Below are positions 1 through 64,000 of a stretch of 64,000 nucleotides of DNA, one piece after another (the first letter of the stretch is position 1; each line of letters begins with the position of its first letter). This stretch comes from an uncultured Gammaproteobacteria bacterium (lineage in GTDB: Bacteria > Patescibacteriota > Microgenomatia > Levybacterales > UBA12049): the NCBI GenBank assembly GCA_964490105.1, contig CAZAZU010000002.1, positions 12,751 to 76,750 on the forward strand, given 5' to 3'. The notes under the pieces are model-generated. The model had not been told where the DNA came from and searched no databases. It saw nothing but the letters and a program-made list of their open reading frames with translations. The position numbers were made by a program, and so were the translations under genes.

Positions 1-121
1 ATTACGATAGGAAATTTAAATGGCCCTCTAACACCTTATCTTGATACTTATAATAAAATAGTTACCTCTTTTAAATTCATTGACCTCACACTTTCCTGCA
101 CGCCAAGACCAAGCTGTCTAG

Positions 122-784
122 ATGCAACACCAGCTTGCAAAATTCCGGAAACTGAAGACATGTGTCCACCAAGTCCTACACCTTTTAACTAATATGGAAA
201 CTCAAAATAATAATCAAATCAATACTAGTCCTAAAAATTTAAAATTACTTTTAATTCCTATAATTTTAATCGCAATAATCGCGATTGGAGTCTTAGGATT
301 TTTTATATTTAATAAAAATAAATCTGTAGATGATCCGCAGTTTATTGACGATAAAGAAAAAGAACAGATCCAGAGAAATTCAATCCCGGGATCCGCAGAG
401 TTCGAAAAAGAAGGAGTTATTTTTTCATATCCGTCTGATTACAAGTTAAATGAGCTAGAGAAGGGATATTATGTAGTTTATAAAAAAAGCACCAGTATTC
501 CAGGCGAGGCTGGAATAAATATAGATACTAGACGCCAAGGCGATAATTCAAAATATAATGAGGCAGTTCAGGCTGGAAGAGATAGTTTGTTAGAGCCTAA
601 AGAAAAAGAAATTCCAGGAGGAGTAAAAATGTACGGCACTATAAAAGAAGGCATTGGTGAAGGAATTCCCACGCTTTATGTTTTCTTAAAATATGATTCT
701 GGTGCTATAAAAATAGAACATTCGGGCGAGATTCTTAATGAAGCAGTATTTGACCGAGTGGTAAATAGTATAAAATTTAATTAA
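122..784 (+). CDS. hypothetical membrane-anchored protein (N-terminal TM helix, then soluble domain)
   Basis: 220-aa ORF. Hydrophobic stretch LLLIPIILIAIIAIGVLGFFIF near the N-terminus. No recognisable catalytic motif. Confidence 0.4.
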   Translation: MQHQLAKFRKLKTCVHQVLHLLTNMETQNNNQINTSPKNLKLLLIPIILIAIIAIGVLGFFIFNKNKSVDDPQFIDDKEKEQIQRNSIPGSAEFEKEGVIFSYPSDYKLNELEKGYYVVYKKSTSIPGEAGINIDTRRQGDNSKYNEAVQAGRDSLLEPKEKEIPGGVKMYGTIKEGIGEGIPTLYVFLKYDSGAIKIEHSGEILNEAVFDRVVNSIKFN

Positions 785-2481
785 TGGATAATAATCAAAC
801 TCCTTTAAAAGCAGAAACTGTACAAGATGCTTCTGAGCCAACCAATAACGTTCCGTCTTCTTTCCCTACCCCGGCTCACCCCACTCCCCGATTTTTATCA
901 AGAAAAGGAGCCATTATCGCCTTGGGTTTTATCGCTTTATCTTTTCTAGCTGCGTTTATTGCAGGTGGATTTATGCTTGGGAAAAATCAACCCAACTCTT
1001 CTAAGGACACATCAACTGTTAGTCCTGCCAAGACATCGATAAGTGAAGCTCAGGACTTTTTTCTTTTCTCAATTCCGAAACCATTAGAAAAACTTACAAT
1101 AAATGATTTACCGAATAATCAATATATAGAAAATGCCGTAATGATCGGAGATAGTCTTTGGTTTTCAGGTAGCGGATCTGTAATGGAATACGATACAAAA
1201 AAAGGCAGCATTATCGGGTATTCAAATCCCAGAAAAAGCTATTGCACTGTAGATATCGTGTTTACAAATGGAAATATTTTTACTCCTTGCCGTATAAAAA
1301 ATTATAATCTAGAAAAATTTAGCGCTGATGAAAGTCCATATGACTCAGGATTTGTAATTCTCCAAATAGATCCAAAGACTCATAAATTATTAAAAATATT
1401 CGGCAAAAAAGAAGGCCTTTTAAGTAATAATAATTACGATATCCACGCTGATGGAGACTATATATGGATTGAAACATTTGATGGTATTGGAAGAATTAAT
1501 TCGAAAACTGGAAAAGTCGATTACTACAAAGACTCTCTTGGCTTAAATGCATCTGGAGGAATAAACGTAAATCACATTATGGTCGATAAAGACTATGTTT
1601 GGGCGAATGCTGTTGCAAGTGCAGATGCAACTGGTGCGATGCTTAAGTTTGATAAAAAAACGAACAAGTGGACTGCGTATAGCTTGGCTGATCTTATGGA
1701 ATATGGAGGAAATCGATTTGATCTTGAGTCGAGTGATACAGGTTTTTCAGCAAAATTTATTCCTGGAGGTATTCAAATAGCATTTCGCGATGGAACAATA
1801 AATGGCATCTACGACAGACTTGTTGAAAAACAATACATTTATACAACTAACAAATGGACAAAGATTAACGAAGAACCTCTTACGGGAGAGTACTATGAAG
1901 CAGCAAGGAAAAAGTTAAGCTCAACTTATCCAAATACAGAAAGCCAATTTACTTTCAGAGATGAGAATAGACTAACTCAGATTAAAATGCCAGGAACCAA
2001 TCAAACATATCTACTGGACGGAAGAGACAACCTCATACTTTCCGAAATGGTAAACGATAAAAGATATGTCCTAACTACTGGCTCTATTGATTTGATAGAT
2101 AACACATATCCCTTCAGACAATTGTTAATTAAAATTCCCGGAGGAATACTTTCTGATATATATTCTGTTAGTCCTCTTGCAGAAGGTGGTGTTGTCAATT
2201 TACTTATTGATGCATCTACAGAACAAGCACTTCTGGTAGATTCTGCATGCGCAGGGATGGGTTGCGGCGAAGGTAGAAAAATCTGGCTCATAGACTTAAA
2301 GAATAAAAAAATAATAAAAACTTTTGATCAGAATGATTCTGATATTCCAGATGGCACGACACTTTTAACTGAAATGACTATGAAAAAAGATGGAGAAATT
2401 TTGAGAGTTTATAATAAAGAAAATAAAGAAATTTTAAATATCAATCTAAGTACAATAAAGTTATCTAAAACAAACACTTAA
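784..2481 (+). CDS. hypothetical membrane-anchored protein with beta-propeller-like extracytoplasmic domain
   Basis: 565-aa ORF. ~40-aa cytoplasmic N-terminus, single TM (IIALGFIALSFLAAFIAGGFML), then repeats of the type G.YIWI.T.DGIGRIN.KTG resembling Reg_prop/Y_Y_Y propeller repeats. Start overlaps the stop of the upstream ORF (translational coupling). Confidence 0.45.
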   Translation: MDNNQTPLKAETVQDASEPTNNVPSSFPTPAHPTPRFLSRKGAIIALGFIALSFLAAFIAGGFMLGKNQPNSSKDTSTVSPAKTSISEAQDFFLFSIPKPLEKLTINDLPNNQYIENAVMIGDSLWFSGSGSVMEYDTKKGSIIGYSNPRKSYCTVDIVFTNGNIFTPCRIKNYNLEKFSADESPYDSGFVILQIDPKTHKLLKIFGKKEGLLSNNNYDIHADGDYIWIETFDGIGRINSKTGKVDYYKDSLGLNASGGINVNHIMVDKDYVWANAVASADATGAMLKFDKKTNKWTAYSLADLMEYGGNRFDLESSDTGFSAKFIPGGIQIAFRDGTINGIYDRLVEKQYIYTTNKWTKINEEPLTGEYYEAARKKLSSTYPNTESQFTFRDENRLTQIKMPGTNQTYLLDGRDNLILSEMVNDKRYVLTTGSIDLIDNTYPFRQLLIKIPGGILSDIYSVSPLAEGGVVNLLIDASTEQALLVDSACAGMGCGEGRKIWLIDLKNKKIIKTFDQNDSDIPDGTTLLTEMTMKKDGEILRVYNKENKEILNINLSTIKLSKTNT

Positions 2482-2580
2482 TTAGGCACCTGTGGTTCCT
2501 TTTTTTTATTAATATCCTCTAGCTTCCATGCTGCAAAATCACAATTTGGCCTGTCCGCCAGAACTCCGTTCAGGCAAAAG

Positions 2581-4587
2581 TTAAATTGCTTGAACAGGTT
2601 GTTCTTTTTTAATATCTTCGAGCTTCCACGCCGCAAATGTGCAGGCGGGATAATTACCACAGCCGTAGAAACGTCGACCCTTTTTAGTTTTTTTAATTAC
2701 TATTTTCCCCCCGTCTTTAGGACATAAAATGTCTGTTTCCTGGGTAAATGGCGCCGTATATTTACAATCTGGAAATCGGGAACATGATAGGAATTTCCCA
2801 AATCTCCCAGATCTAACCACCACATCTCCTTCGTGACATGTCGGACACTTCTCCCCTGTTCCTTCTGTTTCGATTTTTACTCTCTTGGCATCCTTAACCA
2901 AACCCAAACTTTTTTCAAACGGACCGTAGAATTCTTTCATAACAGGAACCCATTCTTTTTTGCCTTCTGCGATTAAATCTAATTCATCTTCCATATTCGC
3001 AGTAAATGGAATATCATCGACTGTGGAAAAATTTTCCACCAAAAAATCATTCACTGCTTCTCCTACAGGATTTGGCTTAAATTTACTTTCTTCGCGTTCA
3101 ATATAACCACGTGCTTCAATGGTCGAAATAATCGTCGCATACGTAGACGGACGTCCAATTCCTTTTTCCTCAAGAGTTTTAATAATTGAAGCATCATTAT
3201 ATCTAGGAGGGGGTAAAGTCTCATGAAACTCAGACGCAGATGATGAATAATTCAAGCTTTCTGCTGCGACAAATTCAGGTAAACGCTTATCTTCAAGCGC
3301 TGCAGGATTAATTTTTAAAAACCCTTCAAAAATTAAAACTGATCCATTTGCTTTTAATGTATATGCGCCTTTCCCTGCGTCTACCATTACGACTGTGGAT
3401 TCCGTTATCGCATCTGCCATTTGAGTAGCGAGTGCTCTTCTCCAAATAAGCTCATAGAGTTTTCCAAATTGTGGTCCTAAATTTTGGGAAACTTGAGCGC
3501 CACTGACAGTTATTTTAGATGGTCTGATTGCTTCGTGAGCTTCTTGTGCATTTTTAGAATTATTTTTATAAAATCGTGGTTTTTCGGCTAAATATTTTTC
3601 CCCAAACTCAGATCTAACATAATCACTCATCTGTTTTTTTGCTGCGTCTCCAATACTCACAGAGTCGGTTCTGTGATATGTGATATAACCTTCTTCATAT
3701 AATTTTTGCGCAACACTCATAGTCCTCTTTCCAGACAACCCCATTCTGCGAGCTCCATCCTGCTGAAGAGTAGAAGTCGTATAAGGAGGCGGCGGAGTTC
3801 TTCTCATTTGTTTGTTTGTAACATCTTTTACCACATATCCAATTTCTTTTAATTCATTTTCAATCTGCTTTGCCTTTTCCAAAGAATCGATTACAGTTTT
3901 TACAAATTTATATTCTCCATCATAAAGCTCCAGCTTTTGACTGACTTCAATTCTATCTCCGTTAATTTCTATTAATTCAAATGGAGTTTCGTTGCTTCCT
4001 TTTTTTAGATTTACAACTATTGTGTAGTATGGTTCTTTTTTAAATTTCTCTATCTCTCTTTCGCGCTCAACTATCAAACGAAGAGCTACGGACTGAACTC
4101 GGCCAGCTGAAAGTCCTCTGCGAACCTTAGACCAAAGTAAAGGTGATAATTTATATCCTACTAAGCGATCGAGAATTCTTCGCGCCGTTTGTGCATCAAC
4201 TAAGTCCTTATTAATTTTTTTAGGATTCGCTAAAGCCTCATCAATTGCCTCTTTAGTAATTTCGTGGAAAACAATTCTTTCAGCATCCTTTTTACCTATG
4301 TTATTTGCTATGTGATATGCGATCGCTTCTCCTTCTCTATCCAAATCAGTTGCGAGAATAACTCTTGTGGCATTTTTAGAAGCTCGTTTTAACTGATCAA
4401 GAGTTTTCTTTTTCTCTGTCATCAATTCGTACGCAGGTTCAAAATCTTTCTCTACATTAACGCCAAGTGTTGACTTAGGTAAATCATAAATATGACCCAT
4501 GGAAGCTATAACTTCATAATCTGGCCCTAAAAAACGACCGATCGTTCTGGCCTTTGTAGGCGATTCAACTATTACTAAATTTTTCAT
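2581..4587 (-). CDS. topA: DNA topoisomerase I
   Basis: N-terminus MKNLVIVESPTKARTIGRFLG...ASMGHIYDLP (Toprim), a central catalytic region containing a Tyr, and a C-terminal Cys4 zinc-ribbon (CPTCHEGDVV...CSRFPDCKY and CPKDGG...YGCGNYPAC). Confidence 0.9.
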   Translation of the reverse strand: MKNLVIVESPTKARTIGRFLGPDYEVIASMGHIYDLPKSTLGVNVEKDFEPAYELMTEKKKTLDQLKRASKNATRVILATDLDREGEAIAYHIANNIGKKDAERIVFHEITKEAIDEALANPKKINKDLVDAQTARRILDRLVGYKLSPLLWSKVRRGLSAGRVQSVALRLIVEREREIEKFKKEPYYTIVVNLKKGSNETPFELIEINGDRIEVSQKLELYDGEYKFVKTVIDSLEKAKQIENELKEIGYVVKDVTNKQMRRTPPPPYTTSTLQQDGARRMGLSGKRTMSVAQKLYEEGYITYHRTDSVSIGDAAKKQMSDYVRSEFGEKYLAEKPRFYKNNSKNAQEAHEAIRPSKITVSGAQVSQNLGPQFGKLYELIWRRALATQMADAITESTVVMVDAGKGAYTLKANGSVLIFEGFLKINPAALEDKRLPEFVAAESLNYSSSASEFHETLPPPRYNDASIIKTLEEKGIGRPSTYATIISTIEARGYIEREESKFKPNPVGEAVNDFLVENFSTVDDIPFTANMEDELDLIAEGKKEWVPVMKEFYGPFEKSLGLVKDAKRVKIETEGTGEKCPTCHEGDVVVRSGRFGKFLSCSRFPDCKYTAPFTQETDILCPKDGGKIVIKKTKKGRRFYGCGNYPACTFAAWKLEDIKKEQPVQAI

Positions 4588-4659
4588 AATTTTATTTTCG
4601 GCAATTTACAGTGTAGTTTAAATCATACCATCCCTGTCAAGGGACGAGGAATCTGAAGA

Positions 4660-5274
4660 CTATCTCATTATCGCTCGACCTTCTAAGTAGGCGTCCAATT
4701 CATCAGGCGTATGATCATAGTCAATTCTTAACGCCGGATCGCTAGTTATGTCGCTAATCTTAACAGCTCCTATGTACGACTTATCCCGAGCCGAAGTTGT
4801 TGCTCTTAAGTACTCAGCAAAATTTTCCTCAGTCAAAGGGATAAAACCATCTCGAATTAGGGCTTCAGCAACTGGATGATCTGCTACAGATCCGCTTGTC
4901 AGTGTAATTCCTTGGTGAATTAAACCGGTTTGTGGATTAACAAATTGACCAAAAGACTCATCTGCTAAGAATTGATTACCCTCTATATCGAGAATATTAA
5001 ATCCATGTTGAAATGAATCGCGATGATTTCCGCCTAACTTTCCATGAATATCCATAACCTGATAAGTGTGTGCTTCAAACCCATCAACCTCTGCGGCCCG
5101 CCTAACTAAGTCCGATGCAAACCCGCAGTAACCTGTTCTAGCTCCAGCTGTCCTAGGAGACATACCATCTTTATTTAATACAAATTCAACTCTCTGGATA
5201 ACTCTAGCTACAGATGCCTCAGCTAACTCATGGGCACTCGGCCCACTGGAACCCTCCACTCTTAAATCCGTCAT
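4660..5274 (-). CDS. arylamine N-acetyltransferase (NAT)-like protein, shortened form
   Basis: 204 aa. Cys50 in RTGYCGF (cf. NAT RGGYCFE). His90 lies 40 aa later in QHGFNILDIEGNQFLADESFGQ, which aligns to the NAT core HLLLQVTIDGRNYIVDAGFG. Asp105 is 15 aa after the His. This gives NAT-type C/H/D spacing. Visibly higher GC than flanking genes. Confidence 0.4.
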   Translation of the reverse strand: MTDLRVEGSSGPSAHELAEASVARVIQRVEFVLNKDGMSPRTAGARTGYCGFASDLVRRAAEVDGFEAHTYQVMDIHGKLGGNHRDSFQHGFNILDIEGNQFLADESFGQFVNPQTGLIHQGITLTSGSVADHPVAEALIRDGFIPLTEENFAEYLRATTSARDKSYIGAVKISDITSDPALRIDYDHTPDELDAYLEGRAIMR

Positions 5275-5379
5275 AAAATTATTATAACATTCTGATCTAA
5301 AGATAAAGCAGCTGATATTTTAATTAATTCCTTATCTCTACCGTTGACACAGGTGAAATCTTTTGAAATACTACACGTC

Positions 5380-5469
5380 ATGAATATAGATAAATCTTTA
5401 ATTAAAAAAATAATTATTTTTGTAGGAATTGTAGTGGTATTTGGATTATTTCAAATATTAACTAGCTAA
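5380..5469 (+). CDS. possible 29-aa single-TM small protein
   Basis: ATG at 5380, stop at 5467-5469. Peptide MNIDKSLIKKIIIFVGIVVVFGLFQILTS. Preceded by TTGACA(5344)-17nt-AAATAC. Lies between two minus-strand genes. Too short for the ORF track. Confidence 0.2.
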   Translation: MNIDKSLIKKIIIFVGIVVVFGLFQILTS

Positions 5470-5494
5470 TTATCAGCTAATTTCCAAATCAAAA

Positions 5495-6583
5495 TTATAA
5501 AACGACTGAATAATTTCCTCCTGAGTTTTTTATAACACCTCTCATTTCCATCATTGATAAGATAGTCCCGACTCTTGACGGATCCAATTTCAAACTCCTG
5601 ACTATTTCATCAAAACTTAAAGACTCATTTTCAATTAATTCCACGATCTTTCGCTCCTCTAAATTCAGACTTTCATACTTTTTCTTGTTTTTCCTTAACT
5701 CATGATTCTTGATTCCTAATTCACGCATTATGTCTTCTGATGTAACTACTAATTTCGCGCCTTTTTCAATTAGTTTAAGCGGCGCGGCTGATAATGAGCT
5801 GGTAATGGGACCTGGAACTGCGAACACTTTTCTGCCAAATTCGAGGCCAAAATTAGCAGTTATCAGGCTTCCGGAATCACTGGCTCCTTCTGTAACGAGT
5901 ATACCGTCACTAATCCCTGCCACTATTCTATTTCTAGCTGGAAAACTTCCAATTGAAGGTTTTTCACCCGGTGGATATTCAGAGATAATTGCTCCGCCTT
6001 CTGAAATAATACGATCGTAAACTTTTTGATTCTCTCTGGGAAAACAAATGTCCACTCCATTTCCCATTACTGCAACTGTAATTCCGTGAGAATCCAAACA
6101 CGCAGTATGCGCTAAAGAATCCACTCCAATTGCAAGTCCAGATACTATTATTAAGCCTTGTTCGGCTAGTTCTCCTGCAAACATTTTAGTAATACTTTTT
6201 CCATAACTCGTGATCTTCCTTGTGCCTACTATGGCCAAAAATTTTTGCTCAGAATTAAGACCCAGTTTTCCTTTTGAGTACAAAATTATTGGAGGATTTT
6301 TTATGGTTTTTAAACGTTTGGGATATGATTTTTCGAATGAACAAATATAGGAAATTTTTTGCTTAGTTAAATTCTCTTCATATCTCTCCATTTCAAAAGT
6401 TTTTCGAAAAACTTCAAACTTAACAGTGAGTTTTTCACCCAGTATTTGTTTTAAAGCCAAACTTGAAGCATTCCAGGCATCTTTTGCAGATCCAAATTCT
6501 CGAATTATTTTTTCAAACTTAATTGGCCCTACTCCTGGAAAATTAGAAAAAGCTAAATAATATTTCTTTTCATTATTTGACAT
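5495..6583 (-). CDS. dprA: DNA processing protein DprA (Smf)
   Basis: Rossmann-like core LAIVGTRKITSYGK...IVSGLAIGVDSLAHTACL...TVAVMGNGVDICFP..GAIISEYPPG. C-terminal winged-helix-like tail. Start taken at the internal Met (MSNNEKKYYLAF), which avoids a 5' overlap. Confidence 0.85.
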   Translation of the reverse strand: MSNNEKKYYLAFSNFPGVGPIKFEKIIREFGSAKDAWNASSLALKQILGEKLTVKFEVFRKTFEMERYEENLTKQKISYICSFEKSYPKRLKTIKNPPIILYSKGKLGLNSEQKFLAIVGTRKITSYGKSITKMFAGELAEQGLIIVSGLAIGVDSLAHTACLDSHGITVAVMGNGVDICFPRENQKVYDRIISEGGAIISEYPPGEKPSIGSFPARNRIVAGISDGILVTEGASDSGSLITANFGLEFGRKVFAVPGPITSSLSAAPLKLIEKGAKLVVTSEDIMRELGIKNHELRKNKKKYESLNLEERKIVELIENESLSFDEIVRSLKLDPSRVGTILSMMEMRGVIKNSGGNYSVVL

Positions 6584-6615
6584 TACTAATCTCAATGTAT
6601 AAAATGCAGGCTCAA

Positions 6616-8247
6616 ATGACAACAACAAAGAAGTTTTTCGGAGTTTTTATTTTTATAATCCTTTTACTAGGTCTTGGAATCTTCACAGCTAAAGCTAATT
6701 CTCAAACCTCAATTGAAAAAGAACCAGAACCAAATTCATACGTAAGTGAAAATATTGAGGATGAAATTAATTATGAACCTGAGCTTGTGCCATTTGAACC
6801 ATCAGGCACCAATAATCCTACTGTATTAGAAAACCAAAAACCCGGAAGCGCTAATTGGAATTTAAAAAACGGAGGATATCAATCTTCAGATGATTCAAAT
6901 AATCAAATAAAAGGTTATGCGAATAAAACAAGTGTTAATAAAGGTGCTTCAATTGATTTTAAGGTAACAGTTAATCCAGCACAGAATTTTACAATGGAAA
7001 TTTATAGAATCGGATGGTACCAAGGCCTCGGAGGACGGCTTATGAAATCCGTAGGACCAATTTCCGGAAAAAAACAACCAGGATGCCCTATGGACTCCAA
7101 AGGAATGGTTGAGTGCAAATGGACTACTTCATATACATTAGATATTCCTAATGATTGGGTATCTGGCGCATACCTTGTAAAACTAATGAACAGTAAAGGC
7201 TACTCTAACTGGATAAATTTTACTCTTAGAGATGACGAAAGAGCTTCTGATATTTTATTTCAAAATTCCGTAAACACTTGGCAAGCATATAACGATTGGG
7301 GTGGCAGAAGTTTTTATACAAATCCGGCTGCTGTAAAAATTTCATTTGATAGACCCTATAAAAAATACGGAACCCGCCTTACCAGCTGGGAACTTAATAT
7401 GATCCATTTCCTGGAAAAAAATGGATATGATGTTACATATAATACAAATGTTGATACTGATAATAGACCTGAAACATTACTAAACCATAAAGCGTTTCTT
7501 TCAGTAGGTCATGATGAATACTGGACATGGGAAATGCGGGATTCTGTAGAAAATGCAATAAAAAATGGAGTAAATGTCGCTTTTTTTGGAGGAAATGATG
7601 CTTATTGGCAGGTTAGATATGAAAAATCTTCAGGAGGTGCGGTAAACCGCGTGCTTGTAGGATACAAATATAAATATCAAAGTGACCCATTTTATTCTTC
7701 AACGGACCCTGAAAAAAGAAGAAGAACAACTGGACAGTTCAGATACTCAGTTTCCGGAAGACCAGAACAAAAAATGATAGGTACCATGTACGGCAGAAAT
7801 CTAGGAACTCATGATAATAATCTTCCTTGGACAGTTCAGAATGAAAATCATTGGATTTATGAAGGTACAGGACTCCGGAATGGAGATAGAATTCCAAATG
7901 TTTACGGATATGAATACAACACAGTCTACTCGGGATATCCAAAAGCTAATGGTGGACAATATACAGTTCTTTCAAAAACTAACAGCTCTCCTGATGCTTA
8001 TTCTACTATTTATAAAGCACCTTCTGGGGCTTTCGTATTCTCAGCAGGTACTACAGACTGGAGCTGGCTACTTGATAAGAGAAAGAATTATAATTTTATA
8101 AATCCGAAAGCGATTGCAATTACAAAAAATATTTTAAATAAATTTGTGGGGATAATTGTAACGCCAACACCTCAACAAACCTTAACTCCAACTCATCCAC
8201 CAACTTTGTCTCCAAGCTTAACCCTTAACCCGATTCCAACGCCATAA
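6616..8247 (+). CDS. secreted hypothetical protein with C-terminal Pro/Thr-rich tail (possible N,N-dimethylformamidase-beta-like family)
   Basis: Signal/anchor FFGVFIFIILLLGLGIFTAKA. The motif FTMEIYRIGWYQGLGGR recalls the Ig-like N-domain of the DUF6605/dimethylformamidase large-subunit family. Tail TPTPQQTLTPTHPPTLSPSLTLNPIPTP. Start chosen at MTTTKK to avoid overlap with dprA. Confidence 0.45.
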   Translation: MTTTKKFFGVFIFIILLLGLGIFTAKANSQTSIEKEPEPNSYVSENIEDEINYEPELVPFEPSGTNNPTVLENQKPGSANWNLKNGGYQSSDDSNNQIKGYANKTSVNKGASIDFKVTVNPAQNFTMEIYRIGWYQGLGGRLMKSVGPISGKKQPGCPMDSKGMVECKWTTSYTLDIPNDWVSGAYLVKLMNSKGYSNWINFTLRDDERASDILFQNSVNTWQAYNDWGGRSFYTNPAAVKISFDRPYKKYGTRLTSWELNMIHFLEKNGYDVTYNTNVDTDNRPETLLNHKAFLSVGHDEYWTWEMRDSVENAIKNGVNVAFFGGNDAYWQVRYEKSSGGAVNRVLVGYKYKYQSDPFYSSTDPEKRRRTTGQFRYSVSGRPEQKMIGTMYGRNLGTHDNNLPWTVQNENHWIYEGTGLRNGDRIPNVYGYEYNTVYSGYPKANGGQYTVLSKTNSSPDAYSTIYKAPSGAFVFSAGTTDWSWLLDKRKNYNFINPKAIAITKNILNKFVGIIVTPTPQQTLTPTHPPTLSPSLTLNPIPTP

Positions 8248-8255
8248 GATTGTAT

Positions 8256-8284
8256 TGACAATCTAAATGCTAAGTAGTATTATT
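8256..8284 (+). promoter_or_regulatory. sigma70-like promoter (TTGACA-17-TATTAT) upstream of the 8410 ORF
   Basis: ttgacaatctaaatgctaagtagtattat at 8256-8284. Followed by a ~125-nt GC-rich untranslated stretch containing stops in all frames. Confidence 0.4.
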
Positions 8285-8409
8285 CCGCCTTATGACTGAT
8301 CGAGGAGCACCAACACCAAGAGACGAAGCAAGCCCCGTTAACAACACTAGGAGCTAAAGTAAATAGACTAGCTAACGTTGCCCCGGAAGGCCCTCATCCA
8401 ATTAATTTA

Positions 8410-8862
8410 ATGCGGGATGTTAGGGAAATTGTTGGCTACTTAGACCGAGTTCTTTCACCTTTACCATTACATGAACCACGAGCAAGTCAAACAGCGAGAG
8501 TTGGAGATCAAATTGCTTTAAAAAAAGGCATCAGCGATGACTCGTTTGTTGTTGAACTATGGCCTGCATTACCAACCCCACCTGCAAACCCTGTTTATCC
8601 GACTGATATTATCGATCAGACTAAAGTAACCAGAATTAGATATAGCTCACATAAATATCCGGATGGAGTTGGGTTTATAAAGATAGATTCGGCAGAAGTG
8701 ATTGGACATTCTCATGATGTTGAAATCCCTAATAGAAAAATGTCACTGATAACTCAACATGCAATTCCCCTATTTAGAAGGCCAAACGAGGATAGAAAAT
8801 GGAGACTTAAAGCTAAAGCAGAATTGGGCCACGATATTAGGGATCCTAGATTTAGAACTTAA
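8410..8862 (+). CDS. hypothetical protein (GC-rich)
   Basis: 150-aa ORF with no recognisable motif. Composition richer in GC than its neighbours. Confidence 0.35.
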   Translation: MRDVREIVGYLDRVLSPLPLHEPRASQTARVGDQIALKKGISDDSFVVELWPALPTPPANPVYPTDIIDQTKVTRIRYSSHKYPDGVGFIKIDSAEVIGHSHDVEIPNRKMSLITQHAIPLFRRPNEDRKWRLKAKAELGHDIRDPRFRT

Positions 8863-8866
8863 CCAA

Positions 8867-10645
8867 CTACTTCTTCGTAAACCATTCTTCTAAAACTTCC
8901 TTAGCGAATGGAGCGGCTTCATTACTTCCCTCTCCTGACTCTTCATTAAGTACTGTTACTACGATTTGAGGATCATAAGCCGGAGCAAAAAGCGTAATCC
9001 ATGCATGTGGAAGTGTTTTTTCGCCTCCATGCTGAGCGGTTCCTGTCTTACATGCGATCACGATTTGACGCATATCAGCCGAGCCTGTTGCAACTTTTAA
9101 AATATTTCTCCCGTCAATTTTTAAATCTGCATTTTTAACTTTAAAATCAAACAATGGATAAGCGACTCCTGTCGGTGCACATGAAGCGATCATACCTTCG
9201 CGAATTGGGTCAATAGTTTTTTCTGAAATAAATTTTTCATTTATTTTTTCTTTTCCTAAATCTTTCAAAAGATATGGTCTATAAAGCGTACCGCCGGCTG
9301 CAATTGCCTGAGCCCAAGAATTTACAGAAAGAGGAGTCGATAATAAATAACCTTGTCCAATTCCATAATGATAAGTATCTCCTAAATACCAAGGCTCCCC
9401 TATATTCTTTCTTTTCCAAGCATCTGTTGGCACAAGTCCCGGATATTCTCCCTCCAGATCAATTCCCAAAACTTTATCTATTCCAAATTCTCTAGCCATT
9501 TTAGATAATCTTTCGTGTCCTATTTTTTCAGCTAATTTATAAAAGAAAATGTCATTTGACCTTGCAATTCCTTTAACTACGTTCACATCCCCATCAGTTC
9601 TTCCATAATTAGTAAAATACCAATTCGCAAATGAAAACTCTCCTATTTTTACAATTCCTGTATCTTTAACAGAATAATTTTTATCAATTATATTTTCTTC
9701 AAGTCCAGCAGCTGCGGTAACGAGTTTAAATGTAGAACCGGGAGGATAAAGACCTGAAATTGCGCGATTCAAAAATGGCTGAGTAGTAGAATCTAATAGA
9801 ACTTCTGTGACTGTTTTATAACTGCTAACTGCTGAAACTTTATAATCTTTTCCCTGAGTAAAAAGGTTTGGATCAAATGAGGGTTTTGAAACCAACGCGA
9901 GAACTTCCCCTTCTGGAGTTGTAGCGATAACTGCTCCTCTTTTTGCTTTACTCATCGCGTTATATGCTCTTTTTTGTAAATCTCGGTCAATTGTTAGAGT
10001 TATGTTTCTCCCTGGTATCGGATCAGTTTCACCTAGTTTTCTTACAATTTGTCCCTGGCTATCAATTTCTGCGAGCTGTTTTCCGTCAACTCCTTTTAAA
10101 AAACTTTCATATTCTCTTTCTATTCCGTTTTTTCCAATAACATCTCCAGATTTATAACCAGCATATTTACTTGTCTTTAGTTCATCTTCAGAAACTTGTC
10201 CTAAATAACCTAGCACATGAACCATGGAATCTTTTTCCGGATAAAGCCTTAATGAGTCAATCTCTAAATTCTTTTCACTCTTTGCAATTAAATCAATTGC
10301 CTCATCTTGCCCAATCAATTTAGTTTTCCCATTCTCTACTTGTCTAAAACCTGGAACGTTAAATACTAATGGCTTCCCGTTACGATCAAATATTACTCCG
10401 CGAGGTGCATGAATAACTAAGGTTTTTATACGATTACTATCTGATAGAGTTCTGTAATAACTTCCCTGAACAACTTGAACGAAGAAAAGTCGTAGTAAAA
10501 CAATTGAAATTGCGATAATTAAAAATACAGGAATTAAATAAAATCTGGCTTCGCGAGGCACTGGGCCGTCATGATAGTTTCCCCGTCTTTTTATTTTTTC
10601 TGTAGAGATGAATTCGCCAAAAATTGGGCCGATTTTTTTGTCCAT
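8867..10645 (-). CDS. mrdA: penicillin-binding protein 2 (peptidoglycan D,D-transpeptidase)
   Basis: N-terminal TM. SxxK (STFK), SxN (SND) and KTG (KTGTAQ) motifs in the correct order. Located immediately downstream of mreBCD. Confidence 0.85.
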   Translation of the reverse strand: MDKKIGPIFGEFISTEKIKRRGNYHDGPVPREARFYLIPVFLIIAISIVLLRLFFVQVVQGSYYRTLSDSNRIKTLVIHAPRGVIFDRNGKPLVFNVPGFRQVENGKTKLIGQDEAIDLIAKSEKNLEIDSLRLYPEKDSMVHVLGYLGQVSEDELKTSKYAGYKSGDVIGKNGIEREYESFLKGVDGKQLAEIDSQGQIVRKLGETDPIPGRNITLTIDRDLQKRAYNAMSKAKRGAVIATTPEGEVLALVSKPSFDPNLFTQGKDYKVSAVSSYKTVTEVLLDSTTQPFLNRAISGLYPPGSTFKLVTAAAGLEENIIDKNYSVKDTGIVKIGEFSFANWYFTNYGRTDGDVNVVKGIARSNDIFFYKLAEKIGHERLSKMAREFGIDKVLGIDLEGEYPGLVPTDAWKRKNIGEPWYLGDTYHYGIGQGYLLSTPLSVNSWAQAIAAGGTLYRPYLLKDLGKEKINEKFISEKTIDPIREGMIASCAPTGVAYPLFDFKVKNADLKIDGRNILKVATGSADMRQIVIACKTGTAQHGGEKTLPHAWITLFAPAYDPQIVVTVLNEESGEGSNEAAPFAKEVLEEWFTKK

Positions 10646-10647
10646 AA

Positions 10648-11061
10648 TTATGCATATTTAGGTACTTTTCTAATTGTCTTTTTGTAAATATAAAATGAAT
10701 TAAAAATTAAAAAAGTCGCAAATAATGATTCCAACATTAGATGGTTAGAACGAGTTAAAAATAAATACGCTAATGATCCTATAAATGCGCTAATTGTAAC
10801 GAAACTTGATGACTCTATTTCAAACTTTTTCTGATAAAGAAAAATCAGCATTACAAATATTACATAAAATCCGCTAGTTAATCCAATTGTCCCAAGAGTT
10901 AAAATATCAAGCAGTAATCCGCTTACAAATGCCAGAATAAAAACATCATTGTTCTTAAGAATTACTGCAGCGAAAATAATTATTAAAAATGTCAGCGGAA
11001 CAGTAATAACAGTAGACTCTAAAATAATAGATGCAAATAGTAGAAGTGCAATTAAATTCAT
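10648..11061 (-). CDS. mreD: rod shape-determining protein MreD
   Basis: 137-aa polytopic membrane protein. Overlaps the stop of mreC, the canonical position. Confidence 0.55.
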   Translation of the reverse strand: MNLIALLLFASIILESTVITVPLTFLIIIFAAVILKNNDVFILAFVSGLLLDILTLGTIGLTSGFYVIFVMLIFLYQKKFEIESSSFVTISAFIGSLAYLFLTRSNHLMLESLFATFLIFNSFYIYKKTIRKVPKYA

Positions 11062-11843
11062 CTTAATATAAATACTGTTTTTAAATTTGTAAAATCTACA
11101 AAACTTTTTACTTTAGCTTTTTGAAATAAATCACTCGATTTTTTTTCGACCGTTATTATTTTCCCCACTATTAAATCTGGCGGATATCCGACACCATTTT
11201 CATCTCTGTCTCCTTTTGTTAAAACCTGATCATCTTTCCTAATTGTCAAAGTAAGAAGCACATTTTCAAAATTCATTTCGTCATTTTGGCCTTTTATTAC
11301 TCCTGTAGCTTCTGCTCCATCCAGCGAGGCCACTTTTGCAGTAAAAGAAGAATTTTTATTATTTAGAAGTTCTACTTTAGAAAAATCGGGCTTTGCATCA
11401 ATTACTTTTCCTACTAGATAGTTCTCGATAATTATCGTACTTCCCTTTTTAACTCCAGAATTTAAGCCTTTATCTAAAATCAAATATTCAGGTAAGCTTT
11501 TTCCTGGAATAAATCCGGGAAATCCTACAACTTTTGCTGGGAGCAACTCCAAACTTTCTGATCCTGATTTTGCAAATTGATCTTTTAGTGCTTTATTTTC
11601 CAGTATCAAATTTTGCCTATCGGATAATTCTTTTTTTAGTTTTGCATTTTCAGAATTTAACTCTTTTATGTTCTTGTTTTGGTAGCCGAAAATATTTATC
11701 GCAGAAGATTTTATAGGAGCTGCTCCTCTATTAATTAAGGAAGCAAATCCATCGAGCACTCCAAATCTTCCAATAAAAATTAGAACCAAACTAATCGTAA
11801 AGAAAACCAAAAAAAATGGGACAAATGAATTTCTATTCTGCAT
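11058..11843 (-). CDS. mreC: rod shape-determining protein MreC
   Basis: N-terminal TM, coiled-coil (LKKELSDRQNLILENKALKDQF), then a beta-rich C-terminal domain. Sits between mreB and mreD. Confidence 0.8.
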   Translation of the reverse strand: MQNRNSFVPFFLVFFTISLVLIFIGRFGVLDGFASLINRGAAPIKSSAINIFGYQNKNIKELNSENAKLKKELSDRQNLILENKALKDQFAKSGSESLELLPAKVVGFPGFIPGKSLPEYLILDKGLNSGVKKGSTIIIENYLVGKVIDAKPDFSKVELLNNKNSSFTAKVASLDGAEATGVIKGQNDEMNFENVLLTLTIRKDDQVLTKGDRDENGVGYPPDLIVGKIITVEKKSSDLFQKAKVKSFVDFTNLKTVFILR

Positions 11844-11887
11844 GAGAATTGCTAATTATAATAGCCTTTTTTAAGAAGTGTTACAAG

Positions 11888-12181
11888 CTACTCCGCGACA
11901 GGGGCTTGCTCTATCAGGTATCTGTCTAAATCTGGCATTTTCGAGATATGATCTACTGCTTTAGCAGCATCCGCCAACGTAGATCCGTCTACTATCAAAA
12001 TCGGCTCAGCTGCAAAATCAGGATTTACTGTTAGTAATGAATCAAAATACCCCTGAGTTCCAGCTGTTAAATCAAATAAAACTCCGCTTCTTTCAACCAT
12101 ATACTCCCGACACACTACTGATCCTTCATGCTCAAGGATTCCTACTTCATTAAATCTTGATCCTTCTATGTTAGTTTTCAT
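11888..12181 (-). CDS. hypothetical protein (GC-rich), inserted between mreB and mreC
   Basis: 97-aa ORF with no motif. Start is 4 nt after the stop of the upstream 176-aa ORF. Confidence 0.35.
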   Translation of the reverse strand: MKTNIEGSRFNEVGILEHEGSVVCREYMVERSGVLFDLTAGTQGYFDSLLTVNPDFAAEPILIVDGSTLADAAKAVDHISKMPDLDRYLIEQAPVAE

Positions 12182-12184
12182 TTT

Positions 12185-12715
12185 TTATCCAACTTTTCTT
12201 CGACCCTTTAAATATTTTTTGTCCTTTATGGTCAGGACGCTAAGCACATCAGCTTGATCCGACTTATCACAAACTGCCACTTTTACAATTACAGGAACAT
12301 CATTTTCTGGCCCAAGTATATCATCCATTCTCATAAAATAAACTCTTTGCCCTCCGGGATTAGCAAAATAATTTATTCTTCTATTGCCCACAGCGTCAAC
12401 TACTCCTCTAACTGCTGGACTGAAACCTGTTTCCGCATACTGAGGAAGCGAAGCATAAAACATATTATCTACGAGCGTACTCCTGTGCTCATCGAGTCTT
12501 TGAGCAGCTCGCAATAATTTCCTACCGCTAACTGCGTGTCCTAAATAAAACTCTCGACCGCCTTGAGGGACGAATTTAGCAAGCGTTATTTGCCTCTGAC
12601 TTTCTAGCCATGGAATTTGTTCAGGCCCAACCTGAGCAGTAAGGCCATGAGAAACCTCACTATATCCTGAAGGAATACCTTTATTTTCAAAATTTCTAGC
12701 AGGAATATCGCTCAC
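12185..12715 (-). CDS. hypothetical protein (GC-rich), inserted between mreB and mreC
   Basis: 176-aa ORF. Its start overlaps the mreB stop by 4 nt (ATGA-type coupling). Confidence 0.4.
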   Translation of the reverse strand: MSDIPARNFENKGIPSGYSEVSHGLTAQVGPEQIPWLESQRQITLAKFVPQGGREFYLGHAVSGRKLLRAAQRLDEHRSTLVDNMFYASLPQYAETGFSPAVRGVVDAVGNRRINYFANPGGQRVYFMRMDDILGPENDVPVIVKVAVCDKSDQADVLSVLTIKDKKYLKGRRKVG

Positions 12716-13800
12716 TTTAATCCTCCGATTACTTTAACTCTATTTAATAATTCTTCGTCTTCGAGAACTTTTCCTGTCCCTCTAACTACTGTCGTAAGCG
12801 GATCTTCTGATCGGATAACTGGTATATGGGTTCTGTCTACTATTAATTTATCCAGTCCGTAAAGCATTGAACCTCCGCCTGTAAGTAAAATTCCATTTTC
12901 CAAAATGTCAGCAGTAAGTTCAGGAGGCGCTTCTTCCAAAACATCAGCCACAGATTCAACTATTTTTGAAATAATAGGAGCAAGTGCTTCTCTTACTTCC
13001 ACCTCTGTAACTCGCAAGCTTTTTGGAAGACCGGTTTCCAAATCTCTACCCCTAACGATAGCAGCTTTTTCTTCATCTTTTTCTTTCTCCTCATCGTCTT
13101 TCTTTTTTTTCTTTGGTCTTTCGTATGCACTACCTAATTTTATCTTTAACTCCTCAACTGTTCTTTCTCCAAGCAAAAGTCCATGCCTTAAACGAATATA
13201 ATGAGTAATTGCTGCGTCCATATCATCACCTGCAGTTTTGAGAGATCTAGAAACCACAATTCCTCCAAGTGAAATTACTGCAATTTCAGTTGTTCCTCCG
13301 CCAATATCTACTACCATCTTTCCAGTCGGCGCAAAAACAGAAATCCCTTCTCCGATAGCTGCCGCCATTGGCTCCTCAATAAGAAAAGCCTCCCTAGCTC
13401 CAGCAGAAAGCGCTGCTTCCCAAACAGCCCGGCGCTGAACTTCAGTTACAGCAGATGGAATCCCTATAACGACACGCGGACGGGAAATTGCTAGAGGTAG
13501 CGAACTCCCTGAACTATGAACATCATGAACAAAACGACTAACCATAGCGCTTGTCGCGTCGAAATCTGAAATTACTCCGCTTCTTAAAGGCTTTACCGTA
13601 ACAATAAGCTCTGGTGTTTTCCCAAGCATTTTTTTTGCTTCACTTCCAAGTGCTATTAATTTTTTTGTTTTTTTGTGAATTGCGATAATTGAAGGCTCTC
13701 TAATTACAATTCCTTTTCCTCTTACCCAAACGAGCGTGTTTGCAGTTCCTAAATCTATTCCAATATCATGGCTAAATAAACTAAAAAGGTTTCTAAACAT
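12712..13800 (-). CDS. mreB: rod shape-determining protein MreB (copy 1, with K/E-rich insertion)
   Basis: IGIDLGTANTLVW phosphate-1 motif and DIGGGTTEIAVISL phosphate-2 motif. ~35-aa low-complexity insert ERPKKKKKDDEEKEKDEEKAAIVRG. Start placed at the internal Met (MFRNLFSLF). Confidence 0.85.
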   Translation of the reverse strand: MFRNLFSLFSHDIGIDLGTANTLVWVRGKGIVIREPSIIAIHKKTKKLIALGSEAKKMLGKTPELIVTVKPLRSGVISDFDATSAMVSRFVHDVHSSGSSLPLAISRPRVVIGIPSAVTEVQRRAVWEAALSAGAREAFLIEEPMAAAIGEGISVFAPTGKMVVDIGGGTTEIAVISLGGIVVSRSLKTAGDDMDAAITHYIRLRHGLLLGERTVEELKIKLGSAYERPKKKKKDDEEKEKDEEKAAIVRGRDLETGLPKSLRVTEVEVREALAPIISKIVESVADVLEEAPPELTADILENGILLTGGGSMLYGLDKLIVDRTHIPVIRSEDPLTTVVRGTGKVLEDEELLNRVKVIGGLK

Positions 13801-13906
13801 AAAAAAACAACTCTCAGCGTGTGTGAGGATTGAAATCCATTCTAGCACCTTGAGGTTATTTTGCAATAACTTACGCGCAATAAATTTAATATTGTTTCCA
13901 GTAAAA

Positions 13907-16261
13907 ATGCCTGATACAATTGTGTTTGTGAAATTTGTAGGCTACGCAACACGCGGAATTGAATTTTTATTTTACTCTCTTTTTCTACTCATCCCGCTAG
14001 TTTTCGCAGGTAACACTTCAGAGCTTTTTGAATTTTCTAAAATGTGGCTCACTTTCGGAATTGCAATTACCATTGGTTTTTTATGGTTTTCAAAAATGAT
14101 CCTTCTAAAAAAATTTATCTTCAAAAGAACTATTTTTGATATCCCGATATTCTTAATTCTTTTTTCTCACTTAGTTTCAACCTTAATTTCTCTAGATCCT
14201 CATATTTCACTCTGGGGATATTACTCCCGCTGGAACGGCGGACTACTATCAATGCTCACATATGCATTTCTGTTCTGGGCCTTTGTAAGTAATTTTAATC
14301 ACGACTCGACAGAAAACCCCACTACAAATCATCTGTCTAGGAAAAGTTTTTTTGATATTCGTCCAGATGCTTTAAGAGTAATCCAAAATTCATTTTTAGT
14401 AAGTCTGATATCTGGATTTATAGTCGTTCTCTGGGCAATTCCTTCACATTTTGGTTATGACCCTACATGCTATGTATTCAGAGGAACACTCGACACAACT
14501 TGCTGGACTGCAGATTTCCAGCCTACTGTCAGAATATTTGGACCACTCGGTCAGCCGGCTTGGCTCGCAGCATACTTAGGCATCTTAATCCCAATTGCCG
14601 GAGCTTTTGCATTGAAAGAACTTAGAAAAACAAAGGAAAAGCTAAACCCGAAATTTCTTGCTTACTCAGGACTATTTATACTATTTTATATAGCCCTTCT
14701 TTATTCAGGGTCCAGAGGAGGAATAATAGGTGTTTTCATTTCGCTTCTATCCATGACAATTTCTTATCTTTACTTTAACAGGCACGATCTAAGTTTCTTA
14801 AAAAATAAATTAATTCCAATTTTTATAGCTTCCATTATAATCGTAACGCCATTCGCAGGAATTGATTTGCCAAATGGAACTAAAGTTACATATGATGTTT
14901 TACTTAAGCAATTTAAAAAAGACGCACCGCCCCCACCCATAACACCCGGACAAACACCTACAACATCTGCAGCTGCAACCGAAGAGACTCCAAATCCTGC
15001 AATTCCACTAGGAGGATCTTCATCAGCTGAGATTCGATCAATTGTTTGGAAAGGCGGAATTGCAGCGTGGAAAGCAAATCCTATTTTCGGGACAGGAGTT
15101 GAAACTTATGCTTTTGCATACTACAAACATAGGCCTGAAGAACATAACAGAGTGTCTGAATGGAACTTCTTATATAACAAAGCTCATAACGAATACATCA
15201 ACTATCTAGTTACTACTGGAGCTTTCGGATTCCTTTCTTATGCTGCTTTCATTGGTCTTTTCTTTATCGCATCTGGACTTAGCTTATTAAATATAAAAGT
15301 AAGAACAATTCCATATTTAGGAAATTTTTCATCTAGCGTTAAGTGGGATCACAAGGATCCGATCGTACTCGCGCTTATCGCCTCTATTATTTCCATGCTA
15401 ATCGTAAACTTTTTCGGTTTTTCAGTCGTAATTACAAATATTTATTTATTCTTAATACCGGCATTTATTCTATTTCTTTTGAAACTAGTTCCAGATTTTA
15501 AAGAACCTCCTCTTCCTAAAATCCCATATGTCTCTTACTCTCAGTGGAGTGCAGTAATAGGACTTGGTGCACTAGCTACATTTTTAATTTTTATGCTTGT
15601 CAGATTCTGGGTGGCTGACACCAAATATGCATTAGGCTTTAACTATAATCAGGCTGGGGATTTTCAAACGGCGTATCCCTTACTGCAATCTGCGATAAAA
15701 ATGAGAAAAGAACCTGTTTTCTTAAATGAAATAGCTATAAATGACGCAAATCTTGCAACAAGTCTTGCGACACAAAACGGCAGTGAGTCAGCGCAAATTA
15801 TTCAGCAATTAGCTACAGAATCTCTAACAACTTCTGAAAAATTAATTAAAGACCATCCAAATAATGTAGTCTTCTGGAAAACTAGAGTTAGAGTTCTTTA
15901 TACTCTAGCCCGCCTTGACCCTTCATTTTATCCACAGGCTTTAGCAGCTATTCAGCAAACAGCTCTTCTTGCTCCAACTGATGCAAGTATTCTCTATAAC
16001 TTGGGAGTTTTGTATGGACAAAATGGAGATTCTAAAAAGGCTGTAGAAATTCTGGAGCAAACAGTCAAATATAGACCCCAATATTCTGAAGCCCATTTCG
16101 CGCTTGGTCTTTTCTATCATGACTTAGGTGTTGACCAAAATGGAGCAGTAAAAGATGAAACATATCGCCAAAAAGCGATTGCTGAAATGGATTATATACT
16201 AAAAAATCTTAACCCAAATGATTCTCAAGCTAAAGCCTACTACGACGAATGGCAGAAGTAG
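13907..16261 (+). CDS. O-antigen-ligase (Wzy_C)-like polytopic membrane protein fused to C-terminal TPR repeats
   Basis: Many TM helices. Wzy_C-type loop WKGGIAAWKANPIFGTGVETYAFAY..H.R..EWNFLYNKAHNEYINYLVTTG. C-terminal TPR-like repeats (ILYNLGVLYGQNGDSKKAVEILEQTVKYRPQYSEAHFALGLFY). Start chosen at the Met at 13907 to avoid overlap with mreB. Confidence 0.55.
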   Translation: MPDTIVFVKFVGYATRGIEFLFYSLFLLIPLVFAGNTSELFEFSKMWLTFGIAITIGFLWFSKMILLKKFIFKRTIFDIPIFLILFSHLVSTLISLDPHISLWGYYSRWNGGLLSMLTYAFLFWAFVSNFNHDSTENPTTNHLSRKSFFDIRPDALRVIQNSFLVSLISGFIVVLWAIPSHFGYDPTCYVFRGTLDTTCWTADFQPTVRIFGPLGQPAWLAAYLGILIPIAGAFALKELRKTKEKLNPKFLAYSGLFILFYIALLYSGSRGGIIGVFISLLSMTISYLYFNRHDLSFLKNKLIPIFIASIIIVTPFAGIDLPNGTKVTYDVLLKQFKKDAPPPPITPGQTPTTSAAATEETPNPAIPLGGSSSAEIRSIVWKGGIAAWKANPIFGTGVETYAFAYYKHRPEEHNRVSEWNFLYNKAHNEYINYLVTTGAFGFLSYAAFIGLFFIASGLSLLNIKVRTIPYLGNFSSSVKWDHKDPIVLALIASIISMLIVNFFGFSVVITNIYLFLIPAFILFLLKLVPDFKEPPLPKIPYVSYSQWSAVIGLGALATFLIFMLVRFWVADTKYALGFNYNQAGDFQTAYPLLQSAIKMRKEPVFLNEIAINDANLATSLATQNGSESAQIIQQLATESLTTSEKLIKDHPNNVVFWKTRVRVLYTLARLDPSFYPQALAAIQQTALLAPTDASILYNLGVLYGQNGDSKKAVEILEQTVKYRPQYSEAHFALGLFYHDLGVDQNGAVKDETYRQKAIAEMDYILKNLNPNDSQAKAYYDEWQK

Positions 16262-16314
16262 ATATAATCTAGCTTTGCATTATGCTATAATTTCCAGAAC
16301 CGGTTTTTCGAATT

Positions 16315-16869
16315 ATGGCACAAATCGTATCCGCACCACATCCAGTTTTAAGTAAAGTAGCTAGCGATTATGTCTTTGAAAAAAATGACAAATTTTTGCC
16401 GGCGATTTTAAAAGAGATGGAAAAAGCACTTCTCGAGGCTTCTGACCCGAAAGGAGTAGGACTTGCAGCTCCTCAGATCGGACGAGGAATTTCAATTTTT
16501 ATAACCAAACCATCTGATAATGCCCCTATCTCTGTTTTTATAAATCCTAAAATCATAAAATCAGAACCAATTCCAAAAGATAATCCAGAAGATGAAAAAA
16601 AAGCTAAAAAACTTGAAGGATGTCTTTCGCTTCCAAGCATTTGGGGTGTTGTTAAGAGATCTCCTAGCGTTACTCTTTCTTATTATGATCATTTAGGAAG
16701 AAAGAAAACTAAAAAATTTACAGGATTTATGTCAACTATCGTACAGCATGAGGTAGATCATTTAAATGGAATTCTTTTCCCAAAAAGAGTTTTAGAGCAA
16801 AACGGCGCTCTTTATAAATCCAGCAAAAATGAAAAGAATGAGGACGAATTCGAAGAGATTTCAGTATGA
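16315..16869 (+). CDS. def: peptide deformylase
   Basis: Motifs GVGLAAPQIG, EGCLS, QHEVDHLNG. Confidence 0.9.
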   Translation: MAQIVSAPHPVLSKVASDYVFEKNDKFLPAILKEMEKALLEASDPKGVGLAAPQIGRGISIFITKPSDNAPISVFINPKIIKSEPIPKDNPEDEKKAKKLEGCLSLPSIWGVVKRSPSVTLSYYDHLGRKKTKKFTGFMSTIVQHEVDHLNGILFPKRVLEQNGALYKSSKNEKNEDEFEEISV

Positions 16870-17681
16870 AGATAGTATTTTTTGGTTCCAGGCATATCCA
16901 TAGCATTCTTAGAGAACTCGATGAAAATTTTGATCTGAAACTAGTTGTTACTACTGATGCTGGCATAGTTAATATCGCAAAAACAGAGGGATATCCTTAT
17001 GCACAGGTTTTAAAAATTGATTCAAATTTAATTAAGGCCATAAAAGATCTGGAGCCGGATTTAGGAATAGTTGCAGATTTCGGTCTCATAATTCCTCAGG
17101 CTCTTTTGGACATATTCCCTCACGGAATTTTAAATGTTCACCCTTCCCTATTACCATTATATAGAGGCCCTACTCCAGTTCAAACTGCACTTCTAAATGG
17201 TGACTCAGTGACAGGAATTTCTATTATTAAAATTGATGAGGAACTTGATCACGGCCCGATAATTTATCAGGAAGAATATGACATAAAGCCCCAGGACTTT
17301 ACGGAAAAACTACTTAACAATCTCTTTCAAAGAGCAGCGGAAATTCTTCCGGATCTGATTACAGAATATGTAGACGGGAAATTAAATTTAGAACCTCAAA
17401 ACGACGATAATGCGACCTATACAAATATTTTGAAAAAAGAAGATGGATTTATAGATCTAGATAATCCTCCAGAGAAAAGAAAACTTGAGAAAATGATAAA
17501 TGCACTAAGTCCCTGGCCAGGAGTTTGGACTAGATTCAAGCTTACGGATAAAGAAGTGATTATAAAACTACATCCCATGAACTTTATTCATGTTGAAGGA
17601 AAAAAACCGATGAACTATAAAGACTTTAAAAATGGGTATCAAAAAGGCGAAGAATTCCTCAGAAAACTTAGCCTTCTTTAA
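16866..17681 (+). CDS. fmt: methionyl-tRNA formyltransferase
   Basis: NVHPSLLPLYRGPTPVQ signature plus a C-terminal Formyl_trans_C-like region. 4-nt overlap with def (def-fmt operon). Confidence 0.85.
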   Translation: MKIVFFGSRHIHSILRELDENFDLKLVVTTDAGIVNIAKTEGYPYAQVLKIDSNLIKAIKDLEPDLGIVADFGLIIPQALLDIFPHGILNVHPSLLPLYRGPTPVQTALLNGDSVTGISIIKIDEELDHGPIIYQEEYDIKPQDFTEKLLNNLFQRAAEILPDLITEYVDGKLNLEPQNDDNATYTNILKKEDGFIDLDNPPEKRKLEKMINALSPWPGVWTRFKLTDKEVIIKLHPMNFIHVEGKKPMNYKDFKNGYQKGEEFLRKLSLL

Positions 17682-17881
17682 TTTAATTTCGTTAATTCGC
17701 TGATTTGTGCATGAAACTGAAGCGCGGGGAGCCGATGAATTTTCGTAGTTCGCATTTTGAGCTTGAGCTAACTAGAATGTAATTACCTAACATTAGACAA
17801 GCATCCCCGGAAATTTTCATATTCAAACAATTTGCGAACTGCGGATCAAGAAAATTTATTAGCGACCTCAGCGCAATTATT

Positions 17882-18151
17882 CTAGGCTAAGCCTGCGGAG
17901 ACTGGAGCTGCAGAAGAGATTTCCTGTTCTTTTAAAGCTGCAGCTGCTTTTTTTGATCTCGTATCTTTTCCACTAATGAGTCTTATGCATTTTGTGCAAA
18001 GTCTAACTCTCATAGAAGTTCCATCCACCACAATTCTTGCTGGATGAAGATTTGGCCTGAAAACTTTTCGAGTTCTATTTTTTGCGTGGGAAACATTATG
18101 ACCTATCATATTTCCTTTTCCGCAGTTGTAACATTTGTATCCGCTACTCAT
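17882..18151 (-). CDS. rpmB: 50S ribosomal protein L28 with C-terminal extension
   Basis: CYNCGKGNMIGHNVSHAKNRTRKVFRPNL matches the L28 signature (C..G......VSH...T.R.F.PNL). Confidence 0.75.
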   Translation of the reverse strand: MSSGYKCYNCGKGNMIGHNVSHAKNRTRKVFRPNLHPARIVVDGTSMRVRLCTKCIRLISGKDTRSKKAAAALKEQEISSAAPVSAGLA

Positions 18152-18213
18152 AGGCATATATTATACAAAAATTTACAGCTAAACTCAAACCTTACTTTTA
18201 AAAATCTGGTAAA

Positions 18214-18870
18214 ATGGTTTTTATGAACATAGAGCTAGCTTTAATCTCACTCGCTGTCTTAGTCCCGTCTGTCATTCTTCACGAAGTTGCGCACGGGTTT
18301 GTAGCCGATAAATTGGGTGATCCCACAGCTAGATTACTCAAGCGATTAACATTAAATCCTATTCCACACATTGATCCCCTAATGTCTATACTTCTTCCTC
18401 TATTATTGGTAATTTCTGGCTCCCCTGTTATTTTCGGAGCTGCCAAACCAGTTCCTGTTGACCCATTTAATCTTAAAGAGCCTAGAAAAGATATGGCTTT
18501 GGTTTCTCTCGCTGGACCTGGAACTAACTTTCTTATCGCAGCAGTCGCAGCCCTTATTTCCCACGTTCTTTTCCCGGGCGCATCAATTTTCGAAGTTTTA
18601 ACAAACAGTCTTTTAGGATTAGTCCTGGGGTTAACAATTACGATAAATATTAGTCTCGCGATCTTTAATCTTTTACCGATTCCTCCTCTTGATGGATCTA
18701 AAATCTTTGCTCTTTTTCTTTCAGAAAGCGCTTCGAGATCTTATCTATCACTAGGAAGTGTGGGATTCTTTATAATTTTCGCACTTATGCTTTTCCCAAT
18801 CGGAGGATTTTCCCTAGGAAATATTATTAGTGGCCTAAGTGACTCAGCCATCCGCCTCCTCGGCTTCTAG
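18214..18870 (+). CDS. M50 family (site-2 protease-like) membrane metallopeptidase
   Basis: HEVAHG (HExxH) inside a TM segment. Downstream NLLPIPPLDGSK (LDG motif). Polytopic. Confidence 0.75.
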   Translation: MVFMNIELALISLAVLVPSVILHEVAHGFVADKLGDPTARLLKRLTLNPIPHIDPLMSILLPLLLVISGSPVIFGAAKPVPVDPFNLKEPRKDMALVSLAGPGTNFLIAAVAALISHVLFPGASIFEVLTNSLLGLVLGLTITINISLAIFNLLPIPPLDGSKIFALFLSESASRSYLSLGSVGFFIIFALMLFPIGGFSLGNIISGLSDSAIRLLGF

Positions 18871-18895
18871 CCTTGCAAGGCGTCCCCTTGCGAGG

Positions 18896-19384
18896 CTAAT
18901 TTCCGGTATATTTGAAAGACTTCGCAATCTGATCTAACTCGTCATAGAGATCTTCCGAGGTTGTAGAAAAATTATAGACTCTTGGTTTAATAAACACAAA
19001 ATAAGTCATCCTAAAATTTTCTTCTCCAGATTTATTCGACAGCGCCTGTTTTACTGATTCATATCCATCAATTTCTAAATTCTCCGATTTAATTACCATA
19101 GCCCTATTCTTCTCATGCAAATCAGACAAATAACTATCTAGATCATTAAAATTAGTCCCACTTCTACTTATCAAAATTTCGCCGTTATTTTCTTTAACAG
19201 TCACTGAAGCAAACTTATCCTCAAGCCTTGACTCGGGAGGAACCTCAAATGATATATTCATTGATTTTGAATCGTAAATTTTATAATCTCGAGGATTTAA
19301 ATAATTATTAAAGTAAACAATTGAAATAACAGAAGCAATAATTAAGACTATAACTAATTCATTTTTTTTCTTTAATAACTTCAT
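18896..19384 (-). CDS. hypothetical membrane-anchored protein
   Basis: 162 aa with an N-terminal TM (LVIVLIIASVISIVYF). No motif. Confidence 0.35.
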   Translation of the reverse strand: MKLLKKKNELVIVLIIASVISIVYFNNYLNPRDYKIYDSKSMNISFEVPPESRLEDKFASVTVKENNGEILISRSGTNFNDLDSYLSDLHEKNRAMVIKSENLEIDGYESVKQALSNKSGEENFRMTYFVFIKPRVYNFSTTSEDLYDELDQIAKSFKYTGN

Positions 19385-19385
19385 C

Positions 19386-21827
19386 TTAGTAACTATATTT
19401 TAGCGTACCGCTTTCAGATCTTAGTTTCAAGAGATACATTCCGCTCCTTTCTTCCCTTAAAATCTGCCTATTATTTTTATCGTAAGTATAAATCTTTGTT
19501 TTATTTGTTAATGCCGAATAAACAATTCCTATTAAATTTTTATCTTTCATGAAAAATATTTCCGTAAGACTGTTAAGTTTTTTAGTTTTCGAATCATAAA
19601 CTGGCGCGACAATTAAATTATTTTTTTCTGGGTAAATATGAGGGCCATTGTTATATCTGAATGATGTAATATTTATCCAGGAAAGCGGATTACTCGAATA
19701 ATTTTTATACTGAAAAGTAAGGGTATTCCCCGCTTTGTCGGAAACGGTAGCTATTTTCCCACCAACTGAATCAGATTTAGTAACTGATGCTGATTCGGAT
19801 CCGTCTTTTCCATAAAATTCTATGGCTTTAGAATTTAAGAAATATTCTATCTCCACTTCAGGCGAAGTTTTGTCTATATAAAACGAAATGATTTTAGGAT
19901 CCTCAACATTCTCATCATTATCTACCGAATAAAATTCTAATTTATGCTTACCGGATGCCGAGAACTCTATTGGAGAGACATACTTTTCCCAATCTCCATC
20001 TTCTCTTCTATATAAAATATAATTTACTCCTAATCCATTTGTATTATCACTAGCAACTAGACTTACTAATGCGTTAGACCTGTAAAATCCTTCATTTCCC
20101 ATTACCCCGAAAATAAACGCTGAGGTTGTGGCAGGAGCTATATCTTTTCTTTCTGCTACCAATGCAAATTGAGTGAGATGATTTGCTGCGGTTGTTGCTT
20201 TTTTATTTTCTAAATCTACTGCGGTATCTTCTTTTACCCAATCAATTCCATCGGATGTTGAATAAATAGATAGAGTTCCTACGACAATTTTAGAAAGATC
20301 TAGATCAGAAAAATCCATGGTTAGTGAAAATGGCTTGTTAAAATTTGTAACCTCATTTCCCAAAGCATCTTCCGTGGTTACTTCGACTGTGGGACCGATT
20401 GATCTGAGTAAATCGGAAATCCTTTGTATGGGTGTGGAAATTAATTTAAGAATTAAACTTTTATCAGTAGCCCCTTCTGGAAAATTCACTGAATTTCTCC
20501 CGCTTACAAAAAAACCTCCATTAGAATCTAAAGTGGTATCAAGCCCATCAATTTTTTCTTTCCATAGATAATAGCTTTTATTTCCAGTTCTATTTTGACC
20601 ATTATAAAAGAATGAATAATTTTCCCATGGGTCAGGTGATTTAGACTGCCAACCAAATGGGTCCGTTAATCCATCAGGAATATTATCTTCAAAATTTCCA
20701 TCATTATTCTTATCCTGGATGACCATTAAGTGAATATGTGCGCCATCTTCTCCTTTAGGTCGCACATTTCCAGTAGCACCTACTTTCCCAATTGGATATC
20801 CCGCACTTACTTGAACTTCCAGATTTGGAATATTTGTAATTAATCCATCTTCTAGAAGATGGTAGTATCTTGTTTGATAACCATTACCATGATCTATGTG
20901 AATTGCATTTCCACACGGACCACAGGTATTAATAAATTTAGCAAATCCTCCTGCAGCGGCAATAACCTCATCCCCGTAATCTGCTTGAGCAAGACTCCCA
21001 TAATCATATCCGTCGTGAGAGGAGTAGGCCTCATCAGTTTTGGCATTTTTATAATTAATTATCTGACCGGGCTCGATCATTCCCACGCTTAACAATGGGT
21101 ACTCGTGGTCAAAAAATGAATTTATTGATAGTGCTGCATCTGTAAACGATAAACCTTTTCCTTTATAATCCCACGGTAATTCTAGGAATGGTTCTGGGGC
21201 TGGCAAAGGTGCGGGACTGGGGGTTACGGAGGGAGAAGGAGTGGGCGTCGGACTTGGATTAATATATTCATAATTAAATGCCACCTCTAGGTTATCAATA
21301 TTCGCTGACCATGCTGATGGTCCCGCTCTATTTATTCTAAAAATAAAATTATTTGATCTGATATTCGATGGGTTCAAACAGCTATTAAAATCTACTCCGC
21401 TTGTTGAGGTAATATTATACTCAGCAATATTTACTCCAACCAAGTTTGTCATTGTCCATTTATCTCCTGGCGTCTGACAATTCAATCCATAAGTTGTCCC
21501 CGCAGAAACACCGACAAACAATCCTATATCAGATTTTCCAGTCACACGAATCCTAACCCCAGTTATTCTCACGTCATTTGGTAATCCAAAATCTCCAAAA
21601 TTCCTAAAATATAAATTAGCGAATGAAAGTCCGGTGGCCCTATCACACGTTAAGCCATCTGTAGTTGAGCAATTTGATAAATTTGTATATGCGGGACTTC
21701 CATCAGTAGTTATAGTGGTAGCACTTCTATAAGGGGTTGTTTCTGCAGATGCTGGTCTAAGAAAACAAAAAAAGAATAACCCAAAGAACAGGCAGAAGAA
21801 AAAGGCCCTGATTGCACTTCTACTCAC
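19386..21827 (-). CDS. secreted M23 (LytM-type) peptidoglycan endopeptidase with large N- and C-terminal accessory domains
   Basis: Signal peptide, PT linker (NPSPTPTPSPSVTPSPAPLPAPEP), M23 motifs HDGYDYG (HxxxD) and GAHIHLMV (HxH), then a ~400-aa C-terminal region. Confidence 0.7.
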   Translation of the reverse strand: MSRSAIRAFFFCLFFGLFFFCFLRPASAETTPYRSATTITTDGSPAYTNLSNCSTTDGLTCDRATGLSFANLYFRNFGDFGLPNDVRITGVRIRVTGKSDIGLFVGVSAGTTYGLNCQTPGDKWTMTNLVGVNIAEYNITSTSGVDFNSCLNPSNIRSNNFIFRINRAGPSAWSANIDNLEVAFNYEYINPSPTPTPSPSVTPSPAPLPAPEPFLELPWDYKGKGLSFTDAALSINSFFDHEYPLLSVGMIEPGQIINYKNAKTDEAYSSHDGYDYGSLAQADYGDEVIAAAGGFAKFINTCGPCGNAIHIDHGNGYQTRYYHLLEDGLITNIPNLEVQVSAGYPIGKVGATGNVRPKGEDGAHIHLMVIQDKNNDGNFEDNIPDGLTDPFGWQSKSPDPWENYSFFYNGQNRTGNKSYYLWKEKIDGLDTTLDSNGGFFVSGRNSVNFPEGATDKSLILKLISTPIQRISDLLRSIGPTVEVTTEDALGNEVTNFNKPFSLTMDFSDLDLSKIVVGTLSIYSTSDGIDWVKEDTAVDLENKKATTAANHLTQFALVAERKDIAPATTSAFIFGVMGNEGFYRSNALVSLVASDNTNGLGVNYILYRREDGDWEKYVSPIEFSASGKHKLEFYSVDNDENVEDPKIISFYIDKTSPEVEIEYFLNSKAIEFYGKDGSESASVTKSDSVGGKIATVSDKAGNTLTFQYKNYSSNPLSWINITSFRYNNGPHIYPEKNNLIVAPVYDSKTKKLNSLTEIFFMKDKNLIGIVYSALTNKTKIYTYDKNNRQILREERSGMYLLKLRSESGTLKYSY

Positions 21828-21918
21828 AGAATTAGCCTCTTAACCTGAGCTTACTCCCGAAAAATCGAAAAAGCAACAGTGAATCCTTCTAGCTTCATGT
21901 TTTAGTTCTATAGTTAAA

Positions 21919-21955
21919 CTACAGCTTTCCAAGGAGAGTCCTTGGAAAGCTGTAG
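21919..21955. repeat. perfect 17-bp-stem hairpin (REP/IS200-end-like), left flank of the Y1 transposase
   Basis: ctacagctttccaaggagagtccttggaaagctgtag. The arms are exact reverse complements. Confidence 0.7.
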
Positions 21956-21976
21956 GAGACATGTTATTATTTACTT

Positions 21977-22666
21977 ATGCCAGCTAAAAATGCACTCAAG
22001 AATTATCAAGAGAATAGCTTTTATCATATTTATAACCGCGGTGTTGAAAAAAGAATTATTTTTGAAAATTCTCAGGACTACTTAGTTTTCCTCTCCTATC
22101 TTAAGGAATATCTAACTCCTAAAAATGAAAAAGAATTATGTAATCGACTTTCAGATCCTAAAATCGGATCTATCGAAAGAGATAAGATTATAAAAATTTT
22201 AAATCTTAATAATTTTTCAGATGAGATTAATCTTCTAGCATATTGTCTTATGCCAAATCATTTTCACTTTTTACTAAAACAGAAAAAACAAAATTCTATC
22301 GATAGATTCATGAGATCAATATGCACAAGATACACAATGTATTTCAATAAGAAATACAAAAGAGTTGGCTCACTATATCAGGGTGTATACAAGGCAGTGA
22401 TAATTAAAAAAGAAAATCAATTTCTCCATTTAACTCGATACATCCATCAACAAGCTTTAGCTTTCGATAATCAGATTTTGGATGGCTACAATGGTCAACC
22501 TTGTTCTTATTGGGAATACGTTGAAAAAAGAAGAATCGAATGGATTAAACCCCAGGAAATCTTATCTTATTTTTCTGAAAATAATCCAAAATTATCTTAT
22601 GCAAACTTTGTCAACGAAAAAAATAATTCTGAGATAATGCAAGATTTAATTCTTGAGGAGTATTAA
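21977..22666 (+). mobile_element. Y1/HUH tyrosine transposase (IS200/IS605 TnpA- or RAYT-like)
   Basis: HuH motif LMPNHFHFLL and downstream Tyr in RYIHQQA. 229 aa. Flanked on both sides by the same hairpin sequence. Confidence 0.75.
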
Positions 22667-22699
22667 AATCCTTTTGTTCAAATTTTATTACTCACCTCC

Positions 22700-22728
22700 A
22701 GTTTTCCAAGGAGAGTCCTTAGAAAGCT
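22700..22728. repeat. imperfect copy of the same hairpin, right flank of the Y1 transposase
   Basis: agttttccaaggagagtccttagaaagct shares the core ccaaggagagtcctt with the 21919 hairpin. Two arm mismatches. Confidence 0.6.
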
Positions 22729-22894
22729 AAATTGCCCCGGTTTATTTTTTTACTATAAGTAAAATTTTACTTACTTGACTTATCCACATTTTAGGTTTAA
22801 AACTATATTATAGGGTCGAAAGATTTTTGATATAGTTTTTGTAACCAAACTATATCTCTTCATTTAGCTATACCGGGCTAAGATATTTAGGTTC

Positions 22895-22949
22895 TCTTCA
22901 CTTACTATGGGTTTGACATCCCCCTTAAAATGTTGTAATATGACCGCGT
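22895..22949 (+). promoter_or_regulatory. sigma70-like promoter (TTGACA-17-TAATAT) for the 22950 operon
   Basis: ttgacatcccccttaaaatgttgtaatatga immediately upstream of the ATG at 22950. Confidence 0.4.
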
Positions 22950-23684
22950 ATGGCTGTACAGCAAGAAACTTTAATGAAACACACACCAGCACATCGTCAA
23001 ACACAAGAAGGCGGTTTACCTAGCCTGCCAAACAGACCTAGAACCCCCCACCTTCCACACTCAAGAGCAATCGCTGTTGGATTAGCTTTAGCAATTGCAG
23101 GAACGGCCGTAGGGGGAATTTTTAGAAAAACTGGTGATACTGTAATAAATGAAATGCCTACAGTCGTAACCCTAGATAATCAACACGAATTCATATTTGA
23201 TGGAAGATTACTTGTAAATCTAAGTATGTCACCTGAAGGCGAAGTAAGAAAAGAACCTACAACTAGAACACAGATTTTAAAAGCTGAATCTATCACTATT
23301 CCTGAGGGAGAAGAATTATATGCAACTGATGATATCGCTGCTCCAGAAGGTGAACAACACAGAGTCACACTATCACCTGTTGATTTATCTGAATCCTATT
23401 TCGTACCAGTAGCTGGAAGAACCTATGGTCAAGACACTAAAGATCACTATGCAGATATGACTGTAAATAGAGATGTAGCTTTAGGATCTGAGCCAATACT
23501 AAAAGATCCATTTGGATCAGTAAATATAAATGGAATAGAAGTCGGAATCTTTTTTAGAGTAAGCAATGCTGATGGAAGCGCTAAACTGGGTCCTAATGAA
23601 AAGCCTGTTTATGTAAAACCAAGTCAAGTAGATGTAGCAATTCCAGAGGCCCAAAATCAAGTACCACAGCCTGTAAATGCTTAA
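22950..23684 (+). CDS. hypothetical membrane-anchored protein (GC-rich)
   Basis: 244 aa. Pro/Arg-rich N-terminus, then a TM helix (AIAVGLALAIAGTAVGGIF). Confidence 0.4.
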   Translation: MAVQQETLMKHTPAHRQTQEGGLPSLPNRPRTPHLPHSRAIAVGLALAIAGTAVGGIFRKTGDTVINEMPTVVTLDNQHEFIFDGRLLVNLSMSPEGEVRKEPTTRTQILKAESITIPEGEELYATDDIAAPEGEQHRVTLSPVDLSESYFVPVAGRTYGQDTKDHYADMTVNRDVALGSEPILKDPFGSVNINGIEVGIFFRVSNADGSAKLGPNEKPVYVKPSQVDVAIPEAQNQVPQPVNA

Positions 23685-23740
23685 TTTACATGCTATAGGC
23701 TTGACAATTGGCCGAAAAGGAGTATAATCGCAAACTGAAT

Positions 23741-24826
23741 ATGACAGAAACACTAAATACATCAATCGGCGCACATCCTAACACTCGTTCAGAGTCGAAT
23801 CAAGCATATTGGAAATCTATCACTAGAAGAGTCGCTACAGGAAAAACAATTGAAATCTCTACTGTGGCACAAACTCCTAAAGTAACTGATACATTTACTC
23901 CCCTTTTCGATCAAGGATCTTTCATGTACAGAGCGGTAGCTCTTGCAGGAAGATTTGCAAAACCGGCATTAGCAACAGGCGGAGCCGCAGCAGGAATAGC
24001 AGGAGCAGCACTTGTAGTTGACTTGGATGGAAAATACGTATCTGCACAAGAGCCATCTACTGCTCCATCAGCTGCGCCATCAATTGAGCCTAAACCATCA
24101 GTAACTCCTGATCCAGAAACAGGACTTTTACCATGCCCTACTCCGACACCTGAACCAGGAGAAACACCAATTCCTGATAGAACTATCCCACCTGACATCG
24201 GAGTTGTTTCAGAAGGAGAGGTTTTATTCGCACAAGGAGCCAATTCAAACGGAGAAACTGTAATAGTTACTCTAGCTCAAGAAGCACCATCAGCTGCTCC
24301 ATCAGCACCAGCAAGCCCAGCTGCATCAGAAGGCCCAAAAACAGCAGTAAATCCAAATTGTGATCCAGTATTAACAGAGGCATATATTAAAGCTGGAAGA
24401 CCTGCAGACAAAGAACCAGTTAAATTTAGTTTTATGGATGAAGCAATAGAAGCCCCAATCAGTATGGGTGAACTAAAAGGAATAATTAAAGCTTTTTATA
24501 CAAAACACCCAGAAGCACTTCAGTATGTAGACGAATACGACACAAAGCTTACTACAAAAACACGAAATAGAATGCTTAAGCAATGCGAAAAAGGATATCC
24601 TGATGATCCGAAAGAACTAATTCAACAAAGCAGGGTATCGAGCTGTGCTGGTCTAATAAACTTTTTATACTATATTGCTGTAGAAAATAAATCCCAAGGA
24701 ATGATGGACTTAGCTCAATCAGTTTACTGGTACGCAGTAGCTAATATTAAAGCCTATGATCCCGCGCGTGCTCTTGAGGAGTTTTTAGGTGGAATTGAAA
24801 TAAGAAATCAAACTATTCAAGGTTAA
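23741..24826 (+). CDS. hypothetical protein with A/P/S-rich linker and Cys-containing C-terminal domain (GC-rich)
   Basis: Start moved to MTETLNT (23741) because the upstream ATG lies inside a TTGACA-16-TATAAT promoter (23709-23736). Linker SAAPSIEPKPSVTPDPETG...PTPTPEPGETP. Confidence 0.4.
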   Translation: MTETLNTSIGAHPNTRSESNQAYWKSITRRVATGKTIEISTVAQTPKVTDTFTPLFDQGSFMYRAVALAGRFAKPALATGGAAAGIAGAALVVDLDGKYVSAQEPSTAPSAAPSIEPKPSVTPDPETGLLPCPTPTPEPGETPIPDRTIPPDIGVVSEGEVLFAQGANSNGETVIVTLAQEAPSAAPSAPASPAASEGPKTAVNPNCDPVLTEAYIKAGRPADKEPVKFSFMDEAIEAPISMGELKGIIKAFYTKHPEALQYVDEYDTKLTTKTRNRMLKQCEKGYPDDPKELIQQSRVSSCAGLINFLYYIAVENKSQGMMDLAQSVYWYAVANIKAYDPARALEEFLGGIEIRNQTIQG

Positions 24827-24880
24827 TCCTCTTCTCTTCGTATTGACACAGATATCCAGGCTATACTAATCTAATACTAT

Positions 24881-25621
24881 ATGAGCTTTAACTTGCTCAA
24901 TTCTGTTCGTGTAAAATTAATTGCCCTGGTACTAATGATCTTCATTGCTGTAACTATCTTTTTTGGTATTTTCTATTTGAGAAATAGAGAAGAAATACCA
25001 GATGAGCTTACTCTCCTAGACAGAGAGGGAGGAAAAATCTCCTATCTATATCCAAATTACATTAGCCAAGTTAGGGTTGAGGAAAAATTTAAAATCCTGC
25101 ACGATAAAAAACTCACAGAACAGGAAAGATATTCTGCGCTTGATAATCTAGCTTTCTTTTTCGGCTCTGCATATAGTGATACTAATGACGCGAAAATAAG
25201 AAAATATCTAGTCAACTTAGGTAAATATGGAGAAAAAGAATTCCCTGCTCTATTTAAAAAGGGTCCTTTTAACCCTGTGTGTCAAGATCCAAGCTGTGCA
25301 CCTCCGACTCCTGAGGAAATTAAATCAATAATTACTCAAATTAAATCGTCTGATGCTCCAAAAGAAGATATAGAAAGAATAACTAAGGCTCTATCAAATG
25401 CCAGCATGGTGGAAGATGATGCCGAGGATTTTAAATTTTACGCTTATAATCAGGCTTATACTGATATCAAGTCCGTAGCTGATACATCATCCTCTTCAGC
25501 CCTACTTAAAACACACGAAGATCTAGGTATATTTCTCTCAAAAAAATACCCGGAATATTGGGAACTCTACAAAGAAAACGTAAGTGAAGGTATAAAAGAA
25601 AGCTTTCTTGAAAATTTATGA
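24881..25621 (+). CDS. hypothetical membrane-anchored protein
   Basis: 246 aa with an N-terminal TM (LIALVLMIFIAVTIFFGIFYL). 4-nt overlap with the downstream giant gene. Confidence 0.4.
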   Translation: MSFNLLNSVRVKLIALVLMIFIAVTIFFGIFYLRNREEIPDELTLLDREGGKISYLYPNYISQVRVEEKFKILHDKKLTEQERYSALDNLAFFFGSAYSDTNDAKIRKYLVNLGKYGEKEFPALFKKGPFNPVCQDPSCAPPTPEEIKSIITQIKSSDAPKEDIERITKALSNASMVEDDAEDFKFYAYNQAYTDIKSVADTSSSSALLKTHEDLGIFLSKKYPEYWELYKENVSEGIKESFLENL

Positions 25622-28600
25622 AAAAAATATTACTAGCTCTTATAATATTCCTAGCACTATTTGAAATAGCTTCAAAAGTTAACGAAGTGCGTGCACATGG
25701 ACCAAGCAAGACTCTTTATTTTAGAAGATGTAACTATAATCCCGGAGTAAGATGGCAAGTTAGATATCAAGTCATATTTAGTGATAATAGTAAATCAGGA
25801 TATATATATGGAACTACGGGACCCGAATCAGCTCATAACGATTACTACGCGGAAGAAGTATGTAACGGATTCGCAAATAGAACTGGCGCATCTGAACCTC
25901 TCGTTAATACCGGCAGTAATGCAGCTGATCCGCCCCATCCAGGAGGATTTATAAGCAGTAGACTAGGACCGAGACAAGACAGTACAAAAATAGTATGGTC
26001 TACAGCTTGTGTAGATCCCGTAATCGATGCTATTACGGTCTACGAAACATTAGACGGAGGACATTTCATATGGGAATTTGTGGAAGACGTCTCATTTAGA
26101 CGTAATATAAATGGGTGCAATGTGCCAAACAGTGGATGCAGCGGTTTTAACGCAGGAAACTTAATCTCCGCAGTAGAGGGAAAAGGAACAATTAATTTTA
26201 GTGAGACAAGCAAATGCAGTAACAACCCCCCACCTCCAAAATACAAAATCAGCGGACATGTTTTTATAGATAAAAACGAAGATGGAGATAAGGACCCAGG
26301 AGAACCATACTACAACTCAGGAGATAGATCTATAGAAAAATGGGGAGACTATCATGAATATGAGGATGGTGGGTCAAACAACAATGGCTTCTATGAATTC
26401 TTTAATTTACCGGGAAGAGATGATTACGGAATTAAATTTAATGTTCCAAGTGGATATAGATGCACTACAGGAAGCGGATGCAGTCATGGCTGTCAAAGTC
26501 AGGGATGCGGAAATGGAATAACACTAGGACCGAGTAAAACTTATAATTTTGGTATCGCACTTGATCGCGGAGCAATTTCGGGAGTTGTTTATATAGATGA
26601 GTGGAACGGAAATAATCCGCCAAATGGAAAAATTGACGGGAATGATACCCGCCGACGAGATGAACTGGTAAGAATGGATCCCAATGGAGCAAATGAAACA
26701 CGAAGAACTGATAGGGATGGTAGGTATAGATTTGGAGATTTGAATCCGGGATCTGACCATAACATAAGACTTGACGGAATTGAGCCCTGCAGGTTAAATG
26801 TCATGGGCGATAATCCTAAAATAAATGTTAACGCTCCTTCAGGCGGAAATAACGATGTACATTTCAGACTCACCCGAAGGTATTTCGAGATAGTTGGAAA
26901 TATATATAGATATGATGCTGCCGAATGCACACCCACCATTAACACTAACTGTCAGGCATATGGAAGAAGCGTAAAGCTTACCGCTGTCGGAACAGGAAGA
27001 AATGATGATTCAAAAGCAGGAGATGCTCCTGACTATAAAATAACACGAATTCAGGATCAAAACGGGGCTTATTCAGTCAGACTTACAGGTCTTAGAGATG
27101 GAGAAAGTGTAGTTGGAGGAAATGAAAAAGACGTTATTGTTAACTGTGCAAATGCAAGACAGGATTTTTACATTCGTCCAGCTGGGGCTACTGAGTTCGA
27201 TATTTCAGGAACTGTTTATGTAGACTCAAACAACGATGGCGCTCTTCAAAAAGCAACGGATGAGATATATGATGGAGGCGGAACTGTTCAGATCAGAACT
27301 GGAAATAATTCAGCCTCGACTGGAAGAACAGGCCCAGTTAGGAATAATGGAACTTATACCGTAATAGACAATCCTCAGAACACAAATTATACTGTAAGAC
27401 TTCAACAAGGAACTCTAGCCTCAGGCTACACTGTACTAAACAATGATAGACGCATTAGCATGGGAACTGCAGACGTAGCTCAGGTTAACTTTTTAGTTGA
27501 TGCTCCTGCAAATACCTATTCTATCAGGGGTGGAGTTTATATAGATTCTGATAACCCTGAAGGAAAAAAGACTGGATCAGAGCCTTATGTTTCAGCAACC
27601 GGCAGTGAAAGAATAAGAATACAAGGACTCCCTGCAGGAGCAAATTGTCCTCAAAACAGATCTTCATTTGTTAGAGATATTAATAATTTTACAGGAGAAT
27701 TTATCGCAAGCGGAATTCAACCCGGATGCTATAGAGTCGAATTCAACGGACCTTCCGGCAGAGGTGCTAATTGGAGAGTAACTTACCCTTCAGGCATCTC
27801 CCCTTTTACCATTGGACCTATCATAGTAGGACCGAATTGTAATGATGACGCTACAGATCAAGATGGTATCGCTCTTTGCGCTACTGGCGCAGGAGGCGGA
27901 GTTAATGGAAATATCACAAATGTAGATTTTGGAATAAAACAGCAAGATGATAATCCCTGGTACCAATCAGTCGGTGGTGATGTACGCATTGACGAAGATA
28001 ATTACAGGAATATAATTCCGGATGGTAATTCTCCGGTCTGCACAAATTCTACATACCCTTATGTATCTTCTAACTCAATTAGCGGAAATCTAACATCTGG
28101 AGTAGTATTTACAGGAAGTAATCCTAACTTCTCAGATACCGGAAATGATAGATCAAAAGCTTCAAATCGAGGCTGGCTTCTAACAGGAAATGAATTTAGC
28201 CCGTCAAGACCCGGAACTATAAGAACCTCTTATACTTATATGAATAATATTATCGAGAAAGGAAGAATTACTGTTAACCCAATGTTTGGTAATAGCGCTA
28301 CTAAAACATGTATCAATAACTCTGGACCTGACTGTACTTTCAGAGCAAATCTCTTAAATGGAGTCTATAAATCAACAACTTCTGTAACTATCAGAGGAAG
28401 CGGAAATCCCGAAACATATACTTTTCCTGATGGAAGAGATTATGTTTTCTTAATTGAAGATGACCTAAGAATAGAATCTAATATTCAGGTAAATCCAGGC
28501 TCTACCGTAACATTCATAGTCAGCGGAGATATCATCATTAGTCCCGACGTAACTGAACTTGATGGAATTTATTCTGCCGATGGCAGCTTTATTACTCAGG

Positions 28601-29682
28601 GTATCGCAACCGGGGCAAACGACCAACCTCTAAGAATTGAGGGAAATGTGATCGCAAATGCCGGTTTAAATGCTGGGGAAAAGTTTGATCAAAGAAGAGA
28701 CTTGGGAGATGCTCAAAACGTAGATTGTCCAGCTGTAACCATAGTATCCCGCCCCGACTTTATACTAAATGGACCTGAGCTTATCCGATATACTAACTAT
28801 GTCATTCAGGAAATTGCACCTGGAGCAGATAGGAGCAGCCAAGGAGCTGGCGGATTTCTAATAGCTGATACATATACTCCTCCATTTACACCTGTCCCAA
28901 ATACACCTACTCCAAGACCCCCAACTCCTGAGCCAGAGGAGCCAACTAATACTCCCCGCCCTAGCCCAAGACCGTCTCAAGAACCGGAGGAAGATAATTT
29001 TCCTTTTTTTTGTCAATATGGGGCAGTTAATAAAAACGGCTGGGTTCCTGAATCAGACAGACATTCATGGGACTACACTTACGATGGCGGTAAAAGATGT
29101 GATATTTATGGAAGCGGATGCGCCATGACTTCACTTGCAATGATTATGAAATATTTTGGTGACAACATGAACCCGGAAAGCACATCGAGACAGGCTACAA
29201 ACAATAAATACCCTATTAACTTGGGATGTCAGTCTCCTGGAACCTTAACCTCTCAATTAACTAATACTGTAGTACCATGGCTAAGAAACAGGAATTATTC
29301 AGTCCCTGGGGGTGACCGTCCAAATCAAGTTCAATTTACATTCGATAGTCAAGGAGATTACACAGGCAAAATTAACCTTAAAGTATTAAAAGTATATATA
29401 GATCATGGATATTTACTGTTGGGGGGAGCAAAAATTACTATGGCGACAAAACAAGGATTGTCAGAACCTGCTGGGCATGCATTTGTTATAACAGATATAA
29501 ATGTTGAGAACGAGACGATGACAGCTTATGATCCTACTTTCTGTCAAAAAGATTATCCAAATCTTCAGGGAGGCAAAAGAACAATTAGAAATGTGAACAA
29601 AATTGGAGGAAATCCAATAGGCTGTTCTAATGGAGATTGTGGATGGGTGCAAATGTTTGCTATAAAGAAGAAACCTAACTAA
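25618..29682 (+). CDS. giant secreted surface protein with SdrD/CnaB-type Ca-binding repeats and C-terminal C39-like (papain-fold) peptidase domain
   Basis: Signal peptide. At least four repeats of the form G.V(F/Y)(I/V)D.N.(D/N)G..D.GE (HVFIDKNEDGDKDPGE, GVVYIDEWNGNNPPNG, GTVYVDSNNDGALQKA, GGVYIDSDNPEGKKTG). Pro-rich linker TPPFTPVPNTPTPRPPTPEPEEPTNTPRPSPRPSQEPEE. C-terminal GSGCAMTSLAMIMKYFG (C39-type Cys motif) and a later GHAFVITD (His). Confidence 0.65.
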   Translation: MKKILLALIIFLALFEIASKVNEVRAHGPSKTLYFRRCNYNPGVRWQVRYQVIFSDNSKSGYIYGTTGPESAHNDYYAEEVCNGFANRTGASEPLVNTGSNAADPPHPGGFISSRLGPRQDSTKIVWSTACVDPVIDAITVYETLDGGHFIWEFVEDVSFRRNINGCNVPNSGCSGFNAGNLISAVEGKGTINFSETSKCSNNPPPPKYKISGHVFIDKNEDGDKDPGEPYYNSGDRSIEKWGDYHEYEDGGSNNNGFYEFFNLPGRDDYGIKFNVPSGYRCTTGSGCSHGCQSQGCGNGITLGPSKTYNFGIALDRGAISGVVYIDEWNGNNPPNGKIDGNDTRRRDELVRMDPNGANETRRTDRDGRYRFGDLNPGSDHNIRLDGIEPCRLNVMGDNPKINVNAPSGGNNDVHFRLTRRYFEIVGNIYRYDAAECTPTINTNCQAYGRSVKLTAVGTGRNDDSKAGDAPDYKITRIQDQNGAYSVRLTGLRDGESVVGGNEKDVIVNCANARQDFYIRPAGATEFDISGTVYVDSNNDGALQKATDEIYDGGGTVQIRTGNNSASTGRTGPVRNNGTYTVIDNPQNTNYTVRLQQGTLASGYTVLNNDRRISMGTADVAQVNFLVDAPANTYSIRGGVYIDSDNPEGKKTGSEPYVSATGSERIRIQGLPAGANCPQNRSSFVRDINNFTGEFIASGIQPGCYRVEFNGPSGRGANWRVTYPSGISPFTIGPIIVGPNCNDDATDQDGIALCATGAGGGVNGNITNVDFGIKQQDDNPWYQSVGGDVRIDEDNYRNIIPDGNSPVCTNSTYPYVSSNSISGNLTSGVVFTGSNPNFSDTGNDRSKASNRGWLLTGNEFSPSRPGTIRTSYTYMNNIIEKGRITVNPMFGNSATKTCINNSGPDCTFRANLLNGVYKSTTSVTIRGSGNPETYTFPDGRDYVFLIEDDLRIESNIQVNPGSTVTFIVSGDIIISPDVTELDGIYSADGSFITQGIATGANDQPLRIEGNVIANAGLNAGEKFDQRRDLGDAQNVDCPAVTIVSRPDFILNGPELIRYTNYVIQEIAPGADRSSQGAGGFLIADTYTPPFTPVPNTPTPRPPTPEPEEPTNTPRPSPRPSQEPEEDNFPFFCQYGAVNKNGWVPESDRHSWDYTYDGGKRCDIYGSGCAMTSLAMIMKYFGDNMNPESTSRQATNNKYPINLGCQSPGTLTSQLTNTVVPWLRNRNYSVPGGDRPNQVQFTFDSQGDYTGKINLKVLKVYIDHGYLLLGGAKITMATKQGLSEPAGHAFVITDINVENETMTAYDPTFCQKDYPNLQGGKRTIRNVNKIGGNPIGCSNGDCGWVQMFAIKKKPN

Positions 29683-29688
29683 AAATAA

Positions 29689-30111
29689 ATGAATAAACCT
29701 TATTATATTATTGGAACTATTATTACTTTGATTCTAATTATGATCTTTATAGGGTCATGGGCATTCTTAAACTACAGGGAAAGAGTTAATAATGACTCCG
29801 GCTTTACAACACAAAACCAACCCCTGTCAAAAGAGCCTTCCGTAAGCACTGGATCGGACCTTGGAGACTTTTCTCAAAAAGAATTAAATGAAAATAGAGG
29901 CTACAAAGTATCTGAGCTAGCTTCTAAGCTTCCTCAAAACGGGCAAAATTTCTCCCTATCGTATGATTTTGATACTGATGAATTCACTCTCTACATTAAT
30001 CCTGATGCACAAGAACAGGGCAACTCTGAACTTACAGCATTTTTAAAACAAAACCAAATTGACAGCATTTCTTGGCTATATAATCTAAAAAGGGTTAACC
30101 AAAGACCTTAA
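29689..30111 (+). CDS. hypothetical small membrane-anchored protein
   Basis: 140 aa with an N-terminal TM (IIGTIITLILIMIFIGSWAF). Last gene of the same-strand cluster. Confidence 0.35.
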   Translation: MNKPYYIIGTIITLILIMIFIGSWAFLNYRERVNNDSGFTTQNQPLSKEPSVSTGSDLGDFSQKELNENRGYKVSELASKLPQNGQNFSLSYDFDTDEFTLYINPDAQEQGNSELTAFLKQNQIDSISWLYNLKRVNQRP

Positions 30112-30140
30112 GTTAATTTAAACCTCCCTAGTTGACTTTA

Positions 30141-30170
30141 TCCATCACTCAATTTATACTTTTAATTGCT
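30141..30170 (+). promoter_or_regulatory. sigma70-like promoter TTGACT-17-TATACT upstream of a ~240-nt untranslated GC-richer stretch and tRNA-Thr
   Basis: ttgactttatccatcactcaatttatact. Confidence 0.4.
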
Positions 30171-30419
30171 CTTTGATACACGCAGGGGATTATGATTTTT
30201 CCTCTATGTTAATTTCCTTGAGGTATCCCGATTTAATCGGGAGACAAGGCGGAGTTTCGGTTAACTAAGGTTAGTCGGACAGCCTCCCTATTTCACTCAA
30301 GGGGAAAACGATAATCCAACTTCGGTATCAAAGGCAGTATTTATTAATTAAACCAGTCTATTTTTAATAAAGGCAATGTCTTGCCTCAAATCTCCTCTTT
30401 CTGGTAAAATTACCATTAC

Positions 30420-30491
30420 GCCGTCTTAGCTCAGTGGTAGAGCAGCTGTTTTGTAAACAGCAGGTCGTGGGTTCAAATCCGACAGACGGCT
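30420..30491 (+). tRNA. tRNA-Thr (anticodon TGT)
   Basis: Cloverleaf folds by hand: acceptor gccgtct/agacggc, D-arm gctc-agtggta-gagc, anticodon stem gctgt/acagc with loop tttgtaa, T-loop ttcaaat. One G-G mismatch in the T-stem. CCA not encoded. Confidence 0.75.
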
Positions 30492-30781
30492 CAGCGTCCA
30501 ATCAAGATTAAATCCGTTCCATCTTTTGCTTTGCAAAAGATTTAACACTATAATCTGATTCTCCTTTCTCAAAATTGCTTTGCAATTTTGAAATCAATTA
30601 GCCCGCTGGCTAATTGAAGAGGAGCGAACGGCGAAAAATCGAAGTCCGCCAGATGGCGGACGAAGATCCGAGACGGAATCGCGACGAGCTGAGTTGGCGG
30701 AGCAGTCAATCGCACCTGACTGTAGATCAGGTGCCCGAAAGGGCTACAGGAGTGCAAATCTCTTACTCAGCACAACACCAA

Positions 30782-30853
30782 GCCGATTTGGCTCAGTGGT
30801 AGAGCAAGTCATTGGTAATGACTAGATCGTGGGTTCGATTCCCACAATCGGCT
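30782..30853 (+). tRNA. tRNA-Thr (anticodon GGT)
   Basis: Acceptor gccgatt/aatcggc, D-arm gctc-agtggta-gagc, anticodon stem agtca/tgact with loop ttggtaa, T-arm gtggg-ttcgatt-cccac. All stems perfect. Confidence 0.85.
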
Positions 30854-30866
30854 CACCTACTCTTTG

Positions 30867-30895
30867 ATTTTAAGCATAATTTTAGTTATAATTGT
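30867..30895 (+). promoter_or_regulatory. sigma70-like promoter TTGATT-17-TATAAT upstream of rpmG
   Basis: ttgattttaagcataattttagttataat, ~10 nt before the rpmG ATG. Confidence 0.4.
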
Positions 30896-30903
30896 AACCT
30901 CAT

Positions 30904-31077
30904 ATGGCAAAAGGTGAACACAGACAGAATTTTGGATTAAAATGCAGCGTTTGCAAGAACGTTAATTACATCACGCAAAGAAATAAAATTAACACTGAAA
31001 GCAAACTTTTACTTAAGAAGTTCTGTAAGAAATGCAGAAAAGTTACAGATCATAAAGAAATCGAAAAACTTAAGTAA
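30904..31077 (+). CDS. rpmG: 50S ribosomal protein L33
   Basis: 57-aa ORF MAKGEHRQNFGLKCSVCKNVNYITQRNKINTESKLLLKKFCKKCRKVTDHKEIEKLK with two C..C pairs and the L33 pattern. Below the 60-aa cut-off of the supplied ORF track. Canonical position before tRNA-Trp and secE. Confidence 0.8.
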   Translation: MAKGEHRQNFGLKCSVCKNVNYITQRNKINTESKLLLKKFCKKCRKVTDHKEIEKLK

Positions 31078-31151
31078 TTCCCCTCTTTTCATTTGATTAA
31101 AGCCCAGTCCCAAAGTATAATAGTGCCAGGGTTTAACCCTGAGCGAAACGA

Positions 31152-31223
31152 AGGGATGTGGTGAAACGGCTATCACAGCAGTCTCCAAAACTGCTTTTCT
31201 CAGTTCGAATCTGAGCATCCCTG
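31152..31223 (+). tRNA. tRNA-Trp (anticodon CCA)
   Basis: Acceptor agggatg/catccct, anticodon stem gcagt/actgc with loop ctccaaa, T-arm tcag-ttcgaat-ctga. Canonical rpmG-tRNATrp-secE neighbourhood. Confidence 0.8.
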
Positions 31224-31272
31224 CACTATTTGATATATTGTAATTTCCAGAGATCGATAGTATTTTAAATTC

Positions 31273-31656
31273 ATGGCACACGACGAGTATCATGAACATC
31301 TCATAAGAGAAGTCGCAGAAATTTACGAACCTATACTTTCCAGCTCATCTCAGGCAATATATATTTATCTGGATGACCAACATAAAATTTGTAACCAAAA
31401 ATTCGCAGATCTCTTGGGTTACGACTCAATAAATGAATGGGTAGAAAATGAAACTCCAATTAGCGACATAATACCCACTGATCAAGAAGCAGTAATTGAA
31501 GCTTATGGAAAAGCAGTTGAAAGTCTTGAAAGCTCATTCATTTCAGTCACTGCTGTTACTAAATCAGGATCAGAAGTGGATCTTGATATCGTCATGGTCC
31601 CTTTTACATATAAAAATGAGGTTTTCGCAGTCCACTTTATAACACCACAAAACTAA
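31273..31656 (+). CDS. hypothetical protein
   Basis: 127-aa ORF with no motif. First gene of the insertion between tRNA-Trp and secE. Confidence 0.35.
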   Translation: MAHDEYHEHLIREVAEIYEPILSSSSQAIYIYLDDQHKICNQKFADLLGYDSINEWVENETPISDIIPTDQEAVIEAYGKAVESLESSFISVTAVTKSGSEVDLDIVMVPFTYKNEVFAVHFITPQN

Positions 31657-31701
31657 TAAATTCCACTTGAATCCATTTTTTCTAAGTGCTACGATCCGTT
31701 T

Positions 31702-32862
31702 GTGAAATCTCCCGAGGCAAAAGTGAATCACCGGCCTTCTTCTCTTAATAGAATTGTCCTCCCAGTTGCCTTAGGAGTTGCTGCAATTTCTACAGGTGGC
31801 CAGCATTTCACTGATAGGATTTTTCAGCCTGTTTCTAATCCTGATCAACCAGCTTTTACTTATTATTATGGTCACTTACCCTTAAGTCATCCCGGCACTA
31901 TGATGGACACAGGAAATATCGCAGATAATTTCCGTCCGATGTCTGGCTGGGGCACAGAATACACAGAAGCTGATATTCAGGAATTTTACAGATCTGCTGA
32001 TGAAATTAGACGTGCTGGATTTGATGGAATAATTATATCTTGGCATGACATCGGAGATGTTAGAGATCAGGGATCAGATAATATCATTAATGATGCTCTG
32101 TCAAGGTGTGATAGCACTTTTCCCGGAATGAAAGTTAAATTTATCGTTGAGAGGCTTGCAAACCTAAATGAAGATAATTCTGATGAAAAGCTGGACACGA
32201 TTATGGAACACATGTGGGAAAATTATTTTAATAATCCTCATTATTTCAGAAATGAAGAAGGACTTCCCGAAGTGGATTTCTTTACCGGAGATAATCCAGA
32301 ATGGGTAGACAACATCAGAGTTACAGAAAAGCTTCACAGACTAAAAGAGAAATGGGGTATAAATCCAGTCTTGAGAAGCTACATTGGGAGCAATATAGAA
32401 TTTGAGGGCAATAATAAATATGCTTCTGAACTAGATATGTTTCCTTATGGTTTTCAACCTTTAGATATTTGGCCTGGAGGATTAGAAATAACACCTCACC
32501 AGGCAACGGTTACCGGAGAATATTCTAAAGAAGCAAGAGCTAATATAGAACGTGATTTCAAGCACAGAGTATTCAGTGAGGATGAAACACGTCAAAAAAT
32601 TAGAATCGCCAGATCATCAGATTCAGAAATAGCAGCCTATGTCAGTTATAATGAGGGGCCTGAGAAAACTGGCTTTGAGGGAGACCGGGTAAAAATTGCT
32701 ATTCTTGGTCAGGAGTTTTATGATCCAGGAGACAGAGAACTACATAATACTTTTCCAGCACCGTGTACTCCTCCTGAAATTCAGGGCACCACAGACTCGG
32801 GCGAAACAGTCATAATCACCTTCCCTTCACCGGCTCCAACTACACATAAGGAAGCTGCTTAA
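31702..32862 (+). CDS. hypothetical secreted/anchored protein, possibly glycoside-hydrolase-like TIM barrel
   Basis: 386 aa with an N-terminal hydrophobic segment. Stretches such as GFDGIIISWHDIG and NPHYFRNEEGLPEVDFF weakly recall GH-like (GHL) domains. Confidence 0.35.
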   Translation: MKSPEAKVNHRPSSLNRIVLPVALGVAAISTGGQHFTDRIFQPVSNPDQPAFTYYYGHLPLSHPGTMMDTGNIADNFRPMSGWGTEYTEADIQEFYRSADEIRRAGFDGIIISWHDIGDVRDQGSDNIINDALSRCDSTFPGMKVKFIVERLANLNEDNSDEKLDTIMEHMWENYFNNPHYFRNEEGLPEVDFFTGDNPEWVDNIRVTEKLHRLKEKWGINPVLRSYIGSNIEFEGNNKYASELDMFPYGFQPLDIWPGGLEITPHQATVTGEYSKEARANIERDFKHRVFSEDETRQKIRIARSSDSEIAAYVSYNEGPEKTGFEGDRVKIAILGQEFYDPGDRELHNTFPAPCTPPEIQGTTDSGETVIITFPSPAPTTHKEAA

Positions 32863-32885
32863 ATCTACTGATATAATAAACTCTT

Positions 32886-33908
32886 ATGAAAGAAAGAATT
32901 AATTGGGTGGATGTAGCCCGCGGAATAGGAGTACTTTTAGTAATTTATGGACACGGCTTAGCAGTTACTCCTTTAAGGTTTATAATCTATTCCTTTCATA
33001 TGCCTCTGTTCTTTTTTCTCTCAGGCCTCGTTTTTCATAAAAGAAAAAATGAAAAGTATCTTACAGTTTTAAAAAAAGACTTTAAGAGAATTTTAATTCC
33101 TTATTTTATTTTCGCAGCTATTTCATTCACTCTTTGGCTATCAAATATTCCTCTGGATAGAATCAGATGGGATTTAGTTTTCAATCAAATTATAGGAATT
33201 TTTTATGGCAGCGGAAATAACGGATATCTTGCAATTAACATTGTGCTCTGGTTCTTACCCTGTCTTTTTATAGTAAAACAAATGTTCTGGTTTATCTCCA
33301 GGCTGGATATCAAACTAATTATCCCTGTTCTTTTTTTATTTTCAGCTTTAGGATATTATTTTCACGTTTTTTTACCTAATCTCAAACTTCCTTTCGGATT
33401 TGAATCAGCTTTAACAGGAGTCGTATTTTTCGGACTAGGATATATGTGGAATTTTATCCCAGATAAATATAATCAAAAATTTAAAAAATATACATTAGTT
33501 TTTATTTTAATTTTAATTGTTTCAACAATTACTTTCTCTTTAATAAATTTTAATCTTCACAATCATCAAGTGGACTTAAGGCTGAATAGAATAAATAACT
33601 ATTTTCTATTTTATATGAGTGCGCTTAGCGGGATTTTAACTGTAATTTTATTAAGCATGAAACTAAATAAGAATAAAATCCTGGAATATTTTGGCAGAAA
33701 TTCTTTACTCTTATTTGTTTGGCATCTTGTAGTTTTTTCTTATATTTCTGATTTTGTATTTCTATTTCTAACTTCAGAAGAAGTTATAAAACTTAGAAAT
33801 ATTTATCTCGCGCCGTTTTATTCTGTGGTATCAATATTTATAATTCTTACAATTTCTAAAACTATCAGGAAATCTAAATCGCTTATTCTTGAAAGTAAGC
33901 TATTTTAA
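32886..33908 (+). CDS. acyltransferase family 3 (OatA/OafA-like) membrane protein
   Basis: N-terminus INWVDVARGIGVLLVIYGH is typical of Acyl_transf_3. ~10 predicted TM helices. Confidence 0.6.
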   Translation: MKERINWVDVARGIGVLLVIYGHGLAVTPLRFIIYSFHMPLFFFLSGLVFHKRKNEKYLTVLKKDFKRILIPYFIFAAISFTLWLSNIPLDRIRWDLVFNQIIGIFYGSGNNGYLAINIVLWFLPCLFIVKQMFWFISRLDIKLIIPVLFLFSALGYYFHVFLPNLKLPFGFESALTGVVFFGLGYMWNFIPDKYNQKFKKYTLVFILILIVSTITFSLINFNLHNHQVDLRLNRINNYFLFYMSALSGILTVILLSMKLNKNKILEYFGRNSLLLFVWHLVVFSYISDFVFLFLTSEEVIKLRNIYLAPFYSVVSIFIILTISKTIRKSKSLILESKLF

Positions 33909-33926
33909 GTATATAATGCGCCTACT

Positions 33927-34412
33927 ATGGGATACTTAAGAGAACTCGGAATAAGTACTGGCTGGGTTAAGCCCAAACCCGGAGAATTCTTACCCGAGCA
34001 TCAGGAGCTTGGACTAGCCTATCAGCTGCTTGATTTAACATTTAGAGACTCTCGAAGAGAGCTTGCAGCAAGACCAGATGAAGAGGAATTAGTAAGAGAC
34101 TTATTAGGAAAACGTATAAAAGAAAGGGCTTTAAGGGTGACTTCTGAAGGACTTAAAGCTTCATATTATTCACCAGATCAGTCAGGACCACACCATTTAT
34201 TGGTTGGCGAATCATTATTATTCAGCTTAAAATCACAAAAACTTTTAAGGGCTCCAGCTCCAAGAACCTCATTTAATGCTGAAGAGTTAGAAGAAGCATC
34301 TTCAAAAGAATGGTTCGAGCATGGAATGAATGTCGCAAAAACTACCCTAGCACATTTAGTTGGAGTTCGAGGCTTACCTATATATCTATCTAGAATCGAA
34401 CTGCCTAGATAA
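33927..34412 (+). CDS. hypothetical protein (GC-rich)
   Basis: 161-aa ORF, no motif. Composition differs from its neighbours. Its 3' end overlaps the convergent PAP2 gene. Confidence 0.3.
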   Translation: MGYLRELGISTGWVKPKPGEFLPEHQELGLAYQLLDLTFRDSRRELAARPDEEELVRDLLGKRIKERALRVTSEGLKASYYSPDQSGPHHLLVGESLLFSLKSQKLLRAPAPRTSFNAEELEEASSKEWFEHGMNVAKTTLAHLVGVRGLPIYLSRIELPR

Positions 34413-35084
34413 TTTTCCATTTACCAAGGACAAGTAAATCAGGGATAAAGATACACCTAAGAGAATTCCTCCAATTACATCTGTTGTCCAATGCTCACCC
34501 AGATAAACACGGCTTAAAAACATTATAAAATCAAATCCTAATATAAAGATTATGGGGACCATTTTTAAATTTTTACTGAGTTTTGGACTTAGCCAAATTG
34601 CAAAAAGTAAAATTAGAGACACAAATGCTGTTCTTGCCGAGTGACCTGAAGGATAGGCGAAAAATTCATGCGGAATATAAGAAGACGGAAAATGTACTGC
34701 TAAATTTGTTTTTAATAACATTATTGGAGGCCCATGATGCTCAATTATCATTTTTCCAGCTAGCTCAATTACCCCAGTTAATACGTAAAACATTAGAGCA
34801 AATATCTTGCCCGGAAGTTTAAATATAAATAGCGCTAACAGTAAAATCAAACTCGCAACTTCAGCGCTCCCCAGCAAGCTAAATGAAGAAAATAACCCCA
34901 CTGCTCTATCCGGGATGAAGTTTTGAATTCTGACAGTTGTGTCGAAATCAAATCTCGTAAACAGATCTTCTGCCACCAGAAAACTAAGAAAAATAAATAA
35001 AGTAAATGTAACAAGACCAATGATACCGCTGTATTTTAAAATTCCCATGAAGACATTTATTGTAGCATCTGCCTGCAGATGCAA
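34386..35084 (-). CDS. PAP2 family membrane phosphatase
   Basis: PAP2 motifs PSGHSARTAF and SRVYLGEHWTTDVIGG. Polytopic. Alternative start at MGILKY (35048). Confidence 0.65.
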   Translation of the reverse strand: MHLQADATINVFMGILKYSGIIGLVTFTLFIFLSFLVAEDLFTRFDFDTTVRIQNFIPDRAVGLFSSFSLLGSAEVASLILLLALFIFKLPGKIFALMFYVLTGVIELAGKMIIEHHGPPIMLLKTNLAVHFPSSYIPHEFFAYPSGHSARTAFVSLILLFAIWLSPKLSKNLKMVPIIFILGFDFIMFLSRVYLGEHWTTDVIGGILLGVSLSLIYLSLVNGKLSRQFDSR

Positions 35085-35106
35085 GCAAAGCGTTGCAAGC
35101 GGGAAT

Positions 35107-35466
35107 TTACTTTCCCTGTTTGTGATGCTCGTGCATGTAGACTACGACACCTGTCGCAATCGCAGCACCGGTTACCCCTACTACTGCCGCTGTTTTCTTT
35201 ATTAGATCTGGATGCTCCGCTATGAACATCCTTACTGACCTAGGACCTGCAAACTGAAGTCCAACCGATCTTTCGCTAGTAGTATGAAGCTCGATAGCAC
35301 TTCTTAATCTTCCAAATCTTCCAGCCTGAACCCTTAAATCATCTGGTGCATTTACTCTATCTGCCCTCAAACCAATCTCAACAGGTGTACCATGCGCAGG
35401 AATTTCTCCGATTCCCTCCGGATGATCATCATATATATTTGGCACAATAAGGTCTTGCTCAGTCAT
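35107..35466 (-). CDS. hypothetical tail-anchored protein (GC-rich)
   Basis: 119 aa. Single C-terminal TM (AAVVGVTGAAIATGVVVYM). No motif. Confidence 0.3.
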   Translation of the reverse strand: MTEQDLIVPNIYDDHPEGIGEIPAHGTPVEIGLRADRVNAPDDLRVQAGRFGRLRSAIELHTTSERSVGLQFAGPRSVRMFIAEHPDLIKKTAAVVGVTGAAIATGVVVYMHEHHKQGK

Positions 35467-35492
35467 TTGAAGAGGATTATAGCAGAAACTAT

Positions 35493-36398
35493 TTAAAACT
35501 TGAGGTTTTTTAAGAAGTCTTTAAATTCTTCACTTATGTCAGGATGATTTAACGCGAGCTCTACTATAGTCTTCATGTACTCAAGCTTATTTCCAGTATC
35601 ATAATATTTACCATTTTCAATTTCTACCGCATAAATCGGCACACCTTGCTCCTGTAAAAGATTGATTGCATCCACCAGCCAAATCTCTCCGCCTTTTCCT
35701 GGTGCCAAACTTTTTAAGGCTGGAAAAATTTCAGGAGGAAGAATATATGCGCCGTGAGTAGCTATATTTGAAGGCGCCTGATCTGGATCTGGTTTTTCTA
35801 CAATTGCTTTAATTTTTGAGACTTTTCCCTCTACTGGTTCTAGATCTGCGATTCCATATCTTTTTAAATCTTCTTTTTTCTCAATTCTGACCCCTGAAAT
35901 AACCACTCCACCGTATTTTTCATAAACCTCAATCATCTGCTGTAGCCTTGGTGGCTCAGCATAAATAAACTCATCCCCCCAAAGAACCGCAAATGGCTCA
36001 TCTTCTATAGCAGGTTCAGCCGAAAGAACTGGTGTTCCGTTTCCATAGGGTCCTTTTTGGCGAACATAAATAAAATTCGCCATCTCCCCTATTTTTTTAA
36101 CCATTTCCATGAATTCTGTTTTTCCTCCAGCTTCAAGATTCTGCATCAATTCCGCATTGGGATAATCAAAATGATCTTCAATAGCTCTTTTAAGAGACCC
36201 TGTTACTATTACAATATCTCTAATTCCTGATGCCACAGCTTCCTCAACTACATATTGAATAACGGGCTTATCTACAATAGGAAGCATCTCTTTAGGCATC
36301 GCCTTGGTTTGCGGGAGAAATCTGGTACCAAAGCCTGCTGCGGGTATAACTGCTTTTCTGATTTTCTTCATAAAGTTCTTTATATCATAAGGCATCAT
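35493..36398 (-). CDS. galU: UTP--glucose-1-phosphate uridylyltransferase
   Basis: KAVIPAAGFGTRFLPQTKAMPKEMLPIVDKPVIQY (G.GTR.LP.TK signature). Length ~300 aa. Confidence 0.85.
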   Translation of the reverse strand: MMPYDIKNFMKKIRKAVIPAAGFGTRFLPQTKAMPKEMLPIVDKPVIQYVVEEAVASGIRDIVIVTGSLKRAIEDHFDYPNAELMQNLEAGGKTEFMEMVKKIGEMANFIYVRQKGPYGNGTPVLSAEPAIEDEPFAVLWGDEFIYAEPPRLQQMIEVYEKYGGVVISGVRIEKKEDLKRYGIADLEPVEGKVSKIKAIVEKPDPDQAPSNIATHGAYILPPEIFPALKSLAPGKGGEIWLVDAINLLQEQGVPIYAVEIENGKYYDTGNKLEYMKTIVELALNHPDISEEFKDFLKNLKF

Positions 36399-36494
36399 GC
36401 CAATAAATACAATTACCCTCGTATCTTTACATGAGGCTTCATATTTGATAAAATATTTGACATATCCGCCAAAAATGGGCGGATTTTAAATAGA

Positions 36495-36683
36495 ATGGCA
36501 ACTTCGCCGATTACTTTTACAAAACAAGCAGTAGATGAACTTAAAAAGGTCACCTGGCCTACTCGAGATGAGGTCATAAGACTAACTGTGGCAGTGATAG
36601 TAATTAGCGCAGCTGTAGGTCTTTTCCTTGGTGGAATCGACTTTGTTTTAACAAAAACATTAGAAATATTATTAAATAGATAA
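36495..36683 (+). CDS. secE: preprotein translocase subunit SecE (minimal single-TM form)
   Basis: 62 aa. ELKKVTWPTRDEVIRLTVAVIVISAAVGLFLGGIDFVL matches the SecE consensus (KV.WP.R.E....T..V). Immediately precedes nusG. Confidence 0.75.
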   Translation: MATSPITFTKQAVDELKKVTWPTRDEVIRLTVAVIVISAAVGLFLGGIDFVLTKTLEILLNR

Positions 36684-36685
36684 AT

Positions 36686-37618
36686 ATGGACGACAATAAA
36701 AAAACACAAGATCAGATTGACTTGTCCACCGAAGCAACAGAAACTGCGAAGGTAGAAGAAAAAGAAGAAGCTTTAGAAGAAGCCGAAATCAACGCTGATG
36801 AAAAAGAAGGTTTAACAGAAGAGCAAATTAAAGAAGATACTACTATGGTAGAGGCTCCAGATTTATCAGATGGAGAACCTGAAGTGAAAGATGCACCAGA
36901 AAGTCTCACAGAGGAACAGATCGAAGAAGATACTACAATGGCTGCAACCCCAAATATTTCAAGTGATGAAATAAAAGAAACCCCAGAAAATCTAACAGCT
37001 GAGCAAATCAAAGAGGACTCGGAAATGGCTCCAGTTGAAGACCCTGATGAAGAACTCGAAAAAGCAAAGCAAATTTTAAATGCCGGAGACAATGTAAATG
37101 CCAGATGGTATATCGTTCACACTTATTCTGGACACGAAAATAAAGTTGCAAAATCTATCAAGCAAAGAGTGCAAAGCTTAGGATTTGAAACTAGAATTTT
37201 TGACATTATTGTTCCCACCAGAAACACTATTAAAGTAAGTCAGGGTAAAAAAGAAACAGTTAAAGAAAAAATATTCCCAGGATACGTTCTCGTAAAAATG
37301 ATTCTTGATGATGAATCATGGCTTTTGATTAGAACCACACAGGGAGTAACTGCATTTATCGGAGCTGGTAACAAACCAACTCCAATCTCAGAAAAAGAAG
37401 TTGAAGCTATTCAGAAATTTATGGATGCAGATGAACCGCTCTATAAAACAGCGTTCACAATTGGTGAAGCTGTAAAGATAGTTGATGGACCATTCTCAGA
37501 TTTCTTAGGAACAATTGATGATATTGATGAAGCTAAAGGAAAACTTAAAGTGCTTGTAAGTATTTTCGGACGCGAAACACCAGTAGAACTAGACTTTTTA
37601 CAAGTAAATAAGTTATAA
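36686..37618 (+). CDS. nusG: transcription termination/antitermination factor NusG with ~125-aa acidic repeat-containing N-terminal extension
   Basis: NGN domain (RWYIVHTYSGHENKV...FPGYVLVKM) and KOW (GEAVKIVDGPFSDFLGTIDDID). N-terminus has three imperfect repeats of LTEEQIKEDTTM(V/A). Confidence 0.85.
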   Translation: MDDNKKTQDQIDLSTEATETAKVEEKEEALEEAEINADEKEGLTEEQIKEDTTMVEAPDLSDGEPEVKDAPESLTEEQIEEDTTMAATPNISSDEIKETPENLTAEQIKEDSEMAPVEDPDEELEKAKQILNAGDNVNARWYIVHTYSGHENKVAKSIKQRVQSLGFETRIFDIIVPTRNTIKVSQGKKETVKEKIFPGYVLVKMILDDESWLLIRTTQGVTAFIGAGNKPTPISEKEVEAIQKFMDADEPLYKTAFTIGEAVKIVDGPFSDFLGTIDDIDEAKGKLKVLVSIFGRETPVELDFLQVNKL

Positions 37619-37740
37619 TTCAAAAAACTTAATTGATCTGGGAGACTTAGGTCGCTTGAACCAGTAGATAGGATAGATAAGCTCAACGGGCTTCCCTCTT
37701 CTCTACTTTTTCAAACTTCTCTCTCAGCAAACTTAAAACA

Positions 37741-38160
37741 ATGGCAAAAAAAATTAAAACAATTATAAAGATTAACATTCCAGCTGGAGCAGCAACACCA
37801 GCACCACCTGTTGGAACTGCATTAGGTCCGCACGGACTTCCTATCATGGAATTCGTACAGGCTTTTAACGAAAGAACCGCAGATCAAAAAGGAAATATTA
37901 TTCCTGCAGTTATTACAGTGTATGAAGACAGAACTTTTTCTTTCATAACTAAAAAACCACCTATGTCAGAACTTATTAAAAAGGCTATTGGCAGAGGCGG
38001 CGCAAATAATCCAGGAAAAGAAGTGGCAGCAACACTAACAAAATCTCAAGCTGAAGAAATTGCCAATACAAAAATGGAAGATCTTAACACAACTGATCTT
38101 CCTCAAGCAGTAAGTATCGTAAAAGGAACAGCAAGAAGTATGGGGGTAAAAGTAGAATAA
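37741..38160 (+). CDS. rplK: 50S ribosomal protein L11
   Basis: IKINIPAGAATPAPPVGTALGPHGLPIMEFVQAFN is near-universal L11 sequence. Confidence 0.9.
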   Translation: MAKKIKTIIKINIPAGAATPAPPVGTALGPHGLPIMEFVQAFNERTADQKGNIIPAVITVYEDRTFSFITKKPPMSELIKKAIGRGGANNPGKEVAATLTKSQAEEIANTKMEDLNTTDLPQAVSIVKGTARSMGVKVE

Positions 38161-38978
38161 TGGGAAAAATTAGAGTAAAAACATTAGGAGACGAAGAACA
38201 GGAATTAAAAGATAAAGCTGAAATGGAAGCAAAAAGAGCCGAAAAGAAAGCCCGCGAAGAAGCTGAAGAAACACAAACAGAAGAACCTGATACTCAATCT
38301 GAAAAGGTAGAAACTACAGAAGCTCCATCAGAAGAAACTGAAGCATCGGAAAAACCAAAAGCAAAAAAGAAAAAAGAAAAGTTTATTAAGAAAAAAGTTC
38401 GGTCAGTTGCTTATAAAGCTAAGATCATGGAAATTGAAAAAAACAAAGTCTATTCCCTAACAGATGGAATTGAACTTTTAAGAAAAGTTAAAATCGCAAA
38501 ATTTGATGAAACAGTTGAACTTCACATAAATACTACAGAAGCAGGAATCAATGGAACAGTAAAACTTCCACACGGAACAGGAAAAGAAATTAAAGTTGCG
38601 ATCGCAGACGATGCAGTGCTCGCAGAAGTAGAAAAGGGGAAAATTAATTTCGATATATTAATTGCAGAGCCTAGTATGATGCCAAAACTAGCTAGAGTTG
38701 CTAGAGTGCTCGGTCCAAAGGGACTCATGCCAAATCCAAAAAATGGAACTATTTCACAGAATCCAGAAGAAGCAGCTAAAAAGTTCCAAGGAGGGCAAAT
38801 TGGATTTAAAACAGAAAGCAAACTTCCAATTATTCATTTAAGTGTTGGAAAAACTTCTTTTGAAGACAAACAGCTTGAAGAAAATATAAAAACAATTATC
38901 ACGGCTATTAAGAGAGATAAAATTAGAAATATTACTCTTAAATCCACCATGTCCCCAGGTATAAAAATCCAGGCTTAA
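38160..38978 (+). CDS. rplA: 50S ribosomal protein L1 with ~85-aa K/E-rich N-terminal extension
   Basis: Core from YSLTDGIELLRKV...VELHINT...VLGPKGLMPNPKNGT matches L1. Overlaps the rplK stop. Confidence 0.85.
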   Translation: MGKIRVKTLGDEEQELKDKAEMEAKRAEKKAREEAEETQTEEPDTQSEKVETTEAPSEETEASEKPKAKKKKEKFIKKKVRSVAYKAKIMEIEKNKVYSLTDGIELLRKVKIAKFDETVELHINTTEAGINGTVKLPHGTGKEIKVAIADDAVLAEVEKGKINFDILIAEPSMMPKLARVARVLGPKGLMPNPKNGTISQNPEEAAKKFQGGQIGFKTESKLPIIHLSVGKTSFEDKQLEENIKTIITAIKRDKIRNITLKSTMSPGIKIQA

Positions 38979-39019
38979 ATTAGCGAATAATTTGATTATT
39001 TTTTTTCTATAATCCCTCT

Positions 39020-39064
39020 TCAACGCATTGACAAAGCTAATCATATTTCATACTGTTATATAAT
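39020..39064 (+). promoter_or_regulatory. putative promoter (TTGACA ... TATAAT) for the inserted secreted-protein cluster
   Basis: ttgacaaagctaatcatatttcatactgttatataat directly upstream of the ATG at 39065. Confidence 0.3.
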
Positions 39065-40348
39065 ATGGAGCGAATACTTCAGCATAAGCTGATTTTAGTA
39101 ACAATTGCTATTCAGCTTTTCGCTCTACCCTTGGTTCTTTTTGCGGTAAAAGAAAGACAGGAAACTAGAACTCAGGCTTCAGCTTCAACATCATTATCAT
39201 TCTCCCCCACCTCTGCTTCCGATACACCTCATAATGTAAACGTAGGCCAGGAGTTTCCCGTAGATGTAATTGTTATTCCCAGCAATAATTTAATTACACT
39301 TGCAAAATTAGAAATATTATATGATTCTTCGAAATTCTCATTATCAGATACGAATCCAATCGTAATTAATACGACTGCATTTCCTCAAACAATAGAGGGG
39401 CCAGTTTATACTCATGGAAAAATTCAGATAGTAGTATCTACCGGATTTGACTATACGAAAGTAATTCAGGCAGAAACAAAAATTTTAACAATTAATTTAA
39501 AGGCTAATACACCAGTAAGCCAAACCCAATTATCTTTTGGATCAAATAGCGGTCTTTATTCTTTAGGCAGTGGTGATTCAAGTAGTATAAGTGTATTATC
39601 AGCAACAACTCCAATCTATGTTAAAGTAAACGAAGCTCCAACTCCTACATTCACACCTGTTCCTACCAACACTCCAACTCCATCCCCAAAACCCACAATC
39701 ACGCCTACACCAACGATTACTCCAACTCCATCCCCAAAACCGACTTCTACACCAATCCCTACTAATGCTCCGACACCAATTCCAACAATTGGAACTACAA
39801 CTTTATTTTTTGAAGGGCTTAAATTACATGGTTTAGGAAAAGGTGGAGACAGTCCCAATCCAAACAGTAATGGTACTCTAAACCCATTAAGAACCACTAG
39901 GGAATTAACCGTAGAACTATATGATAATTCAAATAACCTTATTAATTCTTCTAAAGGTTATATTAAATACACTGTTCCAACTGAAGGAGTATTTAATGGA
40001 GCCGTAGATTTACCAAACACCATACAGGATGGAGATTATTTCATAACAATCAGAACCCCATACTATTTAGGAAAACGACTCCAAGGATATACAACAGTTG
40101 CAAAAGGCCAATCTGTCACGATTAACAATCAATCCGCAGTTTTGGTGGCAGGAGATATTAATCTCGATAATAAGCTTTCAGTTTTGGATTATGACATAAT
40201 AATGGAGTGCTACAGTGATCTTCAGGCAGCTAAACCTACATGCACAGCTGAGAAAAAATTAGCAGCTGATATTTCTGATGATGGAAAAGTTAACCAGGAT
40301 GACTATAATTTATTTATAAGAGAGCTTTCGATTCAAAAAGGAGAATAA
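39065..40348 (+). CDS. secreted protein with cohesin-like N-terminal domain, PT-rich linker and C-terminal dockerin-like repeat pair
   Basis: Signal/anchor. N-domain [31 protein letters not shown] is cohesin-like. Linker [51 protein letters not shown]-terminal [21 protein letters not shown] and [22 protein letters not shown] match dockerin type-I Ca-binding repeats. Confidence 0.5.
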
Positions 40349-40349
40349 G

Positions 40350-41501
40350 ATGAGAAAACTATTTATAATTTTAGTCTTATCTCTAACAATTGCCTTAACT
40401 AAAAGCGATGAGTCCAATGCTCAAGGATCTTGTATGACTACCCCACCCACAAACACAGGAACCTCTACCATATCTACTACGACTACGGCCGGTACATACA
40501 GAGTTTGGGCAAGAATTAAAGCTGCAGATACCAGCAATAATTCTTTCTACTTAAGAATTGATAGTCAGTGTGCTATTTTAGTCGGAGATAATAATCAAAT
40601 TTCTGCGGCTTCTTGGACATGGGTAGACTATCAAAGTGGAATAACTACAAATAAAATAAATACCACCCTAACCGCTGGAGACCACGTGGTCACAATTATT
40701 GGAAATGAACCAGGAGTAAGCGTAGATAAAATATTAATGACAAAAAATCTAACCTGTGTACCAACTGGCTTCGGAGAAAATTGCCCCATAGAATTACCAA
40801 ATACGCCTACCAATACTCCAACTGCTTTACCTACAAATAACCCTACCCCAAAACCATCTAATACCCCAACTCCAACACTAAAACCTAGCTCAACCCCTAC
40901 CCCCACAAATATTCCAACATCTACTCCAACTCCCATTGTAACTGCTGCTCCTCTAGAAACTGTACTTAAGTTCAATATTGTTAAACTTCACGGAATTGGA
41001 ATAGGTGGAGATAATACTAATCCAACAATCACTGGAAATACTAACCCAGCTACTCAAACAAGAGTATTAAGCGTAGAACTTTATGATAACTCAGGTGTTT
41101 TAGCAAAAACAGTACAAGGAAATATAGTTTATGGAGCTGGAAATGGATATTTCTCAGGTTCTATAGTTCTTGATTCAAGTGTAGTTGAGGGAAATTATTT
41201 AATTAAGATCAAGACTGACAAATACCTAAGAAGACAACTGAGTAGGATAATCGAAATTAAAAAAGGCAATATAATAGATATGCCAGAGGCGACACTAGTT
41301 GTTGGAGATTCAAATGGCGATGGAACATTAAGTATTCTTGACTACAGCATAATCCTTGATTGCTATAGTGACTTCCTGGATCCGAAGAATTGTGCTGACC
41401 CAGCTAAAAAATCAAAAGCTGACCTTTCAGATGATGGAAAAGTAAATCATGATGACCATACTCTTTTCCTTCGAGAACTGTCAGTTGTGACGGGTGATTA
41501 A
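40350..41501 (+). CDS. secreted protein with CBM-like beta-sandwich N-domain, PT-rich linker and C-terminal dockerin-like repeat pair
   Basis: Signal peptide. Linker NTPTNTPTALPTNNPTPKPSNTPTPTLKPSSTPTPTNIPTSTPTP. C-terminal VGDSNGDGTLSILDYSIILDCY and ADLSDDGKVNHDDHTLFLRELS. Same architecture as the upstream paralog. Confidence 0.5.
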   Translation: MRKLFIILVLSLTIALTKSDESNAQGSCMTTPPTNTGTSTISTTTTAGTYRVWARIKAADTSNNSFYLRIDSQCAILVGDNNQISAASWTWVDYQSGITTNKINTTLTAGDHVVTIIGNEPGVSVDKILMTKNLTCVPTGFGENCPIELPNTPTNTPTALPTNNPTPKPSNTPTPTLKPSSTPTPTNIPTSTPTPIVTAAPLETVLKFNIVKLHGIGIGGDNTNPTITGNTNPATQTRVLSVELYDNSGVLAKTVQGNIVYGAGNGYFSGSIVLDSSVVEGNYLIKIKTDKYLRRQLSRIIEIKKGNIIDMPEATLVVGDSNGDGTLSILDYSIILDCYSDFLDPKNCADPAKKSKADLSDDGKVNHDDHTLFLRELSVVTGD

Positions 41502-42858
41502 AATGAATCCAAATGTTAAAAACCGTTTAATAAAAAAGTATGCAACTCTTGGAATCCTACTTCTAACAATCGCGCTTCCTATAACTCTTTATCAGGTTCG
41601 TCAAAATCAGGATAATCGCTCTAGCGCTGCGGCTGCGGATAAACTTGAGGCTGAAGGAGGACTTTTAAGTGGAAATGCGACCAAGCAAACAGATACATTA
41701 GCTTCAGGTGGAAGTTATGTAAAACTACAAATAAGCAACGCAACTCCCACTCCCGATCCCAGTAAGCCAATTGTTGGTGTAATTCGTTGGGATGCTTGGA
41801 CACCAAATCTTCATCCTACAACAACTACTCAAAATAAATGGATAACAGCTGATTTAGGAAAATGGGGCTATCGTTTACCGTTTTTTGCAAAAAATCTTCC
41901 CAACAATACAAAAGATTCAGAAGTGATAAATGAAGATAGCCAGGAAATTATAGATAAAGAAATTCTATACACATCACAAGCTGGCATAAATTATTGGACT
42001 TTTTTCTGGTTTAATTTCTGGTGGCAGGATAGTAATACAACATGGCGATACAATTACGGCCTAAATAATTATCTAAATAGTCCGTATAAAAATAAGATGA
42101 ATTTTGCTTTAATGCTCGGCTGTTGTGGCCTGCTAGATCATTATCCGACTGACTGGGAACCAAAAGTAGTACCTAAAATTGTGAACCTTGTTAAGCAACC
42201 TACATATCAAAAAGTTTTAAATGGCAGACCTATCATATATGTTTTTGGAGCTTCTCAATTAAGTGGATGGTTCAATTGTGGATACTATGATTATAGATAT
42301 GGTACTTGCGCTGACAAAAGCTATACTAAATCAAAGGTTGCATTAGACTATCTTAGAGCAGAGATTCAGAAAGCAGGACTGCCAAATCCGTATCTAGTAG
42401 CTATGGTTTGGGATCCGGGAAATAAAAATTATACAAGTTCCACTGGGTATGGCTTTGATGCAATAACTTCTTATTCAGGCCATGATGCTAGCGTTAATAC
42501 TTTAACCCAAAAATCATACACAACTCTTTCAGCTGATAATTTGGCTTATCGCGAAAAAGCAAAGGCTTCGGGCAATAAAATTATTCCACCTGTTAACACG
42601 GGATGGGATCGCCGTCCAGATCCTGGTTATAATGGGGTCTGGTACGAAGCTGGAACTCCAATTCAAGTAGGAGCTAATCTTAAAGCTGCTATCGACTGGA
42701 ATAAAGCTAATCCAACGCTTACGGAAACAAATAATGTGTTAATTTATGCATGGAATGAATTTGTTGAGGGCGGTTGGCTTGGCCCTACACTCGAAGATAA
42801 AGGAGCTAGACTAAATGCAATTTCCAATATATTAGGTGGCACACAAATTAAGCCATGA
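41494..42858 (+). CDS. membrane-anchored/secreted hypothetical protein (possible glycoside-hydrolase-like domain) carrying conserved post-TM motif
   Basis: TM LGILLLTIALPITLY, then VRQNQDNRSSAAAADKLEAEGGLLSGNA...ASGGSYV. A Trp/Tyr-rich domain (GVIRWDAWTP...). 8-nt overlap with the upstream gene. Confidence 0.45.
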   Translation: MIKMNPNVKNRLIKKYATLGILLLTIALPITLYQVRQNQDNRSSAAAADKLEAEGGLLSGNATKQTDTLASGGSYVKLQISNATPTPDPSKPIVGVIRWDAWTPNLHPTTTTQNKWITADLGKWGYRLPFFAKNLPNNTKDSEVINEDSQEIIDKEILYTSQAGINYWTFFWFNFWWQDSNTTWRYNYGLNNYLNSPYKNKMNFALMLGCCGLLDHYPTDWEPKVVPKIVNLVKQPTYQKVLNGRPIIYVFGASQLSGWFNCGYYDYRYGTCADKSYTKSKVALDYLRAEIQKAGLPNPYLVAMVWDPGNKNYTSSTGYGFDAITSYSGHDASVNTLTQKSYTTLSADNLAYREKAKASGNKIIPPVNTGWDRRPDPGYNGVWYEAGTPIQVGANLKAAIDWNKANPTLTETNNVLIYAWNEFVEGGWLGPTLEDKGARLNAISNILGGTQIKP

Positions 42859-44468
42859 AAAAAAATAGATTTGGTATTTTTATATTACTAATAGCTCTAA
42901 TTGCTCTACCGTTAATTCTGTCTGAAGTCAAACAGAATCAAGATAATCGCTCTTCTGCTGCAGCTGCAGACAAATTAGAGGCTGAAAGCGGAATATTAGG
43001 AGGTAATGCACAAAGCATCTCTGATCAAACAGCTTCTGGCGGAAATTATATAGTCTTTGCAAATCATTCTCCAACTCCTACAGCCCCAGCTACTCCCACG
43101 CCATCAAACATTGATGCTGGTCTAACAGTTCCCACATCATCATTCCAATTTCCGACTACTCCCGCATCAGGTGGACAAATTAGAAATGTTACTTCTTATG
43201 GAGCGACTTGTAATAATTCAACTAACGATGACAGCGTAGGGATTAAAGCCGCTATAACAGCATCAATCGCAGGAGATGATGTAATTTTTCCCTCAAACTG
43301 CACGCTTCATTTAAAAACATGGCCAATTGATCTTAAAACAGGGGTGAGCTTAAAAGGCCAAGATAAAACTACCTCTATTCTTCACGGAATGTTCAGTACC
43401 GCTCCAAATCCTCTTTTTTATGCCAGAACTCAGGCTTCGACTTCTACAAATCAGCCTGTTTCAAATCTTTCGATTACAAATTTCAGCTATACAACTCTAT
43501 CTGGAACTCCTCCGGATATACTTATTAAGCTCGGACATGGAACATGGAATACAAATAATTCTGAATGGAAAACGGTCTCTAAGATTAAGATTGAAAATCT
43601 AACTATTGAGAAATTCAGAAAATACGCAATTGATATTCAAAATTCAGAGTTTATTTATGTAGCAAATAATGTGATCAAAAATGCAACTTCGCTCGGCGGC
43701 GGAGGTGAAGGTTATGGAATAAAAATAGATATGGATAAGTCTAAGAATAATTGGATTAAAGGAAATATAGTAGGTCCAGTAATCAGACACGCCTATTTAG
43801 TCCAATACGATGCAAATCATAATCTTTTTGAAGGAAACACGGCTACCGGAACCACGCAAGATGCCTTTGATATGCATGGAGAAAATGAATTTAGTAACGA
43901 ATTTAGGAATAATATCGTGACAAATTGCGTTACTACCGATCCCTTCACAGGCACCGCTACATACGGTTCAGGATTTGGAATTGGCGAAGTTCCTACATCT
44001 ACAAGCGCACCCCCAGGAGATGCAGGTCATCACGATTTTACAGGAGATAATAATTGGATTCATGATAATTCAGTTTCAGGCTGTTATTCCGGAGTAAGAG
44101 TTAATAACACAAATAACACCTATATTGAAAACAATATTATTACAAATAACAGAAGCGGCGGAATCCTTATTGGAGATCTTGATACTTACATATTTCCTGA
44201 GTTAACTTCAAACCCACCGGCCTATGGCACCAATAATATAATAGCTAAAAATAATACTGTAAAAAATAATCCAGTAGGCTTCAGAATTAAAAATGCTAAA
44301 AATCCTCAAATACTAAATAATATAGCGACAAATAATGCCGGTGCTGGGCTTACTTTAACAGTACAGACAACTGGATACATAATATCGGGCAATGACTTCA
44401 GATTTAACACATCTGCAATAAATCTAGGAGGTAATACTTCCGGAACCTTCACAAATAATCTGCAATAA
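42855..44468 (+). CDS. membrane-anchored/secreted right-handed parallel beta-helix (pectate-lyase-fold) protein carrying the same post-TM motif
   Basis: TM FGIFILLIALIALPLIL, then VKQNQDNRSSAAAADKLEAESGILGGNA...ASGGNYI. PbH1-type repeats (NNIITNNRSGGILIG, NNTVKNNPVGFRIKN, NNIATNNAGAGLTL). Confidence 0.55.
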   Translation: MKKNRFGIFILLIALIALPLILSEVKQNQDNRSSAAAADKLEAESGILGGNAQSISDQTASGGNYIVFANHSPTPTAPATPTPSNIDAGLTVPTSSFQFPTTPASGGQIRNVTSYGATCNNSTNDDSVGIKAAITASIAGDDVIFPSNCTLHLKTWPIDLKTGVSLKGQDKTTSILHGMFSTAPNPLFYARTQASTSTNQPVSNLSITNFSYTTLSGTPPDILIKLGHGTWNTNNSEWKTVSKIKIENLTIEKFRKYAIDIQNSEFIYVANNVIKNATSLGGGGEGYGIKIDMDKSKNNWIKGNIVGPVIRHAYLVQYDANHNLFEGNTATGTTQDAFDMHGENEFSNEFRNNIVTNCVTTDPFTGTATYGSGFGIGEVPTSTSAPPGDAGHHDFTGDNNWIHDNSVSGCYSGVRVNNTNNTYIENNIITNNRSGGILIGDLDTYIFPELTSNPPAYGTNNIIAKNNTVKNNPVGFRIKNAKNPQILNNIATNNAGAGLTLTVQTTGYIISGNDFRFNTSAINLGGNTSGTFTNNLQ

Positions 44469-44520
44469 TTACTATAGATCTAATTAATTCCCGAATTCTT
44501 TATTAACTACAGGATATGTA

Positions 44521-44549
44521 TTGACAGATTGAGGCTCAGCTGATATTAT
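44521..44549 (+). promoter_or_regulatory. sigma70-like promoter TTGACA-17-TATTAT for rplJ-rplL
   Basis: ttgacagattgaggctcagctgatattat. The ~95-nt structured leader that follows is consistent with an L10 autoregulatory leader. Confidence 0.5.
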
Positions 44550-44645
44550 GTCACTTACCTAAGACAGCGGGCAATCAATAAGTCCTGCCGAGGATGTAAT
44601 AAGCTCAAATTGAGCGCATCAACACCTTAGGAGGGTGTTTTTTTT

Positions 44646-45383
44646 ATGGGAATAGTAAAACAAGCAGTAAAACATACTGGACGTGGGCGAAAAGAAGAAA
44701 TCGTAGCTGAATTAGTCGAGAAAATCGATAACTCTAAAGCTTTGGTTTTTACTGACTATCAAGGTCTTACTCATGTTCAGCTCGAAAGTCTTAAAAAAGA
44801 ACTTAAAAAAAATGACGCTACAATCATAATCGCTAAGAATAGTCTTCTTAAAATCTCTCTTGGTAAATCAAAAAACTACGCGGACTTTAAAGATAATGAG
44901 AGTCTAAATCTTCCAACAGCTACTCTTTTTATGCAGGGAGATTATGTAGAACCTCTTAAACAGCTCCAAAAAGCACTTAAAGATTTTGGGCTTCCAAAGA
45001 TAAAGTTTGGCATTTTAGAAGGCCAAGCTCTTGATGAAGCTCAGGTTATAAAAATAGCTTCACTACCAAATAGAGAAACACTTCTTACTCAGTTAGTTGG
45101 TGTTCTTAACTCCCCTATTCAGGGATTGGTTGTAACTCTTAATGGAACTATTCAAAAATTTGTAATGACACTTGGAGCAATTGCAGCAAATAAACCAGCG
45201 ACTCCAGCGGATGCCCCAGTCGCAGAAACAACAAGTGAAACACCAGCAGAATCTGCACCAACAGAGGAAACACCTAGTGAAATGGAAAATACAGAGCCTG
45301 CTCCTTCTGAGGCAAAAGAAGAACAAGCGACCGAAGATTCTACTTCCAATGAAAAACCTGAAGAACAAACTCAAAATCCTTAA
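44646..45383 (+). CDS. rplJ: 50S ribosomal protein L10 with ~70-aa acidic low-complexity C-terminal extension
   Basis: The N-terminal ~175 aa are L10-like (KEEIVAELVEKIDNSKALVFTDYQGLTHVQLESLKKEL...). Tail ATPADAPVAETTSETPAESAPTEETPSEMENTEPAPSEAKEE. Confidence 0.85.
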   Translation: MGIVKQAVKHTGRGRKEEIVAELVEKIDNSKALVFTDYQGLTHVQLESLKKELKKNDATIIIAKNSLLKISLGKSKNYADFKDNESLNLPTATLFMQGDYVEPLKQLQKALKDFGLPKIKFGILEGQALDEAQVIKIASLPNRETLLTQLVGVLNSPIQGLVVTLNGTIQKFVMTLGAIAANKPATPADAPVAETTSETPAESAPTEETPSEMENTEPAPSEAKEEQATEDSTSNEKPEEQTQNP

Positions 45384-45483
45384 GGATTTTGAAGAGGAGA
45401 AGCCGATGATAGGCTGAAGGTCCGATTCAATCGGACCGAAGGCGGAAAATCGAGCTTAGACGAGAAGGGGGTGAAATAATTAT

Positions 45484-45870
45484 ATGGCAAAAATAAGTAA
45501 AGATGATTTATTAGCAGCAGTTGAAGAAATGTCAGTTCTCGAACTCTCAGAATTAGTAAAAGCTCTAGAAGAAAAATTCGGAGTTAGTGCACAAGCTATG
45601 GTAGCTCAAGCTCCAGCAGCAGGCGCAGCTCCAGCAGCAGAAGCAGGAGAAGAACAGACCGTATTTAATGTTGTAATCGCATCAGGTGGCGCAAATAAAA
45701 TTTCTGTTATCAAAGCAGTTCGTGAGTTAGTCCCTACCCTTGGACTTAAAGAAGCTAAGGATTTAGTTGACGGAGCTCCAAAAGAAGTAATGACAGCAGT
45801 TAATAAGAAAACCGCTGATGAAGCAAAAGAGAAATTAACAGCAGCAGGTGCTACTGTTGAACTCAAGTAG
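45484..45870 (+). CDS. rplL: 50S ribosomal protein L7/L12
   Basis: [36 protein letters not shown], an Ala-rich hinge, and the C-terminal domain ...[14 protein letters not shown]...[14 protein letters not shown]. Confidence 0.9.
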
Positions 45871-45936
45871 GATTTAGGTTTATGATTTATGGCGATTTAG
45901 TCATAGATCGATATTCATAAATCCTAAATCTAAAAA

Positions 45937-45963
45937 CCGAAGCTTAAATGCTTCGGTTTTTTT
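45937..45963 (+). terminator. rho-independent terminator after rplL
   Basis: ccgaagc-ttaaat-gcttcgg followed by ttttttt. Confidence 0.7.
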
Positions 45964-46047
45964 ATGGAAAATTTATCCAAAGTTATCCCCTTTTGCGTTT
46001 TGGTTGATGAATCAATGAAAACTCCCCTTTTTAAGGCTTTTGGGGTA

Positions 46048-46108
46048 TTGACAAGATATGTACCAGTTTGTTATTTTGTACATAACAAGATGATATATTG
46101 ATTATCAT
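46048..46108 (+). promoter_or_regulatory. promoter (TTGACA-17-TTATTT) overlapped by two inverted repeats (candidate operator) upstream of the HTH gene
   Basis: IR1 ttgttat-tttgtac-ataacaa (46068-46088). IR2 atgata-tattgat-tatcat (46090-46108). Both lie between the -10 element and the start codon at 46127. Confidence 0.45.
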
Positions 46109-46126
46109 CAATACACTTACAAGGCT

Positions 46127-46336
46127 ATGGCTGATCAAAGCATATCAATATCTAACCTACCCGATCTTTTAACTGTTAGAGAAGCAGCCCAAGTTCTTAG
46201 AGTCTCCCCTTTAACTCTAAAAAGGTGGGGCAAAAGAGGAAAACTTCCAGCAATTAGAATTAACTCCCGAGGTGATCGCAGATACAGAAAAGAAGCAATT
46301 CTTTACCTCTTGGGAATTCAAGTTAAAGAAGACTAA
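46127..46336 (+). CDS. small helix-turn-helix DNA-binding protein (excisionase/MerR-type HTH)
   Basis: LTVREAAQVLRVSPLTLKRWGKRGKLPAIRI. 69 aa. Confidence 0.6.
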   Translation: MADQSISISNLPDLLTVREAAQVLRVSPLTLKRWGKRGKLPAIRINSRGDRRYRKEAILYLLGIQVKED

Positions 46337-47172
46337 ACGCTCTTCCAGTAGTCAGCCAGGTGCTGACTTTTTATTTTTTCAATATCAGGATTATCAAAAT
46401 GCTCTTTTATGAACTCAAAAGTCTCAAATGGAGCCTGAGTATTCACAGAAACCCCGGTCCCCACTTCAAATCCTCCTAAGATTTTTAGCCTTGGAATAAA
46501 TCTTAAATACCAGTTCTTCCCCGGATAAATATAAAAATTAAATGGAAAATCATGACCATGTCTTAAATCAAATATTTGAAGCAAGCGCCCTACAGCAAAA
46601 GCTAGTTCGTTTATCTCGAAATCTGTTGCATCACTAAAACTAGCATCGCTTTTATGAGGCGCTACCCAAACTTCATCAGGCCATTCTGAAGTGCCGGGAC
46701 AAAAAATATAAAGGTGCTTAAGATCTTTTTTTTCCTCCTGGGCTATATGCAGCTCTGGAATTTTTAACTCCACTTCCCGCGGAATAACTGTAAGCTGTGT
46801 GTGAGGATGCGGAAGGCTCTCTCCTGCCCTTTTTCCTTGATTATGGAATATATATACCTGCCCTTTATTTTTATGCTCCATAAATCTCCTTCTATAAACA
46901 TTAAATATATCCTCAGACATATGAACTGGCAGTTCATCAAAATTCTTATGATGATCATCAGAATGAATTATAATTTCGTGGATCGGAGCAAACGGATATT
47001 TATTTGGAACTACCCTAACTTGATTGAGAGTAAAAATTGGCTCTTCATGTCCCGGCTCAAAAGGACACGGAGGAAGAACTCCTTGGCTTTGATCAGGTCT
47101 CTTAGCACGTTTTGGAGCAGAAATAACCCACCCGCCAGTGGCAGGATTTTTAATAAACCTAAAATCGGGCAT
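46333..47172 (-). CDS. galactose-1-phosphate uridylyltransferase-like (GalT/HIT superfamily) protein
   Basis: Active-site LPHPHTQL (HPH.Q) and N-terminal Zn-site-like CPFEPGHE. 279 aa. Confidence 0.65.
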   Translation of the reverse strand: MPDFRFIKNPATGGWVISAPKRAKRPDQSQGVLPPCPFEPGHEEPIFTLNQVRVVPNKYPFAPIHEIIIHSDDHHKNFDELPVHMSEDIFNVYRRRFMEHKNKGQVYIFHNQGKRAGESLPHPHTQLTVIPREVELKIPELHIAQEEKKDLKHLYIFCPGTSEWPDEVWVAPHKSDASFSDATDFEINELAFAVGRLLQIFDLRHGHDFPFNFYIYPGKNWYLRFIPRLKILGGFEVGTGVSVNTQAPFETFEFIKEHFDNPDIEKIKSQHLADYWKSV

Positions 47173-47176
47173 ATTT

Positions 47177-48331
47177 TCAGTCTATAATTTTTTTATAGAC
47201 TTTTTCGTGTTCTTCTACCATTCTATCAATTGTAAAATTTTCTTCAACATGAATTCTACACGCCTCCCTCATCTTCCCATATTCGTCTTCATCCATAGAA
47301 AAAATTTTATTTATAGCTTCAGCCAAACCATCCGCGCCGGTTTTTTTAATTATCCATTTGCTCGACTTTCCCCTATCGTGCTCTACGATAAAACCTGTTA
47401 CTCCATCTTTTATAACTTCAGATACGCTTCCGTTATTAAAGGCTATAACTGGCGTCCCTGAGCTCATCGCTTCAATCATTACCATTCCAAAAGGCTCATT
47501 CCATAAAATTGGAAATAAAAGCGCTCTTGCTTCTCTTAAAAACTCATCTCTTTCTGCTTCTCCAAAAGACTTATCTTCTATTATTCCTTTTTTAAGCTCT
47601 GGCAAAATATTTTTTTGGTAATAAGGTAGCGCTCTATATGCATCATCTCCGACCATTCTTAGAGTTTTACCGGTTTTTTGAGCAGCATCAATCGCCTGAG
47701 TTACGCCTTTTTCTTTTATATACCTTCCAAGAAATGCTAAATAATCTCCTCCCGATCTTCCAAACTTAAATTTATTTATATCCACTCCGTGCCTAATTAC
47801 GCCTACGCTTTTTACAAGTCCTTTATAAGTTTCTAGCTGATTTTCGCTAATAAAAATATAATTATCTTTCTTAAAAGACTGAAGCCTTCTATATTCTAAG
47901 TGCTCCCGAAGAGGCCTTGGGTCATGAAGAGTATAAACAGTTGGAATTGGAACTAGCTTATTAACATAGTGAGCCATAAAATCGTGATAGGAATGCATTA
48001 TCTCCAGCTTTTTTTTCTGAGCGTGTTCATAAGCTTTTACTGATAAATCAATCTCATATTCTGTCCTGGTAGCGACGTGAGCATTTTTTAGCTTTGTTAT
48101 TCGATCAAGTCCTCTAAATTTAGGACTAATAAAATCTTTATCTATGTAATGAGTATCACCTGGAATAAGTCGCGCTTTTGTTTTAGTATTTTCTGAAGCA
48201 TAAACATAAACCTCGTGCCCTCTTTGCACCAAACCGTCAGCAAGATGAATAAATAATTCTTTAGGGGCAAAAATCTTATCCTTATATTTGCTGCCCATAT
48301 AAACTGATGGAAGAAGAAGTCCTATTTTCAC
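47177..48331 (-). CDS. GT4 family glycosyltransferase
   Basis: EPFGMVMIEAMSSGTPVIAFNNGSVSEVIKDGVTGFIV (E.7E region). Confidence 0.8.
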   Translation of the reverse strand: MKIGLLLPSVYMGSKYKDKIFAPKELFIHLADGLVQRGHEVYVYASENTKTKARLIPGDTHYIDKDFISPKFRGLDRITKLKNAHVATRTEYEIDLSVKAYEHAQKKKLEIMHSYHDFMAHYVNKLVPIPTVYTLHDPRPLREHLEYRRLQSFKKDNYIFISENQLETYKGLVKSVGVIRHGVDINKFKFGRSGGDYLAFLGRYIKEKGVTQAIDAAQKTGKTLRMVGDDAYRALPYYQKNILPELKKGIIEDKSFGEAERDEFLREARALLFPILWNEPFGMVMIEAMSSGTPVIAFNNGSVSEVIKDGVTGFIVEHDRGKSSKWIIKKTGADGLAEAINKIFSMDEDEYGKMREACRIHVEENFTIDRMVEEHEKVYKKIID

Positions 48332-49419
48332 TTGGCAGTTACCTCACTGTAAACTGACTCATAATTATTAACCATATTTTCAATCGAGAAATTATCTAAA
48401 ATATGCGCCCGGCAATCTTTGGAACTTATAGAAGCCAGTTTGTCCATGGCCTCAACTAAACCGTCCACGCCTCTTGAAGGATCCACCACAAAACCAGTCA
48501 CGCTGTCCTTAATAACTTCAGAAACTGCACCGCGGTTAAAACCTATCACTGGAGTACCACAGCTCATAGCTTCAGCCATAACAAGACCAAATGGCTCATT
48601 CCAGTTAATAGTCATTAAAAATACTTTTGCTCTTTGCATGATCTTAATAACATCTGCTCTTTCTAATTTTTGCTCAGGAGAGATTGGCCCGTACCATCTA
48701 ATATTATCTCCAAGATTTGGCTTAATTTCTTTATCATAAAACTCCTGATCCTCTACACTTCCGGAAATTAAAAGCTTCTGTCCTGTCGCTTTGGCAAGTT
48801 TTATAGCCCAAGTTACACCCTTTGGATCTAGAAATGATCCATCATTCTTCTTAGCCTTAGAAAGACGGCCAAGCCACAACATGTAATCTTCATTCCCCTC
48901 TGAATAAGCATAAGTATTTGTGTCTACGCCGTTATAAACGCATTTTATAAATTTAGCTTTTTTAAATTCAGACATATGAGCCTTTGAGATTGAAATTAAC
49001 TTTGCATCGGGAAAAGCTGACAGTACGTCGTCCAGTTCTGGTGTTGCCTGAGCATGAACAGTTGTCACCATCGGAGTTTTTGTGCCTGATATAGCCATAA
49101 GATTTATAAATTCAGGGTAAGTGTGGTTATGAATAATGTCGAAATCATTTCCAATTTCTTCAATTTTCCGAGACATTCTCACAAGATGTGAAGTTTCCGC
49201 ATAAAATGGATTCTCCGCTTTTGGCAGATCCACAAAAGATTTTGGAATGATTGGAATAATTCTAACTCCATCAATAGCACTATCCCCTGTTCCGAGAAGA
49301 GAGACTTCATGGCCCTTTTTAACTAAACCTGAAGCTAATTGATAAATAATTCGCGACCTTGAAGCCGAAACATCTTCAGCTACCCTTCTTTTTAAAACTG
49401 AGGCAAGTAAAATTTTCAT
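48328..49419 (-). CDS. GT4 family glycosyltransferase
   Basis: EPFGLVMAEAMSCGTPVIGFNRGAVSEVIKDSVTGFVV. Confidence 0.8.
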   Translation of the reverse strand: MKILLASVLKRRVAEDVSASRSRIIYQLASGLVKKGHEVSLLGTGDSAIDGVRIIPIIPKSFVDLPKAENPFYAETSHLVRMSRKIEEIGNDFDIIHNHTYPEFINLMAISGTKTPMVTTVHAQATPELDDVLSAFPDAKLISISKAHMSEFKKAKFIKCVYNGVDTNTYAYSEGNEDYMLWLGRLSKAKKNDGSFLDPKGVTWAIKLAKATGQKLLISGSVEDQEFYDKEIKPNLGDNIRWYGPISPEQKLERADVIKIMQRAKVFLMTINWNEPFGLVMAEAMSCGTPVIGFNRGAVSEVIKDSVTGFVVDPSRGVDGLVEAMDKLASISSKDCRAHILDNFSIENMVNNYESVYSEVTAK

Positions 49420-50759
49420 ACTACCCTCGCCGTCTCCACATGCTGACCTGGCATTCTTCTTTTAGTCATAATGACTCTTAATTTTTCTCTCAGGTCGTCA
49501 AACTCTTCTTTCGGCATTCCAGTTAAATCTGTGTTTGAAATCTTAGTAAAATCTAAACCTGCACGACTAAACACCTCAGTTGCTGACTCAGAATATCTTT
49601 GGTCAGAGGATAATCTCTGTACGGTTCTTTGTAAAACTCTTGGATCTTCAACAATTCCGATAAATCCAATCCAATATGTTAAGTATCCTGGATCCTGAAG
49701 AGCCTCATCAAACTCCGTTTCATTAGAAGCTTTTTTCGCTAGTTCTTCATTCTCTGGACTATTCATCCAATCCAATATTTCTTGATAACTGTCTTTGGAC
49801 CCCGCCGGTTTAACTTCTCCGGTTTTTGTATTTGTCACATTTATTCCTTCTCTTCTCTGATTAACTGCATCAAGTCTCGATTGCTGAAGCGCTTGAGCAG
49901 ATTCACTCTGGAAAGTTTCATCCCCGGTAAATAAGAAGCCTATTCTTTCAGTGCGCGGGACATGAAAATCTGAACCCAAGCCAGAAGCTACACCACTTTC
50001 TAATACTTGGGGATTAAGATTAATCGCGTTTGCAAAATTCTCAAGAGTATTTTTAGATCTATCTTCAGTTAAGATTGCGTCTTCGATCGGCCGTCCATAT
50101 TTTTCTTGATAAAGTCTCCCAAACCTTCTTACTATGATATCTCGCATAAGCTGTGCTTCTGAAGGCCATGCTTCCATTCGCGCAGGTGACAATTTTTCTT
50201 TAGCCCAGTCAGGAATTGTTCTTCCTCCAGTTAAGAGAGCTTTTTCTGAATGACCTGATAACACAGCAAAACCAGCCATTATCCCATTCTGCCTACCCCA
50301 CCTATTAAGCCCAAATCTTCCCTGATTCTGAAGCTCAATCATCCTTGTTTCAATTTCTTCAGAAGTTGGTCCCTTTAAAAGCTTACCCATTCTTGCTTCG
50401 ACTTCTTCCAGGCTTAACCCTTGTTTTTCAAGTTCAATTCTTTTCGAATCAGCTTGATTTGGATCTAAAGGCATTAGGCTTCGAGCTTGCTCTCCTTCTA
50501 AAATTCTAAAATCAGGTTCATTTGAATGAAGCGGATCCTTTTTAAACTTATCCCACTGCTCAAGTCTTTGCGCATCTGCTTCAATTTCCGAATTAAAATC
50601 TTCACGTCTAAAAAGGGGTTTTACCGGACCCTGTCCAAAAACTATTAAAAGATCCTTTGGCTGCGGTGCGCCAACAGCTTCAACACTTCTAACTGGAGAT
50701 TCAACGGTAGGAATATCTACTTGCGGCCGGACATCCTGTGGAGGCATAATATCAGCCAT
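49416..50759 (-). CDS. DUF218 (YdcF/ElyC/SanA-like) domain protein with long N-terminal extension
   Basis: LTGGRT...RSKNTLENFANAI matches the DUF218 S.NT.EN signature. No TM. Confidence 0.45.
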   Translation of the reverse strand: MADIMPPQDVRPQVDIPTVESPVRSVEAVGAPQPKDLLIVFGQGPVKPLFRREDFNSEIEADAQRLEQWDKFKKDPLHSNEPDFRILEGEQARSLMPLDPNQADSKRIELEKQGLSLEEVEARMGKLLKGPTSEEIETRMIELQNQGRFGLNRWGRQNGIMAGFAVLSGHSEKALLTGGRTIPDWAKEKLSPARMEAWPSEAQLMRDIIVRRFGRLYQEKYGRPIEDAILTEDRSKNTLENFANAINLNPQVLESGVASGLGSDFHVPRTERIGFLFTGDETFQSESAQALQQSRLDAVNQRREGINVTNTKTGEVKPAGSKDSYQEILDWMNSPENEELAKKASNETEFDEALQDPGYLTYWIGFIGIVEDPRVLQRTVQRLSSDQRYSESATEVFSRAGLDFTKISNTDLTGMPKEEFDDLREKLRVIMTKRRMPGQHVETARVV

Positions 50760-50780
50760 TAAATAAATGATATAGTTATT

Positions 50781-52034
50781 TTACGGTCTTCGCAACATAG
50801 GAAGTTTTAGTCCGCGGTTTTCATTTTTCCCAGCACCCTTAACTACAGCCATATATTCTGAGGTGGAATATGTAAACTTTTTATAAATTTCTTCAAATTG
50901 TGAAGCTATTTTCTCCCATGTAAACTTATCATCAACTGTTTTTCTCGCATTCCTAGCTGCCTTCTCTCTTAAGGCGTCGTCTGAAAGAAGCAAATTAACT
51001 TTATCTGCTATCTCCTTGCTATTTCTAGCGCGCACAAAAAATCCATTTTCTCCGTCTTTTATAACAGAAAGCATTCCGCCTTTTCTCGTAGCTACTACTG
51101 GAGTACGCGCCGCCATAGCTTCAAGAATTGTAAGGCCAAAAGGCTCATCCCAAACACTTGGCGATACATACACATCAGCTCTTTCATAAAACGCATGGAA
51201 AAGCGCAGACTTAGCCGGATTTATGTAGCCCACCATAATTACATTTTTAAGCCCTAGATCTTTTATTTGTTTTTCTAAATTTTCCTTATCTACTCCTCCG
51301 CCAACTATAACAACAGTTCCTTTTATTTTTTTAGCAGCATTAATTAAATACTTAACACCCTTATTTACAGTTAGTCTTCCTGTATAGAGAACCACCTTCT
51401 TGTCTTTTAGTCCATATTTTTTATCAATTTCTGATATATATTTATCATTTGCTTCATAGTTTGATATCTTTACACCCCCCATTATTACTTTTGTCTTAGG
51501 CTTGAGCTTTGCACCAAACATATCCAAATAATTTCCCCTCGTATACTCACTCACGGCAGTTATATATCTGGCAATTGCATTTGAATCATTTATAAGACCT
51601 ATGAACCTCTTATCTTGATTCAGATATTCAAGATCACTTCCATGCGTAGTAATAATGTATTTGATTCCAAATAAGACCTTAAGCACGCGTGCGATTCCTG
51701 GGAGAAAAGCAGTATGGAAAACATGGATTATTTCAGGATTAAAATCTGCCGTAGCGTCGATACTAGTTTTTAGATAGGCATTAAAGATATTTCCGAGCTC
51801 CTGTCCGTTCATGTCAAAGAATCTTTTTCCCTTTGGCCATTCAGGATGACTGACAAAAACCCCATCTTGAGGAGAATTAACCACATAATGCTTCACACCT
51901 GGAAGCTTTCTTTTATCCGGAGCCACAATTGCTACCTCATGTCCCCTTTTAGACATCTCTGCTGTTAGCTCTCTAAGGAATGCTCCACTCCCATTTCCCC
52001 AAAGCGGAAACATATAAAGGTAAAGAATTTTCAT
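50781..52034 (-). CDS. GT4 family glycosyltransferase
   Basis: DEPFGLTILEAMAARTPVVATRKGGMLSVIKDGENGFFV. Confidence 0.8.
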   Translation of the reverse strand: MKILYLYMFPLWGNGSGAFLRELTAEMSKRGHEVAIVAPDKRKLPGVKHYVVNSPQDGVFVSHPEWPKGKRFFDMNGQELGNIFNAYLKTSIDATADFNPEIIHVFHTAFLPGIARVLKVLFGIKYIITTHGSDLEYLNQDKRFIGLINDSNAIARYITAVSEYTRGNYLDMFGAKLKPKTKVIMGGVKISNYEANDKYISEIDKKYGLKDKKVVLYTGRLTVNKGVKYLINAAKKIKGTVVIVGGGVDKENLEKQIKDLGLKNVIMVGYINPAKSALFHAFYERADVYVSPSVWDEPFGLTILEAMAARTPVVATRKGGMLSVIKDGENGFFVRARNSKEIADKVNLLLSDDALREKAARNARKTVDDKFTWEKIASQFEEIYKKFTYSTSEYMAVVKGAGKNENRGLKLPMLRRP

Positions 52035-52060
52035 AGATCGGAATTATAACATATTCTATA

Positions 52061-52822
52061 CTATTTTAGCTTCTCGCGTAGAACCTGGAAGACAAATTTT
52101 ACAAGCGCAAATTGCCTTTTTATTCGCCAAGGTTGAATTATTAACCTAAACAACCATTCAAGGCCAATATTTCTAACAAAAAGAGGCGCACGAATTACTC
52201 TTCCTGAAATAAAATCAAAAGCTCCCCCAACTCCTATAAAAACTCTTGCGTCAATTTCTTTCATATGATCATATATCCATTTTTCCTGTTTTGGAGACCC
52301 AAACGCTACAAATAAAATGTCACACTTTAGGCGAGAATTATGAATTATGGGTTCTGAATTATGAGTAGATGAACTTAACTCTTGATTCTTAATTCTTGAT
52401 TCATCTTTTGGCCACTCCTCCAAAGCAAAAGCTACCTTAAGCTCTGGGTATTTTTTCGTTAAGCAGTCTACTGTTCTCTGTGCCACGTTTTCTGATCCAC
52501 CTAAAAAGCCTACCGTTATAGGCTTTTCTGCTACCTCTTTTGCTAAGACATCGACCAAATCAACACCATGCACCCTACCCTTAAAGCTTTTACCAAACAT
52601 ATTACCTGCCCATATGATACCTATACCATCTGCCAAGGCTAAATCTGCTGATTTTAAAACCTTTTCATACTCCGCATCTTTCAATGCAAGCATAGCGATT
52701 TCCGGATTAACCGTTATGATAAAAGTCTTTTTATCACTTTTTTGTGATTTTTCAACTACATACTCTAGGGCTTCCTTAAAACTAAGACTTTCTATTTTAA
52801 AAATTATGTCTTTAATTTTCAT
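52061..52822 (-). CDS. WecB/TagA/CpsF family (GT26) glycosyltransferase
   Basis: LALADGIGIIWAGNMFG...VHGVDLV...GFLGGSENVAQRTVDCLTKKYPELKV... Contains an extra Ser-rich insert. Confidence 0.7.
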   Translation of the reverse strand: MKIKDIIFKIESLSFKEALEYVVEKSQKSDKKTFIITVNPEIAMLALKDAEYEKVLKSADLALADGIGIIWAGNMFGKSFKGRVHGVDLVDVLAKEVAEKPITVGFLGGSENVAQRTVDCLTKKYPELKVAFALEEWPKDESRIKNQELSSSTHNSEPIIHNSRLKCDILFVAFGSPKQEKWIYDHMKEIDARVFIGVGGAFDFISGRVIRAPLFVRNIGLEWLFRLIIQPWRIKRQFALVKFVFQVLREKLK

Positions 52823-53065
52823 ATTAATTTATTCCCACTATAAGACTTGCTAATCAACGATCTAATCTCTGATCAAATGAATTATGGGTATAGTAGTTAC
52901 TCAAGTTTTGGCTTCGAATTAAAGATACTGAGGCTGATTGTATGTTAAGACTATTTCTAACTGGTTCTATAAAACTATAGACAGCTATTTTTGTGAAAAA
53001 AAATCTATTTTTGCTTGATTTCGTAGGTTCTTCCATATATAGATTAAATACTCTAGGTCAAATAT

Positions 53066-54082
53066 CTATTTTCTCGAAATACTACGCTTGTAAAGCTCTA
53101 TGTTTTCCAAAGCTACACCTGTCCCCCTGACAACACATAAAAGCGCGTCTTCAGCCACATGACAAGGAACACCAGTTTGCTTTGTCATAAGCTTATCAAA
53201 GTTATGAAGGAGCGATGTTCCTCCGCTCATAACAATTCCCTTATCAATGATATCACTTGCAAGCTCTGGGGGAGTTTTTTCCAATACTCCCTTAACCCCA
53301 TGAATAATTTCATTTAATGCCGGCATGACAGCCTCATTAATTTGCTCCTGAGTAAGTTCAATAGTTCTCGGAAGACCGGTAATACTATCTCTTCCTCTGA
53401 TCTCCATTTTCTTTTCATTTGCTTCTTTTCTATCTTCAACCAAGGCTGTTCCTATTTCGATTTTTATCTCCTCCGCGGTCCTTTCTCCAATTAAAAGGTT
53501 AAATTTCTTTTTCGTGTAGTTTGAAATAGCCTCATCTATCTTATTTCCTCCCATTCTCACCGAATCGTGCACTACAACTCCTCCCAAAGAAATTACTGCA
53601 ATTTCAGTGGAACCTCCACCCATATCTACAACCATGTGACCCGCAGGCTGAGCGATCGGAATTTTTGCTCCAATTGCAGCTGCCAATGGCTCATCAATTA
53701 AGTAAGCGACTTTTGCTCCTGCTGACATTGTGGCATCCAAGACTGCGCGGCGCTCAACCTGAGTCACACCTGAAGGAATACAAACCATTACTTCTGGCTT
53801 GAAAAATCTGGAAGCACCTGTCGCTTTGTCTATAAAATATGAAAGCATAGCTTCAGTTATGGTGTAATCAGCTATAACTCCATCCCGAAGGGGTCTCATC
53901 GCGACTATATTTCCAGGAGTCCTGCCCAGCATCTCCTTAGCTTCTTTACCTACAGCTACGACCTTATTCTCTTCAGCCGTTACAGCTACAACCGTAGGCT
54001 CATTTATTACAATTCCTTCACCACCAAGATATACAAGTGTGTTTGCTGTCCCGAGATCAATTGCGATTCTTTTCGATAACAT
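53066..54082 (-). CDS. mreB: rod shape-determining protein MreB (copy 2, canonical length)
   Basis: RIAIDLGTANTLVYLGGEGIVINEPTVVAV, DMGGGSTEIAVISL. 338 aa. Confidence 0.85.
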   Translation of the reverse strand: MLSKRIAIDLGTANTLVYLGGEGIVINEPTVVAVTAEENKVVAVGKEAKEMLGRTPGNIVAMRPLRDGVIADYTITEAMLSYFIDKATGASRFFKPEVMVCIPSGVTQVERRAVLDATMSAGAKVAYLIDEPLAAAIGAKIPIAQPAGHMVVDMGGGSTEIAVISLGGVVVHDSVRMGGNKIDEAISNYTKKKFNLLIGERTAEEIKIEIGTALVEDRKEANEKKMEIRGRDSITGLPRTIELTQEQINEAVMPALNEIIHGVKGVLEKTPPELASDIIDKGIVMSGGTSLLHNFDKLMTKQTGVPCHVAEDALLCVVRGTGVALENIELYKRSISRK

Positions 54083-54290
54083 ACTCTTAATATATCAACA
54101 TTTAATCCTCTGTTTGAATAAAAGTTGAAGTAAGCTCAAAAAATTTACTTTTAAAAGCAGATAACTGCATCTTAATAGTAATTTAGTAGATCAAATTTAG
54201 CTTTGAGCTAAAATCCATTATAACACCCATAAGTTAACTTGCAACATATATTAAGTAAATCGTATAATCTCATTTAGTAGGAGAAATTCT

Positions 54291-55505
54291 TTGAAAAAAT
54301 CTAATCTTCCAAAGGTAAATAAACAGCTTGTATTTTCGATTATCGTTTTCATGGGTCTTGTTTTAGCTACGGTTCTGGTTGTTTTATATGGTAAGGGATA
54401 CAGGTTTGGCCTCGGTTCTGGAAAAATTGAATTCAATGGCACAGGGCTTCTGGTTGCAAAAAGTATTCCGGATGGAGCTCAGGTATTCGTGGACGGAAAA
54501 CTTAGAACTGCCACAGATAACACTATTAATATTGCACCAGGAGAATATGAGGTAAAGATAACCAAAGAAGGCTATTTTGAATGGATAAAGAAAGTAAAAA
54601 TCCAGGCAGAAGTGGTAACTAAAGCTGAAGCACTATTAATTCCTACAGCTCCCAAACTTGAAAGTATTACAGATATCGGTGCAAAAAATCCGGTAATTGA
54701 TCCTACTCTCACAAAAATTGCGTTCATAGTTTCTTCACAATCAGCCACAAGAAATGGAATCTATGTTTTTGATATGAAATCCAATCAACTATTAACTCTT
54801 CAAAGCTCTTCGACTCAAATAGTAGATGATACTTTAGATACTTTTTCTGAAGCGCAAATCTCATGGTCACCGGACGGAAAAGATTTAATGGCTACAATTT
54901 CCGCTGGAAGAGTCACTCCCACCACCTATCTATTGGATACAGACAGAGCAAACAATCCTCCAAATGATATAACCGATACGATTTCAAACGTAACTACCAC
55001 TTGGACAAAAATTAAGGCAGGTAAAGAAAAGGCTGTTTTTGATTCTCTCCCCCGCGGTGTGAAAGCAATCGTGAGAAGTCATTTTAGTGTAATTTCATAT
55101 TCGCCTGATCAGAACAAAATACTCTATAGAGCTTCCAGATCGGGTGACCTTCCAATTATCATTAATCCAAGACTAATCGGAGTAAACACTACGGCTGAAA
55201 ACAGAAATCTGGAAGCTGGTGCTTATTATATTTATGACATCAAGGAAGACCACAATTACAAGATTAACTCTGATAATTTTAAGGGTGCATTCAGCTGGTT
55301 TACAGATTCCAAACACCTGATATATGTAAAAAACAATGAACTACACCTAATAGAATACGATGGATTAAATGACACTGTAGTTTATGCGGGGCCATTTATT
55401 CAAAACTATGTTTTCCCATGGCCTGATTCAACGAGAATAGTAATACTTACAAACTTGGGGAATACAAATATCCTTCCAAATCTCTACACAATCAGCCTGA
55501 AATAA
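54291..55505 (+). CDS. membrane-anchored PEGA-domain protein with TolB-like beta-propeller region
   Basis: TM, PEGA motif (SIPDGAQVFVDGKLRTATDNTINIAPGEYEVKITKEGYF), then propeller-like repeats (ISWSPDGKDLMATI, ISYSPDQNKILY). Confidence 0.55.
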   Translation: MKKSNLPKVNKQLVFSIIVFMGLVLATVLVVLYGKGYRFGLGSGKIEFNGTGLLVAKSIPDGAQVFVDGKLRTATDNTINIAPGEYEVKITKEGYFEWIKKVKIQAEVVTKAEALLIPTAPKLESITDIGAKNPVIDPTLTKIAFIVSSQSATRNGIYVFDMKSNQLLTLQSSSTQIVDDTLDTFSEAQISWSPDGKDLMATISAGRVTPTTYLLDTDRANNPPNDITDTISNVTTTWTKIKAGKEKAVFDSLPRGVKAIVRSHFSVISYSPDQNKILYRASRSGDLPIIINPRLIGVNTTAENRNLEAGAYYIYDIKEDHNYKINSDNFKGAFSWFTDSKHLIYVKNNELHLIEYDGLNDTVVYAGPFIQNYVFPWPDSTRIVILTNLGNTNILPNLYTISLK

Positions 55506-55510
55506 ACTAA

Positions 55511-56269
55511 CTAACTGTTTTTAAAATAAAGCTCCGAGTCTAAAAGAAATACATTTCCATTCTGGCCAACAAGAAACTGCGATGGATTTAAATCAGCTGG
55601 TACTAACCCCGTAGCTAATAGTAGATCAACTAAACCTCCTGACAAATGTCTAACGCCTTGTTGCTCAGCTATTGATAAGTCATCCATTTTCCTACCATTT
55701 GTAAATTGATAAATAAGTATTTTACCCTGTCTGTCAATTACACCTACAAGTGGCTCGACAAATTGAATACCACTAAAACCAGATTCTGCTACCAACTCCT
55801 GCGCCTCGTCGCCTCTGAGAACTCTTTCTACAATTGGAGCAGTAGAAATTTCATTTGCTATACTTGACCATGCCATATCTTGCCTGAGCTGAAATATTTT
55901 CTCGTTCTTAATTCTTACACTTTCATCTTCCATATCTGTACCTTCATTTCTTTCTAATGCTTTAGTTGCCTCTTTCACAGCATCTCGTGAATCAGAAAGC
56001 CTATCTCTAAGATCTAATGGGAATGAACCATGACGTTCTTTTGCGAAAAATTTTGGGGATTCTATGTCATCAACTCTAAATACACTTCCCATCTCTTCCG
56101 GAGGGGAAAAAAGCGGCCAATCTCGAATAGTCCTTCTTTCTAACAATCCCAGGACCTCTTGAATTTGTGGCTGATGAGGAGAAGCTAAATTAACTAGAAG
56201 ATCGTAATTTGGCTTTCTTATTACATCCACCGTTCTGGCAGGCTCTCTTGATATCGGCTCAGGTGACAT
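55511..56269 (-). CDS. hypothetical protein
   Basis: 252 aa with no motif. 1-nt gap to the sortase gene (operon). Confidence 0.35.
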   Translation of the reverse strand: MSPEPISREPARTVDVIRKPNYDLLVNLASPHQPQIQEVLGLLERRTIRDWPLFSPPEEMGSVFRVDDIESPKFFAKERHGSFPLDLRDRLSDSRDAVKEATKALERNEGTDMEDESVRIKNEKIFQLRQDMAWSSIANEISTAPIVERVLRGDEAQELVAESGFSGIQFVEPLVGVIDRQGKILIYQFTNGRKMDDLSIAEQQGVRHLSGGLVDLLLATGLVPADLNPSQFLVGQNGNVFLLDSELYFKNS

Positions 56270-56968
56270 TTATTGCTTAAAGATTGTATCAGTTTTACGT
56301 GGTCTTGCAAAAACTAAAAGTCTTTTAAATGCAGTTCCTGGAGGCCAGCAAGTTTGAAGAATAAGCTGCTCTCCGCCCTCTTGAGCTTGAGTGATAAATG
56401 AAACGTCGGTTGGATCTACTATTTTAGTGCCAGTTACGAAGTAGTTATGTCTTTCTCCCTTATAAAAAACCACAATCTCATCCCCTTCTTTCAAATCCTT
56501 CAAAAGATAGAAAATTGCGTTATATCGTCCTGCATCCCAGAAATTATCTGCAGAGTGCGCAAATAAATAAACATTTCCTTGGAGTCCTGGAAAAACTGAT
56601 CCCTGCGCATGCGCTACTCCCTGTTGCAAAGCTGGACCAAATTTACCTTCATCTGAAGGATCTACATTAGCAATAATCTTAGAAGTAGCCCCTATTTTAG
56701 GTATCAAAATACTAAACTCTGTATCAATAGGACTCAACTCCTGCTCTTTTGCTCCAGTTAACAGATCTGCGAAAGATGCTGTTTGCCTAGGCGCACTTGC
56801 CACTGTTTCTGAAATTTCAAACTCAACTCCCCTAGCCTGAATTATCCTATACTGAGCTTCATAATAACCAGCAGGACCAAAAGTCGCAATCACACCAAAA
56901 ATAGCAAAAAGGAATAAGAAATTCCCGAATGTTCGAAGAATTAAAAACCTGATGTCATGTTTATTCAT
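56270..56968 (-). CDS. sortase family transpeptidase
   Basis: N-terminal TM. Catalytic motifs LFAHS (His) and LILQTCWP (TLxTC Cys), with a downstream Arg (VFARP). Confidence 0.6.
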   Translation of the reverse strand: MNKHDIRFLILRTFGNFLFLFAIFGVIATFGPAGYYEAQYRIIQARGVEFEISETVASAPRQTASFADLLTGAKEQELSPIDTEFSILIPKIGATSKIIANVDPSDEGKFGPALQQGVAHAQGSVFPGLQGNVYLFAHSADNFWDAGRYNAIFYLLKDLKEGDEIVVFYKGERHNYFVTGTKIVDPTDVSFITQAQEGGEQLILQTCWPPGTAFKRLLVFARPRKTDTIFKQ

Positions 56969-56987
56969 TTTAAGGGCGCAAATTATG

Positions 56988-57061
56988 CGTCCCCGAGAGG
57001 AGTTGAACCTCCAATCTTTCCCTTAGGACGGGACTGCTCTATCCAATTGAGCTACGGGAAC
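56988..57061 (-). tRNA. tRNA-Arg (anticodon CCT)
   Basis: Reverse complement folds by hand: acceptor gttcccg/cggggac (one G-U), D-arm gctc-aattggata-gagc, anticodon loop gtcctaa, T-arm ggagg-ttcaact-cctct. Confidence 0.65.
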
Positions 57062-57147
57062 ATAAATATATTTTAACACAACCTAGGTTCACCGAGCTAA
57101 ATTGATATATTCAGTATATCTTGACACCTTAGTTAATAATCGATACG

Positions 57148-58239
57148 ATGATCCCTATGGAACCTGTCCCGCCAAAATCTCCGTTGCCTGACGCACAAGT
57201 CACAACTGCATCACCAGATGCTCGACCAGCATTGGGTGGTAGATTTTCTAGGGTTACCGGATTAGCGACTAGAGCTTTGGGATTAGATCAGCAGCCCGCT
57301 CAAGCAGCACAACAAGCACCTGCACCATCATTCGAACCAGCCGCTACTCCAGGACTTCAGCCAAAAATTGATACTACTCCGGCAACTGGAGCTGTCGTGC
57401 CAAGTCCATGGGCAAGTCCGGATGGAGCAATTTCAGGAGGAGCTACTGATGCCACAGTCACTGATGGGATCACAGAACCGGTAGCGCCCCCTACACCAGA
57501 ACCAGGACTTACTACTCCTGCTCCAGAACCAGCAGGTGATACTAATTCACTTGAAGGAACGAGTACGACAACTACAGTTACTGCTCCCATCTATTCTCCA
57601 GAAGCAGTGGTAATCCCACCCTTGCCAGAACCTGTCGCTGAACCAACTGCTACTCCTAGCTCTGAACCAATTGTGTCAACACCAGCTCCAGAAAGCGCTG
57701 TCGAGCCGGCTGCAGATACGACTGCTATTGAGCCTGAACCTGCTGTAGCTTCTGCTCCAGAACCCGTAGCTACGCCAGCACCTGAACCATCTCCTGCAGT
57801 TGCTCCGGTTTGGACTCCTGATGCTTCACCAGCACAACCCATTACAGCAATTGAGCCTGACATGAGACCTTCATCCACGCCATCAGTTGAACCAATAACG
57901 TCAGCTGCGCCACCTGAAGAAGCAGCAGACGCAGCCACCGAAATCGCAGAAGAACCTCCTCTATTTAGAAAGGTTGTAGATGGTGACCTGATTAGATATG
58001 AATTCACTCCAGAAGGCAGAGAAAGAATCAAGGGCGCATTTACAAAAGCTATCGACAGCGGAGCTTTTGAGGATCTTGCAGGAATGTTCGCTAGCGGACA
58101 AGGGGTAGAACCAAAAGCAGATGTCTTAAGCACAACAACTCAACCAGCAGAACCGCAACCCGCAACTTCAACAGCTGAAGCATCCGTAGAACCAACAAGT
58201 CCGTTTACTACTACTTCAACTCCAGGTGGAACCGTATAA
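57148..58239 (+). CDS. Pro/Ala/Thr-rich low-complexity protein (GC-rich)
   Basis: 363 aa, mostly PEPAxxTPA-type low complexity. A short globular-looking segment RKVVDGDLIRYEFTPEGRERIKGAFTKAID. Confidence 0.4.
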   Translation: MIPMEPVPPKSPLPDAQVTTASPDARPALGGRFSRVTGLATRALGLDQQPAQAAQQAPAPSFEPAATPGLQPKIDTTPATGAVVPSPWASPDGAISGGATDATVTDGITEPVAPPTPEPGLTTPAPEPAGDTNSLEGTSTTTTVTAPIYSPEAVVIPPLPEPVAEPTATPSSEPIVSTPAPESAVEPAADTTAIEPEPAVASAPEPVATPAPEPSPAVAPVWTPDASPAQPITAIEPDMRPSSTPSVEPITSAAPPEEAADAATEIAEEPPLFRKVVDGDLIRYEFTPEGRERIKGAFTKAIDSGAFEDLAGMFASGQGVEPKADVLSTTTQPAEPQPATSTAEASVEPTSPFTTTSTPGGTV

Positions 58240-58281
58240 ATAACTATTGCAATTTCTTCTTTTCGAACTTAAAATAGTAAA

Positions 58282-59043
58282 ATGCAGAAAAAGAATCACA
58301 ACCCTTCAGAATCCTCATCAAACTGGCAAAATGAACTAAAAAAACAAGAAAGATCTAACATGATGAAGAAGATCCTAATGTGGGGAGCAATAATTGGTGT
58401 TTCAATTCTTGGACTCGCAGGTCTAGTTTTAATTGCAGATAAAAGTACTTCATCAACGGAGACACCAGTAGAGAATGTAAATCTTCCAAAAATGACAGAA
58501 GATGACATAGTCGTAGGAGATAGAAATGCCAAAGTAACAATTACTGAATATGCAGACCTTCAATGCCCTGCTTGTGCAGCTGTAAATCCTTTAACCAATC
58601 GTGTTCTTGAAGAATATAACGGAAATATAAAATTAGTTTACAGATTCTTCCCTTTGCGTGGAATACATAAAAACGCATTAATCTCAGGCCAAGCTGCATA
58701 TGCGGCGCATAAATTAGGTAAGTTCTCGGAAATGAAAGATCTTCTGTACGCAAATCAAGCAGATTGGGAAAACCTGGGAGATCCTAAGGAAATTTTTGAA
58801 GGTTATGCGAGCTCAATTGGACTAAATGTAGAAGAATTTAGAAAAATTATGAATAGCGATGAGGCTAAGAAAGCAGTTGAAGACGACGAGAAAGAAGCAA
58901 TTGGCCTTGGACTTAACTCAACCCCGAGCTTTTTCATAGGAAACAAACAATTTAGTGTCTCAAATTACGATGAATTAAAAAAGCTAGTTGATGAAGAACT
59001 TAAGAACTCAGGAACTAAACCTACCGTAAAACCTCTTCAATAA
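58282..59043 (+). CDS. DsbA-family thiol:disulfide oxidoreductase (membrane-anchored)
   Basis: TM, then a thioredoxin-fold region with CPAC active site (ADLQCPACAAVNP). Confidence 0.75.
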   Translation: MQKKNHNPSESSSNWQNELKKQERSNMMKKILMWGAIIGVSILGLAGLVLIADKSTSSTETPVENVNLPKMTEDDIVVGDRNAKVTITEYADLQCPACAAVNPLTNRVLEEYNGNIKLVYRFFPLRGIHKNALISGQAAYAAHKLGKFSEMKDLLYANQADWENLGDPKEIFEGYASSIGLNVEEFRKIMNSDEAKKAVEDDEKEAIGLGLNSTPSFFIGNKQFSVSNYDELKKLVDEELKNSGTKPTVKPLQ

Positions 59044-59080
59044 CTTTACAAGTTATATAGTTAAGTATCATAATTAAAAT

Positions 59081-59383
59081 GTGAATAGATATCTTAGTAG
59101 AACCACTAGAAGTTTTATTCTTTTTATAATAATTAATGCTGCTATATTCTACTATCTCAACTACAGTTCAGATTCAGAATACTGGATTGAAGTATTTGGA
59201 GAAACAAGAATTAAACTATTCTTAATCCCGCATATTCCTTTTCTACTTGGCATAGCTACAAATATACTTCAATACAAGATACTAACTAAGTATCTATTGA
59301 TTACTGGAATCATCTTAACAGGAGTTTCAATTGCAATTCCACCACTTATACTTGGTTTATCTATACTTGCTGGCCCAACCTAA
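59081..59383 (+). CDS. hypothetical small membrane protein
   Basis: 100 aa with 3 predicted TM helices. Confidence 0.35.
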   Translation: MNRYLSRTTRSFILFIIINAAIFYYLNYSSDSEYWIEVFGETRIKLFLIPHIPFLLGIATNILQYKILTKYLLITGIILTGVSIAIPPLILGLSILAGPT

Positions 59384-59841
59384 CTTTCATCGGGGAGATA
59401 AATGTGGCCGTGTTCTGTTTTTACCCAATCAAATATTTCCGATGGCGTAAACATTAATCCTTTTTCTTTATCAGCTGCTTCTTTATTCTCTGAAGCATGA
59501 ATTAAGTTATACTGCTGGCTCATTCCGAAATCTCCTCTAATTGTTCCTGGCTCTGCTGCACGAGACTTTGTAACTCCAGTCATTTTTCTGATTGTCTCAA
59601 TTGCCTCATATCCTTCCCAAAGCATTGCTACAACTGGATATGATTTCATATAGTCTCGAAGGCCTGGGAAAAACGGCTTGTCTTTATGATGAACGTACCA
59701 CTCTTCAAGAAGTGAATCTTGAAGTGAAATCATTTTGATTCCTACCAGCTTAAGCCCCTTTCGCTCAAATCTGTGAATTACTTCACCGATTAAACCTCTT
59801 TGAACTCCGTCTGGTTTTACTATTACTACTGATTGTTCCAT
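59380..59841 (-). CDS. ndk: nucleoside diphosphate kinase
   Basis: MEQSVVIVKPDGVQRGLIGEVIHRFERKGLKLVG... and the NLIHASEN active-site His region. Confidence 0.85.
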   Translation of the reverse strand: MEQSVVIVKPDGVQRGLIGEVIHRFERKGLKLVGIKMISLQDSLLEEWYVHHKDKPFFPGLRDYMKSYPVVAMLWEGYEAIETIRKMTGVTKSRAAEPGTIRGDFGMSQQYNLIHASENKEAADKEKGLMFTPSEIFDWVKTEHGHIYLPDES

Positions 59842-59865
59842 ATCTCAATTATATAATAAGAAATT

Positions 59866-61140
59866 CTAAAGCGAAAGAAGCTTTTCAAATTTAACTTTAC
59901 TAGTGAAATCTCCAATTAAGGCAAGATTTAAAGTCTTTTCAGTGATATATTTCTTAGCAACTTTCATTACCTCAGCCTCTGTTACTCTATCAATCTTTTT
60001 AAGAACTTCATCAGGATTTAAGATTTTCTTCTCTAATATGTCCTGCGTCGAATAAAAAATCGAAGCTGATCTACTATCCTCAAGCTCTAATACCACGTGA
60101 CCCTTGATATTTTCCTTAGCTTTTTTAAGCTCATCTTTAGTTATTGGTTTTTTTCCATCCCTTAAATCCTTAAGCTCAGAAATTATAACTTCTACTGCTT
60201 CATGTGCTCTCTTCGGATCAACTCCAGAACTAACCGTTAAAGATCCAGCATCTATATATTGCTCTGAATTACATCTCACATAATAAGCTAGCCCTCTTTT
60301 TTCTCTAACTTCTGAGAATAACCTTGAAGACATTCCTCCGCCTAAAATATTTGCCAAAACCCAAAGCGGATATTTCTCAGGTGAATCAATCGAAACTGTC
60401 CTAAAACCCAAGGCTAAATGAGCCTGTTCAGTTTTCTTATTACGGATAAGCATTTGGGGCTTTTTCTGAGCTTCTTTAATCTTTAAGAATTTTCCTGTTT
60501 TAAAAGGTCTCATGTTGGAGAAATATTTATGCACCATATCTTCGGACTTTTTTACATCAATTCCTCCAGCTAAAACTACAGTCATATTTGAGGGACTGTA
60601 ATATTTCTGAAGATAATCCATAAAATCTTCTCTAGTTATACTTCTGATTATGTCTTTCTCCCCTGCTATGTCCCAGCCAAGCGGAGTATCTCCATAGAGA
60701 AGTCTTTCGTAGATATCTCCAATTTTTCTCATCGGAGTATCTTCATATAAATTAATTTCTTCAATGATAACCCCCTTCTCTTTTTCAATTTCTCCTGGAT
60801 CAAGAAGTGAATTTTGAATCATGTCAGAAAGCAGGTCTAGACATATTTCGATATTGTTCTTAGCTGCTTTGATATAGTAACCCGTGTATTCTTTATTCGT
60901 AAAAGCATTAAATTCTCCGCCAATTCCATCAATTAACCCAGCGATATCCATAAAGGTTGGGCGAGTTCTTGTCCCCTTAAAAGCCATGTGCTCTAGGAAA
61001 TGAGAAATGCCATTATTTTTTTTATTTTCATAACGTGATCCAGCCCCCACCATAATTAGGGCGGTTGCTGACTCAAAAGATGGCATTGGAACAGTTATAA
61101 CCCGGAGTCCATTGGGAAGAGTTTTTTTATTATATTTCAT
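59866..61140 (-). CDS. M16 family zinc peptidase (insulinase-like)
   Basis: Inverted zinc motif GISHFLEHMAFKGT (HxxEH). ~420 aa two-domain length. Confidence 0.8.
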   Translation of the reverse strand: MKYNKKTLPNGLRVITVPMPSFESATALIMVGAGSRYENKKNNGISHFLEHMAFKGTRTRPTFMDIAGLIDGIGGEFNAFTNKEYTGYYIKAAKNNIEICLDLLSDMIQNSLLDPGEIEKEKGVIIEEINLYEDTPMRKIGDIYERLLYGDTPLGWDIAGEKDIIRSITREDFMDYLQKYYSPSNMTVVLAGGIDVKKSEDMVHKYFSNMRPFKTGKFLKIKEAQKKPQMLIRNKKTEQAHLALGFRTVSIDSPEKYPLWVLANILGGGMSSRLFSEVREKRGLAYYVRCNSEQYIDAGSLTVSSGVDPKRAHEAVEVIISELKDLRDGKKPITKDELKKAKENIKGHVVLELEDSRSASIFYSTQDILEKKILNPDEVLKKIDRVTEAEVMKVAKKYITEKTLNLALIGDFTSKVKFEKLLSL

Positions 61141-61188
61141 TTATTACTTTGGGACAGAAAAATTAGCAGTTACTAATGTTGGATCATA

Positions 61189-62850
61189 TCAAATTTTTTT
61201 AGGCGCATCAATTCCTAAAAGATAAAGTCCATTTTTTAAGGTCTCCCCAATAGTATTAATTACTGCCATTTTTTCGTCTTCATTACTACTTCCTACCACT
61301 TTTTCTTTTTCATAAAACTGATTAAAATTCTGGGCCAAAACATAAAGATAATTCGTTAAAATATTTGGCGAAAAACTCTTAGACGACTCATTTACCACTA
61401 TTTCAAATTGGCAGACAATTCTAAGTAGTGCTACCAATTCTGGTTGAATTTTTTCACGGAGATTAGCCTCGAAATCGGTATTCTTAGCTTTTTCCAATAA
61501 ACTCTGCGTTCTGGCATATGCATAGAGCATATATGGCCCGGAATTACCCTCAATTTGAATAGATTCCTCTATGGAAAATGAAATATTTGATTCTCGTGAA
61601 AACTTTAACATGGCCCATTTCACAGATGCCACAGTTAGAGCCTCTAAAACGTCACCAGGAACCTCCCTAAACCCTTCTTTTAATCTTTTCTGTACTTCTT
61701 CAATTAACCAAAATGCTGACACAATATTTCCGGTTCTAGACGACATTTTACCCTCTTTAAGATTTATAAAACCGTAGGAAAGATGTGATGTTTTGGCGGC
61801 AATTTTTTCGCTTGTTTTTTCTAATGCTTTTAGTAAAACTTTAAAATATTCTGTCTGCTCATTTGCTGTCATTATGACGGATTTGGCATTTGGAAAATCC
61901 TGATCTTTCATAACAGCAAGCGCCAGATCTTTTCCTTCATATGTGACATTTTTCTCTTTAGTTACAAAAACTCTGGTATGAAGTCCGTAATCTTCCCCCT
62001 TAAAAATAATAGCTCCGGCGTCTTCCTGGAATACCCTACCTACATTTTCTTCAACGATCTTTTTCCCGACAGGCGCTGTTTCACTTTCAAAATAATATTT
62101 CTTATATTTTACCCCTAAAATCTTATAAAGTTCCTCAAAATATTCCAGGGACCACTCCCTTCCTTTTTCCCAAATATCGATCACTTGCGAGTCTTTTTGA
62201 TATATTTGTTTATTAATAGATATTATGTTTTGCTTTGCAGAATCGTCATCTTCAAACGCTTTTGCGCCATTTGAATAGCATCTTCCAAGATACTTAGCTC
62301 TCTCCTCTAAGCTCCTATTCTTAAACTCTTCAAAGTCTTTAGAATTAATAATTCCCCAGATACATTTAGCCACGTGCATACCGACATCGCCTTCATAATT
62401 CGCGCGAACCAAGCTTATCCCCTCAAACTCTTTAAGCCTAGCTAATGATTCACCTAAAACTAGATTCCTTACATGGCCTAAATGAGGCTCTTTAAAGGGA
62501 TTTAGATCACCAAATTCTAAGATCAATTCTTCACCTTTATCTTCTTTATTTTCGAGAAACGTGCTCAAACTTTGAGAAACTATTTCCTTGTCAGTCAAAT
62601 AAAAATTAATAAATCCAGGCTTAGCAACTTCGATTTTTTTAAATTTTGAGGCTATTTCACTCTTTTCAAATGCTCCTTTAATTTTTTCAGCAAGCTCTAG
62701 AGGATTTCCGCCTAATCTCATGGCTATATTTGTAGAAAAGTCGCCTTTACTTAGATCTGTAGGCACGTCAACTTTTATTTCGACACTCTTATCGCTTAGT
62801 TCAGCTATAATTTTTTGAATTTCTTTAATTAACCCCGCTCGAACTTCCAT
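61189..62850 (-). CDS. argS: arginine--tRNA ligase
   Basis: N-terminal add-1 region with GDFSTNIAM. Class I HIGH-type PHLGHVRN. KMSSRTGN (KMSKS-like). ~550 aa. Start placed at MEVRAG. Confidence 0.85.
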   Translation of the reverse strand: MEVRAGLIKEIQKIIAELSDKSVEIKVDVPTDLSKGDFSTNIAMRLGGNPLELAEKIKGAFEKSEIASKFKKIEVAKPGFINFYLTDKEIVSQSLSTFLENKEDKGEELILEFGDLNPFKEPHLGHVRNLVLGESLARLKEFEGISLVRANYEGDVGMHVAKCIWGIINSKDFEEFKNRSLEERAKYLGRCYSNGAKAFEDDDSAKQNIISINKQIYQKDSQVIDIWEKGREWSLEYFEELYKILGVKYKKYYFESETAPVGKKIVEENVGRVFQEDAGAIIFKGEDYGLHTRVFVTKEKNVTYEGKDLALAVMKDQDFPNAKSVIMTANEQTEYFKVLLKALEKTSEKIAAKTSHLSYGFINLKEGKMSSRTGNIVSAFWLIEEVQKRLKEGFREVPGDVLEALTVASVKWAMLKFSRESNISFSIEESIQIEGNSGPYMLYAYARTQSLLEKAKNTDFEANLREKIQPELVALLRIVCQFEIVVNESSKSFSPNILTNYLYVLAQNFNQFYEKEKVVGSSNEDEKMAVINTIGETLKNGLYLLGIDAPKKI

Positions 62851-62934
62851 AAAAGAATTGTAGCATACTAATTTCAAATCGTATTCTTACAGCCTCTTTA
62901 TGCTATCTTAATTGCTTGAATATAGAATTAACTA

Positions 62935-63603
62935 ATGTTAAACGGCGGCAAAATATACATTGATCCAACTGCTATCCGGGATTATCCAACAGAACCGAAG
63001 CATATAGATCGAAAAACAATAAAAGCAGATAGCCCAGAGGAAATAGAGCCTCAATCCGCTCCGGATGAGGATAAAAAAGAAGTTAAAACTGATGGAAAAA
63101 ATGAGGGTAAAGAGGAAGAAAAAACAATTGAGAGACCTAAAAACCTAAAAAATGATCCTGCAAATAAAAATAAACTGGATGGACTAGTACAAAAAACCGA
63201 CAATGTACTGCTTAAAGTTAGCAATATCGTTCCTGTTTTGACGACCGATATCGTAATCGACTCTTCCAAAGTGAGCGTTGTTTACAGGCCTTTCCCCTTT
63301 TCAGAACGCATTCATTCAATTTCCGTGAGAGATATAACAGATGTTTATATCGAAACGGTTCCATTTTTTGCAACCTTAAATATTGTGGATACAGGATTTG
63401 TTGAGAATCTGGTTAAAATAACATGGCTTGTTAAAAGTGATGCTGAAAAAGCCAGAAGGATAATTACTGGTCTTATGCAGGCAAACAAAGAAAACATTGA
63501 TCTAAAGCTAGTTCAAGATAAAGAACTTGGGCCCAAGCTTGAGGAAATTGGAAAAGTAAGAGACTCCAAGACTACAGTTTCCAATGCAGCCTCAATTAGT
63601 TAA
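62935..63603 (+). CDS. hypothetical protein with K/E-rich N-terminus
   Basis: 222 aa, no motif. Confidence 0.35.
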   Translation: MLNGGKIYIDPTAIRDYPTEPKHIDRKTIKADSPEEIEPQSAPDEDKKEVKTDGKNEGKEEEKTIERPKNLKNDPANKNKLDGLVQKTDNVLLKVSNIVPVLTTDIVIDSSKVSVVYRPFPFSERIHSISVRDITDVYIETVPFFATLNIVDTGFVENLVKITWLVKSDAEKARRIITGLMQANKENIDLKLVQDKELGPKLEEIGKVRDSKTTVSNAASIS

Positions 63604-63653
63604 ATTCAAAGCTATTGCATTTTTTATTTTCTAGTACTACCATATAGTTAATA

Positions 63654-64000
63654 ATGAAAATATTAATGGTTGATGATGATGATGCATTATTAACTGTTTT
63701 CTCTACTACTCTAAAAAAACACGGATACGAAGTTATTACTGCAGCTAATGGCCAGCAGGGTCTGGAAAAAGCAAAGAACGAAAAACCTGACTTCATTTTT
63801 CTAGATCAAGTTCTTCCTGATATCCAAGGCAATGAAGTATTAAAGACACTTAAGGAAGATTTAGCCACAAAAATGATTCCAGTCGCTATGCTTTCAAACT
63901 TTGGTCAAAATGAATTAATCCAAAAAGCCATTAATACAGGCGCCGCTGATTATATTCTTAAATATCTAATAGAACCAGATGACTTAGATACAAAGATTAG
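63654..64000 (+). CDS. response regulator receiver domain protein (truncated by window end)
   Basis: MKILMVDDDDALLTVFSTTLKKHGYEVITAANGQQG...DFIFLDQVLPDIQG...PVAMLS is a CheY-like fold with phospho-acceptor Asp. Confidence 0.7.
   Translation, partial: MKILMVDDDDALLTVFSTTLKKHGYEVITAANGQQGLEKAKNEKPDFIFLDQVLPDIQGNEVLKTLKEDLATKMIPVAMLSNFGQNELIQKAINTGAADYILKYLIEPDDLDTKI

What the first reader, a model, noticed from the sequence alone, without database searches (positions are those of the whole stretch)
30493..30781. GC-rich, hairpin-dense 290-nt spacer between the two tRNA-Thr genes where tRNA-Tyr/tRNA-Gly would canonically sit
In many bacteria the thr-tyr-gly-thr tRNA array precedes the secE-nusG region. 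Here the space between the two tRNA-Thr genes contains no cloverleaf that I could fold. It is markedly GC-rich and full of perfect stems: gtccgcc-agat-ggcggac; cacctga-ctgtaga-tcaggtg; ccc-gaaa-ggg (GNRA loop); ttagcc-cgct-ggctaa. It also has a D-arm-like agctgagttggcggagc. It may be a structured ncRNA, or a degenerate or intron-disrupted tRNA.
Basis: partly seen in the sequence, partly recalled or inferred. Interest (0 to 1): 0.55.

Follow-up and report, generated by a model that had tools for sequence, protein, structure and literature searches.

The report
Missed tRNA-Tyr plus inserted structured leader

Summary
The central claim, that no cloverleaf lies between the two tRNA-Thr genes, is wrong. 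ARAGORN and Rfam both call an intact class-II tRNA-Tyr(GUA) at 30688-30773. In all 19 related Levybacteria/Patescibacteria loci with a complete array the order is Thr-Tyr-Thr with no tRNA-Gly, so nothing is missing or degenerate.

The true spacer is 30493-30687 (195 nt). It is far more hairpin-dense than chance (z = -6.2) and matches no Rfam family. Relatives usually have an 8-40 nt spacer here. The window and one other MAG carry a ~177-nt insertion in the loop of a small ancestral hairpin.

Its 3' 95 nt (30594-30688) is a structured unit: hairpin, AGAGGAG, extended hairpin with an invariant GAA/GAA loop, then GACGA. I found four copies at three sites: 5' of tRNA-Tyr, the rplJ/rplL junction (window 45371-45464) and the rplJ start (another genome). 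On a hand-fitted alignment 15 of 24 pairs show compensatory changes, while hairpin tips are replaced wholesale.

Most likely it is a duplicative pre-tRNA leader module that RNase P removes. Function is unproven. Interest is modest.

The parts
30132..30160 (+). Promoter-like site (TTGACT-17-TATACT) heading the tRNA/L33 cluster
   Evidence: Consensus scan, 10 of 12 matches. Both hexamers are conserved in L007. Consensus match only; no transcript data.
30167..30419 (+). Conserved structured leader upstream of tRNA-Thr(TGT). It starts with a boxA-like TGCTCTTTGATAC (30167-30179) and contains the hairpin TCCCGAT-TTA-ATCGGGA (30227-30243).
   Evidence: Long stretches are identical to L007, but this one hairpin is replaced by a different paired hairpin, GTTTTGTT-TTCACG-AACAAAGC. 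The promoter-plus-leader interval 30132-30419 is 71% identical overall. The boxA resemblance rests on my own knowledge of the E. coli rrn boxA (TGCTCTTTAACAA) and was not tested.
30420..30492 (+). tRNA-Thr(TGT)
   Evidence: ARAGORN; Rfam tRNA 69.3 bits.
30493..30500 (+). 5' remnant of the ancestral short Thr-Tyr spacer (AGCGTCCA)
   Evidence: L006 and L025 have the 25-nt spacer AGCGTCCA-TTATGGG-ATCGCGACGA, which shares both ends with the window spacer.
30501..30677 (+). Lineage-specific insertion of ~177 nt in the loop of the ancestral spacer hairpin (GCGUCC...GGAuCGC)
   Evidence: Present in the window and L007 only. Absent at this site from L001, L002, L004-L006, L008-L010, L015, L016, L024 and L025. 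L003 (140 nt) and L018-L023 (81 nt) carry other sequences.
30521..30541 (+). Hairpin H1 (ATCTTTTGC-TTT-GCAAAAGAT)
   Evidence: Perfect 9-bp palindrome. In L007 only the loop differs.
30526..30554 (+). Possible internal promoter (TTGCTT-17-TATAAT)
   Evidence: Read directly from the sequence; coordinates. TATAAT and TTGC are kept in L007. The -35 hexamer matches only 3 of 6 positions, so the scan did not list it. Inference only.
30561..30567 (+). Pyrimidine tract CUCCUUU (anti-SD-like), the 5' strand of helix P0, which pairs with AGAGGAG at 30618-30624
   Evidence: Predicted in the MFE folds of the window, L007 and L025 copies with their native 5' flanks. Includes a U-G pair.
30569..30591 (+). 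Hairpin H2 (TCAAAATTGC-TTT-GCAATTTTGA). It has the same TCAA...TTGA base as H3 and shares the core TTGCTTTGCAA with H1.
   Evidence: In L007 only the loop differs.
30594..30688 (+). Copy A of the 95-nt structured unit. Layout: H3 (30594-30617), AGAGGAG (30618-30624), P1 CGA/UCG (30625-30627 with 30679-30681), P2 AUC/GAU (30638-30640 with 30665-30667), GAA/GAA internal loop (30641-30643 and 30662-30664), H4 GTCCGCC-AGAT-GGCGGAC (30644-30661), and the tail CGACGA ending at the tRNA-Tyr 5' end. The CM coordinates include G30688, which is G1 of tRNA-Tyr; the unit proper ends at 30687.
   Evidence: CM R1 scores 86.9 bits. The same architecture appears in single-sequence folds of all four copies. 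90 of 91 pair cells are paired and 15 of 24 pairs show double compensatory changes. No Rfam hit.
30688..30773 (+). tRNA-Tyr(GUA), class II with a long variable arm, G1-C72, A73, no encoded CCA
   Evidence: ARAGORN; Rfam 51.8 bits with alignment shown. Identical in five genomes, with compensatory changes in the acceptor, anticodon and variable stems of others.
30782..30854 (+). tRNA-Thr(GGT)
   Evidence: ARAGORN; Rfam 74.8 bits.
45371..45464 (+). Copy C of the same unit, inserted at the rplJ (L10) / rplL (L7/L12) junction. The L10 stop codon lies in its H3 loop.
   Evidence: CM R1 scores 93.6 bits; nhmmer E = 1e-21. rplJ and rplL overlap (TAATG) in L025, L027, L028, L029, L030, L031 and L032. 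Junction comparison.

Best explanation
The interval contains two things.

(1) 30688-30773 is an ordinary, functional class-II tRNA-Tyr(GUA) gene. The local array Thr(UGU)-Tyr(GUA)-Thr(GGU)-rpmG-Trp(CCA) is the normal arrangement in Levybacteria and never includes a tRNA-Gly. This is shown.

(2) 30493-30687 is the transcribed spacer, that is, the 5' leader of pre-tRNA-Tyr. Relatives have a short hairpin here of about 25 nt. The window lineage and one other MAG carry a ~177-nt insertion in that hairpin's loop. This is shown.

The 5' half of the insertion has two AT-rich palindromes flanking a promoter-like TTGCTT-17-TATAAT. It may supply an internal promoter. This is inferred.

The 3' 95 nt is a compactly folded RNA module: a hairpin, an SD-like AGAGGAG, and an extended hairpin with an invariant GAA/GAA internal loop. 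It ends in GACGA exactly at the RNase P cleavage site of tRNA-Tyr. The structure is shown; the cleavage is inferred from general tRNA biology.

This module belongs to a small duplicative family. Copies have been pasted, always in the sense orientation, directly 5' of other highly expressed translation genes: the rplJ/rplL junction in this genome and the rplJ start in another. GACGA is the native end of the tRNA-Tyr leader even in genomes without the insert. The other copies therefore most likely derive from a tRNA-Tyr-leader copy, possibly through the processed leader RNA. This is inferred.

At this locus the module most likely acts only in cis, as a self-contained, well-folded leader. It is co-transcribed with the tRNAs and cut off by RNase P, so it is tolerated and not required. 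The hairpin tips turn over by wholesale replacement, through template switching or conversion between paralogous hairpin modules, while the closing base pairs and the purine-rich linkers stay fixed.
For: tRNA-Tyr:
- Called by ARAGORN and Rfam.
- Identical in the window, L006, L007, L010 and L025. Compensatory changes occur in three stems, and positions 18 and 55 co-vary across 10 distinct sequences.

Array without tRNA-Gly.

Spacer structure: z = -6.2.

Insertion versus empty site: the spacers of L006 and L025 share both ends with the window spacer. In the 19 complete arrays the Thr-Tyr spacer is 8-193 nt; L009 and L025, cut off by a contig end, read about 21 and 25 nt.

Unit family:
- nhmmer and CM searches find four copies at 87-98 bits, with nothing else above 20 bits in about 1 Mb.
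- RNAalifold finds covarying long-range pairs.
- Each copy folded alone gives the same architecture, and the + strand is always more stable than the - strand.
- 90 of 91 pair cells are paired and 15 of 24 pairs carry double compensatory changes.

Copy C is an insertion: rplJ and rplL overlap in seven relatives, and the junction is precise, GAAGAACAAAC-[TCAA..GACGA]-GAAGGGGG.

Copy D lies between the L10 leader and the rplJ ATG.

GACGA precedes tRNA-Tyr in genomes with short spacers.

Hairpin-tip turnover:
- Between copies A and B, 20 of 34 tip positions differ against 1 of 63 elsewhere, p = 9e-11.
- Strain-level hairpin insertion and swap polymorphisms occur in L018-L023.
- The TCCGCC..GGCGGA and TCCGAT..ATCGGA hairpins recur almost only in tRNA and r-protein leaders.
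- The template-switch mechanism for creating perfect stems is documented in PMC8794818.
Against: - There are no expression or processing data. Co-transcription, the internal promoter and RNase P cleavage at 30687/30688 are all inferred.
- Only four copies exist, about three of them independent, and the pair table rests on a hand-made, structure-fitted alignment. The covariation is suggestive, not statistically rigorous.
- The whole tRNA-L33 cluster is unusually conserved between the window and L007: L33 CDS 93% and Thr-L33 IGR 94%, against 38-83% elsewhere. The invariance of the linkers could therefore reflect a recently exchanged segment, not selection on the spacer.
- The invariant motifs (AGAGGAG, GAA/GAA, GACGA) are kept across paralogues at different loci. 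That hints at a specific function or a specific mobilising machinery, which this "tolerated passenger" account does not identify.
- No mobilisation mechanism (RT, transposase, TIR or TSD) was found or could be searched for genome-wide.
- The promoter-like -35 hexamer matches only 3 of 6 positions and was not listed by the scan.
Confidence: 0.55

Rival explanations
1. The unit is a host cis-regulatory element. It could be a 5' stabiliser or processing module: a hairpin plus an SD-like AGAGGAG that recruits 30S subunits or blocks 5' exonucleases, like the Bacillus STAB-SD leaders. Or it could be a protein-binding operator, with the GAA/GAA loop as a protein site. Either way it would raise or tune the output of the gene immediately downstream (tRNA-Tyr, L7/L12, L10).
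For: - All four copies sit in the sense orientation directly 5' of highly expressed translation genes.
- The invariant single-stranded motifs AGAGGAG, GAA/GAA and GACGA are kept across paralogues while the helices covary.
- An anti-SD-like CUCCUUU can sequester the AGAGGAG in copies A, B and D.
- In L025 the unit separates the L10 leader from the rplJ start. Its extended hairpin would bring AGAGGA to about 7 nt from the AUG (inference).
Against: - The distribution is very patchy. The unit is absent from the Thr-Tyr site in most relatives, from the rplJ/rplL junction in 7 of 7 relatives with an abutting junction (an eighth, L033, has an unrelated insert), and from the closest genome sampled, L010/L030.
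- An SD-like element has no obvious role 5' of a tRNA.
- No protein partner or ligand is indicated.
Confidence: 0.2
2. The spacer is processed out of the pre-tRNA and acts in trans as a small regulatory or sponge RNA. Known parallels are the E. coli 3'ETS-leuZ, the metZWV ITS, and RtT RNA from the tyrT operon.
For: - It is a stable, highly structured fragment bounded by RNase P and tRNA 3'-processing sites.
- There is precedent for functional tRNA-transcript spacers (PMC8383071, citing Lalaouna et al. 2015).
- It has exposed, conserved purine-rich linkers.
Against: - No target is known.
- Patchy presence among close relatives.
- Copies C and D are embedded in mRNA leaders, not tRNA transcripts.
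- No Rfam sRNA family matches, RtT included.
Confidence: 0.1
3. The palindromes act at the DNA level and not as RNA. They could be operator sites for a dimeric DNA-binding protein around an internal promoter (H1 and H2 share TTGC-TTT-GCAA), or a minus-strand intrinsic terminator (H4 followed by TTCGATTTTT on the - strand).
For: - All four window hairpins are perfect DNA palindromes.
- H1 and H2 share an 11-nt core and flank TATAAT.
- The scan lists a terminator-like site on the - strand at 30661-30644.
Against: - In L007 the H2 loop shrinks from 3 to 2 nt and the H3 and H4 arms are completely different sequences. A sequence-specific DNA-binding site would not tolerate this.
- G-U pairs (P2 of copy C, P0, the L007 leader hairpin) work only on the + strand RNA, and the + strand folds better in all four copies.
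- No minus-strand gene converges on this site.
- Copy C lacks the - strand T-run.
Confidence: 0.05
4. The unit is a new small self-cleaving ribozyme, or another catalytic or mobile RNA, that processes the transcript just upstream of the downstream gene.
For: - Its pattern is typical of small ribozymes: invariant nucleotides confined to internal loops and junctions, hypervariable covarying helices, patchy multi-locus distribution, and sense orientation within transcripts.
Against: - No hit to any Rfam ribozyme family, even at E<=10.
- Only four copies were found.
- No biochemical evidence.
- RNase P already accounts for cleavage at the 3' end in copy A.
Confidence: 0.04
5. One reading: the interval is a degenerate or intron-disrupted tRNA, for example a decayed tRNA-Gly or tRNA-Tyr.
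For: Relatives L018-L023 really do carry pseudo-tRNA fragments with hairpins inserted in their spacers. Such decay therefore happens in this clade.
Against: - The tRNA-Tyr is intact and uninterrupted.
- Neither ARAGORN nor the Rfam tRNA model, at E<=10, finds anything in 30493-30687.
- blastn at word size 7 finds no similarity between the spacer and the window's tRNAs.
- tRNA-Gly is absent from every related array.
Confidence: 0.02

Closest known systems
Bacterial class-II tRNA-Tyr, and the thrU-tyrU-glyT-thrT (tufB) type tRNA operon of E. coli
   Same: Thr-Tyr-...-Thr order next to translation genes. The tRNA-Tyr has a GUA anticodon, a long variable arm, G1-C72 and A73.
   Different: There is no tRNA-Gly in this clade. 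The array is followed by rpmG and tRNA-Trp instead of tufB. No CCA is encoded. The D-loop and T-loop are unusual, with A18/G55 in place of G18/U55.
Functional transcribed spacers of tRNA operons (E. coli 3'ETS-leuZ and metZWV ITS sponges; RtT RNA of the tyrT operon)
   Same: A structured, non-tRNA segment co-transcribed with tRNAs and released by tRNA processing enzymes.
   Different: No trans target or Hfq-type partner is known. No sequence or Rfam similarity. The distribution is patchy, and the same unit also occurs in mRNA leaders.
Small non-autonomous repeated intergenic elements that are co-transcribed with neighbouring genes (Neisseria Correia/CREE, REP/BIME, pneumococcal BOX/RUP, Rickettsia palindromic elements)
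   Same: About 100 nt, hairpin-rich, multi-copy, inserted in or next to genes with presence/absence polymorphism between close relatives. Copy C replaces the 3' end of a coding region, as RPEs can.
   Different: No terminal inverted repeats or target-site duplication. Very low copy number in the data I hold. The hairpin sequences are the variable part and the linkers the conserved part, the reverse of REP and PATE elements. Only the sense orientation is seen.
5' stabiliser leaders with SD-like sequences (the Bacillus cryIIIA STAB-SD type) and split Shine-Dalgarno arrangements
   Same: A hairpin followed by an SD-like purine tract (AGAGGAG) well upstream of, or separated by a hairpin from, the downstream gene start.
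   Different: One copy precedes a tRNA and not an ORF. No stability data. The resemblance comes from my own knowledge and was not tested.
Template-switch generated or maintained RNA hairpins (Monttinen and Loytynoja 2022, PMC8794818)
   Same: Perfect stems, multi-base simultaneous 'compensatory' replacement of hairpin arms, and hairpins inserted into loops.
   Different: That work concerns rRNA and other RNA genes in general. Here both arms are replaced at once, which a single template switch does not fully explain. Conversion between paralogous hairpin modules is an alternative.

Membership tests
tRNA (Rfam RF00005), class-II tRNA-Tyr | Cloverleaf recognised by a covariance model above the curated threshold | tested here: met
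   51.8 bits against a gathering score of 29; E = 3e-8 over the window. ARAGORN calls tRNA-Tyr at 30688-30773.
tRNA (Rfam RF00005), class-II tRNA-Tyr | GUA anticodon in a 7-nt loop, long variable arm, G1-C72 and discriminator A73 (bacterial TyrRS identity set, from my own knowledge) | tested here: met
   The alignment shows CUGUAGA in the anticodon loop and a 13-nt variable-arm insertion, gcccgaaagggcu. The acceptor GCUGAGU/ACUCAGC followed by A is read directly.
tRNA (Rfam RF00005), class-II tRNA-Tyr | Evolutionary conservation with compensatory stem changes (a functional gene, not a pseudogene) | tested here: met
   Identical in five genomes. Covarying acceptor, anticodon and variable stems, and an 18/55 tertiary pair, across 10 distinct sequences.
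tRNA (Rfam RF00005), class-II tRNA-Tyr | Expression, processing and aminoacylation | not testable with these tools
   No transcript or biochemical data available.
Canonical thr-tyr-gly-thr tRNA array | tRNA-Gly between tRNA-Tyr and the second tRNA-Thr | tested here: not met
   Only 8 nt separate Tyr and Thr(GGT). No tRNA-Gly in any of the 19 related complete arrays.
Any described RNA family (Rfam 15) for the spacer 30493-30687 and its paralogues | Covariance-model match | tested here: not met
   Nothing at the gathering threshold. At E<=10 only chance-level snoRNA hits. No match to copies C or D.
Intrinsic terminator on the transcribed strand | GC-rich hairpin followed by a U-run on the + strand | tested here: not met
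   The scan finds terminator-like sites only on the - strand, at H4. None of H1-H4 is followed by a + strand T-run.
MITE / Correia-like element | Terminal inverted repeats and target-site duplication | tested here: not met
   The unit ends (TCAA... and ...GACGA) are not inverted repeats. The filled and empty junctions at the rplJ/rplL site show AAGT replaced, with no duplication.
REP/BIME or IS200/IS605-derived PATE | Sequence-conserved (sub)terminal hairpins recognised by a Y1 transposase, with the transposase present in the genome | tested here: not met
   The hairpin sequences are the most variable part of the unit. Whether a Y1 transposase is present in the genome was not tested.
tRNA-spacer-derived sponge or regulatory RNA (3'ETS-leuZ type) | Stable released fragment with complementarity to sRNA or mRNA partners | not testable with these tools
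   Needs RNA-seq or interactome data and the complete genome.
Structured RNA element (generic) | Secondary structure maintained by compensatory changes in independent copies, with strand asymmetry | tested here: met
   90 of 91 pair cells paired; 15 of 24 pairs with double changes (hand-fitted alignment). RNAalifold finds 7 of 13 pairs compensatory on the MAFFT alignment. The + strand MFE is better than the - strand in 4 of 4 copies. Only about 3 independent lineages.

The most novel reading that the evidence does not exclude
The 95-nt unit is a new class of RNA-defined mobile module. It would be the processed 5' leader of pre-tRNA-Tyr, with its 3' end set by RNase P cleavage after GACGA, copied back into the genome in the sense orientation directly upstream of other highly expressed genes (rplJ, rplL). 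The copying could be by reverse transcription or by transcription-associated recombination. Its invariant GAA/GAA loop and AGAGGAG tract would serve as the recognition or catalytic core, possibly a new self-cleaving or protein-recruiting motif.
Probability: 0.1. Interest if true: 0.7.

Novelty: new member of a known kind. Interest (0 to 1): 0.25.

Why it matters
The headline of the finding, a tRNA-less gap where tRNA-Tyr and tRNA-Gly should be, is an artefact of reading by eye. It should not be carried forward.

What remains is modest but real. It is an undescribed, structure-conserved 95-nt RNA module in CPR (Levybacteria) genomes. It has been pasted in front of tRNA-Tyr, rplJ and rplL, and its hairpin tips are replaced wholesale between close relatives.

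If followed up, it offers two things. It is a compact natural example of how expansion hairpins and leader modules arise and spread in very small genomes. It is also a possible handle on pre-tRNA and r-protein mRNA processing in an uncultured phylum.

It does not bear on any long-standing open question as it stands.

Tried and rejected
Orthologue searches that gave nothing useful:
- Exact look-up of the window's L33 protein: not on record.
- Metagenome scan with the invariant 22-mer AGGAGCGAACGGCGAAAAATCG: one hit, a chance match inside a coding region with no tRNAs nearby.
- Loose gapped pattern on viral contigs: more than 120 hits. None of the 80 loci listed and screened is real; the best CM score is 19.8 bits.
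- blastn against phages and plasmids: no match.

Searches for extra copies in the DNA I held:
- nhmmer profiles, a hand-written structural descriptor and a CM with filters off found only the four copies.
- By eye, the hairpin plus AAGGCGGA in the leader at 30227-30260 resembles part of copy C. No profile supports this, so I leave it as a resemblance.

Readings rejected:
- Coding. The 62-aa ORFs at 30614-30802 (+) and 30569-30757 (-) overlap the tRNA, and hairpin indels of -3 and +2 nt in L007 break the frame.
- The mini-ORF AUG-AUA-GGC-UGA after AGAGGAG exists only in copy C.
- A degenerate tRNA-Gly, or pseudo-tRNA pieces in the window spacer: no similarity.
- H4 as a terminator: the T-run is only on the - strand, and no gene converges there.

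Other points:
- The L033 rplJ-rplL gap looked promising but holds an unrelated AT-rich insert.
- MAFFT alignments of the unit misalign the swapped hairpins, so the formal count of structure pairs was not used. The pair counts come from a hand-made alignment and should be read with that caveat.
Full report
**1. What is at the coordinates**

The interval 30493-30781 lies between tRNA-Thr(TGT) at 30420-30492 and tRNA-Thr(GGT) at 30782-30854. However, ARAGORN calls a tRNA-Tyr(GTA) at 30688-30773. The Rfam tRNA model matches 30688-30772 at 51.8 bits against a gathering score of 29.

- The "D-arm-like" agctgagttggcggagc is the acceptor 5' strand plus the D arm.
- cacctga-ctgtaga-tcaggtg is the anticodon arm, with anticodon GUA.
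- ccc-gaaa-ggg is the long variable arm of a class-II tRNA (alignment).

The tRNA has G1-C72 and A73 and encodes no CCA, like its neighbours. It is identical in the window, L006, L007, L010 and L025. More distant relatives show compensatory changes in the acceptor, anticodon and variable stems. It is a normal gene, neither degenerate nor interrupted.

**2. The "canonical" expectation does not apply to this clade**

I scanned GTDB genomes with a pattern taken from the tRNA-Tyr and looked up contigs of L33 homologues. The relatives recovered are Candidatus Levybacteria / Patescibacteria MAGs. Every complete array reads Thr(TGT)-Tyr(GTA)-Thr(GGT), usually followed by rpmG and tRNA-Trp. None has a tRNA-Gly.

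**3. The real spacer**

The spacer is 30493-30687, 195 nt. Its first 100 nt are AT-rich (GC 0.28). Only 30594 onwards is GC-rich, at 0.59.

It holds four perfect hairpins:
- H1 at 30521-30541
- H2 at 30569-30591
- H3 at 30594-30617
- H4 at 30644-30661

It folds far better than shuffles: -70.2 against -44.5 +/- 4.1 kcal/mol, z = -6.2. No Rfam family matches it, even at E<=10.

**4. It is an insertion**

In the 19 complete arrays the Thr-Tyr spacer is 8-193 nt. L006 and L025 have a 25-nt spacer, AGCGTCCA-TTATGGG-ATCGCGACGA. Both of its ends are identical to the ends of the window spacer, and it folds as a small hairpin. The window and L007 (a Levyibacteriota MAG) therefore carry about 177 extra nt in the loop of that hairpin.

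Genome-wide, the window and L007 are only 73-83% identical in coding DNA. The tRNA-L33 cluster, however, is locally very conserved: L33 CDS 93%, Thr-L33 IGR 94%, and the 5' part of the spacer 96%. The spacer's conservation is thus not exceptional for its neighbourhood.

What is exceptional is the distribution of differences. In the 3' 95 nt, 20 of 34 hairpin-tip positions differ against 1 of 63 positions elsewhere, p = 9e-11. H3 and H4 have been replaced by different, still perfectly paired hairpins:

| Hairpin | Window | L007 |
|---|---|---|
| H3 tip | TTAGCC-CGCT-GGCTAA | AATCC-AAA-GGATT |
| H4 | GTCCGCC-AGAT-GGCGGAC | GTTCCGAT-TTTA-ATCGGAAC |

**5. A small family of units**

BLAST of L007 against the window revealed a paralogue at 45371-45464, in the rplJ/rplL junction. 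A fourth copy lies at L025 14209-14302. It sits between the L10 leader (RF00557, 43.1 bits) and the rplJ start codon.

A covariance model scores the four copies at 87-98 bits. Nothing else exceeds 20 bits in the window (filters off), 33 bacterial loci or 80 viral loci.

All copies share one architecture. It is recovered independently by single-sequence folding of each copy and in part by RNAalifold:
1. H3, with a TCAA...TTGA base.
2. AGAGGA(G).
3. P1, 3 bp: CGA/UCG in A and B, AAG/CUU in C and D.
4. An internal region of 10-12 nt per strand.
5. P2, 3 bp: AUC/GAU, GCU/GGC or GUC/GAC.
6. An invariant symmetric GAA/GAA internal loop.
7. H4, 7-8 bp.
8. A tail ending in GACGA.

On a hand-made, structure-aware alignment, 90 of 91 pair cells are paired and 15 of 24 pairs show double compensatory changes. 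The + strand folds better than the - strand in all four copies, most clearly in C and D (-36.9 against -30.0, and -27.7 against -21.6). This is consistent with G-U pairs and a sense-strand RNA.

With their native 5' flanks, copies A, B and D also form a helix P0 between an anti-SD-like CUCCUUU and the AGAGGAG tract.

**6. Evidence that the unit has been copied between loci**

In seven relatives (L025, L027, L028, L029, L030, L031, L032) the rplJ stop overlaps the rplL start as TAATG. L028 comes from the same MAG as L007. L030 comes from the genome with the most similar L7/L12, at 98% identity.

The empty site reads GAAGAACAAAC-AAGT-GAAGGGGG. The window reads GAAGAACAAAC-[TCAA...GACGA]-GAAGGGGG. 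Copy C is therefore a precise insertion. It supplies a new L10 C-terminus and stop codon inside the H3 loop, and it uncouples rplJ from rplL.

GACGA is the last five bases of the tRNA-Tyr leader even in genomes with short spacers: L006, L009, L010 and L025. Copies C and D also end in GACGA. The simplest reading is that the unit arose in the tRNA-Tyr leader and that its 3' boundary is the RNase P cleavage site. This suggests, but does not prove, an RNA intermediate.

There are no terminal inverted repeats and no target duplication. No copies were found in phage, plasmid or viral collections.

**7. Hairpin turnover is a property of the clade**

In L018-L023, which are strains sharing one L33 protein, the spacers contain pseudo-tRNA halves. 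They differ by the presence or absence of a TCCGCC-AGA-GGCGGA hairpin inside a pseudo-D-loop, and by a swapped hairpin tip.

The TCCGCC..GGCGGA and TCCGAT..ATCGGA hairpins recur across genomes. Apart from one site in L012, they lie only in tRNA and r-protein leaders and spacers.

Template switching during replication is a documented way to create perfect stems and multi-base "compensatory" changes in a single event (PMC8794818). Conversion between paralogous hairpin modules is an alternative. I could not distinguish between the two.

**8. Most likely mechanism**

Shown:
- An intact tRNA-Tyr.
- A lineage-specific insertion.
- A conserved RNA fold shared by four copies at three sites.

Inferred:
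- The spacer is co-transcribed from the promoter-like site at 30132-30160, and possibly from an internal TTGCTT-17-TATAAT at 30526-30554.
- It folds compactly.
- RNase P removes it at 30687/30688.

At this locus it is then a tolerated leader module and not a required gene.

Rivals, in order of weight, are a cis stabiliser or processing or protein-binding element, a trans-acting spacer RNA (precedent), DNA-level palindromes, and a new ribozyme. None is excluded, because no transcript data exist.

**9. Verdict**

Its main inference, that no tRNA is present, is wrong. Its fallback, a structured ncRNA, is supported for the upstream 195 nt.

Novelty: a new member of a known kind, namely structured and duplicative transcribed-spacer or repeat elements.

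Interest is low to moderate.

Noticed in passing
window 45371-45464: A second copy of the 95-nt structured unit is inserted at the rplJ/rplL junction. It replaces the last codons of L10, whose stop codon TAA now lies in the hairpin loop. It also breaks the TAATG stop-start overlap seen in seven relatives.
   Followed up: yes
L025 14209-14302: A fourth copy of the unit sits between the L10 leader's terminator-like hairpin and the rplJ start codon. This separates the usual SD-containing hairpin from the AUG. The unit's own AGAGGA would be brought to about 7 nt from the AUG if its extended hairpin folds.
   Followed up: partly
window 44540-44653: A ribosomal protein L10 leader (RF00557) abuts rplJ just below the Rfam threshold, at 42.8 bits against 44. 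The equivalent in L025 scores 43.1 bits. It is probably a genuine but divergent CPR version of the leader.
   Followed up: no
window 30132-30419: The operon leader has a promoter-like TTGACT-17-TATACT followed at once by TGCTCTTTGATAC (30167-30179), which resembles the rrn boxA antitermination signal and is invariant in L007. The ~250-nt leader has long stretches identical to L007, but one hairpin (30227-30243) is swapped for a different paired hairpin.
   Followed up: partly
window 30688-30773 and tRNA-Tyr genes of L001-L025: The tRNA-Tyr has an unusual T-loop, UGCAAAU (G at position 55 in place of U), and a D-loop lacking GG. Across 10 distinct sequences, A18 always goes with G55 and G18 with U55. 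This looks like covariation of the 18-55 tertiary pair.
   Followed up: partly
L018-L023 (e.g. L018 2300-2900): The spacers of this Levybacteria group contain pseudo-tRNA fragments: a 3' T-arm/acceptor remnant and a 5' half of tRNA-Thr(GGT). A repeated extended-hairpin leader precedes several tRNAs. Between strains, a TCCGCC-AGA-GGCGGA hairpin is present or absent inside a pseudo-D-loop, and another hairpin tip is swapped.
   Followed up: partly
window 30228, 30646, 45422; L007 6995; L010 5323; L012 793; L018-L023, several sites: Two perfect hairpin 'modules', TCCGCC-N3-4-GGCGGA and TCCGAT-N3-4-ATCGGA, recur in different genomes. Apart from one site in L012, they lie only in leaders and spacers of tRNA/r-protein clusters. 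Their origin (conversion, insertion or convergence) is unexplained.
   Followed up: partly
L033 9961-10049: Another relative has an unrelated AT-rich 89-nt insertion with its own hairpin at the same rplJ/rplL junction. This junction therefore tolerates insertions repeatedly.
   Followed up: no
L001-L003, L006, L009, L010, L026, L030 (records CAZ.../CAY...): Several MAG records titled 'uncultured Gammaproteobacteria bacterium' carry Levybacteria-type tRNA arrays and r-protein genes. For example, the L7/L12 in L030 is 98% identical to the window's. The taxonomic labels of these records look wrong.
   Followed up: no
window 30855-31224: rpmG (L33, 30904-31077) and tRNA-Trp each have their own promoter-like TTGATT-17-TATAAT (30864-30892 and 31093-31121). 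secE-nusG do not follow tRNA-Trp directly; by synteny with L025, several unrelated genes lie in between.
   Followed up: no

Follow-up and report, generated by a model that had tools for sequence, protein, structure and literature searches.

A Putative Non-Cellulosomal Cohesin/X-Dockerin Display System at the rplKA/rplJL Boundary of a Levybacteria-like Genome

Layout of the Locus

The locus lies in a 64-kb window (the whole stretch of DNA analysed, 64,000 nucleotides) from a Levybacteria-like member of the CPR Microgenomates. The 5,667 bp between the rplA stop and the rplJ start hold four co-directional genes, ORF1 to ORF4, as the first-pass annotation had described (Table 1). Downstream of ORF1, the genes ORF2, ORF3 and ORF4 follow one another with minimal spacing or overlap, and the four probably form one operon. 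Each of the encoded proteins has an N-terminal export or anchor segment, in agreement with the earlier view that all four are secreted or anchored.

Table 1. Features of the rplA-rplJ region; positions are those of the window.
Feature	Position	Residues	Strand	Description
secE	36495-36683
nusG	36686-37618
rplK	37741-38160		+	Pfam Ribosomal_L11_N/L11; upstream L11/L1 operon
rplA	38160-38978		+	Pfam Ribosomal_L1; upstream L11/L1 operon; island starts past its end
Putative island promoter	39028-39064		+	-35 TTGACA (39028-39033), 17-nt spacer, -10-like TACTGT (39051-39056)
ORF1	39065-40348		+	427 aa; cohesin carrier/adaptor
ORF1 hydrophobic helix	39068-39157	2-31	+	N-terminal
ORF1 cohesin	39182-39634	40-190	+
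ORF1 Pro/Thr linker	39635-39790		+
ORF1 X module	39791-40123	243-353	+	Ig-like
ORF1 dockerin	40136-40339	358-425	+
ORF2	40350-41501		+	383 aa; dockerin-tagged non-catalytic cargo protein
ORF2 signal peptide			+	N-terminal, Sec-type
ORF2 CBM-like beta-sandwich	40488-40745	about 47-132	+
ORF2 Pro/Thr linker			+	Between CBM-like sandwich and X
ORF2 X module	40956-41276	203-309	+	Local HMM E 2e-36
ORF2 dockerin	41289-41489	314-380	+	Local HMM E 2e-28
ORF3	41494-42858		+	454 aa from GTG 41494; GH99-like
ORF3 leader		14-48		Common to island proteins; short linker follows
ORF3 GH99-like (beta/alpha)8 domain	41770-42834	about 93-447	+
ORF4	42855-44468		+	537 aa; right-handed parallel beta-helix
ORF4 leader		3-38		Common to ORF3
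rplJL promoter	44521-44549		+	Sigma70-like, TTGACA-17-TATTAT with TG; 11/12 matches (promoter scan)
L10 leader RNA	44540-44653		+	Rfam RF00557 L10_leader, full length
rplJ	44646-45383		+	Pfam Ribosomal_L10; downstream L10/L12 operon
rplL	45484-45870		+	Pfam Ribosomal_L12_N, Ribosomal_L12; downstream L10/L12 operon
Intrinsic terminator after rplL	45932-45966		+	12-bp GC-containing hairpin and U-run; inverted repeat I4

Cohesin and X-Dockerin Modules of ORF1 and ORF2

The N-terminal domain of ORF1, previously noted as cohesin-like, proved to be a cohesin by structure prediction. In the AlphaFold (AF2) model (pLDDT 79) the domains are confident, and Foldseek matches this one to solved cohesins with a probability of 1.0 and TM of 0.75-0.78. 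The Pfam Cohesin profile (residues 57-177) scores 23.6 against a threshold of 24.1, which is 0.5 bit short; homologues of ORF1 exceed it. The best Foldseek matches of the whole protein are the CohI9-X-DocII fragments of CipA (4fl4_C and 3kcp_A, E about 1e-13). No further cohesin was found in the 64-kb window. In the leader of ORF1, V[KR]QxQ[DE]xR[ST]xAxA comes after a hydrophobic stretch, and AxA-like sites are present. Since it is also present on X-dockerin (X-Doc) enzymes of relatives and has these sites, it may be a cleaved signal peptide, in which case the cohesin would be unanchored.

Both ORF1 and ORF2 end in an X module and a dockerin, and the linker-X-Doc halves of the two proteins are 46% identical (E 1e-60). 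The pairs of dockerin repeats quoted in the first-pass annotation were found in both: Dockerin_1 (Pfam, gathering score 22.9) scores 26.6 bits in ORF1 (residues 362-421) and 24.1 bits in ORF2 (residues 319-372), and the Ca-loop residues are canonical. Positions 1, 3, 5 and 12 of the loops (DxNxD...D, DxSxD...D) are invariant in 29 homologues as well as in 70 wider family members; in ORF1 numbering, D364, D375, D402, D405, D413 and the pair C382/C393 do not vary across the 29. The PDB dockerin 2y3n_B matches ORF2 with E of 6.5e-4. ORF2 also shows a weak match to GH115_C (Pfam).

X and Doc are never apart in the close clade. A search with the dyad found 1,165 representative clusters at E<=1e-10, in nearly all of which it lies C-terminally; X-Doc proteins as a group number 1,879 clusters. 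Their cargo includes CBMs, lectins, VWA domains, lyases, glycoside hydrolases, sulfatase, phytase and protease. Such mixed cargo on over 1,000 protein clusters suggests that X-Doc serves as a general exoprotein docking tag.

Co-location of Cohesin and X-Dockerin Genes in Relatives

Ten loci of the close clade carry cohesin and X-dockerin genes together. Among their products are proteins of 193-197 aa made up of a membrane leader and a cohesin alone, and GH26-, PL8- and GH18-X-Doc enzymes. In a distant genome (L043), outside any ribosomal context, two dockerin proteins accompany a cohesin protein of 196 aa and a GH5-like enzyme. This co-location argues for a functional cohesin-dockerin unit, and the island proteins probably join through these modules.

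It seems unlikely, though it deserves serious attention, that X-Doc instead attaches proteins to the envelope through a non-cohesin target, such as an S-layer component or a glycopolymer of the wall, or is just a Ca-stabilised structural module, in which case the cohesin-like domain would be an adhesin with an unrelated beta-sandwich. The very large number of X-Doc clusters would fit this, as would the count of 21 X-Doc proteins against 10 cohesin carriers in the loci and the invariant Cys pair and obligatory X module, which are not known from clostridial dockerins. Across all three domains of life, numerous cohesin- and dockerin-like modules outside cellulosomes reportedly have no demonstrated partner, which would also be compatible with such a tag. 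However, cohesin genes persistently adjoin X-Doc genes in two genomic contexts, the small leader-plus-cohesin proteins make most sense as receptors, and the fold match spans the entire Coh-X-Doc arrangement of CipA.

Putative Glycan-Active Proteins ORF3 and ORF4

The glycoside-hydrolase-like domain and the pectate-lyase-type beta-helix reported for the other two proteins were both recovered. ORF3 matches PF14307 (Pfam Glyco_tran_WbsX, "GH99-like") with 37.4 bits (threshold 25.1), and its homologues carry the name "glycoside hydrolase family 99-like". Its AF2 model (pLDDT 83.5, pTM 0.78) is closest in Foldseek to the GH99 endo-alpha-mannosidase 4ad0_B (E 7.5e-10, TM 0.62), followed by GH71. W420, E422, E425, G426 and G427 are invariant, and the N-E-x-x-E-G motif is spaced like the E333/E336 pair mutated in GH99 entries. 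However, the TM of about 0.6 goes with an identity of just 11-13%, and profile searches revealed no PDB relative by sequence. ORF3 is GH99-like by fold and profile, not a demonstrated GH99 member. The source gene call starts this protein at ATG 41503 (451 aa).

ORF4, a putative glycan depolymerase, matches the Pfam families Beta_helix (E 2.6e-19) and NosD (E 4.4e-10). Its homologues at 70-84% identity come from Levybacteria and are beta-helix proteins as well; Pectate_lyase_3 is present in some of them. ORF4 and ORF3 are 70% identical over the first 43 aa past the hydrophobic segment. Neither Pfam nor local HMMs detected a dockerin in ORF3 or ORF4.

It is improbable that the island serves the envelope of the cell itself, with ORF3 and ORF4 remodelling its own polysaccharide and ORF1 and ORF2 organising them. 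The surroundings are consistent with such a role: the cluster sits among envelope-glycan genes kept in relatives (NTP_transferase and PAP2 upstream of the ribosomal genes; a GalT-like gene, three GT4s, WecG and DUF218 downstream), PF14307 takes its name from an O-antigen cluster gene, and a PlsC-type acyltransferase turns up repeatedly in the gap. On the other hand, the islands of relatives hold GH26 mannanase-like enzymes, PL8 lyase, GH18, sulfatase with CBM96 and lectin-type domains. This content is typical of foraging on foreign glycans and argues against an own-envelope role, as does the fast turnover between close relatives, which is unlike that of housekeeping envelope genes.

Promoters and the rplA-rplJ Junction

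The ATG of ORF1 stands 8 nt past the -10-like element, and there is no Shine-Dalgarno sequence; we infer that the mRNA is leaderless or near-leaderless. In 7 loci, the ORF1 homologue is preceded by an invariant TTGAC and a conserved TACTGT, irrespective of the upstream gene. The pattern TTGAC-N18-TAnnnT-N6-8-ATG occurs 4 times in the window, where 0.21 would be expected by chance, and three of these sites begin long ORFs; relatives add 12 further instances, each starting island genes. As a -10 element, TACTGT is weak. No terminator-like hairpin was detected after rplA (fold z +0.47), and read-through from rplA into ORF1 may therefore occur. The proposed coupling of island expression to growth rate finds no support, as a conserved promoter of the leaderless kind apparently serves ORF1 itself.

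No terminator was found between ORF4 and rplJ either, and the island may be co-transcribed with the ribosomal genes. The L10_leader ahead of rplJ scores 42.8 bits against a gathering score of 44 (E 2.3e-4). In its fold (-25.7 kcal/mol) the Shine-Dalgarno GGAGG is paired in a hairpin, with a U-run after it. In relatives the leader scores above the gathering score in two loci (L003, 50.4 bits; L021, 47.9 bits) and lower in three (L001, 43.1; L016, 39.9; L018, 36.4 bits). Because this leader also stands next to rplJ in relatives whose gap measures anywhere between 588 bp and 8.8 kb, it is ancestral and was not acquired together with a promoter by rplJ-rplL after an insertion, as had been supposed. 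The terminator after rplL (z-score -4.43; 0 of 200 shuffles as stable) is the sole strong one from rplK to rplL.

In E. coli and B. subtilis, rplKA and rplJL each have their own promoter and their own autoregulation, and in E. coli transcription is known to read partly through the junction. The present locus resembles this arrangement in having a separate promoter and autoregulatory leader before rplJ and in the possible read-through; it differs in that rplL is followed by a strong terminator and not by rpoBC. The genes thus occupy a natural operon boundary, where relatives have the L10 leader whatever fills the gap, and are not inserted inside an operon. Nor is the arrangement unique. The junction spans about 0.2 kb in two non-CPR loci (L038, L039) and 0.6 to >10 kb of unrelated genes in Patescibacteria, where all of the ~30 loci, recovered through L1 similarity alone, have at least one gene between rplA and rplJ. 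There, distant loci carry unrelated genes in both orientations, consistent with an operon boundary. Gap content turns over quickly among close relatives, and the variable cohesin/X-dockerin filling is confined to one Levybacteria subclade.

Comparison with Cellulosomes and Other Known Systems

The first-pass annotation saw here a miniature cellulosome or surface-assembly system inserted in the ribosomal operon; a newly inserted miniature cellulosome, devoted to plant-cell-wall degradation and expressed in step with growth rate, appears very unlikely. The cohesin and dockerin modules are genuine, the neighbours are glycan-active, and the strong rplK promoter may plausibly drive some read-through, as no terminator separates rplA from ORF1. 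However, there is a single cohesin in place of a multi-cohesin scaffoldin, cellulases (GH5/9/48), CBM3 and an SLH or sortase anchor are absent, and both enzymes in the window are dockerin-free. The site and the promoter described above, the filled gap in all sampled Patescibacteria and an X-Doc cargo extending to phytase, protease and VWA also speak against it. It is hardly credible that misassembly created a chimera here, or that a mobile element or prophage fragment integrated recently, even though gene content varies among close relatives and the nearest non-self homologue of ORF3 is just 44% identical and comes from other phyla: the identical rplA-island-rplJ layout in many independent assemblies (NCBI, JGI, ENA, Logan) shows that it is not an artefact, island and flanks share a GC of 0.36-0.39, and no integrase, transposase or flanking repeats were found at the island.

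The C-terminal CipA fragment of C. thermocellum (3kcp, 4fl4) and the single-cohesin adaptor ScaC of Ruminococcus flavefaciens, both clostridial/ruminococcal scaffoldin elements, likewise join a cohesin, an Ig-like X module and a dockerin in one polypeptide. The canonical Ca-loop residues and, in relatives, dockerin-tagged GH and PL enzymes encoded beside cohesin carriers are further similarities. Sequence identity of ORF1 to the solved modules is just 10-20%. The island differs from the scaffoldins in the hydrophobic N-terminus of ORF1 that would take the anchor role, the long Pro/Thr spacer, the invariant Cys pair between the dockerin repeats and the fusion of X to every dockerin of the family.

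The Foldseek matches of ORF1 also include cohesins of Clostridium perfringens GH84C and GH33 (2w1n, 2vo8, 2jh2) and an Archaeoglobus fulgidus protein (2xdh) with cohesin and dockerin on one polypeptide. These systems, too, use the pairing beyond cellulose, for glycan-active or surface proteins. Their cohesin-dockerin binding has been demonstrated experimentally; for the Levybacteria island it is a prediction. The island further differs in its phylum, reduced genome, leader-Coh(-X-Doc) architecture and very large tag family, whose cargo includes non-CAZymes.

Cohesin/dockerin proteins had been thought undescribed for a genome of this reduced kind, but reports exist. PMC9123182 describes such proteins as annotated and expressed in Ca. 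Shapirobacterales, where GH and PL genes accompany them, and cites Geesink et al. 2020 for "cellulosomes" detected in Ca. Roizmanbacterium; both belong to the same CPR supergroup. For a Saccharibacterium, a protein with a dockerin domain is described as essential (PMC10633639). In the text of PMC9123182 that was consulted, the Microgenomates cases are passing domain annotations, without the leader-Coh-X-Doc architecture, the X-Doc family, the rplA-rplJ location or the promoters.

Proposed Function

We assume, with a probability of roughly 0.58, that the island is a four-gene operon with its own promoter, encoding a non-cellulosomal cohesin/X-dockerin display system at the rplKA/rplJL boundary. 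Transcription would probably start just ahead of ORF1 and yield an mRNA of the leaderless type. ORF1 would be held to the cell surface by its hydrophobic segment and display one cohesin, with the X-dockerin dyad at the end of the long Pro/Thr spacer. ORF2 would be secreted, carrying its CBM-like sandwich on the same type of spacer and dyad. The Ca-dependent dockerins of ORF2 and/or of other ORF1 molecules could plug into the ORF1 cohesin, which would tether a glycan-binding module to the cell surface and, in relatives, enzymes (GH26, PL8, GH18). The ORF3 glycosidase and the ORF4 depolymerase would be co-expressed and exported via their common leader, and would act undocked on the same extracellular glycan.

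Judged by comparison with relatives, the segment is a lineage-wide variable, fast-evolving "exoprotein island", and the system it encodes is a variant of one already known. Its overall role would be the binding and degradation of glycans, be they environmental, host-envelope or EPS glycans, and not that of a cellulosome.

Gene Order and Setting of the Island

The genes of the window follow one another as secE, nusG, rplK, rplA, ORF1–ORF4, rplJ, and rplL. The four genes of the island abut or overlap and fill the 5,667 bp from the rplA stop to the rplJ start. The GC content of this gap (0.36–0.39) is the same as that of its flanks. No integrases, transposases, or flanking repeats were found near the island, and a search of its flanks for direct and inverted repeats returned only Pro/Thr-linker and paralogous module repeats; hence, nothing points to a mobile element.

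Genes of the island between rplA and rplJ (window positions)
Gene	Position	Strand	Protein length
ORF1	39065–40348	+	427 aa
ORF2	40350–41501	+	383 aa
ORF3	41494–42858	+	
ORF4	42855–44468	+	

On the basis of named homologues and related loci, the organism is placed in Levybacteria (Levyibacteriota, CPR/Patescibacteria, Microgenomates). Many of the relatives' MAG contigs (L005–L012 and others) bear the GenBank title 'uncultured Gammaproteobacteria bacterium', and Rhodospirillaceae and Methanosarcinales also occur as titles. The gene content and L1/L11 similarity of these contigs are Levybacteria/Patescibacteria-like, and the TPA organism labels appear unreliable; they were taken as placeholders.

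The secE–rplL cluster sits amid envelope-glycan genes (34386–36398 and 46333–48331), with PAP2 and NTP_transferase genes upstream and GalT-like, several GT4, WecG, and DUF218 genes downstream, a setting conserved in the related loci L001, L003, and L042. Low-complexity segments are found in NusG (36686–37100; an N-terminal extension of ~130 aa with an acidic repeat), L1 (rplA, 38160–38400; a Lys/Glu-rich N-terminus of ~75 aa), and L10 (rplJ, 45170–45383; an acidic Pro/Thr/Glu C-terminus of ~70 aa). On the 3′ side of rplL (zone 45871–46340), a strong intrinsic terminator (45932–45966) precedes a small HTH_17/MerR-like gene (46127–46336). The rpoB–rpoC pair, located downstream of rplL in many other bacteria, does not follow rplL here; L001 and L004 show this arrangement too. 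A patch at 57–58 kb (region 56987–58240) has a GC content of 0.50 vs. ~0.37 elsewhere; it lies beside tRNA-Arg(CCT) (56987–57061) and may be foreign DNA integrated at the tRNA.

Domain Architecture of the Island Proteins

The first-pass annotation had assigned a cohesin, dockerins, a glycoside hydrolase-like domain (ORF3), and a beta-helix (ORF4) to the island. The assignments of the dockerins, ORF3, and ORF4 were borne out by profile searches, and those of the cohesin and ORF3 by the predicted folds. Dockerin_1 (PF00404) was detected in both ORF1 (26.6 bits) and ORF2 (24.1 bits) above the Pfam threshold of 22.9, and the PDB dockerins 4fl4_A and 2y3n_B can be aligned to the island dockerins. 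The ORF1 dockerin contains two 12-residue EF-hand-like loops, D364-x-N-x-D...D375 and D402-x-S-x-D-G...D413, each continued by a helix. Judged from sequence, these putative Ca loops follow the canonical D/N/S/D pattern (D, N, or S at positions 1, 3, and 5, D at position 12, and a helix after each loop). Residues D364, D375, D402, D405, and D413 are invariant in an alignment of 29 sequences, and so are two Cys residues that lie between the repeats.

For the cohesin of ORF1, the fold agreed with the assignment, whereas the profile score fell just under the Pfam threshold (PF00963, 23.6 vs. 24.1 bits). A homologue at L011:14166–14759 scores 26.9 bits with the same profile, and several other homologues have a precomputed PF00963 match. 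AlphaFold2, run on the 29-sequence alignment, produced a model of ORF1 with confident domains: a helix (2–31), a beta-sandwich (42–189, pLDDT ~90), a disordered Pro/Thr linker, a second beta-sandwich (245–354), and a three-helix module (360–424; helices 373–382, 395–401, and 411–424, pLDDT ~88). In a Foldseek search of the PDB with the whole model, the CohI9-X-DocII fragment of Clostridium thermocellum CipA ranked first (4fl4_C, 3kcp_A; E ~1e-13), followed by isolated cohesins, many at TM 0.7–0.78. The cohesin domain of the model matches 6kgc_A, 6kge_A, and 1g1k_A with a probability of 1.0, TM of 0.75–0.78, and rmsd of 2.6–3.0. Thus modelled, residues 42–189 have the jelly-roll beta-sandwich of solved cohesins.

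ORF2 consists of an ordinary signal peptide, a CBM-like sandwich with a weak GH115_C match, a linker, an X module, and a dockerin; its linker-X-dockerin half is 46% identical to that of ORF1 (E 1e-60). The N-terminal domain of ORF2 (residues 47–132; 40488–40745) aligns only to the C-terminal part of the GH115_C profile (positions 67–160 of 172).

ORF3 matches PF14307 ('GH99-like') with 37.4 bits vs. a threshold of 25.1. The top structural neighbours of its model (pLDDT 83.5, pTM 0.78) are GH99 endo-alpha-mannosidases (TM ~0.6), followed by GH71. An N-E-x-x-E-G motif is invariant in the ORF3 family, E422 and E425 being the conserved acidic pair. The protein therefore combines the profile, (beta/alpha)8 fold, and acidic pair of the PF14307 group. 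ORF4 has a Beta_helix match (PF13229) of 69.8 bits vs. 25.9 over three stretches and a NosD match of 39.8 bits; it is predicted to be a right-handed parallel beta-helix protein and has close homologues in Levybacteria. Neither ORF3 nor ORF4 matched a PDB entry when single sequences and profiles were used as queries, and profile searches detected no dockerin in either protein. NCBIfam yielded sub-threshold or low-complexity matches only.

ORF1, ORF3, and ORF4 share an N-terminal leader (39065–39200, 41494–41640, and 42855–42970) composed of a hydrophobic stretch and the motif V[KR]QxQ[DE]xR[ST]xAxA. The hydrophobic stretch contains ALP, and the motif lies ~12 residues beyond its core. The leader also occurs in 29 gap proteins of L001–L015, L027, and L035, where its bearers include cohesin carriers, X-dockerin enzymes, and beta-helix proteins; Q..R..A.G appears in the consensus of 70 proteins of the wider X-dockerin family. 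The leader may be a signal, specific to this lineage, for export or processing.

ORF3 and ORF4 have 43 further residues in common at 70% identity. Around residues 45–75 (41620–41720 and 42950–43050), both contain a short stub, AADKLEAExGxLxGNA...ASGGxY, that resembles the opening strands of such a CBM-like sandwich as in ORF2. In longer homologues of ORF4 (P0243–P0245, 755–763 aa), ~220 additional residues lie at this position. The stub, together with the partial GH115_C match of ORF2, suggests that domains of the island proteins were deleted or shuffled. The catalytic domain of ORF3 (41761–42855) has no close relative. Apart from the identical entry of its own contig, the nearest homologue of ORF3 is 44% identical, and the homologues bear names from other phyla (Desulfuromonadales, Planctomycetota, Anaerolineae, and Bacteroidota). 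Relatives' proteins in this place have only their first ~90 residues in common with ORF3. Together, these data indicate an exchange of catalytic domains behind a leader that is conserved, and ORF3 has probably acquired a foreign catalytic domain behind the resident one.

The X-Dockerin Tag and Its Cargo

The 185-aa X-dockerin dyad of ORF1 was used as a query against 1.84 billion representative proteins. It matched 1,879 clusters, of which 1,165 reach E ≤ 1e-10 and 301 reach E ≤ 1e-30. The dyad is nearly always C-terminal, in proteins of 200–1,450 aa. Dockerin_1 was found at E ≤ 1e-4 in 45 of 70 sampled proteins. The cargo domains revealed by a Pfam scan of the same 70 include CBM_4_9, ricin lectin, PL8, alginate lyase, GH16, GH18, beta-helix, VWA, SdrD_B, sulfatase, phytase, phosphoesterase, subtilase, and an esterase. 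Such a mixture is what one expects of a general exoprotein tag, not of a cellulose-degrading machine.

The X module carries the motif LHG(L/I)GxGGD(x)xNP (ORF1 residues 254–263, 39824–39853, and the equivalent in ORF2), which is nearly invariant; H255, G256, G258, G261, and D262 are conserved across the 70-member sample.

The Island in Related Genomes

The close clade comprises loci with an L1 identity of at least 65% (L001, L002, L003, L005, L006, L008, L011, L012, and L015), plus L042. Their gaps contain co-directional exported proteins assembled from the same modules: leader-cohesin-X-dockerin proteins, leader-cohesin-only proteins of 193–197 aa, X-dockerin-tagged GH26, PL8, GH18, and CBM/fn3 proteins, beta-helix proteins with the leader, and a CBM96-bearing sulfatase. 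A PlsC-type acyltransferase is often present as well. The X beta-sandwich immediately precedes every dockerin in the clade. The content of the island varies even among close relatives, the island of L042 is >14 kb long, and each relative's island has at most two single-cohesin proteins.

The PlsC-type acyltransferase (PF01553) is the commonest gap resident in the close clade (L002:5125–5946, L006:7946–8866, L003:11453–12256); in L009 (10818–11678) it is the sole gap gene. Since it is frequent in these gaps but absent from the window, it may be an older occupant of the junction.

In locus L043, which is remote from all ribosomal genes, a homologue of ORF1 (29% identity) has as its neighbours a second dockerin protein, a cohesin protein of 196 aa, and a GH5-like enzyme. 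The cohesin and dockerin genes thus move as a group, and the ribosomal address is incidental and clade-specific.

The rplA/rplJ Junction

In Escherichia coli and Bacillus subtilis, rplKA and rplJL are separate units, the latter having a separate promoter and a leader to which L10(L12)4 binds. In the window, a promoter scan revealed a strong sigma70-like promoter upstream of rplJ. A putative L10 leader RNA (Rfam RF00557) lies directly 5′ of rplJ as a full-length match of 42.8 bits vs. a gathering score of 44, and its Shine-Dalgarno sequence is paired in the predicted fold. At the gathering level, the Rfam scan of the window returned tRNAs only; the leader surfaced at the E-value level. In relatives, the element passes the gathering score just before rplJ in L021 (gap 588 bp, 47.9 bits) and L003 (8.8 kb, 50.4 bits), and it also precedes rplJ behind gaps of 1.3, 2.9, and 5.0 kb.

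Species-representative genomes were scanned with L1 alone, and the rplA–rplJ distance was measured. Every Patescibacteria locus surveyed has at least one ORF between the two genes. The gaps are 588, 622, 897, 1094, 1256, 1621, 1721, 2772, 2909, 3043, 3633, 4982, 6491, and 8761 bp, and in six further loci rplJ is beyond the full 10-kb flank; two non-CPR loci have gaps of 224 and 232 bp. In distant relatives the gap contains unrelated genes in both orientations (GT4 glycosyltransferases, a GDSL lipase, a malonyl-CoA-ACP-type acyltransferase, and an LPG-synthase-like protein).

It had been proposed that the module was inserted inside the ribosomal operon and that rplJ-rplL then acquired its own promoter and leader. 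Neither proposal is supported. Occupied and variable gaps with unrelated genes on either strand point to a permissive operon boundary throughout the group, and an L10 leader retained across gaps of such different sizes is ancestral rather than gained after insertion. The broken rplKAJL string in these genomes is thus a lineage-wide property of the operon boundary and not evidence of co-regulation with the ribosome.

Putative Promoters of the Island Genes

On the 5′ side of the ORF1 homologues (seven loci), an invariant TTGAC(A), a 17-nt spacer, and a conserved TACTGT (TAnnnT) are followed after 6–8 nt by ATG, with no Shine-Dalgarno sequence at these starts. The motif is kept although the gene in front of it varies (rplA, an acyltransferase, a cohesin gene, or a lyase). 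A generic promoter scan missed it because the −10 element is weak; only the cross-locus alignment brought it out. TTGAC-N18-TAnnnT-N6-8-ATG occurs four times in the window vs. 0.21 expected by chance, three of the four sites being exactly at starts of long ORFs, and 12 island genes of relatives begin at such a motif. The ORF2-like genes of relatives closely trail the upstream gene, with an internal AGGAG. We infer that ORF1 has one leaderless-type promoter and that ORF2–ORF4 are translationally coupled behind it.

Elsewhere in the window, TTGACA-N17-TAATAT-N7-ATG (22913–22952) coincides exactly with the beginning of a 244-aa ORF, which is consistent with leaderless transcription in other parts of this genome. 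Another leaderless-type promoter (57121–57159) starts a 360-aa ORF within the GC-rich patch.

The window scan found no terminator after rplA or after ORF4, the strong one being that after rplL, so transcription may continue from rplKA into the island, and likewise past the end of the island into rplJL. The position of the island had been taken to tie its expression to growth rate through the ribosomal operon. With ORF1 behind a conserved, putative leaderless-type promoter of its own, such coupling is neither apparent nor required. Leaderless transcription of the island genes, as suggested by the conserved motif, can be checked in existing groundwater metatranscriptomes.

Comparison with Cellulosomes and Other Known Systems

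The island had also been described as a miniature cellulosome of a kind not described for reduced genomes. The defining features of a cellulosome were looked for and are lacking. There is no multi-cohesin scaffoldin: the 64-kb window has one cohesin (ORF1) and two X-dockerins (ORF1 and ORF2). No GH5, GH9, GH48, or CBM3 was found in the window, and the cargo of ORF2 is a non-catalytic CBM-like domain. Pfam and NCBIfam detected no SLH or LPXTG (sortase) anchor, the sole anchor candidate being the N-terminal hydrophobic helix of ORF1. The claim of novelty is also too broad, since one report (PMC9123182) already describes expressed cohesin/dockerin proteins in the Microgenomates group Ca. Shapirobacterales and cites 'cellulosomes' for Ca. 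Roizmanbacterium. An essential dockerin protein was reported in a Saccharibacterium (PMC10633639). Literature on rumen and biogas MAGs added nothing about cohesins in CPR.

Structurally, ORF1 is closest to the CohI9-X-DocII end of CipA and to single-cohesin adaptor scaffoldins. Functionally, the island is closest to non-cellulosomal cohesin-dockerin systems, those of the Clostridium perfringens glycosidases and the Coh+Doc protein of Archaeoglobus fulgidus. What appears to be new is the leader-cohesin(-X-dockerin) receptor architecture, the Cys-containing X-dockerin dyad as a very large tag family, the leaderless-type promoters of the island genes, and the variable island at rplA/rplJ in one Levybacteria clade.

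Proposed Mechanism and Biological Meaning

The genomes of CPR bacteria are tiny, and the cells are believed to rely on hosts or the surrounding community. To our knowledge, how they hold enzymes and adhesins at their surface is largely unknown. In the proposed mechanism, ORF1 would be a surface-held adaptor with a single cohesin, to which ORF2 and further copies of ORF1 would bind through their dockerins in a Ca-dependent manner. Docking would bring a glycan-binding module to the cell surface, and in relatives real enzymes would be docked likewise; ORF3 and ORF4 may be co-expressed exported glycanases working alongside.

The proposal builds on the domains, conservation, gene linkage, and control elements observed here. 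Gene adjacency conserved in two genomic contexts lends indirect support to the cohesin-dockerin binding, which is inferred, as are the anchoring of ORF1, the leaderless transcription of the island, and the glycan substrate. A weakness of the docking proposal is that ORF3 and ORF4, the enzymes of the window, lack the dockerin tag, and a weakness of the anchoring proposal is that the leader of ORF1, ORF3, and ORF4 might be removed as a signal peptide.

A wider reading, to which we give a probability of slightly more than one in three, is that much of the exoproteome of Levybacteria and related Microgenomates is organised by docking. Small membrane-leader receptors (leader-cohesin and leader-cohesin-X-dockerin) would capture a lineage-specific, Cys-stapled X-dockerin tag present on more than 1,000 clusters of glycanases, lyases, lectins, VWA adhesins, phosphatases, and proteases. 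A recombination-prone island at rplA/rplJ, with leaderless-mRNA promoters, would house the core genes, and these ultra-small cells would use the system to attach to host or particle glycans and feed on them. Should the proposed cohesin/X-dockerin pairing hold, it would offer a simple and testable model of surface display for Microgenomates, and the X-dockerin dyad would be a sequence tag by which their exoproteome can be recognised in metagenomes.

Follow-up and report, generated by a model that had tools for sequence, protein, structure and literature searches.

Background

The CPR/Patescibacteria account for a large part of the diversity of bacteria, and to our knowledge little has been established about their attachment to, and feeding on, other cells or polymers. 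Exported proteins of a functional subset may carry an extra motif at the signal peptide, as in the YSIRK/GS signals of Gram-positive surface proteins and in the SipW-cognate signals (TIGR04088). In donor-strand complementation, e.g. in chaperone-usher pili, an incomplete beta-sandwich is combined after Sec export with a free terminal strand of another chain. Donor-strand complementation has also been reported for the Pam pili of CPR bacteria, in Saccharimonadia and Microgenomatia (bioRxiv 10.64898/2026.03.03.709456).

In this work we have analyzed a stretch of 64,000 nucleotides (the window), in which an island coding for four proteins, P1 to P4, is inserted between rplA and rplJ. The host lineage appears Levybacteria/Microgenomates-like. 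Similarly to the Clostridia-type cellulosome, the island and its counterparts in other genomes comprise modular secreted CAZymes with Pro/Thr linkers, cohesin scaffolds (P1, and the cohesins of loci L018 and L022, which end in a C-terminal TM anchor) and dockerin-bearing enzymes and adaptors encoded within the same gene cluster. Unlike in Clostridia, the host belongs to the CPR, the cluster is located between rplA and rplJ, and most cluster enzymes lack a dockerin and carry an N-terminal orphan hairpin. The features of the island are as follows (positions in the window, all on the + strand).

38160..38978, +, rplA (ribosomal protein L1), left border of the island (ORF list)
39065..39178, +, P1 leader, part (a) only: basic n-region, helix, then polar stretch (ORF list, six-frame search)
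39233..39595, +, P1 cohesin domain, aa 57-177 (Pfam Cohesin, E=6.5e-5; 23.6 bits, just below the cut-off of 24.1)
40148..40327, +, P1 C-terminal dockerin, aa 362-421 (Pfam Dockerin_1, 26.6 bits, cut-off 22.9)
40350..40424, +, P2 ordinary signal peptide (..SNA↓QGSC), without the shared leader
40431..40784, +, P2 hairpin-less CBM6/35/GH115_C-like domain, Cys28 to Cys145 (profiles, AF2, Foldseek)
41304..41465, +, P2 C-terminal dockerin, aa 319-372 (Pfam Dockerin_1, 24.1 bits, cut-off 22.9)
41494..41637, +, P3 leader, part (a): long basic n-region, ..TIALPITLYQ, VRQNQDNRSSAAAA; as in the public protein P0015, translation probably starts at ATG 41503 and not at GTG 41494
41638..41727, +, P3 orphan hairpin DKLEAEGGLLSGNATKQTDTLASGGSYVKL (local full-domain HMM positions 119-153, E=9e-10)
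42855..42968, +, P4 leader, part (a): MKKNRFG, IFILLIALIALPLILS, EVKQNQDNRSSAAAA
42969..43058, +, P4 orphan hairpin DKLEAESGILGGNAQSISDQTASGGNYIVF (local full-domain HMM from position 120, E=1e-12)
43059..44468, +, P4 PT linker and right-handed beta-helix cargo (Pfam Beta_helix and NosD)
44646..45383, +, rplJ (L10), right border of the island (ORF list, locus comparison)

Results

A two-part N-terminal module

The sequence-only reading had noticed a common N-terminal pattern in P1, P3 and P4 and had proposed it as a signal for processing or sorting. All the strings quoted there are present, and the codons of P3 and P4 reproduce both DNA strings; the pattern holds for P3 and P4, and in P1, which reads VKERQETRT, it has one mismatch (R for N). 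The only significant similarity between P3 and P4 falls in aa 34-76 of the former and 24-66 of the latter (30 of 43 residues identical, 70%, E=2e-15), outside of which the two sequences are unrelated. P1 shares with them the leader only, without the hairpin, and when compared with P4 alone does not reach significance (E=0.4). The cohesin proteins P0130, P0133, P0153 and P0160 of other genomes bear the P1-type leader and match the module profile with E=1e-9 to 3e-7, so we counted P1 in the module family. The shared N-terminus is thus very probably a two-part module, composed of an export leader (part a; P1, P3 and P4) and an orphan hairpin (part b; P3 and P4 only).

Searched against 1.84 billion cluster representatives, the module profile retrieved 304 at E<=1e-3, of which 106 at E<=1e-10, and, judged from this search, the occurrence of the module is far above chance expectation. 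In nearly all of the 304 clusters it stands at the N-terminus, with a PT linker and unrelated cargo behind it. It is borne by at least 100 unrelated cargo proteins, hence it is not confined to recent paralogues, the case in which the original proposal was to be given up; nor does recent duplication account for the motif in the window, since P3 and P4 have diverged at their synonymous sites, different codons being used for 16 of the 34 identical residues. Among 99 members (clustered at 50% identity) the cargo includes Beta_helix (24), GH10, PL8, GH5, GH99, alginate lyase, chondroitinase B and pectate lyase; in P3 the hairpin and PT linker precede a WbsX-like cargo (Pfam PF14307).

The export leader

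Part (a) begins with a basic N-terminus, continues as a hydrophobic helix that contains an invariant Pro, and closes with a Gln-rich stretch ending in R-[ST]-x-A. The leader of P4 shows the n- and h-regions of a signal peptide (the basic MKKNRFG and the hydrophobic IFILLIALIALPLILS), and the same layout is found in 99 homologous leaders. R-[ST]-x-A, invariant or nearly so, places small residues at -3 and -1 as in signal-peptidase I sites, and the mature domain, cohesin in P1 and hairpin in P3 and P4, starts 3-9 residues after this small-x-small site; the first strand of the P1 cohesin lies about 3-9 residues past the ...TQA of its leader. No lipobox Cys, twin-arginine or G↓F(T/S)LIE prepilin motif was found in the leaders. 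From these features part (a) is most likely a lineage-specific form of the Sec signal peptide, for which cleavage by the ordinary signal peptidase I is predicted. About 12 polar residues separate the helix from the cleavage site (EVKQNQDNRSSA), and AF2 extends the helix through them, predicting for P4 a single helix of residues 5-38. A typical signal-peptide c-region has about 3-7 residues, so the leader could also be an uncleaved signal anchor.

In a six-frame search of the window the core Q[DENQ].R[ST] behind a hydrophobic helix was confined to the ORFs of P1, P3 and P4; other secreted proteins of the window have ordinary signal peptides, and that of the P2 family is also of the ordinary type. 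When about 200 kb of related loci are taken together with the window, all proteins bearing part (a) are island proteins, namely cohesin scaffolds, tagged enzymes and some of the dockerin enzymes. The Gln-rich R[ST]xA stretch is missing from Saccharibacteria-like lineages, in which the hairpin is kept and directly follows ..AAG↓TP; the two parts are therefore separable.

The orphan hairpin and the P2 domain

Part (b) has about 30 residues, LEAE.G.L.GNA....D..ASGG.Y, and lies at or near the mature N-terminus, ahead of the Pro/Thr linker and interchangeable cargo enzymes. Its consensus in the family is [LF]E[AT]E.G.L......D..ASGG.Y[VI].F, and among the 99 members A35, E42, E44, G46, D57, A60, S61, G62 and G63 of the module are invariant or near-invariant. 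Long non-CPR proteins match the profile at positions ~41-72 only, internally and 3-6 times per protein, and there the hairpin continues into a full domain scoring as GH115_C/CBM_6/CBM_35. Profile comparison thus shows the hairpin to be homologous to beta-strands 1-2 of a CBM6/CBM35/GH115_C-type sandwich, and the nearly identical continuation of the motif in P3 and P4, earlier taken for part of a protease or sorting motif, represents these two strands.

P2 has the remainder of such a domain. When aligned to a local full-domain HMM, for which 67 full domains were used, the P3/P4 hairpin occupies positions 119-153 and the P2 domain 174-267, complementary and without overlap. A complete sandwich takes about 120-170 residues; the hairpin covers only positions 119-153 of the HMM, and the coverage of the P2 domain is also partial (GH115_C positions 67-160 of 172, CBM_6 42-107 of 125). 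With CBM6/CBM35/GH115_C modules the hairpin shares, by alignment, the first two strands (EAE ... ASGG.YV), and P2 shares the fold; unlike in these modules, the tag makes up about 30 of about 130 residues, P2 holds the rest and neither piece is complete. No tagged protein supplies the missing part in cis: 92 match the hairpin segment alone and 0 run on into the rest of the domain. In the P2 homologues the hairpin is absent throughout, and a Cys at the start is conserved.

In the AF2 prediction for P4 the hairpin has a pLDDT of 22-29, lacks secondary structure and stays unpacked against the cargo, which is what one would expect if it folded on a partner. Such low confidence is equally expected of a functionless spacer. 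The P2 domain is predicted with pLDDT 83-92 and 8 strands, and Foldseek aligned it to CBM35/CBM6/CBM36 over about 100 columns of targets of about 130 residues. As this fold is predicted with confidence for the domain by itself, and as the conserved Cys residues at both of its ends could stand in for strand 1, the P2 domain may need no partner.

Gene neighbourhood and dockerins

The dockerin motif was found in 0 of 104 hairpin-tagged proteins; within the islands it occurs in 0 of 35 tagged vs 19 of 30 untagged proteins. Dockerin_1 gave no match among the 99 module members, nor did the dockerin regex on P4. Cohesin and dockerin proteins are encoded together in the window (P1 has both domains, P2 the dockerin), and the same pairing is seen in L001, L018 and L022.

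The tagged genes adjoin genes for cohesin proteins and a P2-type gene carrying the dockerin. In the window and in L001, L003, L004, L006, L007, L008, L013, L017 and L024, the tagged array is immediately preceded by a P2-type gene, which in L024 is followed by nine tagged genes. In L019 and L020 the tagged genes come right after P2-family genes, and in L018 and L022 they form a cluster with a P2-family gene and cohesin genes. No P2 gene lies within 12 kb of the three tagged genes of L023, and no obvious tag accompanies the P2-like genes of L021. Related genomes supply much of this adjacency, and these cases are not independent. Homologs of the rplA product, L1, border the same island in L001, L003, L007, L011, L013 and L017. 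As far as the loci compared indicate, the placing of tagged genes beside cohesin and P2-type genes recurs in distant CPR lineages.

Discussion

We propose that the shared N-terminus is a two-part export-and-docking leader of a cellulosome-like, polysaccharide-degrading system at the surface of CPR cells, a reading to which we give a probability of roughly 0.45. For the hairpin itself, the chances of its being a docking or retention tag are about even; the strict mutual exclusion of hairpin and dockerin suggests that it acts in the dockerin's place. The tagged enzyme would be exported by Sec and its leader cut off by signal peptidase I, after which the free N-terminal two-strand hairpin would insert into the hairpin-less CBM6/35-like domain of a P2-type adaptor, rebuilding a complete jelly roll and possibly also the E-x-E/Asp calcium site; the adaptor's dockerin would then plug into the cohesin of P1-type scaffolds. 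The P2-type adaptor, encoded beside the tagged genes and lacking exactly these two strands, is the most likely single partner; as a candidate put forward from sequence complementarity and gene adjacency it is tentative, and so is the split carbohydrate-binding-module docking, with the hairpin completing the P2 domain in trans, that would follow from it. The resemblance to donor-strand pili is conceptual, complementation here being hypothesized from those same two observations; the fold would be a CBM jelly roll and not Ig-like, two strands would be donated instead of one, the proteins are enzymes rather than pilins, and chaperone genes are absent.

The earlier suggestion, that the post-helix motif is recognized by a dedicated peptidase or anchoring machine, which would steer proteins of this class to a given location or step of processing, seems improbable to us, although a conserved N-terminal signal specific to one protein class does exist. 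Such a role would suit the restriction of part (a) to island proteins, the invariant P, R and A positions of the leader, its unusually long polar stretch and the sortase present in the window. However, no peptidase, sortase or rhomboid gene was found in or next to any island or cluster examined, so the expected co-occurrence with a specific peptidase did not appear, and signal-peptidase box motifs are absent from the window and loci L001-L016. The tagged proteins carry no C-terminal LPXTG (P3 ends in ..ILGGTQIKP, P4 in ..TFTNNLQ), which is why the window's sortase is not implicated; the LP[LI]T seen in some leaders is part of the N-terminal helix and lacks conservation. NCBIfam and Pfam sorting-signal models (YSIRK, SipW-cognate, PEP-CTERM-type and others) gave no match over the N-terminal 80 residues at E<=1, and the motif ends in a generic -3/-1 site. 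Like the YSIRK/GS and SipW-cognate signals, the leader bears a conserved extra motif restricted to a functional subset; unlike them, it has it in the c-region and not at the n/h boundary, with no sequence similarity to them and no dedicated peptidase found. Moreover, Saccharibacteria-like lineages without part (a) keep the hairpin, the cohesins and the P2 family.

Slightly less probable still is a functionless hairpin, i.e. the remnant of a once complete N-terminal CBM that persists as a spacer and has spread among tandem genes by duplication and by recombination at the repeated leader, as a cassette handle. It would agree with the tandem arrays of 2-9 tagged genes, the duplicated block in L009, the first-gene leader MNP(N/D)VK(N/S)RLIKKYATLG.. 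that stays in place while the cargo varies by genome, the PT linker as break point between constant leader and differing cargo, and the disorder of the hairpin in AF2. Against it speak the high synonymous divergence of P3 and P4, whose longest identical DNA runs (about 12 nt) are too short for a recombination handle in this genome, and the conservation of E-x-E, D and ASGG over 99 proteins, also in lineages with different leaders; a neutral spacer is moreover not expected to exclude dockerins strictly. Docking or retention with another partner, be it a cohesin (by beta-sheet augmentation), the cell wall, S-layer or a glycan, or as a Ca2+-dependent membrane-proximal stalk on an uncleaved anchor, is unlikely, and nevertheless the likeliest of these three alternatives. 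It accommodates equally the exclusion of dockerins and the constant clustering of tagged genes with cohesin genes, the E-x-E motif stands at what we take to be the calcium-ligand position of CBM6/35 domains, and the long helix predicted by AF2 (residues 5-38) would fit a signal anchor. Nevertheless, about 30 residues are unlikely to make a glycan site unaided, we know of no precedent for cohesins binding such a hairpin, and the same-fold, hairpin-less protein encoded next door in many lineages is left unexplained.

Even as a mere leader, the module, which no curated family (NCBIfam/Pfam models) covers at present, provides a practical sequence marker of secreted glycan-degrading enzymes in Microgenomates. 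It marks a whole class of CPR surface enzymes, at least 300 sequence clusters including xylanases, lyases and glucanases, and links them genomically to cohesin/dockerin proteins. The hairpin may represent a novel means by which enzymes are docked to a cellulosome-like scaffold. If it is a docking tag, this would explain why most CAZymes of these clusters lack dockerins, the cargo list of the CPR cellulosome-like machine could be read directly from sequence, and the small peptide/domain pair could be reused as a protein-assembly tool. Should docking proceed through a split CBM, it would constitute a second docking principle for cellulosome-like complexes beside cohesin-dockerin, widespread in CPR bacteria.

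The rplA-rplJ island of the window

Four inserted genes, P1 to P4, lie on the same strand between rplA and rplJ:

38160-38978, rplA, left border of the four-gene island
39065-40348, same strand as P2-P4, P1, cohesin and dockerin (Pfam)
40350-41501, same strand as P1, P3 and P4, P2, weak CBM-like N-domain and dockerin (Pfam)
41494/41503-42858, same strand as P1, P2 and P4, P3, WbsX-like glycosidase-type domain (Pfam)
42855-44468, same strand as P1-P3, P4, right-handed beta-helix (Pfam)
44646-45383, rplJ, right border of the four-gene island

The mechanically called ORF of P3 starts at GTG 41494 and overlaps the end of P2; the public protein P0015 starts at ATG 41503, two bases past the P2 stop. 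The window is AT-rich (GC ~0.37) and CPR-like in character, and a public homolog of P4 (P0008) is labelled 'Candidatus Levybacteria bacterium'. The rplA-rplJ gap (38979-44645 in the window, 4637-21710 in the related locus L001) is a recurrent insertion hot spot within the conserved secE-nusG-rplKA-rplJL cluster; many related genomes have a variable island there, with between 4 and 12 genes for secreted CAZymes, cohesins and dockerins. Other envelope genes of the window encode an 813-aa M23 peptidase (19386-21827, minus strand), a 1354-aa protein that combines SdrD_B and C39-like peptidase domains (25618-29682, plus strand) and a DsbA-like thioredoxin (58282-59043, plus strand). Two genes for MreB-like actin homologs (12712-13866 and 53066-54082, both on the minus strand) were recognized by their N-terminal sequences only.

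A two-part N-terminal module on unrelated proteins

The sequence-only reading had proposed that a motif shared by P1, P3 and P4 behind the transmembrane helix is a sorting or processing signal for a dedicated peptidase or anchoring machinery. The observation itself was confirmed. All the peptide and DNA strings on which it relied were found in the sequence, and the common N-terminal pattern held for P3 and P4; P1 shares only the leader, deviates from the pattern by one residue and gives a non-significant pairwise similarity (E=0.4). P3 and P4 display a single significant local similarity (aa 34-76 vs 24-66, 70% identity, E=2e-15). In a six-frame search of the window the core motif was restricted to the P1, P3 and P4 ORFs, and the other exported proteins of the window, P2 included, carry ordinary signal peptides.

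The module consists of a leader and a hairpin of ~30 residues, and it is spread over unrelated cargo, as we call the mature part behind the linker. The 72-aa module alone used as a query returned one match, owing to the database size. An exhaustive search of 1.84 billion cluster representatives with a 15-leader profile gave 304 matches at E<=1e-3, of which 106 reached E<=1e-10. In a scan of GTDB DNA this profile was too variable and a narrower alignment returned close relatives only. In nearly all profile matches the module sits at the very start of the protein and leads into a Pro/Thr linker. Homologs of P4 from other metagenomes have the identical type of N-terminus, and it is also present on proteins that match P4 over the first ~12% alone and whose mature parts are quite different (pectate-lyase-like, PL8, unknown folds). 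The cargo of 99 hairpin-bearing (tagged) proteins comprises, according to Pfam, Beta_helix (24), GH10, PL8, GH5, GH99, alginate lyase, chondroitinase B, pectate lyase, alpha-1,3-glucanase and metallophosphoesterase.

Simple recent duplication would confine the motif to recent paralogs. This explanation fails because of the 304 clusters, the diversity of the cargo and the codon divergence between P3 and P4, in which 34 residues are identical over 55 aligned codons and 16 of the 34 are encoded by different codons. Exchange of cargo at the linker is indicated as the evolutionary mode: the leader of the first gene, MNP[ND]VK..RLIKKYATLG.., is kept by position and the cargo behind it varies among genomes. 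That the leader serves today as a recombination handle in the genome of the window was rejected, the runs of DNA identity being too short. In locus L009 tagged genes for proteins of 574 aa and 403 aa form a block that is tandemly doubled (609-4614 vs 4651-7576) with identical N-termini; the doubling reflects either a segmental duplication of very recent date or an artefact of the assembly.

The leader and its presumed processing

The leader opens with a basic n-region; the hydrophobic helix behind it contains an invariant Pro (LP[LI]), and a polar, Gln-rich stretch then runs to R-[ST]-x-A. The leader matched no NCBIfam or Pfam signal model. It also occurs without the hairpin, on cohesin proteins (P1 and the public proteins P0130, P0133, P0153 and P0160) and on some dockerin enzymes (L001 GH26, L017 GH114, L013 PL8-like and a 1440-aa beta-helix protein of L011), and in each of these the mature domain starts a few residues past the final Ala. 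In P1 position 10 of the cohesin profile is aligned at residue 57, which puts cohesin strand 1 at approximately residues 41-48. The end of the leader resembles the -3/-1 site of signal peptidase I, so cleavage by this enzyme may expose the hairpin at the mature N-terminus; we propose it with caution since the polar stretch, at ~12 residues, exceeds the usual length of a c-region and residues 5-38 of P4 form a single helix in the AF2 model.

The sequence-only reading of a dedicated peptidase or sorting signal was borne out only in part. No peptidase, sortase or rhomboid gene was present in any island or cluster examined. Regex searches of the window and loci L001-L016 revealed neither signal-peptidase I boxes nor the sortase TLxTC motif; the sortase of the window (56270-56968, minus strand) was recognized via Pfam only, and no obvious link connects it with P3 and P4 as both are devoid of LPXTG. 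The LP[LI]T of the leader was rejected as a sortase site, being placed inside the helix, not conserved and without Gly. The idea that the poly-Ala start of the mature protein is the nucleophile for a sortase was also rejected, since this stretch is absent from Saccharibacteria-like leaders. Adjoining the sortase gene is a Pro/Ala-rich ORF of 363 aa (57148-58239, plus strand) with GC of 0.51 vs the window mean of ~0.37 and no match in Pfam.

The hairpin and the domain of P2

The hairpin has the consensus [AP]D[KQ]LE[AT]E.G.L.....(~8)D..ASGG.Y[VI].F. In a minority of the profile matches, long non-CPR proteins, the hairpin alone is matched, internally and 3-6 times each, and it continues there into a full domain of ~130 residues (...AGTYR...NNSFFV.VDG...L.AG.H.I...RE.G..LD.I.L) that scores marginally as GH115_C, CBM_6 or CBM_35; a PDB sequence search with the full domain gave nothing meaningful. 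An HMM built from 67 full domains placed the P3/P4 hairpin at positions 119-153 (E=9e-10 / 1e-12) and the mature N-domain of P2 at positions 174-267 (E=7e-19). By these profile positions the hairpin corresponds by homology to strands 1-2 of a CBM6/35-like sandwich, and the complementary hairpin-less domain of P2 contains the rest.

Homologs of the P2 N-domain make up a family of small proteins, one of them labelled Candidatus Saccharibacteria. Their signal peptide is of the ordinary kind (AxA|AC), their CBM-like domain lacks the hairpin and has an invariant Cys at each end, and a PT linker joins this domain to a dockerin. The P2 domain is predicted by AF2 with confidence (pLDDT 83-92, 8 strands), and its Foldseek matches to CBM35, CBM6 and CBM36, with ~100 aligned columns vs targets of ~130 residues, fit a sandwich deprived of its first ~30 residues. 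The E-x-E of the hairpin and the conserved Asp in the last strand of P2 presumably correspond to the structural calcium ligands of CBM6/35. A 710-aa dockerin protein of L011 (15518-17650) has three CBM-like domains, two of them hairpin-less (starting SCPTVPTNTG) and flanking a complete one with its own IEAEN...NGQYI hairpin.

With the full-domain HMM, 92 of the 99 tagged proteins match over the hairpin part only, and in none is the hairpin followed in cis by the remaining domain; a separate complete CBM-like domain is the cargo in two. The AF2 model of P4 is confident for the beta-helix and shows no secondary structure in the hairpin region (residues 39-90, pLDDT 22-37). In this model the hairpin neither folds by itself nor packs on the cargo. 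Packing on its own cargo was rejected on account of a pLDDT of 22-29 and of the unrelatedness of the cargos; the modelled disorder is compatible with folding on a partner and equally with a spacer.

Association with cohesin and P2-type genes and exclusion of dockerin

The hairpin and the dockerin are mutually exclusive. A dockerin regex, which finds the dockerins of P1, P2 and all P2-family members, matched none of 104 full-length tagged proteins, and inside the islands it matched 0/35 tagged vs 19/30 untagged proteins; the hairpin thus behaves as an alternative to dockerin.

Tagged genes recurrently cluster with cohesin and P2-type genes. A like island occupies the rplA-rplJ gap in L001 (12 genes), L003, L004, L005, L006, L007, L009, L011 and L013, as well as in the more distant L017, usually in the order dockerin enzymes, cohesin protein(s), P2-type gene and 2-8 tagged genes. 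The gene immediately before the tagged array is of the P2 type in the window, L001, L003, L004, L006, L007, L008, L013, L017 and L024, the last having the largest array seen (74-14647), in which a P2-like gene is followed by nine consecutive tagged genes of differing cargo. On Saccharibacteria-like contigs the clusters are not at rplA-rplJ and the leaders (..AAG|TP[IV]AFEAESGTL...SG.GAVKF) are without the Gln-rich motif, and the linkage is retained: a tagged gene lies directly downstream of the P2-family gene in L019 and L020, and L022 (1000-10324) contains four tagged genes, then a cohesin-fn3-dockerin gene, a P2-family gene and a cohesin gene with a C-terminal TM anchor. L018 (6868-12285) resembles it, with tagged enzymes and the same cohesin-fn3-dockerin, P2-family and TM-anchored cohesin genes, and each of the two clusters has the appearance of a full set of anchoring scaffold components. 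Two loci run counter to this linkage: L023, where three tagged genes have no P2 within 12 kb, and L021, where P2-like genes are not accompanied by any obvious tag.

Loci L003-L014 (GTDB records CAZMGC01, CAYILI01 and others) are titled 'uncultured Gammaproteobacteria'; this label appears to be wrong because these MAGs resemble CPR/Levybacteria in gene content and in their ribosomal proteins.

Discussion

Literature searches did not find the motif described; the feature is uncurated and, it appears, new to the literature. Donor-strand exchange pili have been reported in Saccharimonadia and Microgenomatia (2026 preprint, bioRxiv 10.64898/2026.03.03.709456) and offer no more than a conceptual precedent. 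An essential dockerin-domain protein, SEML1_0315 of Southlakia, is listed for a cultivated Saccharibacterium (2023, PMC10633639); it may be a candidate for the P2 family.

The module is best read, we infer, as an export leader joined to an orphan-CBM-hairpin docking tag in a CPR cellulosome-like system. Signal peptidase I would cut the leader so that the mature protein begins with the hairpin, this hairpin would serve as the docking tag, and P2 would act as an adaptor whose domain is completed in trans by the hairpin, a docking mechanism that is open to experimental testing.
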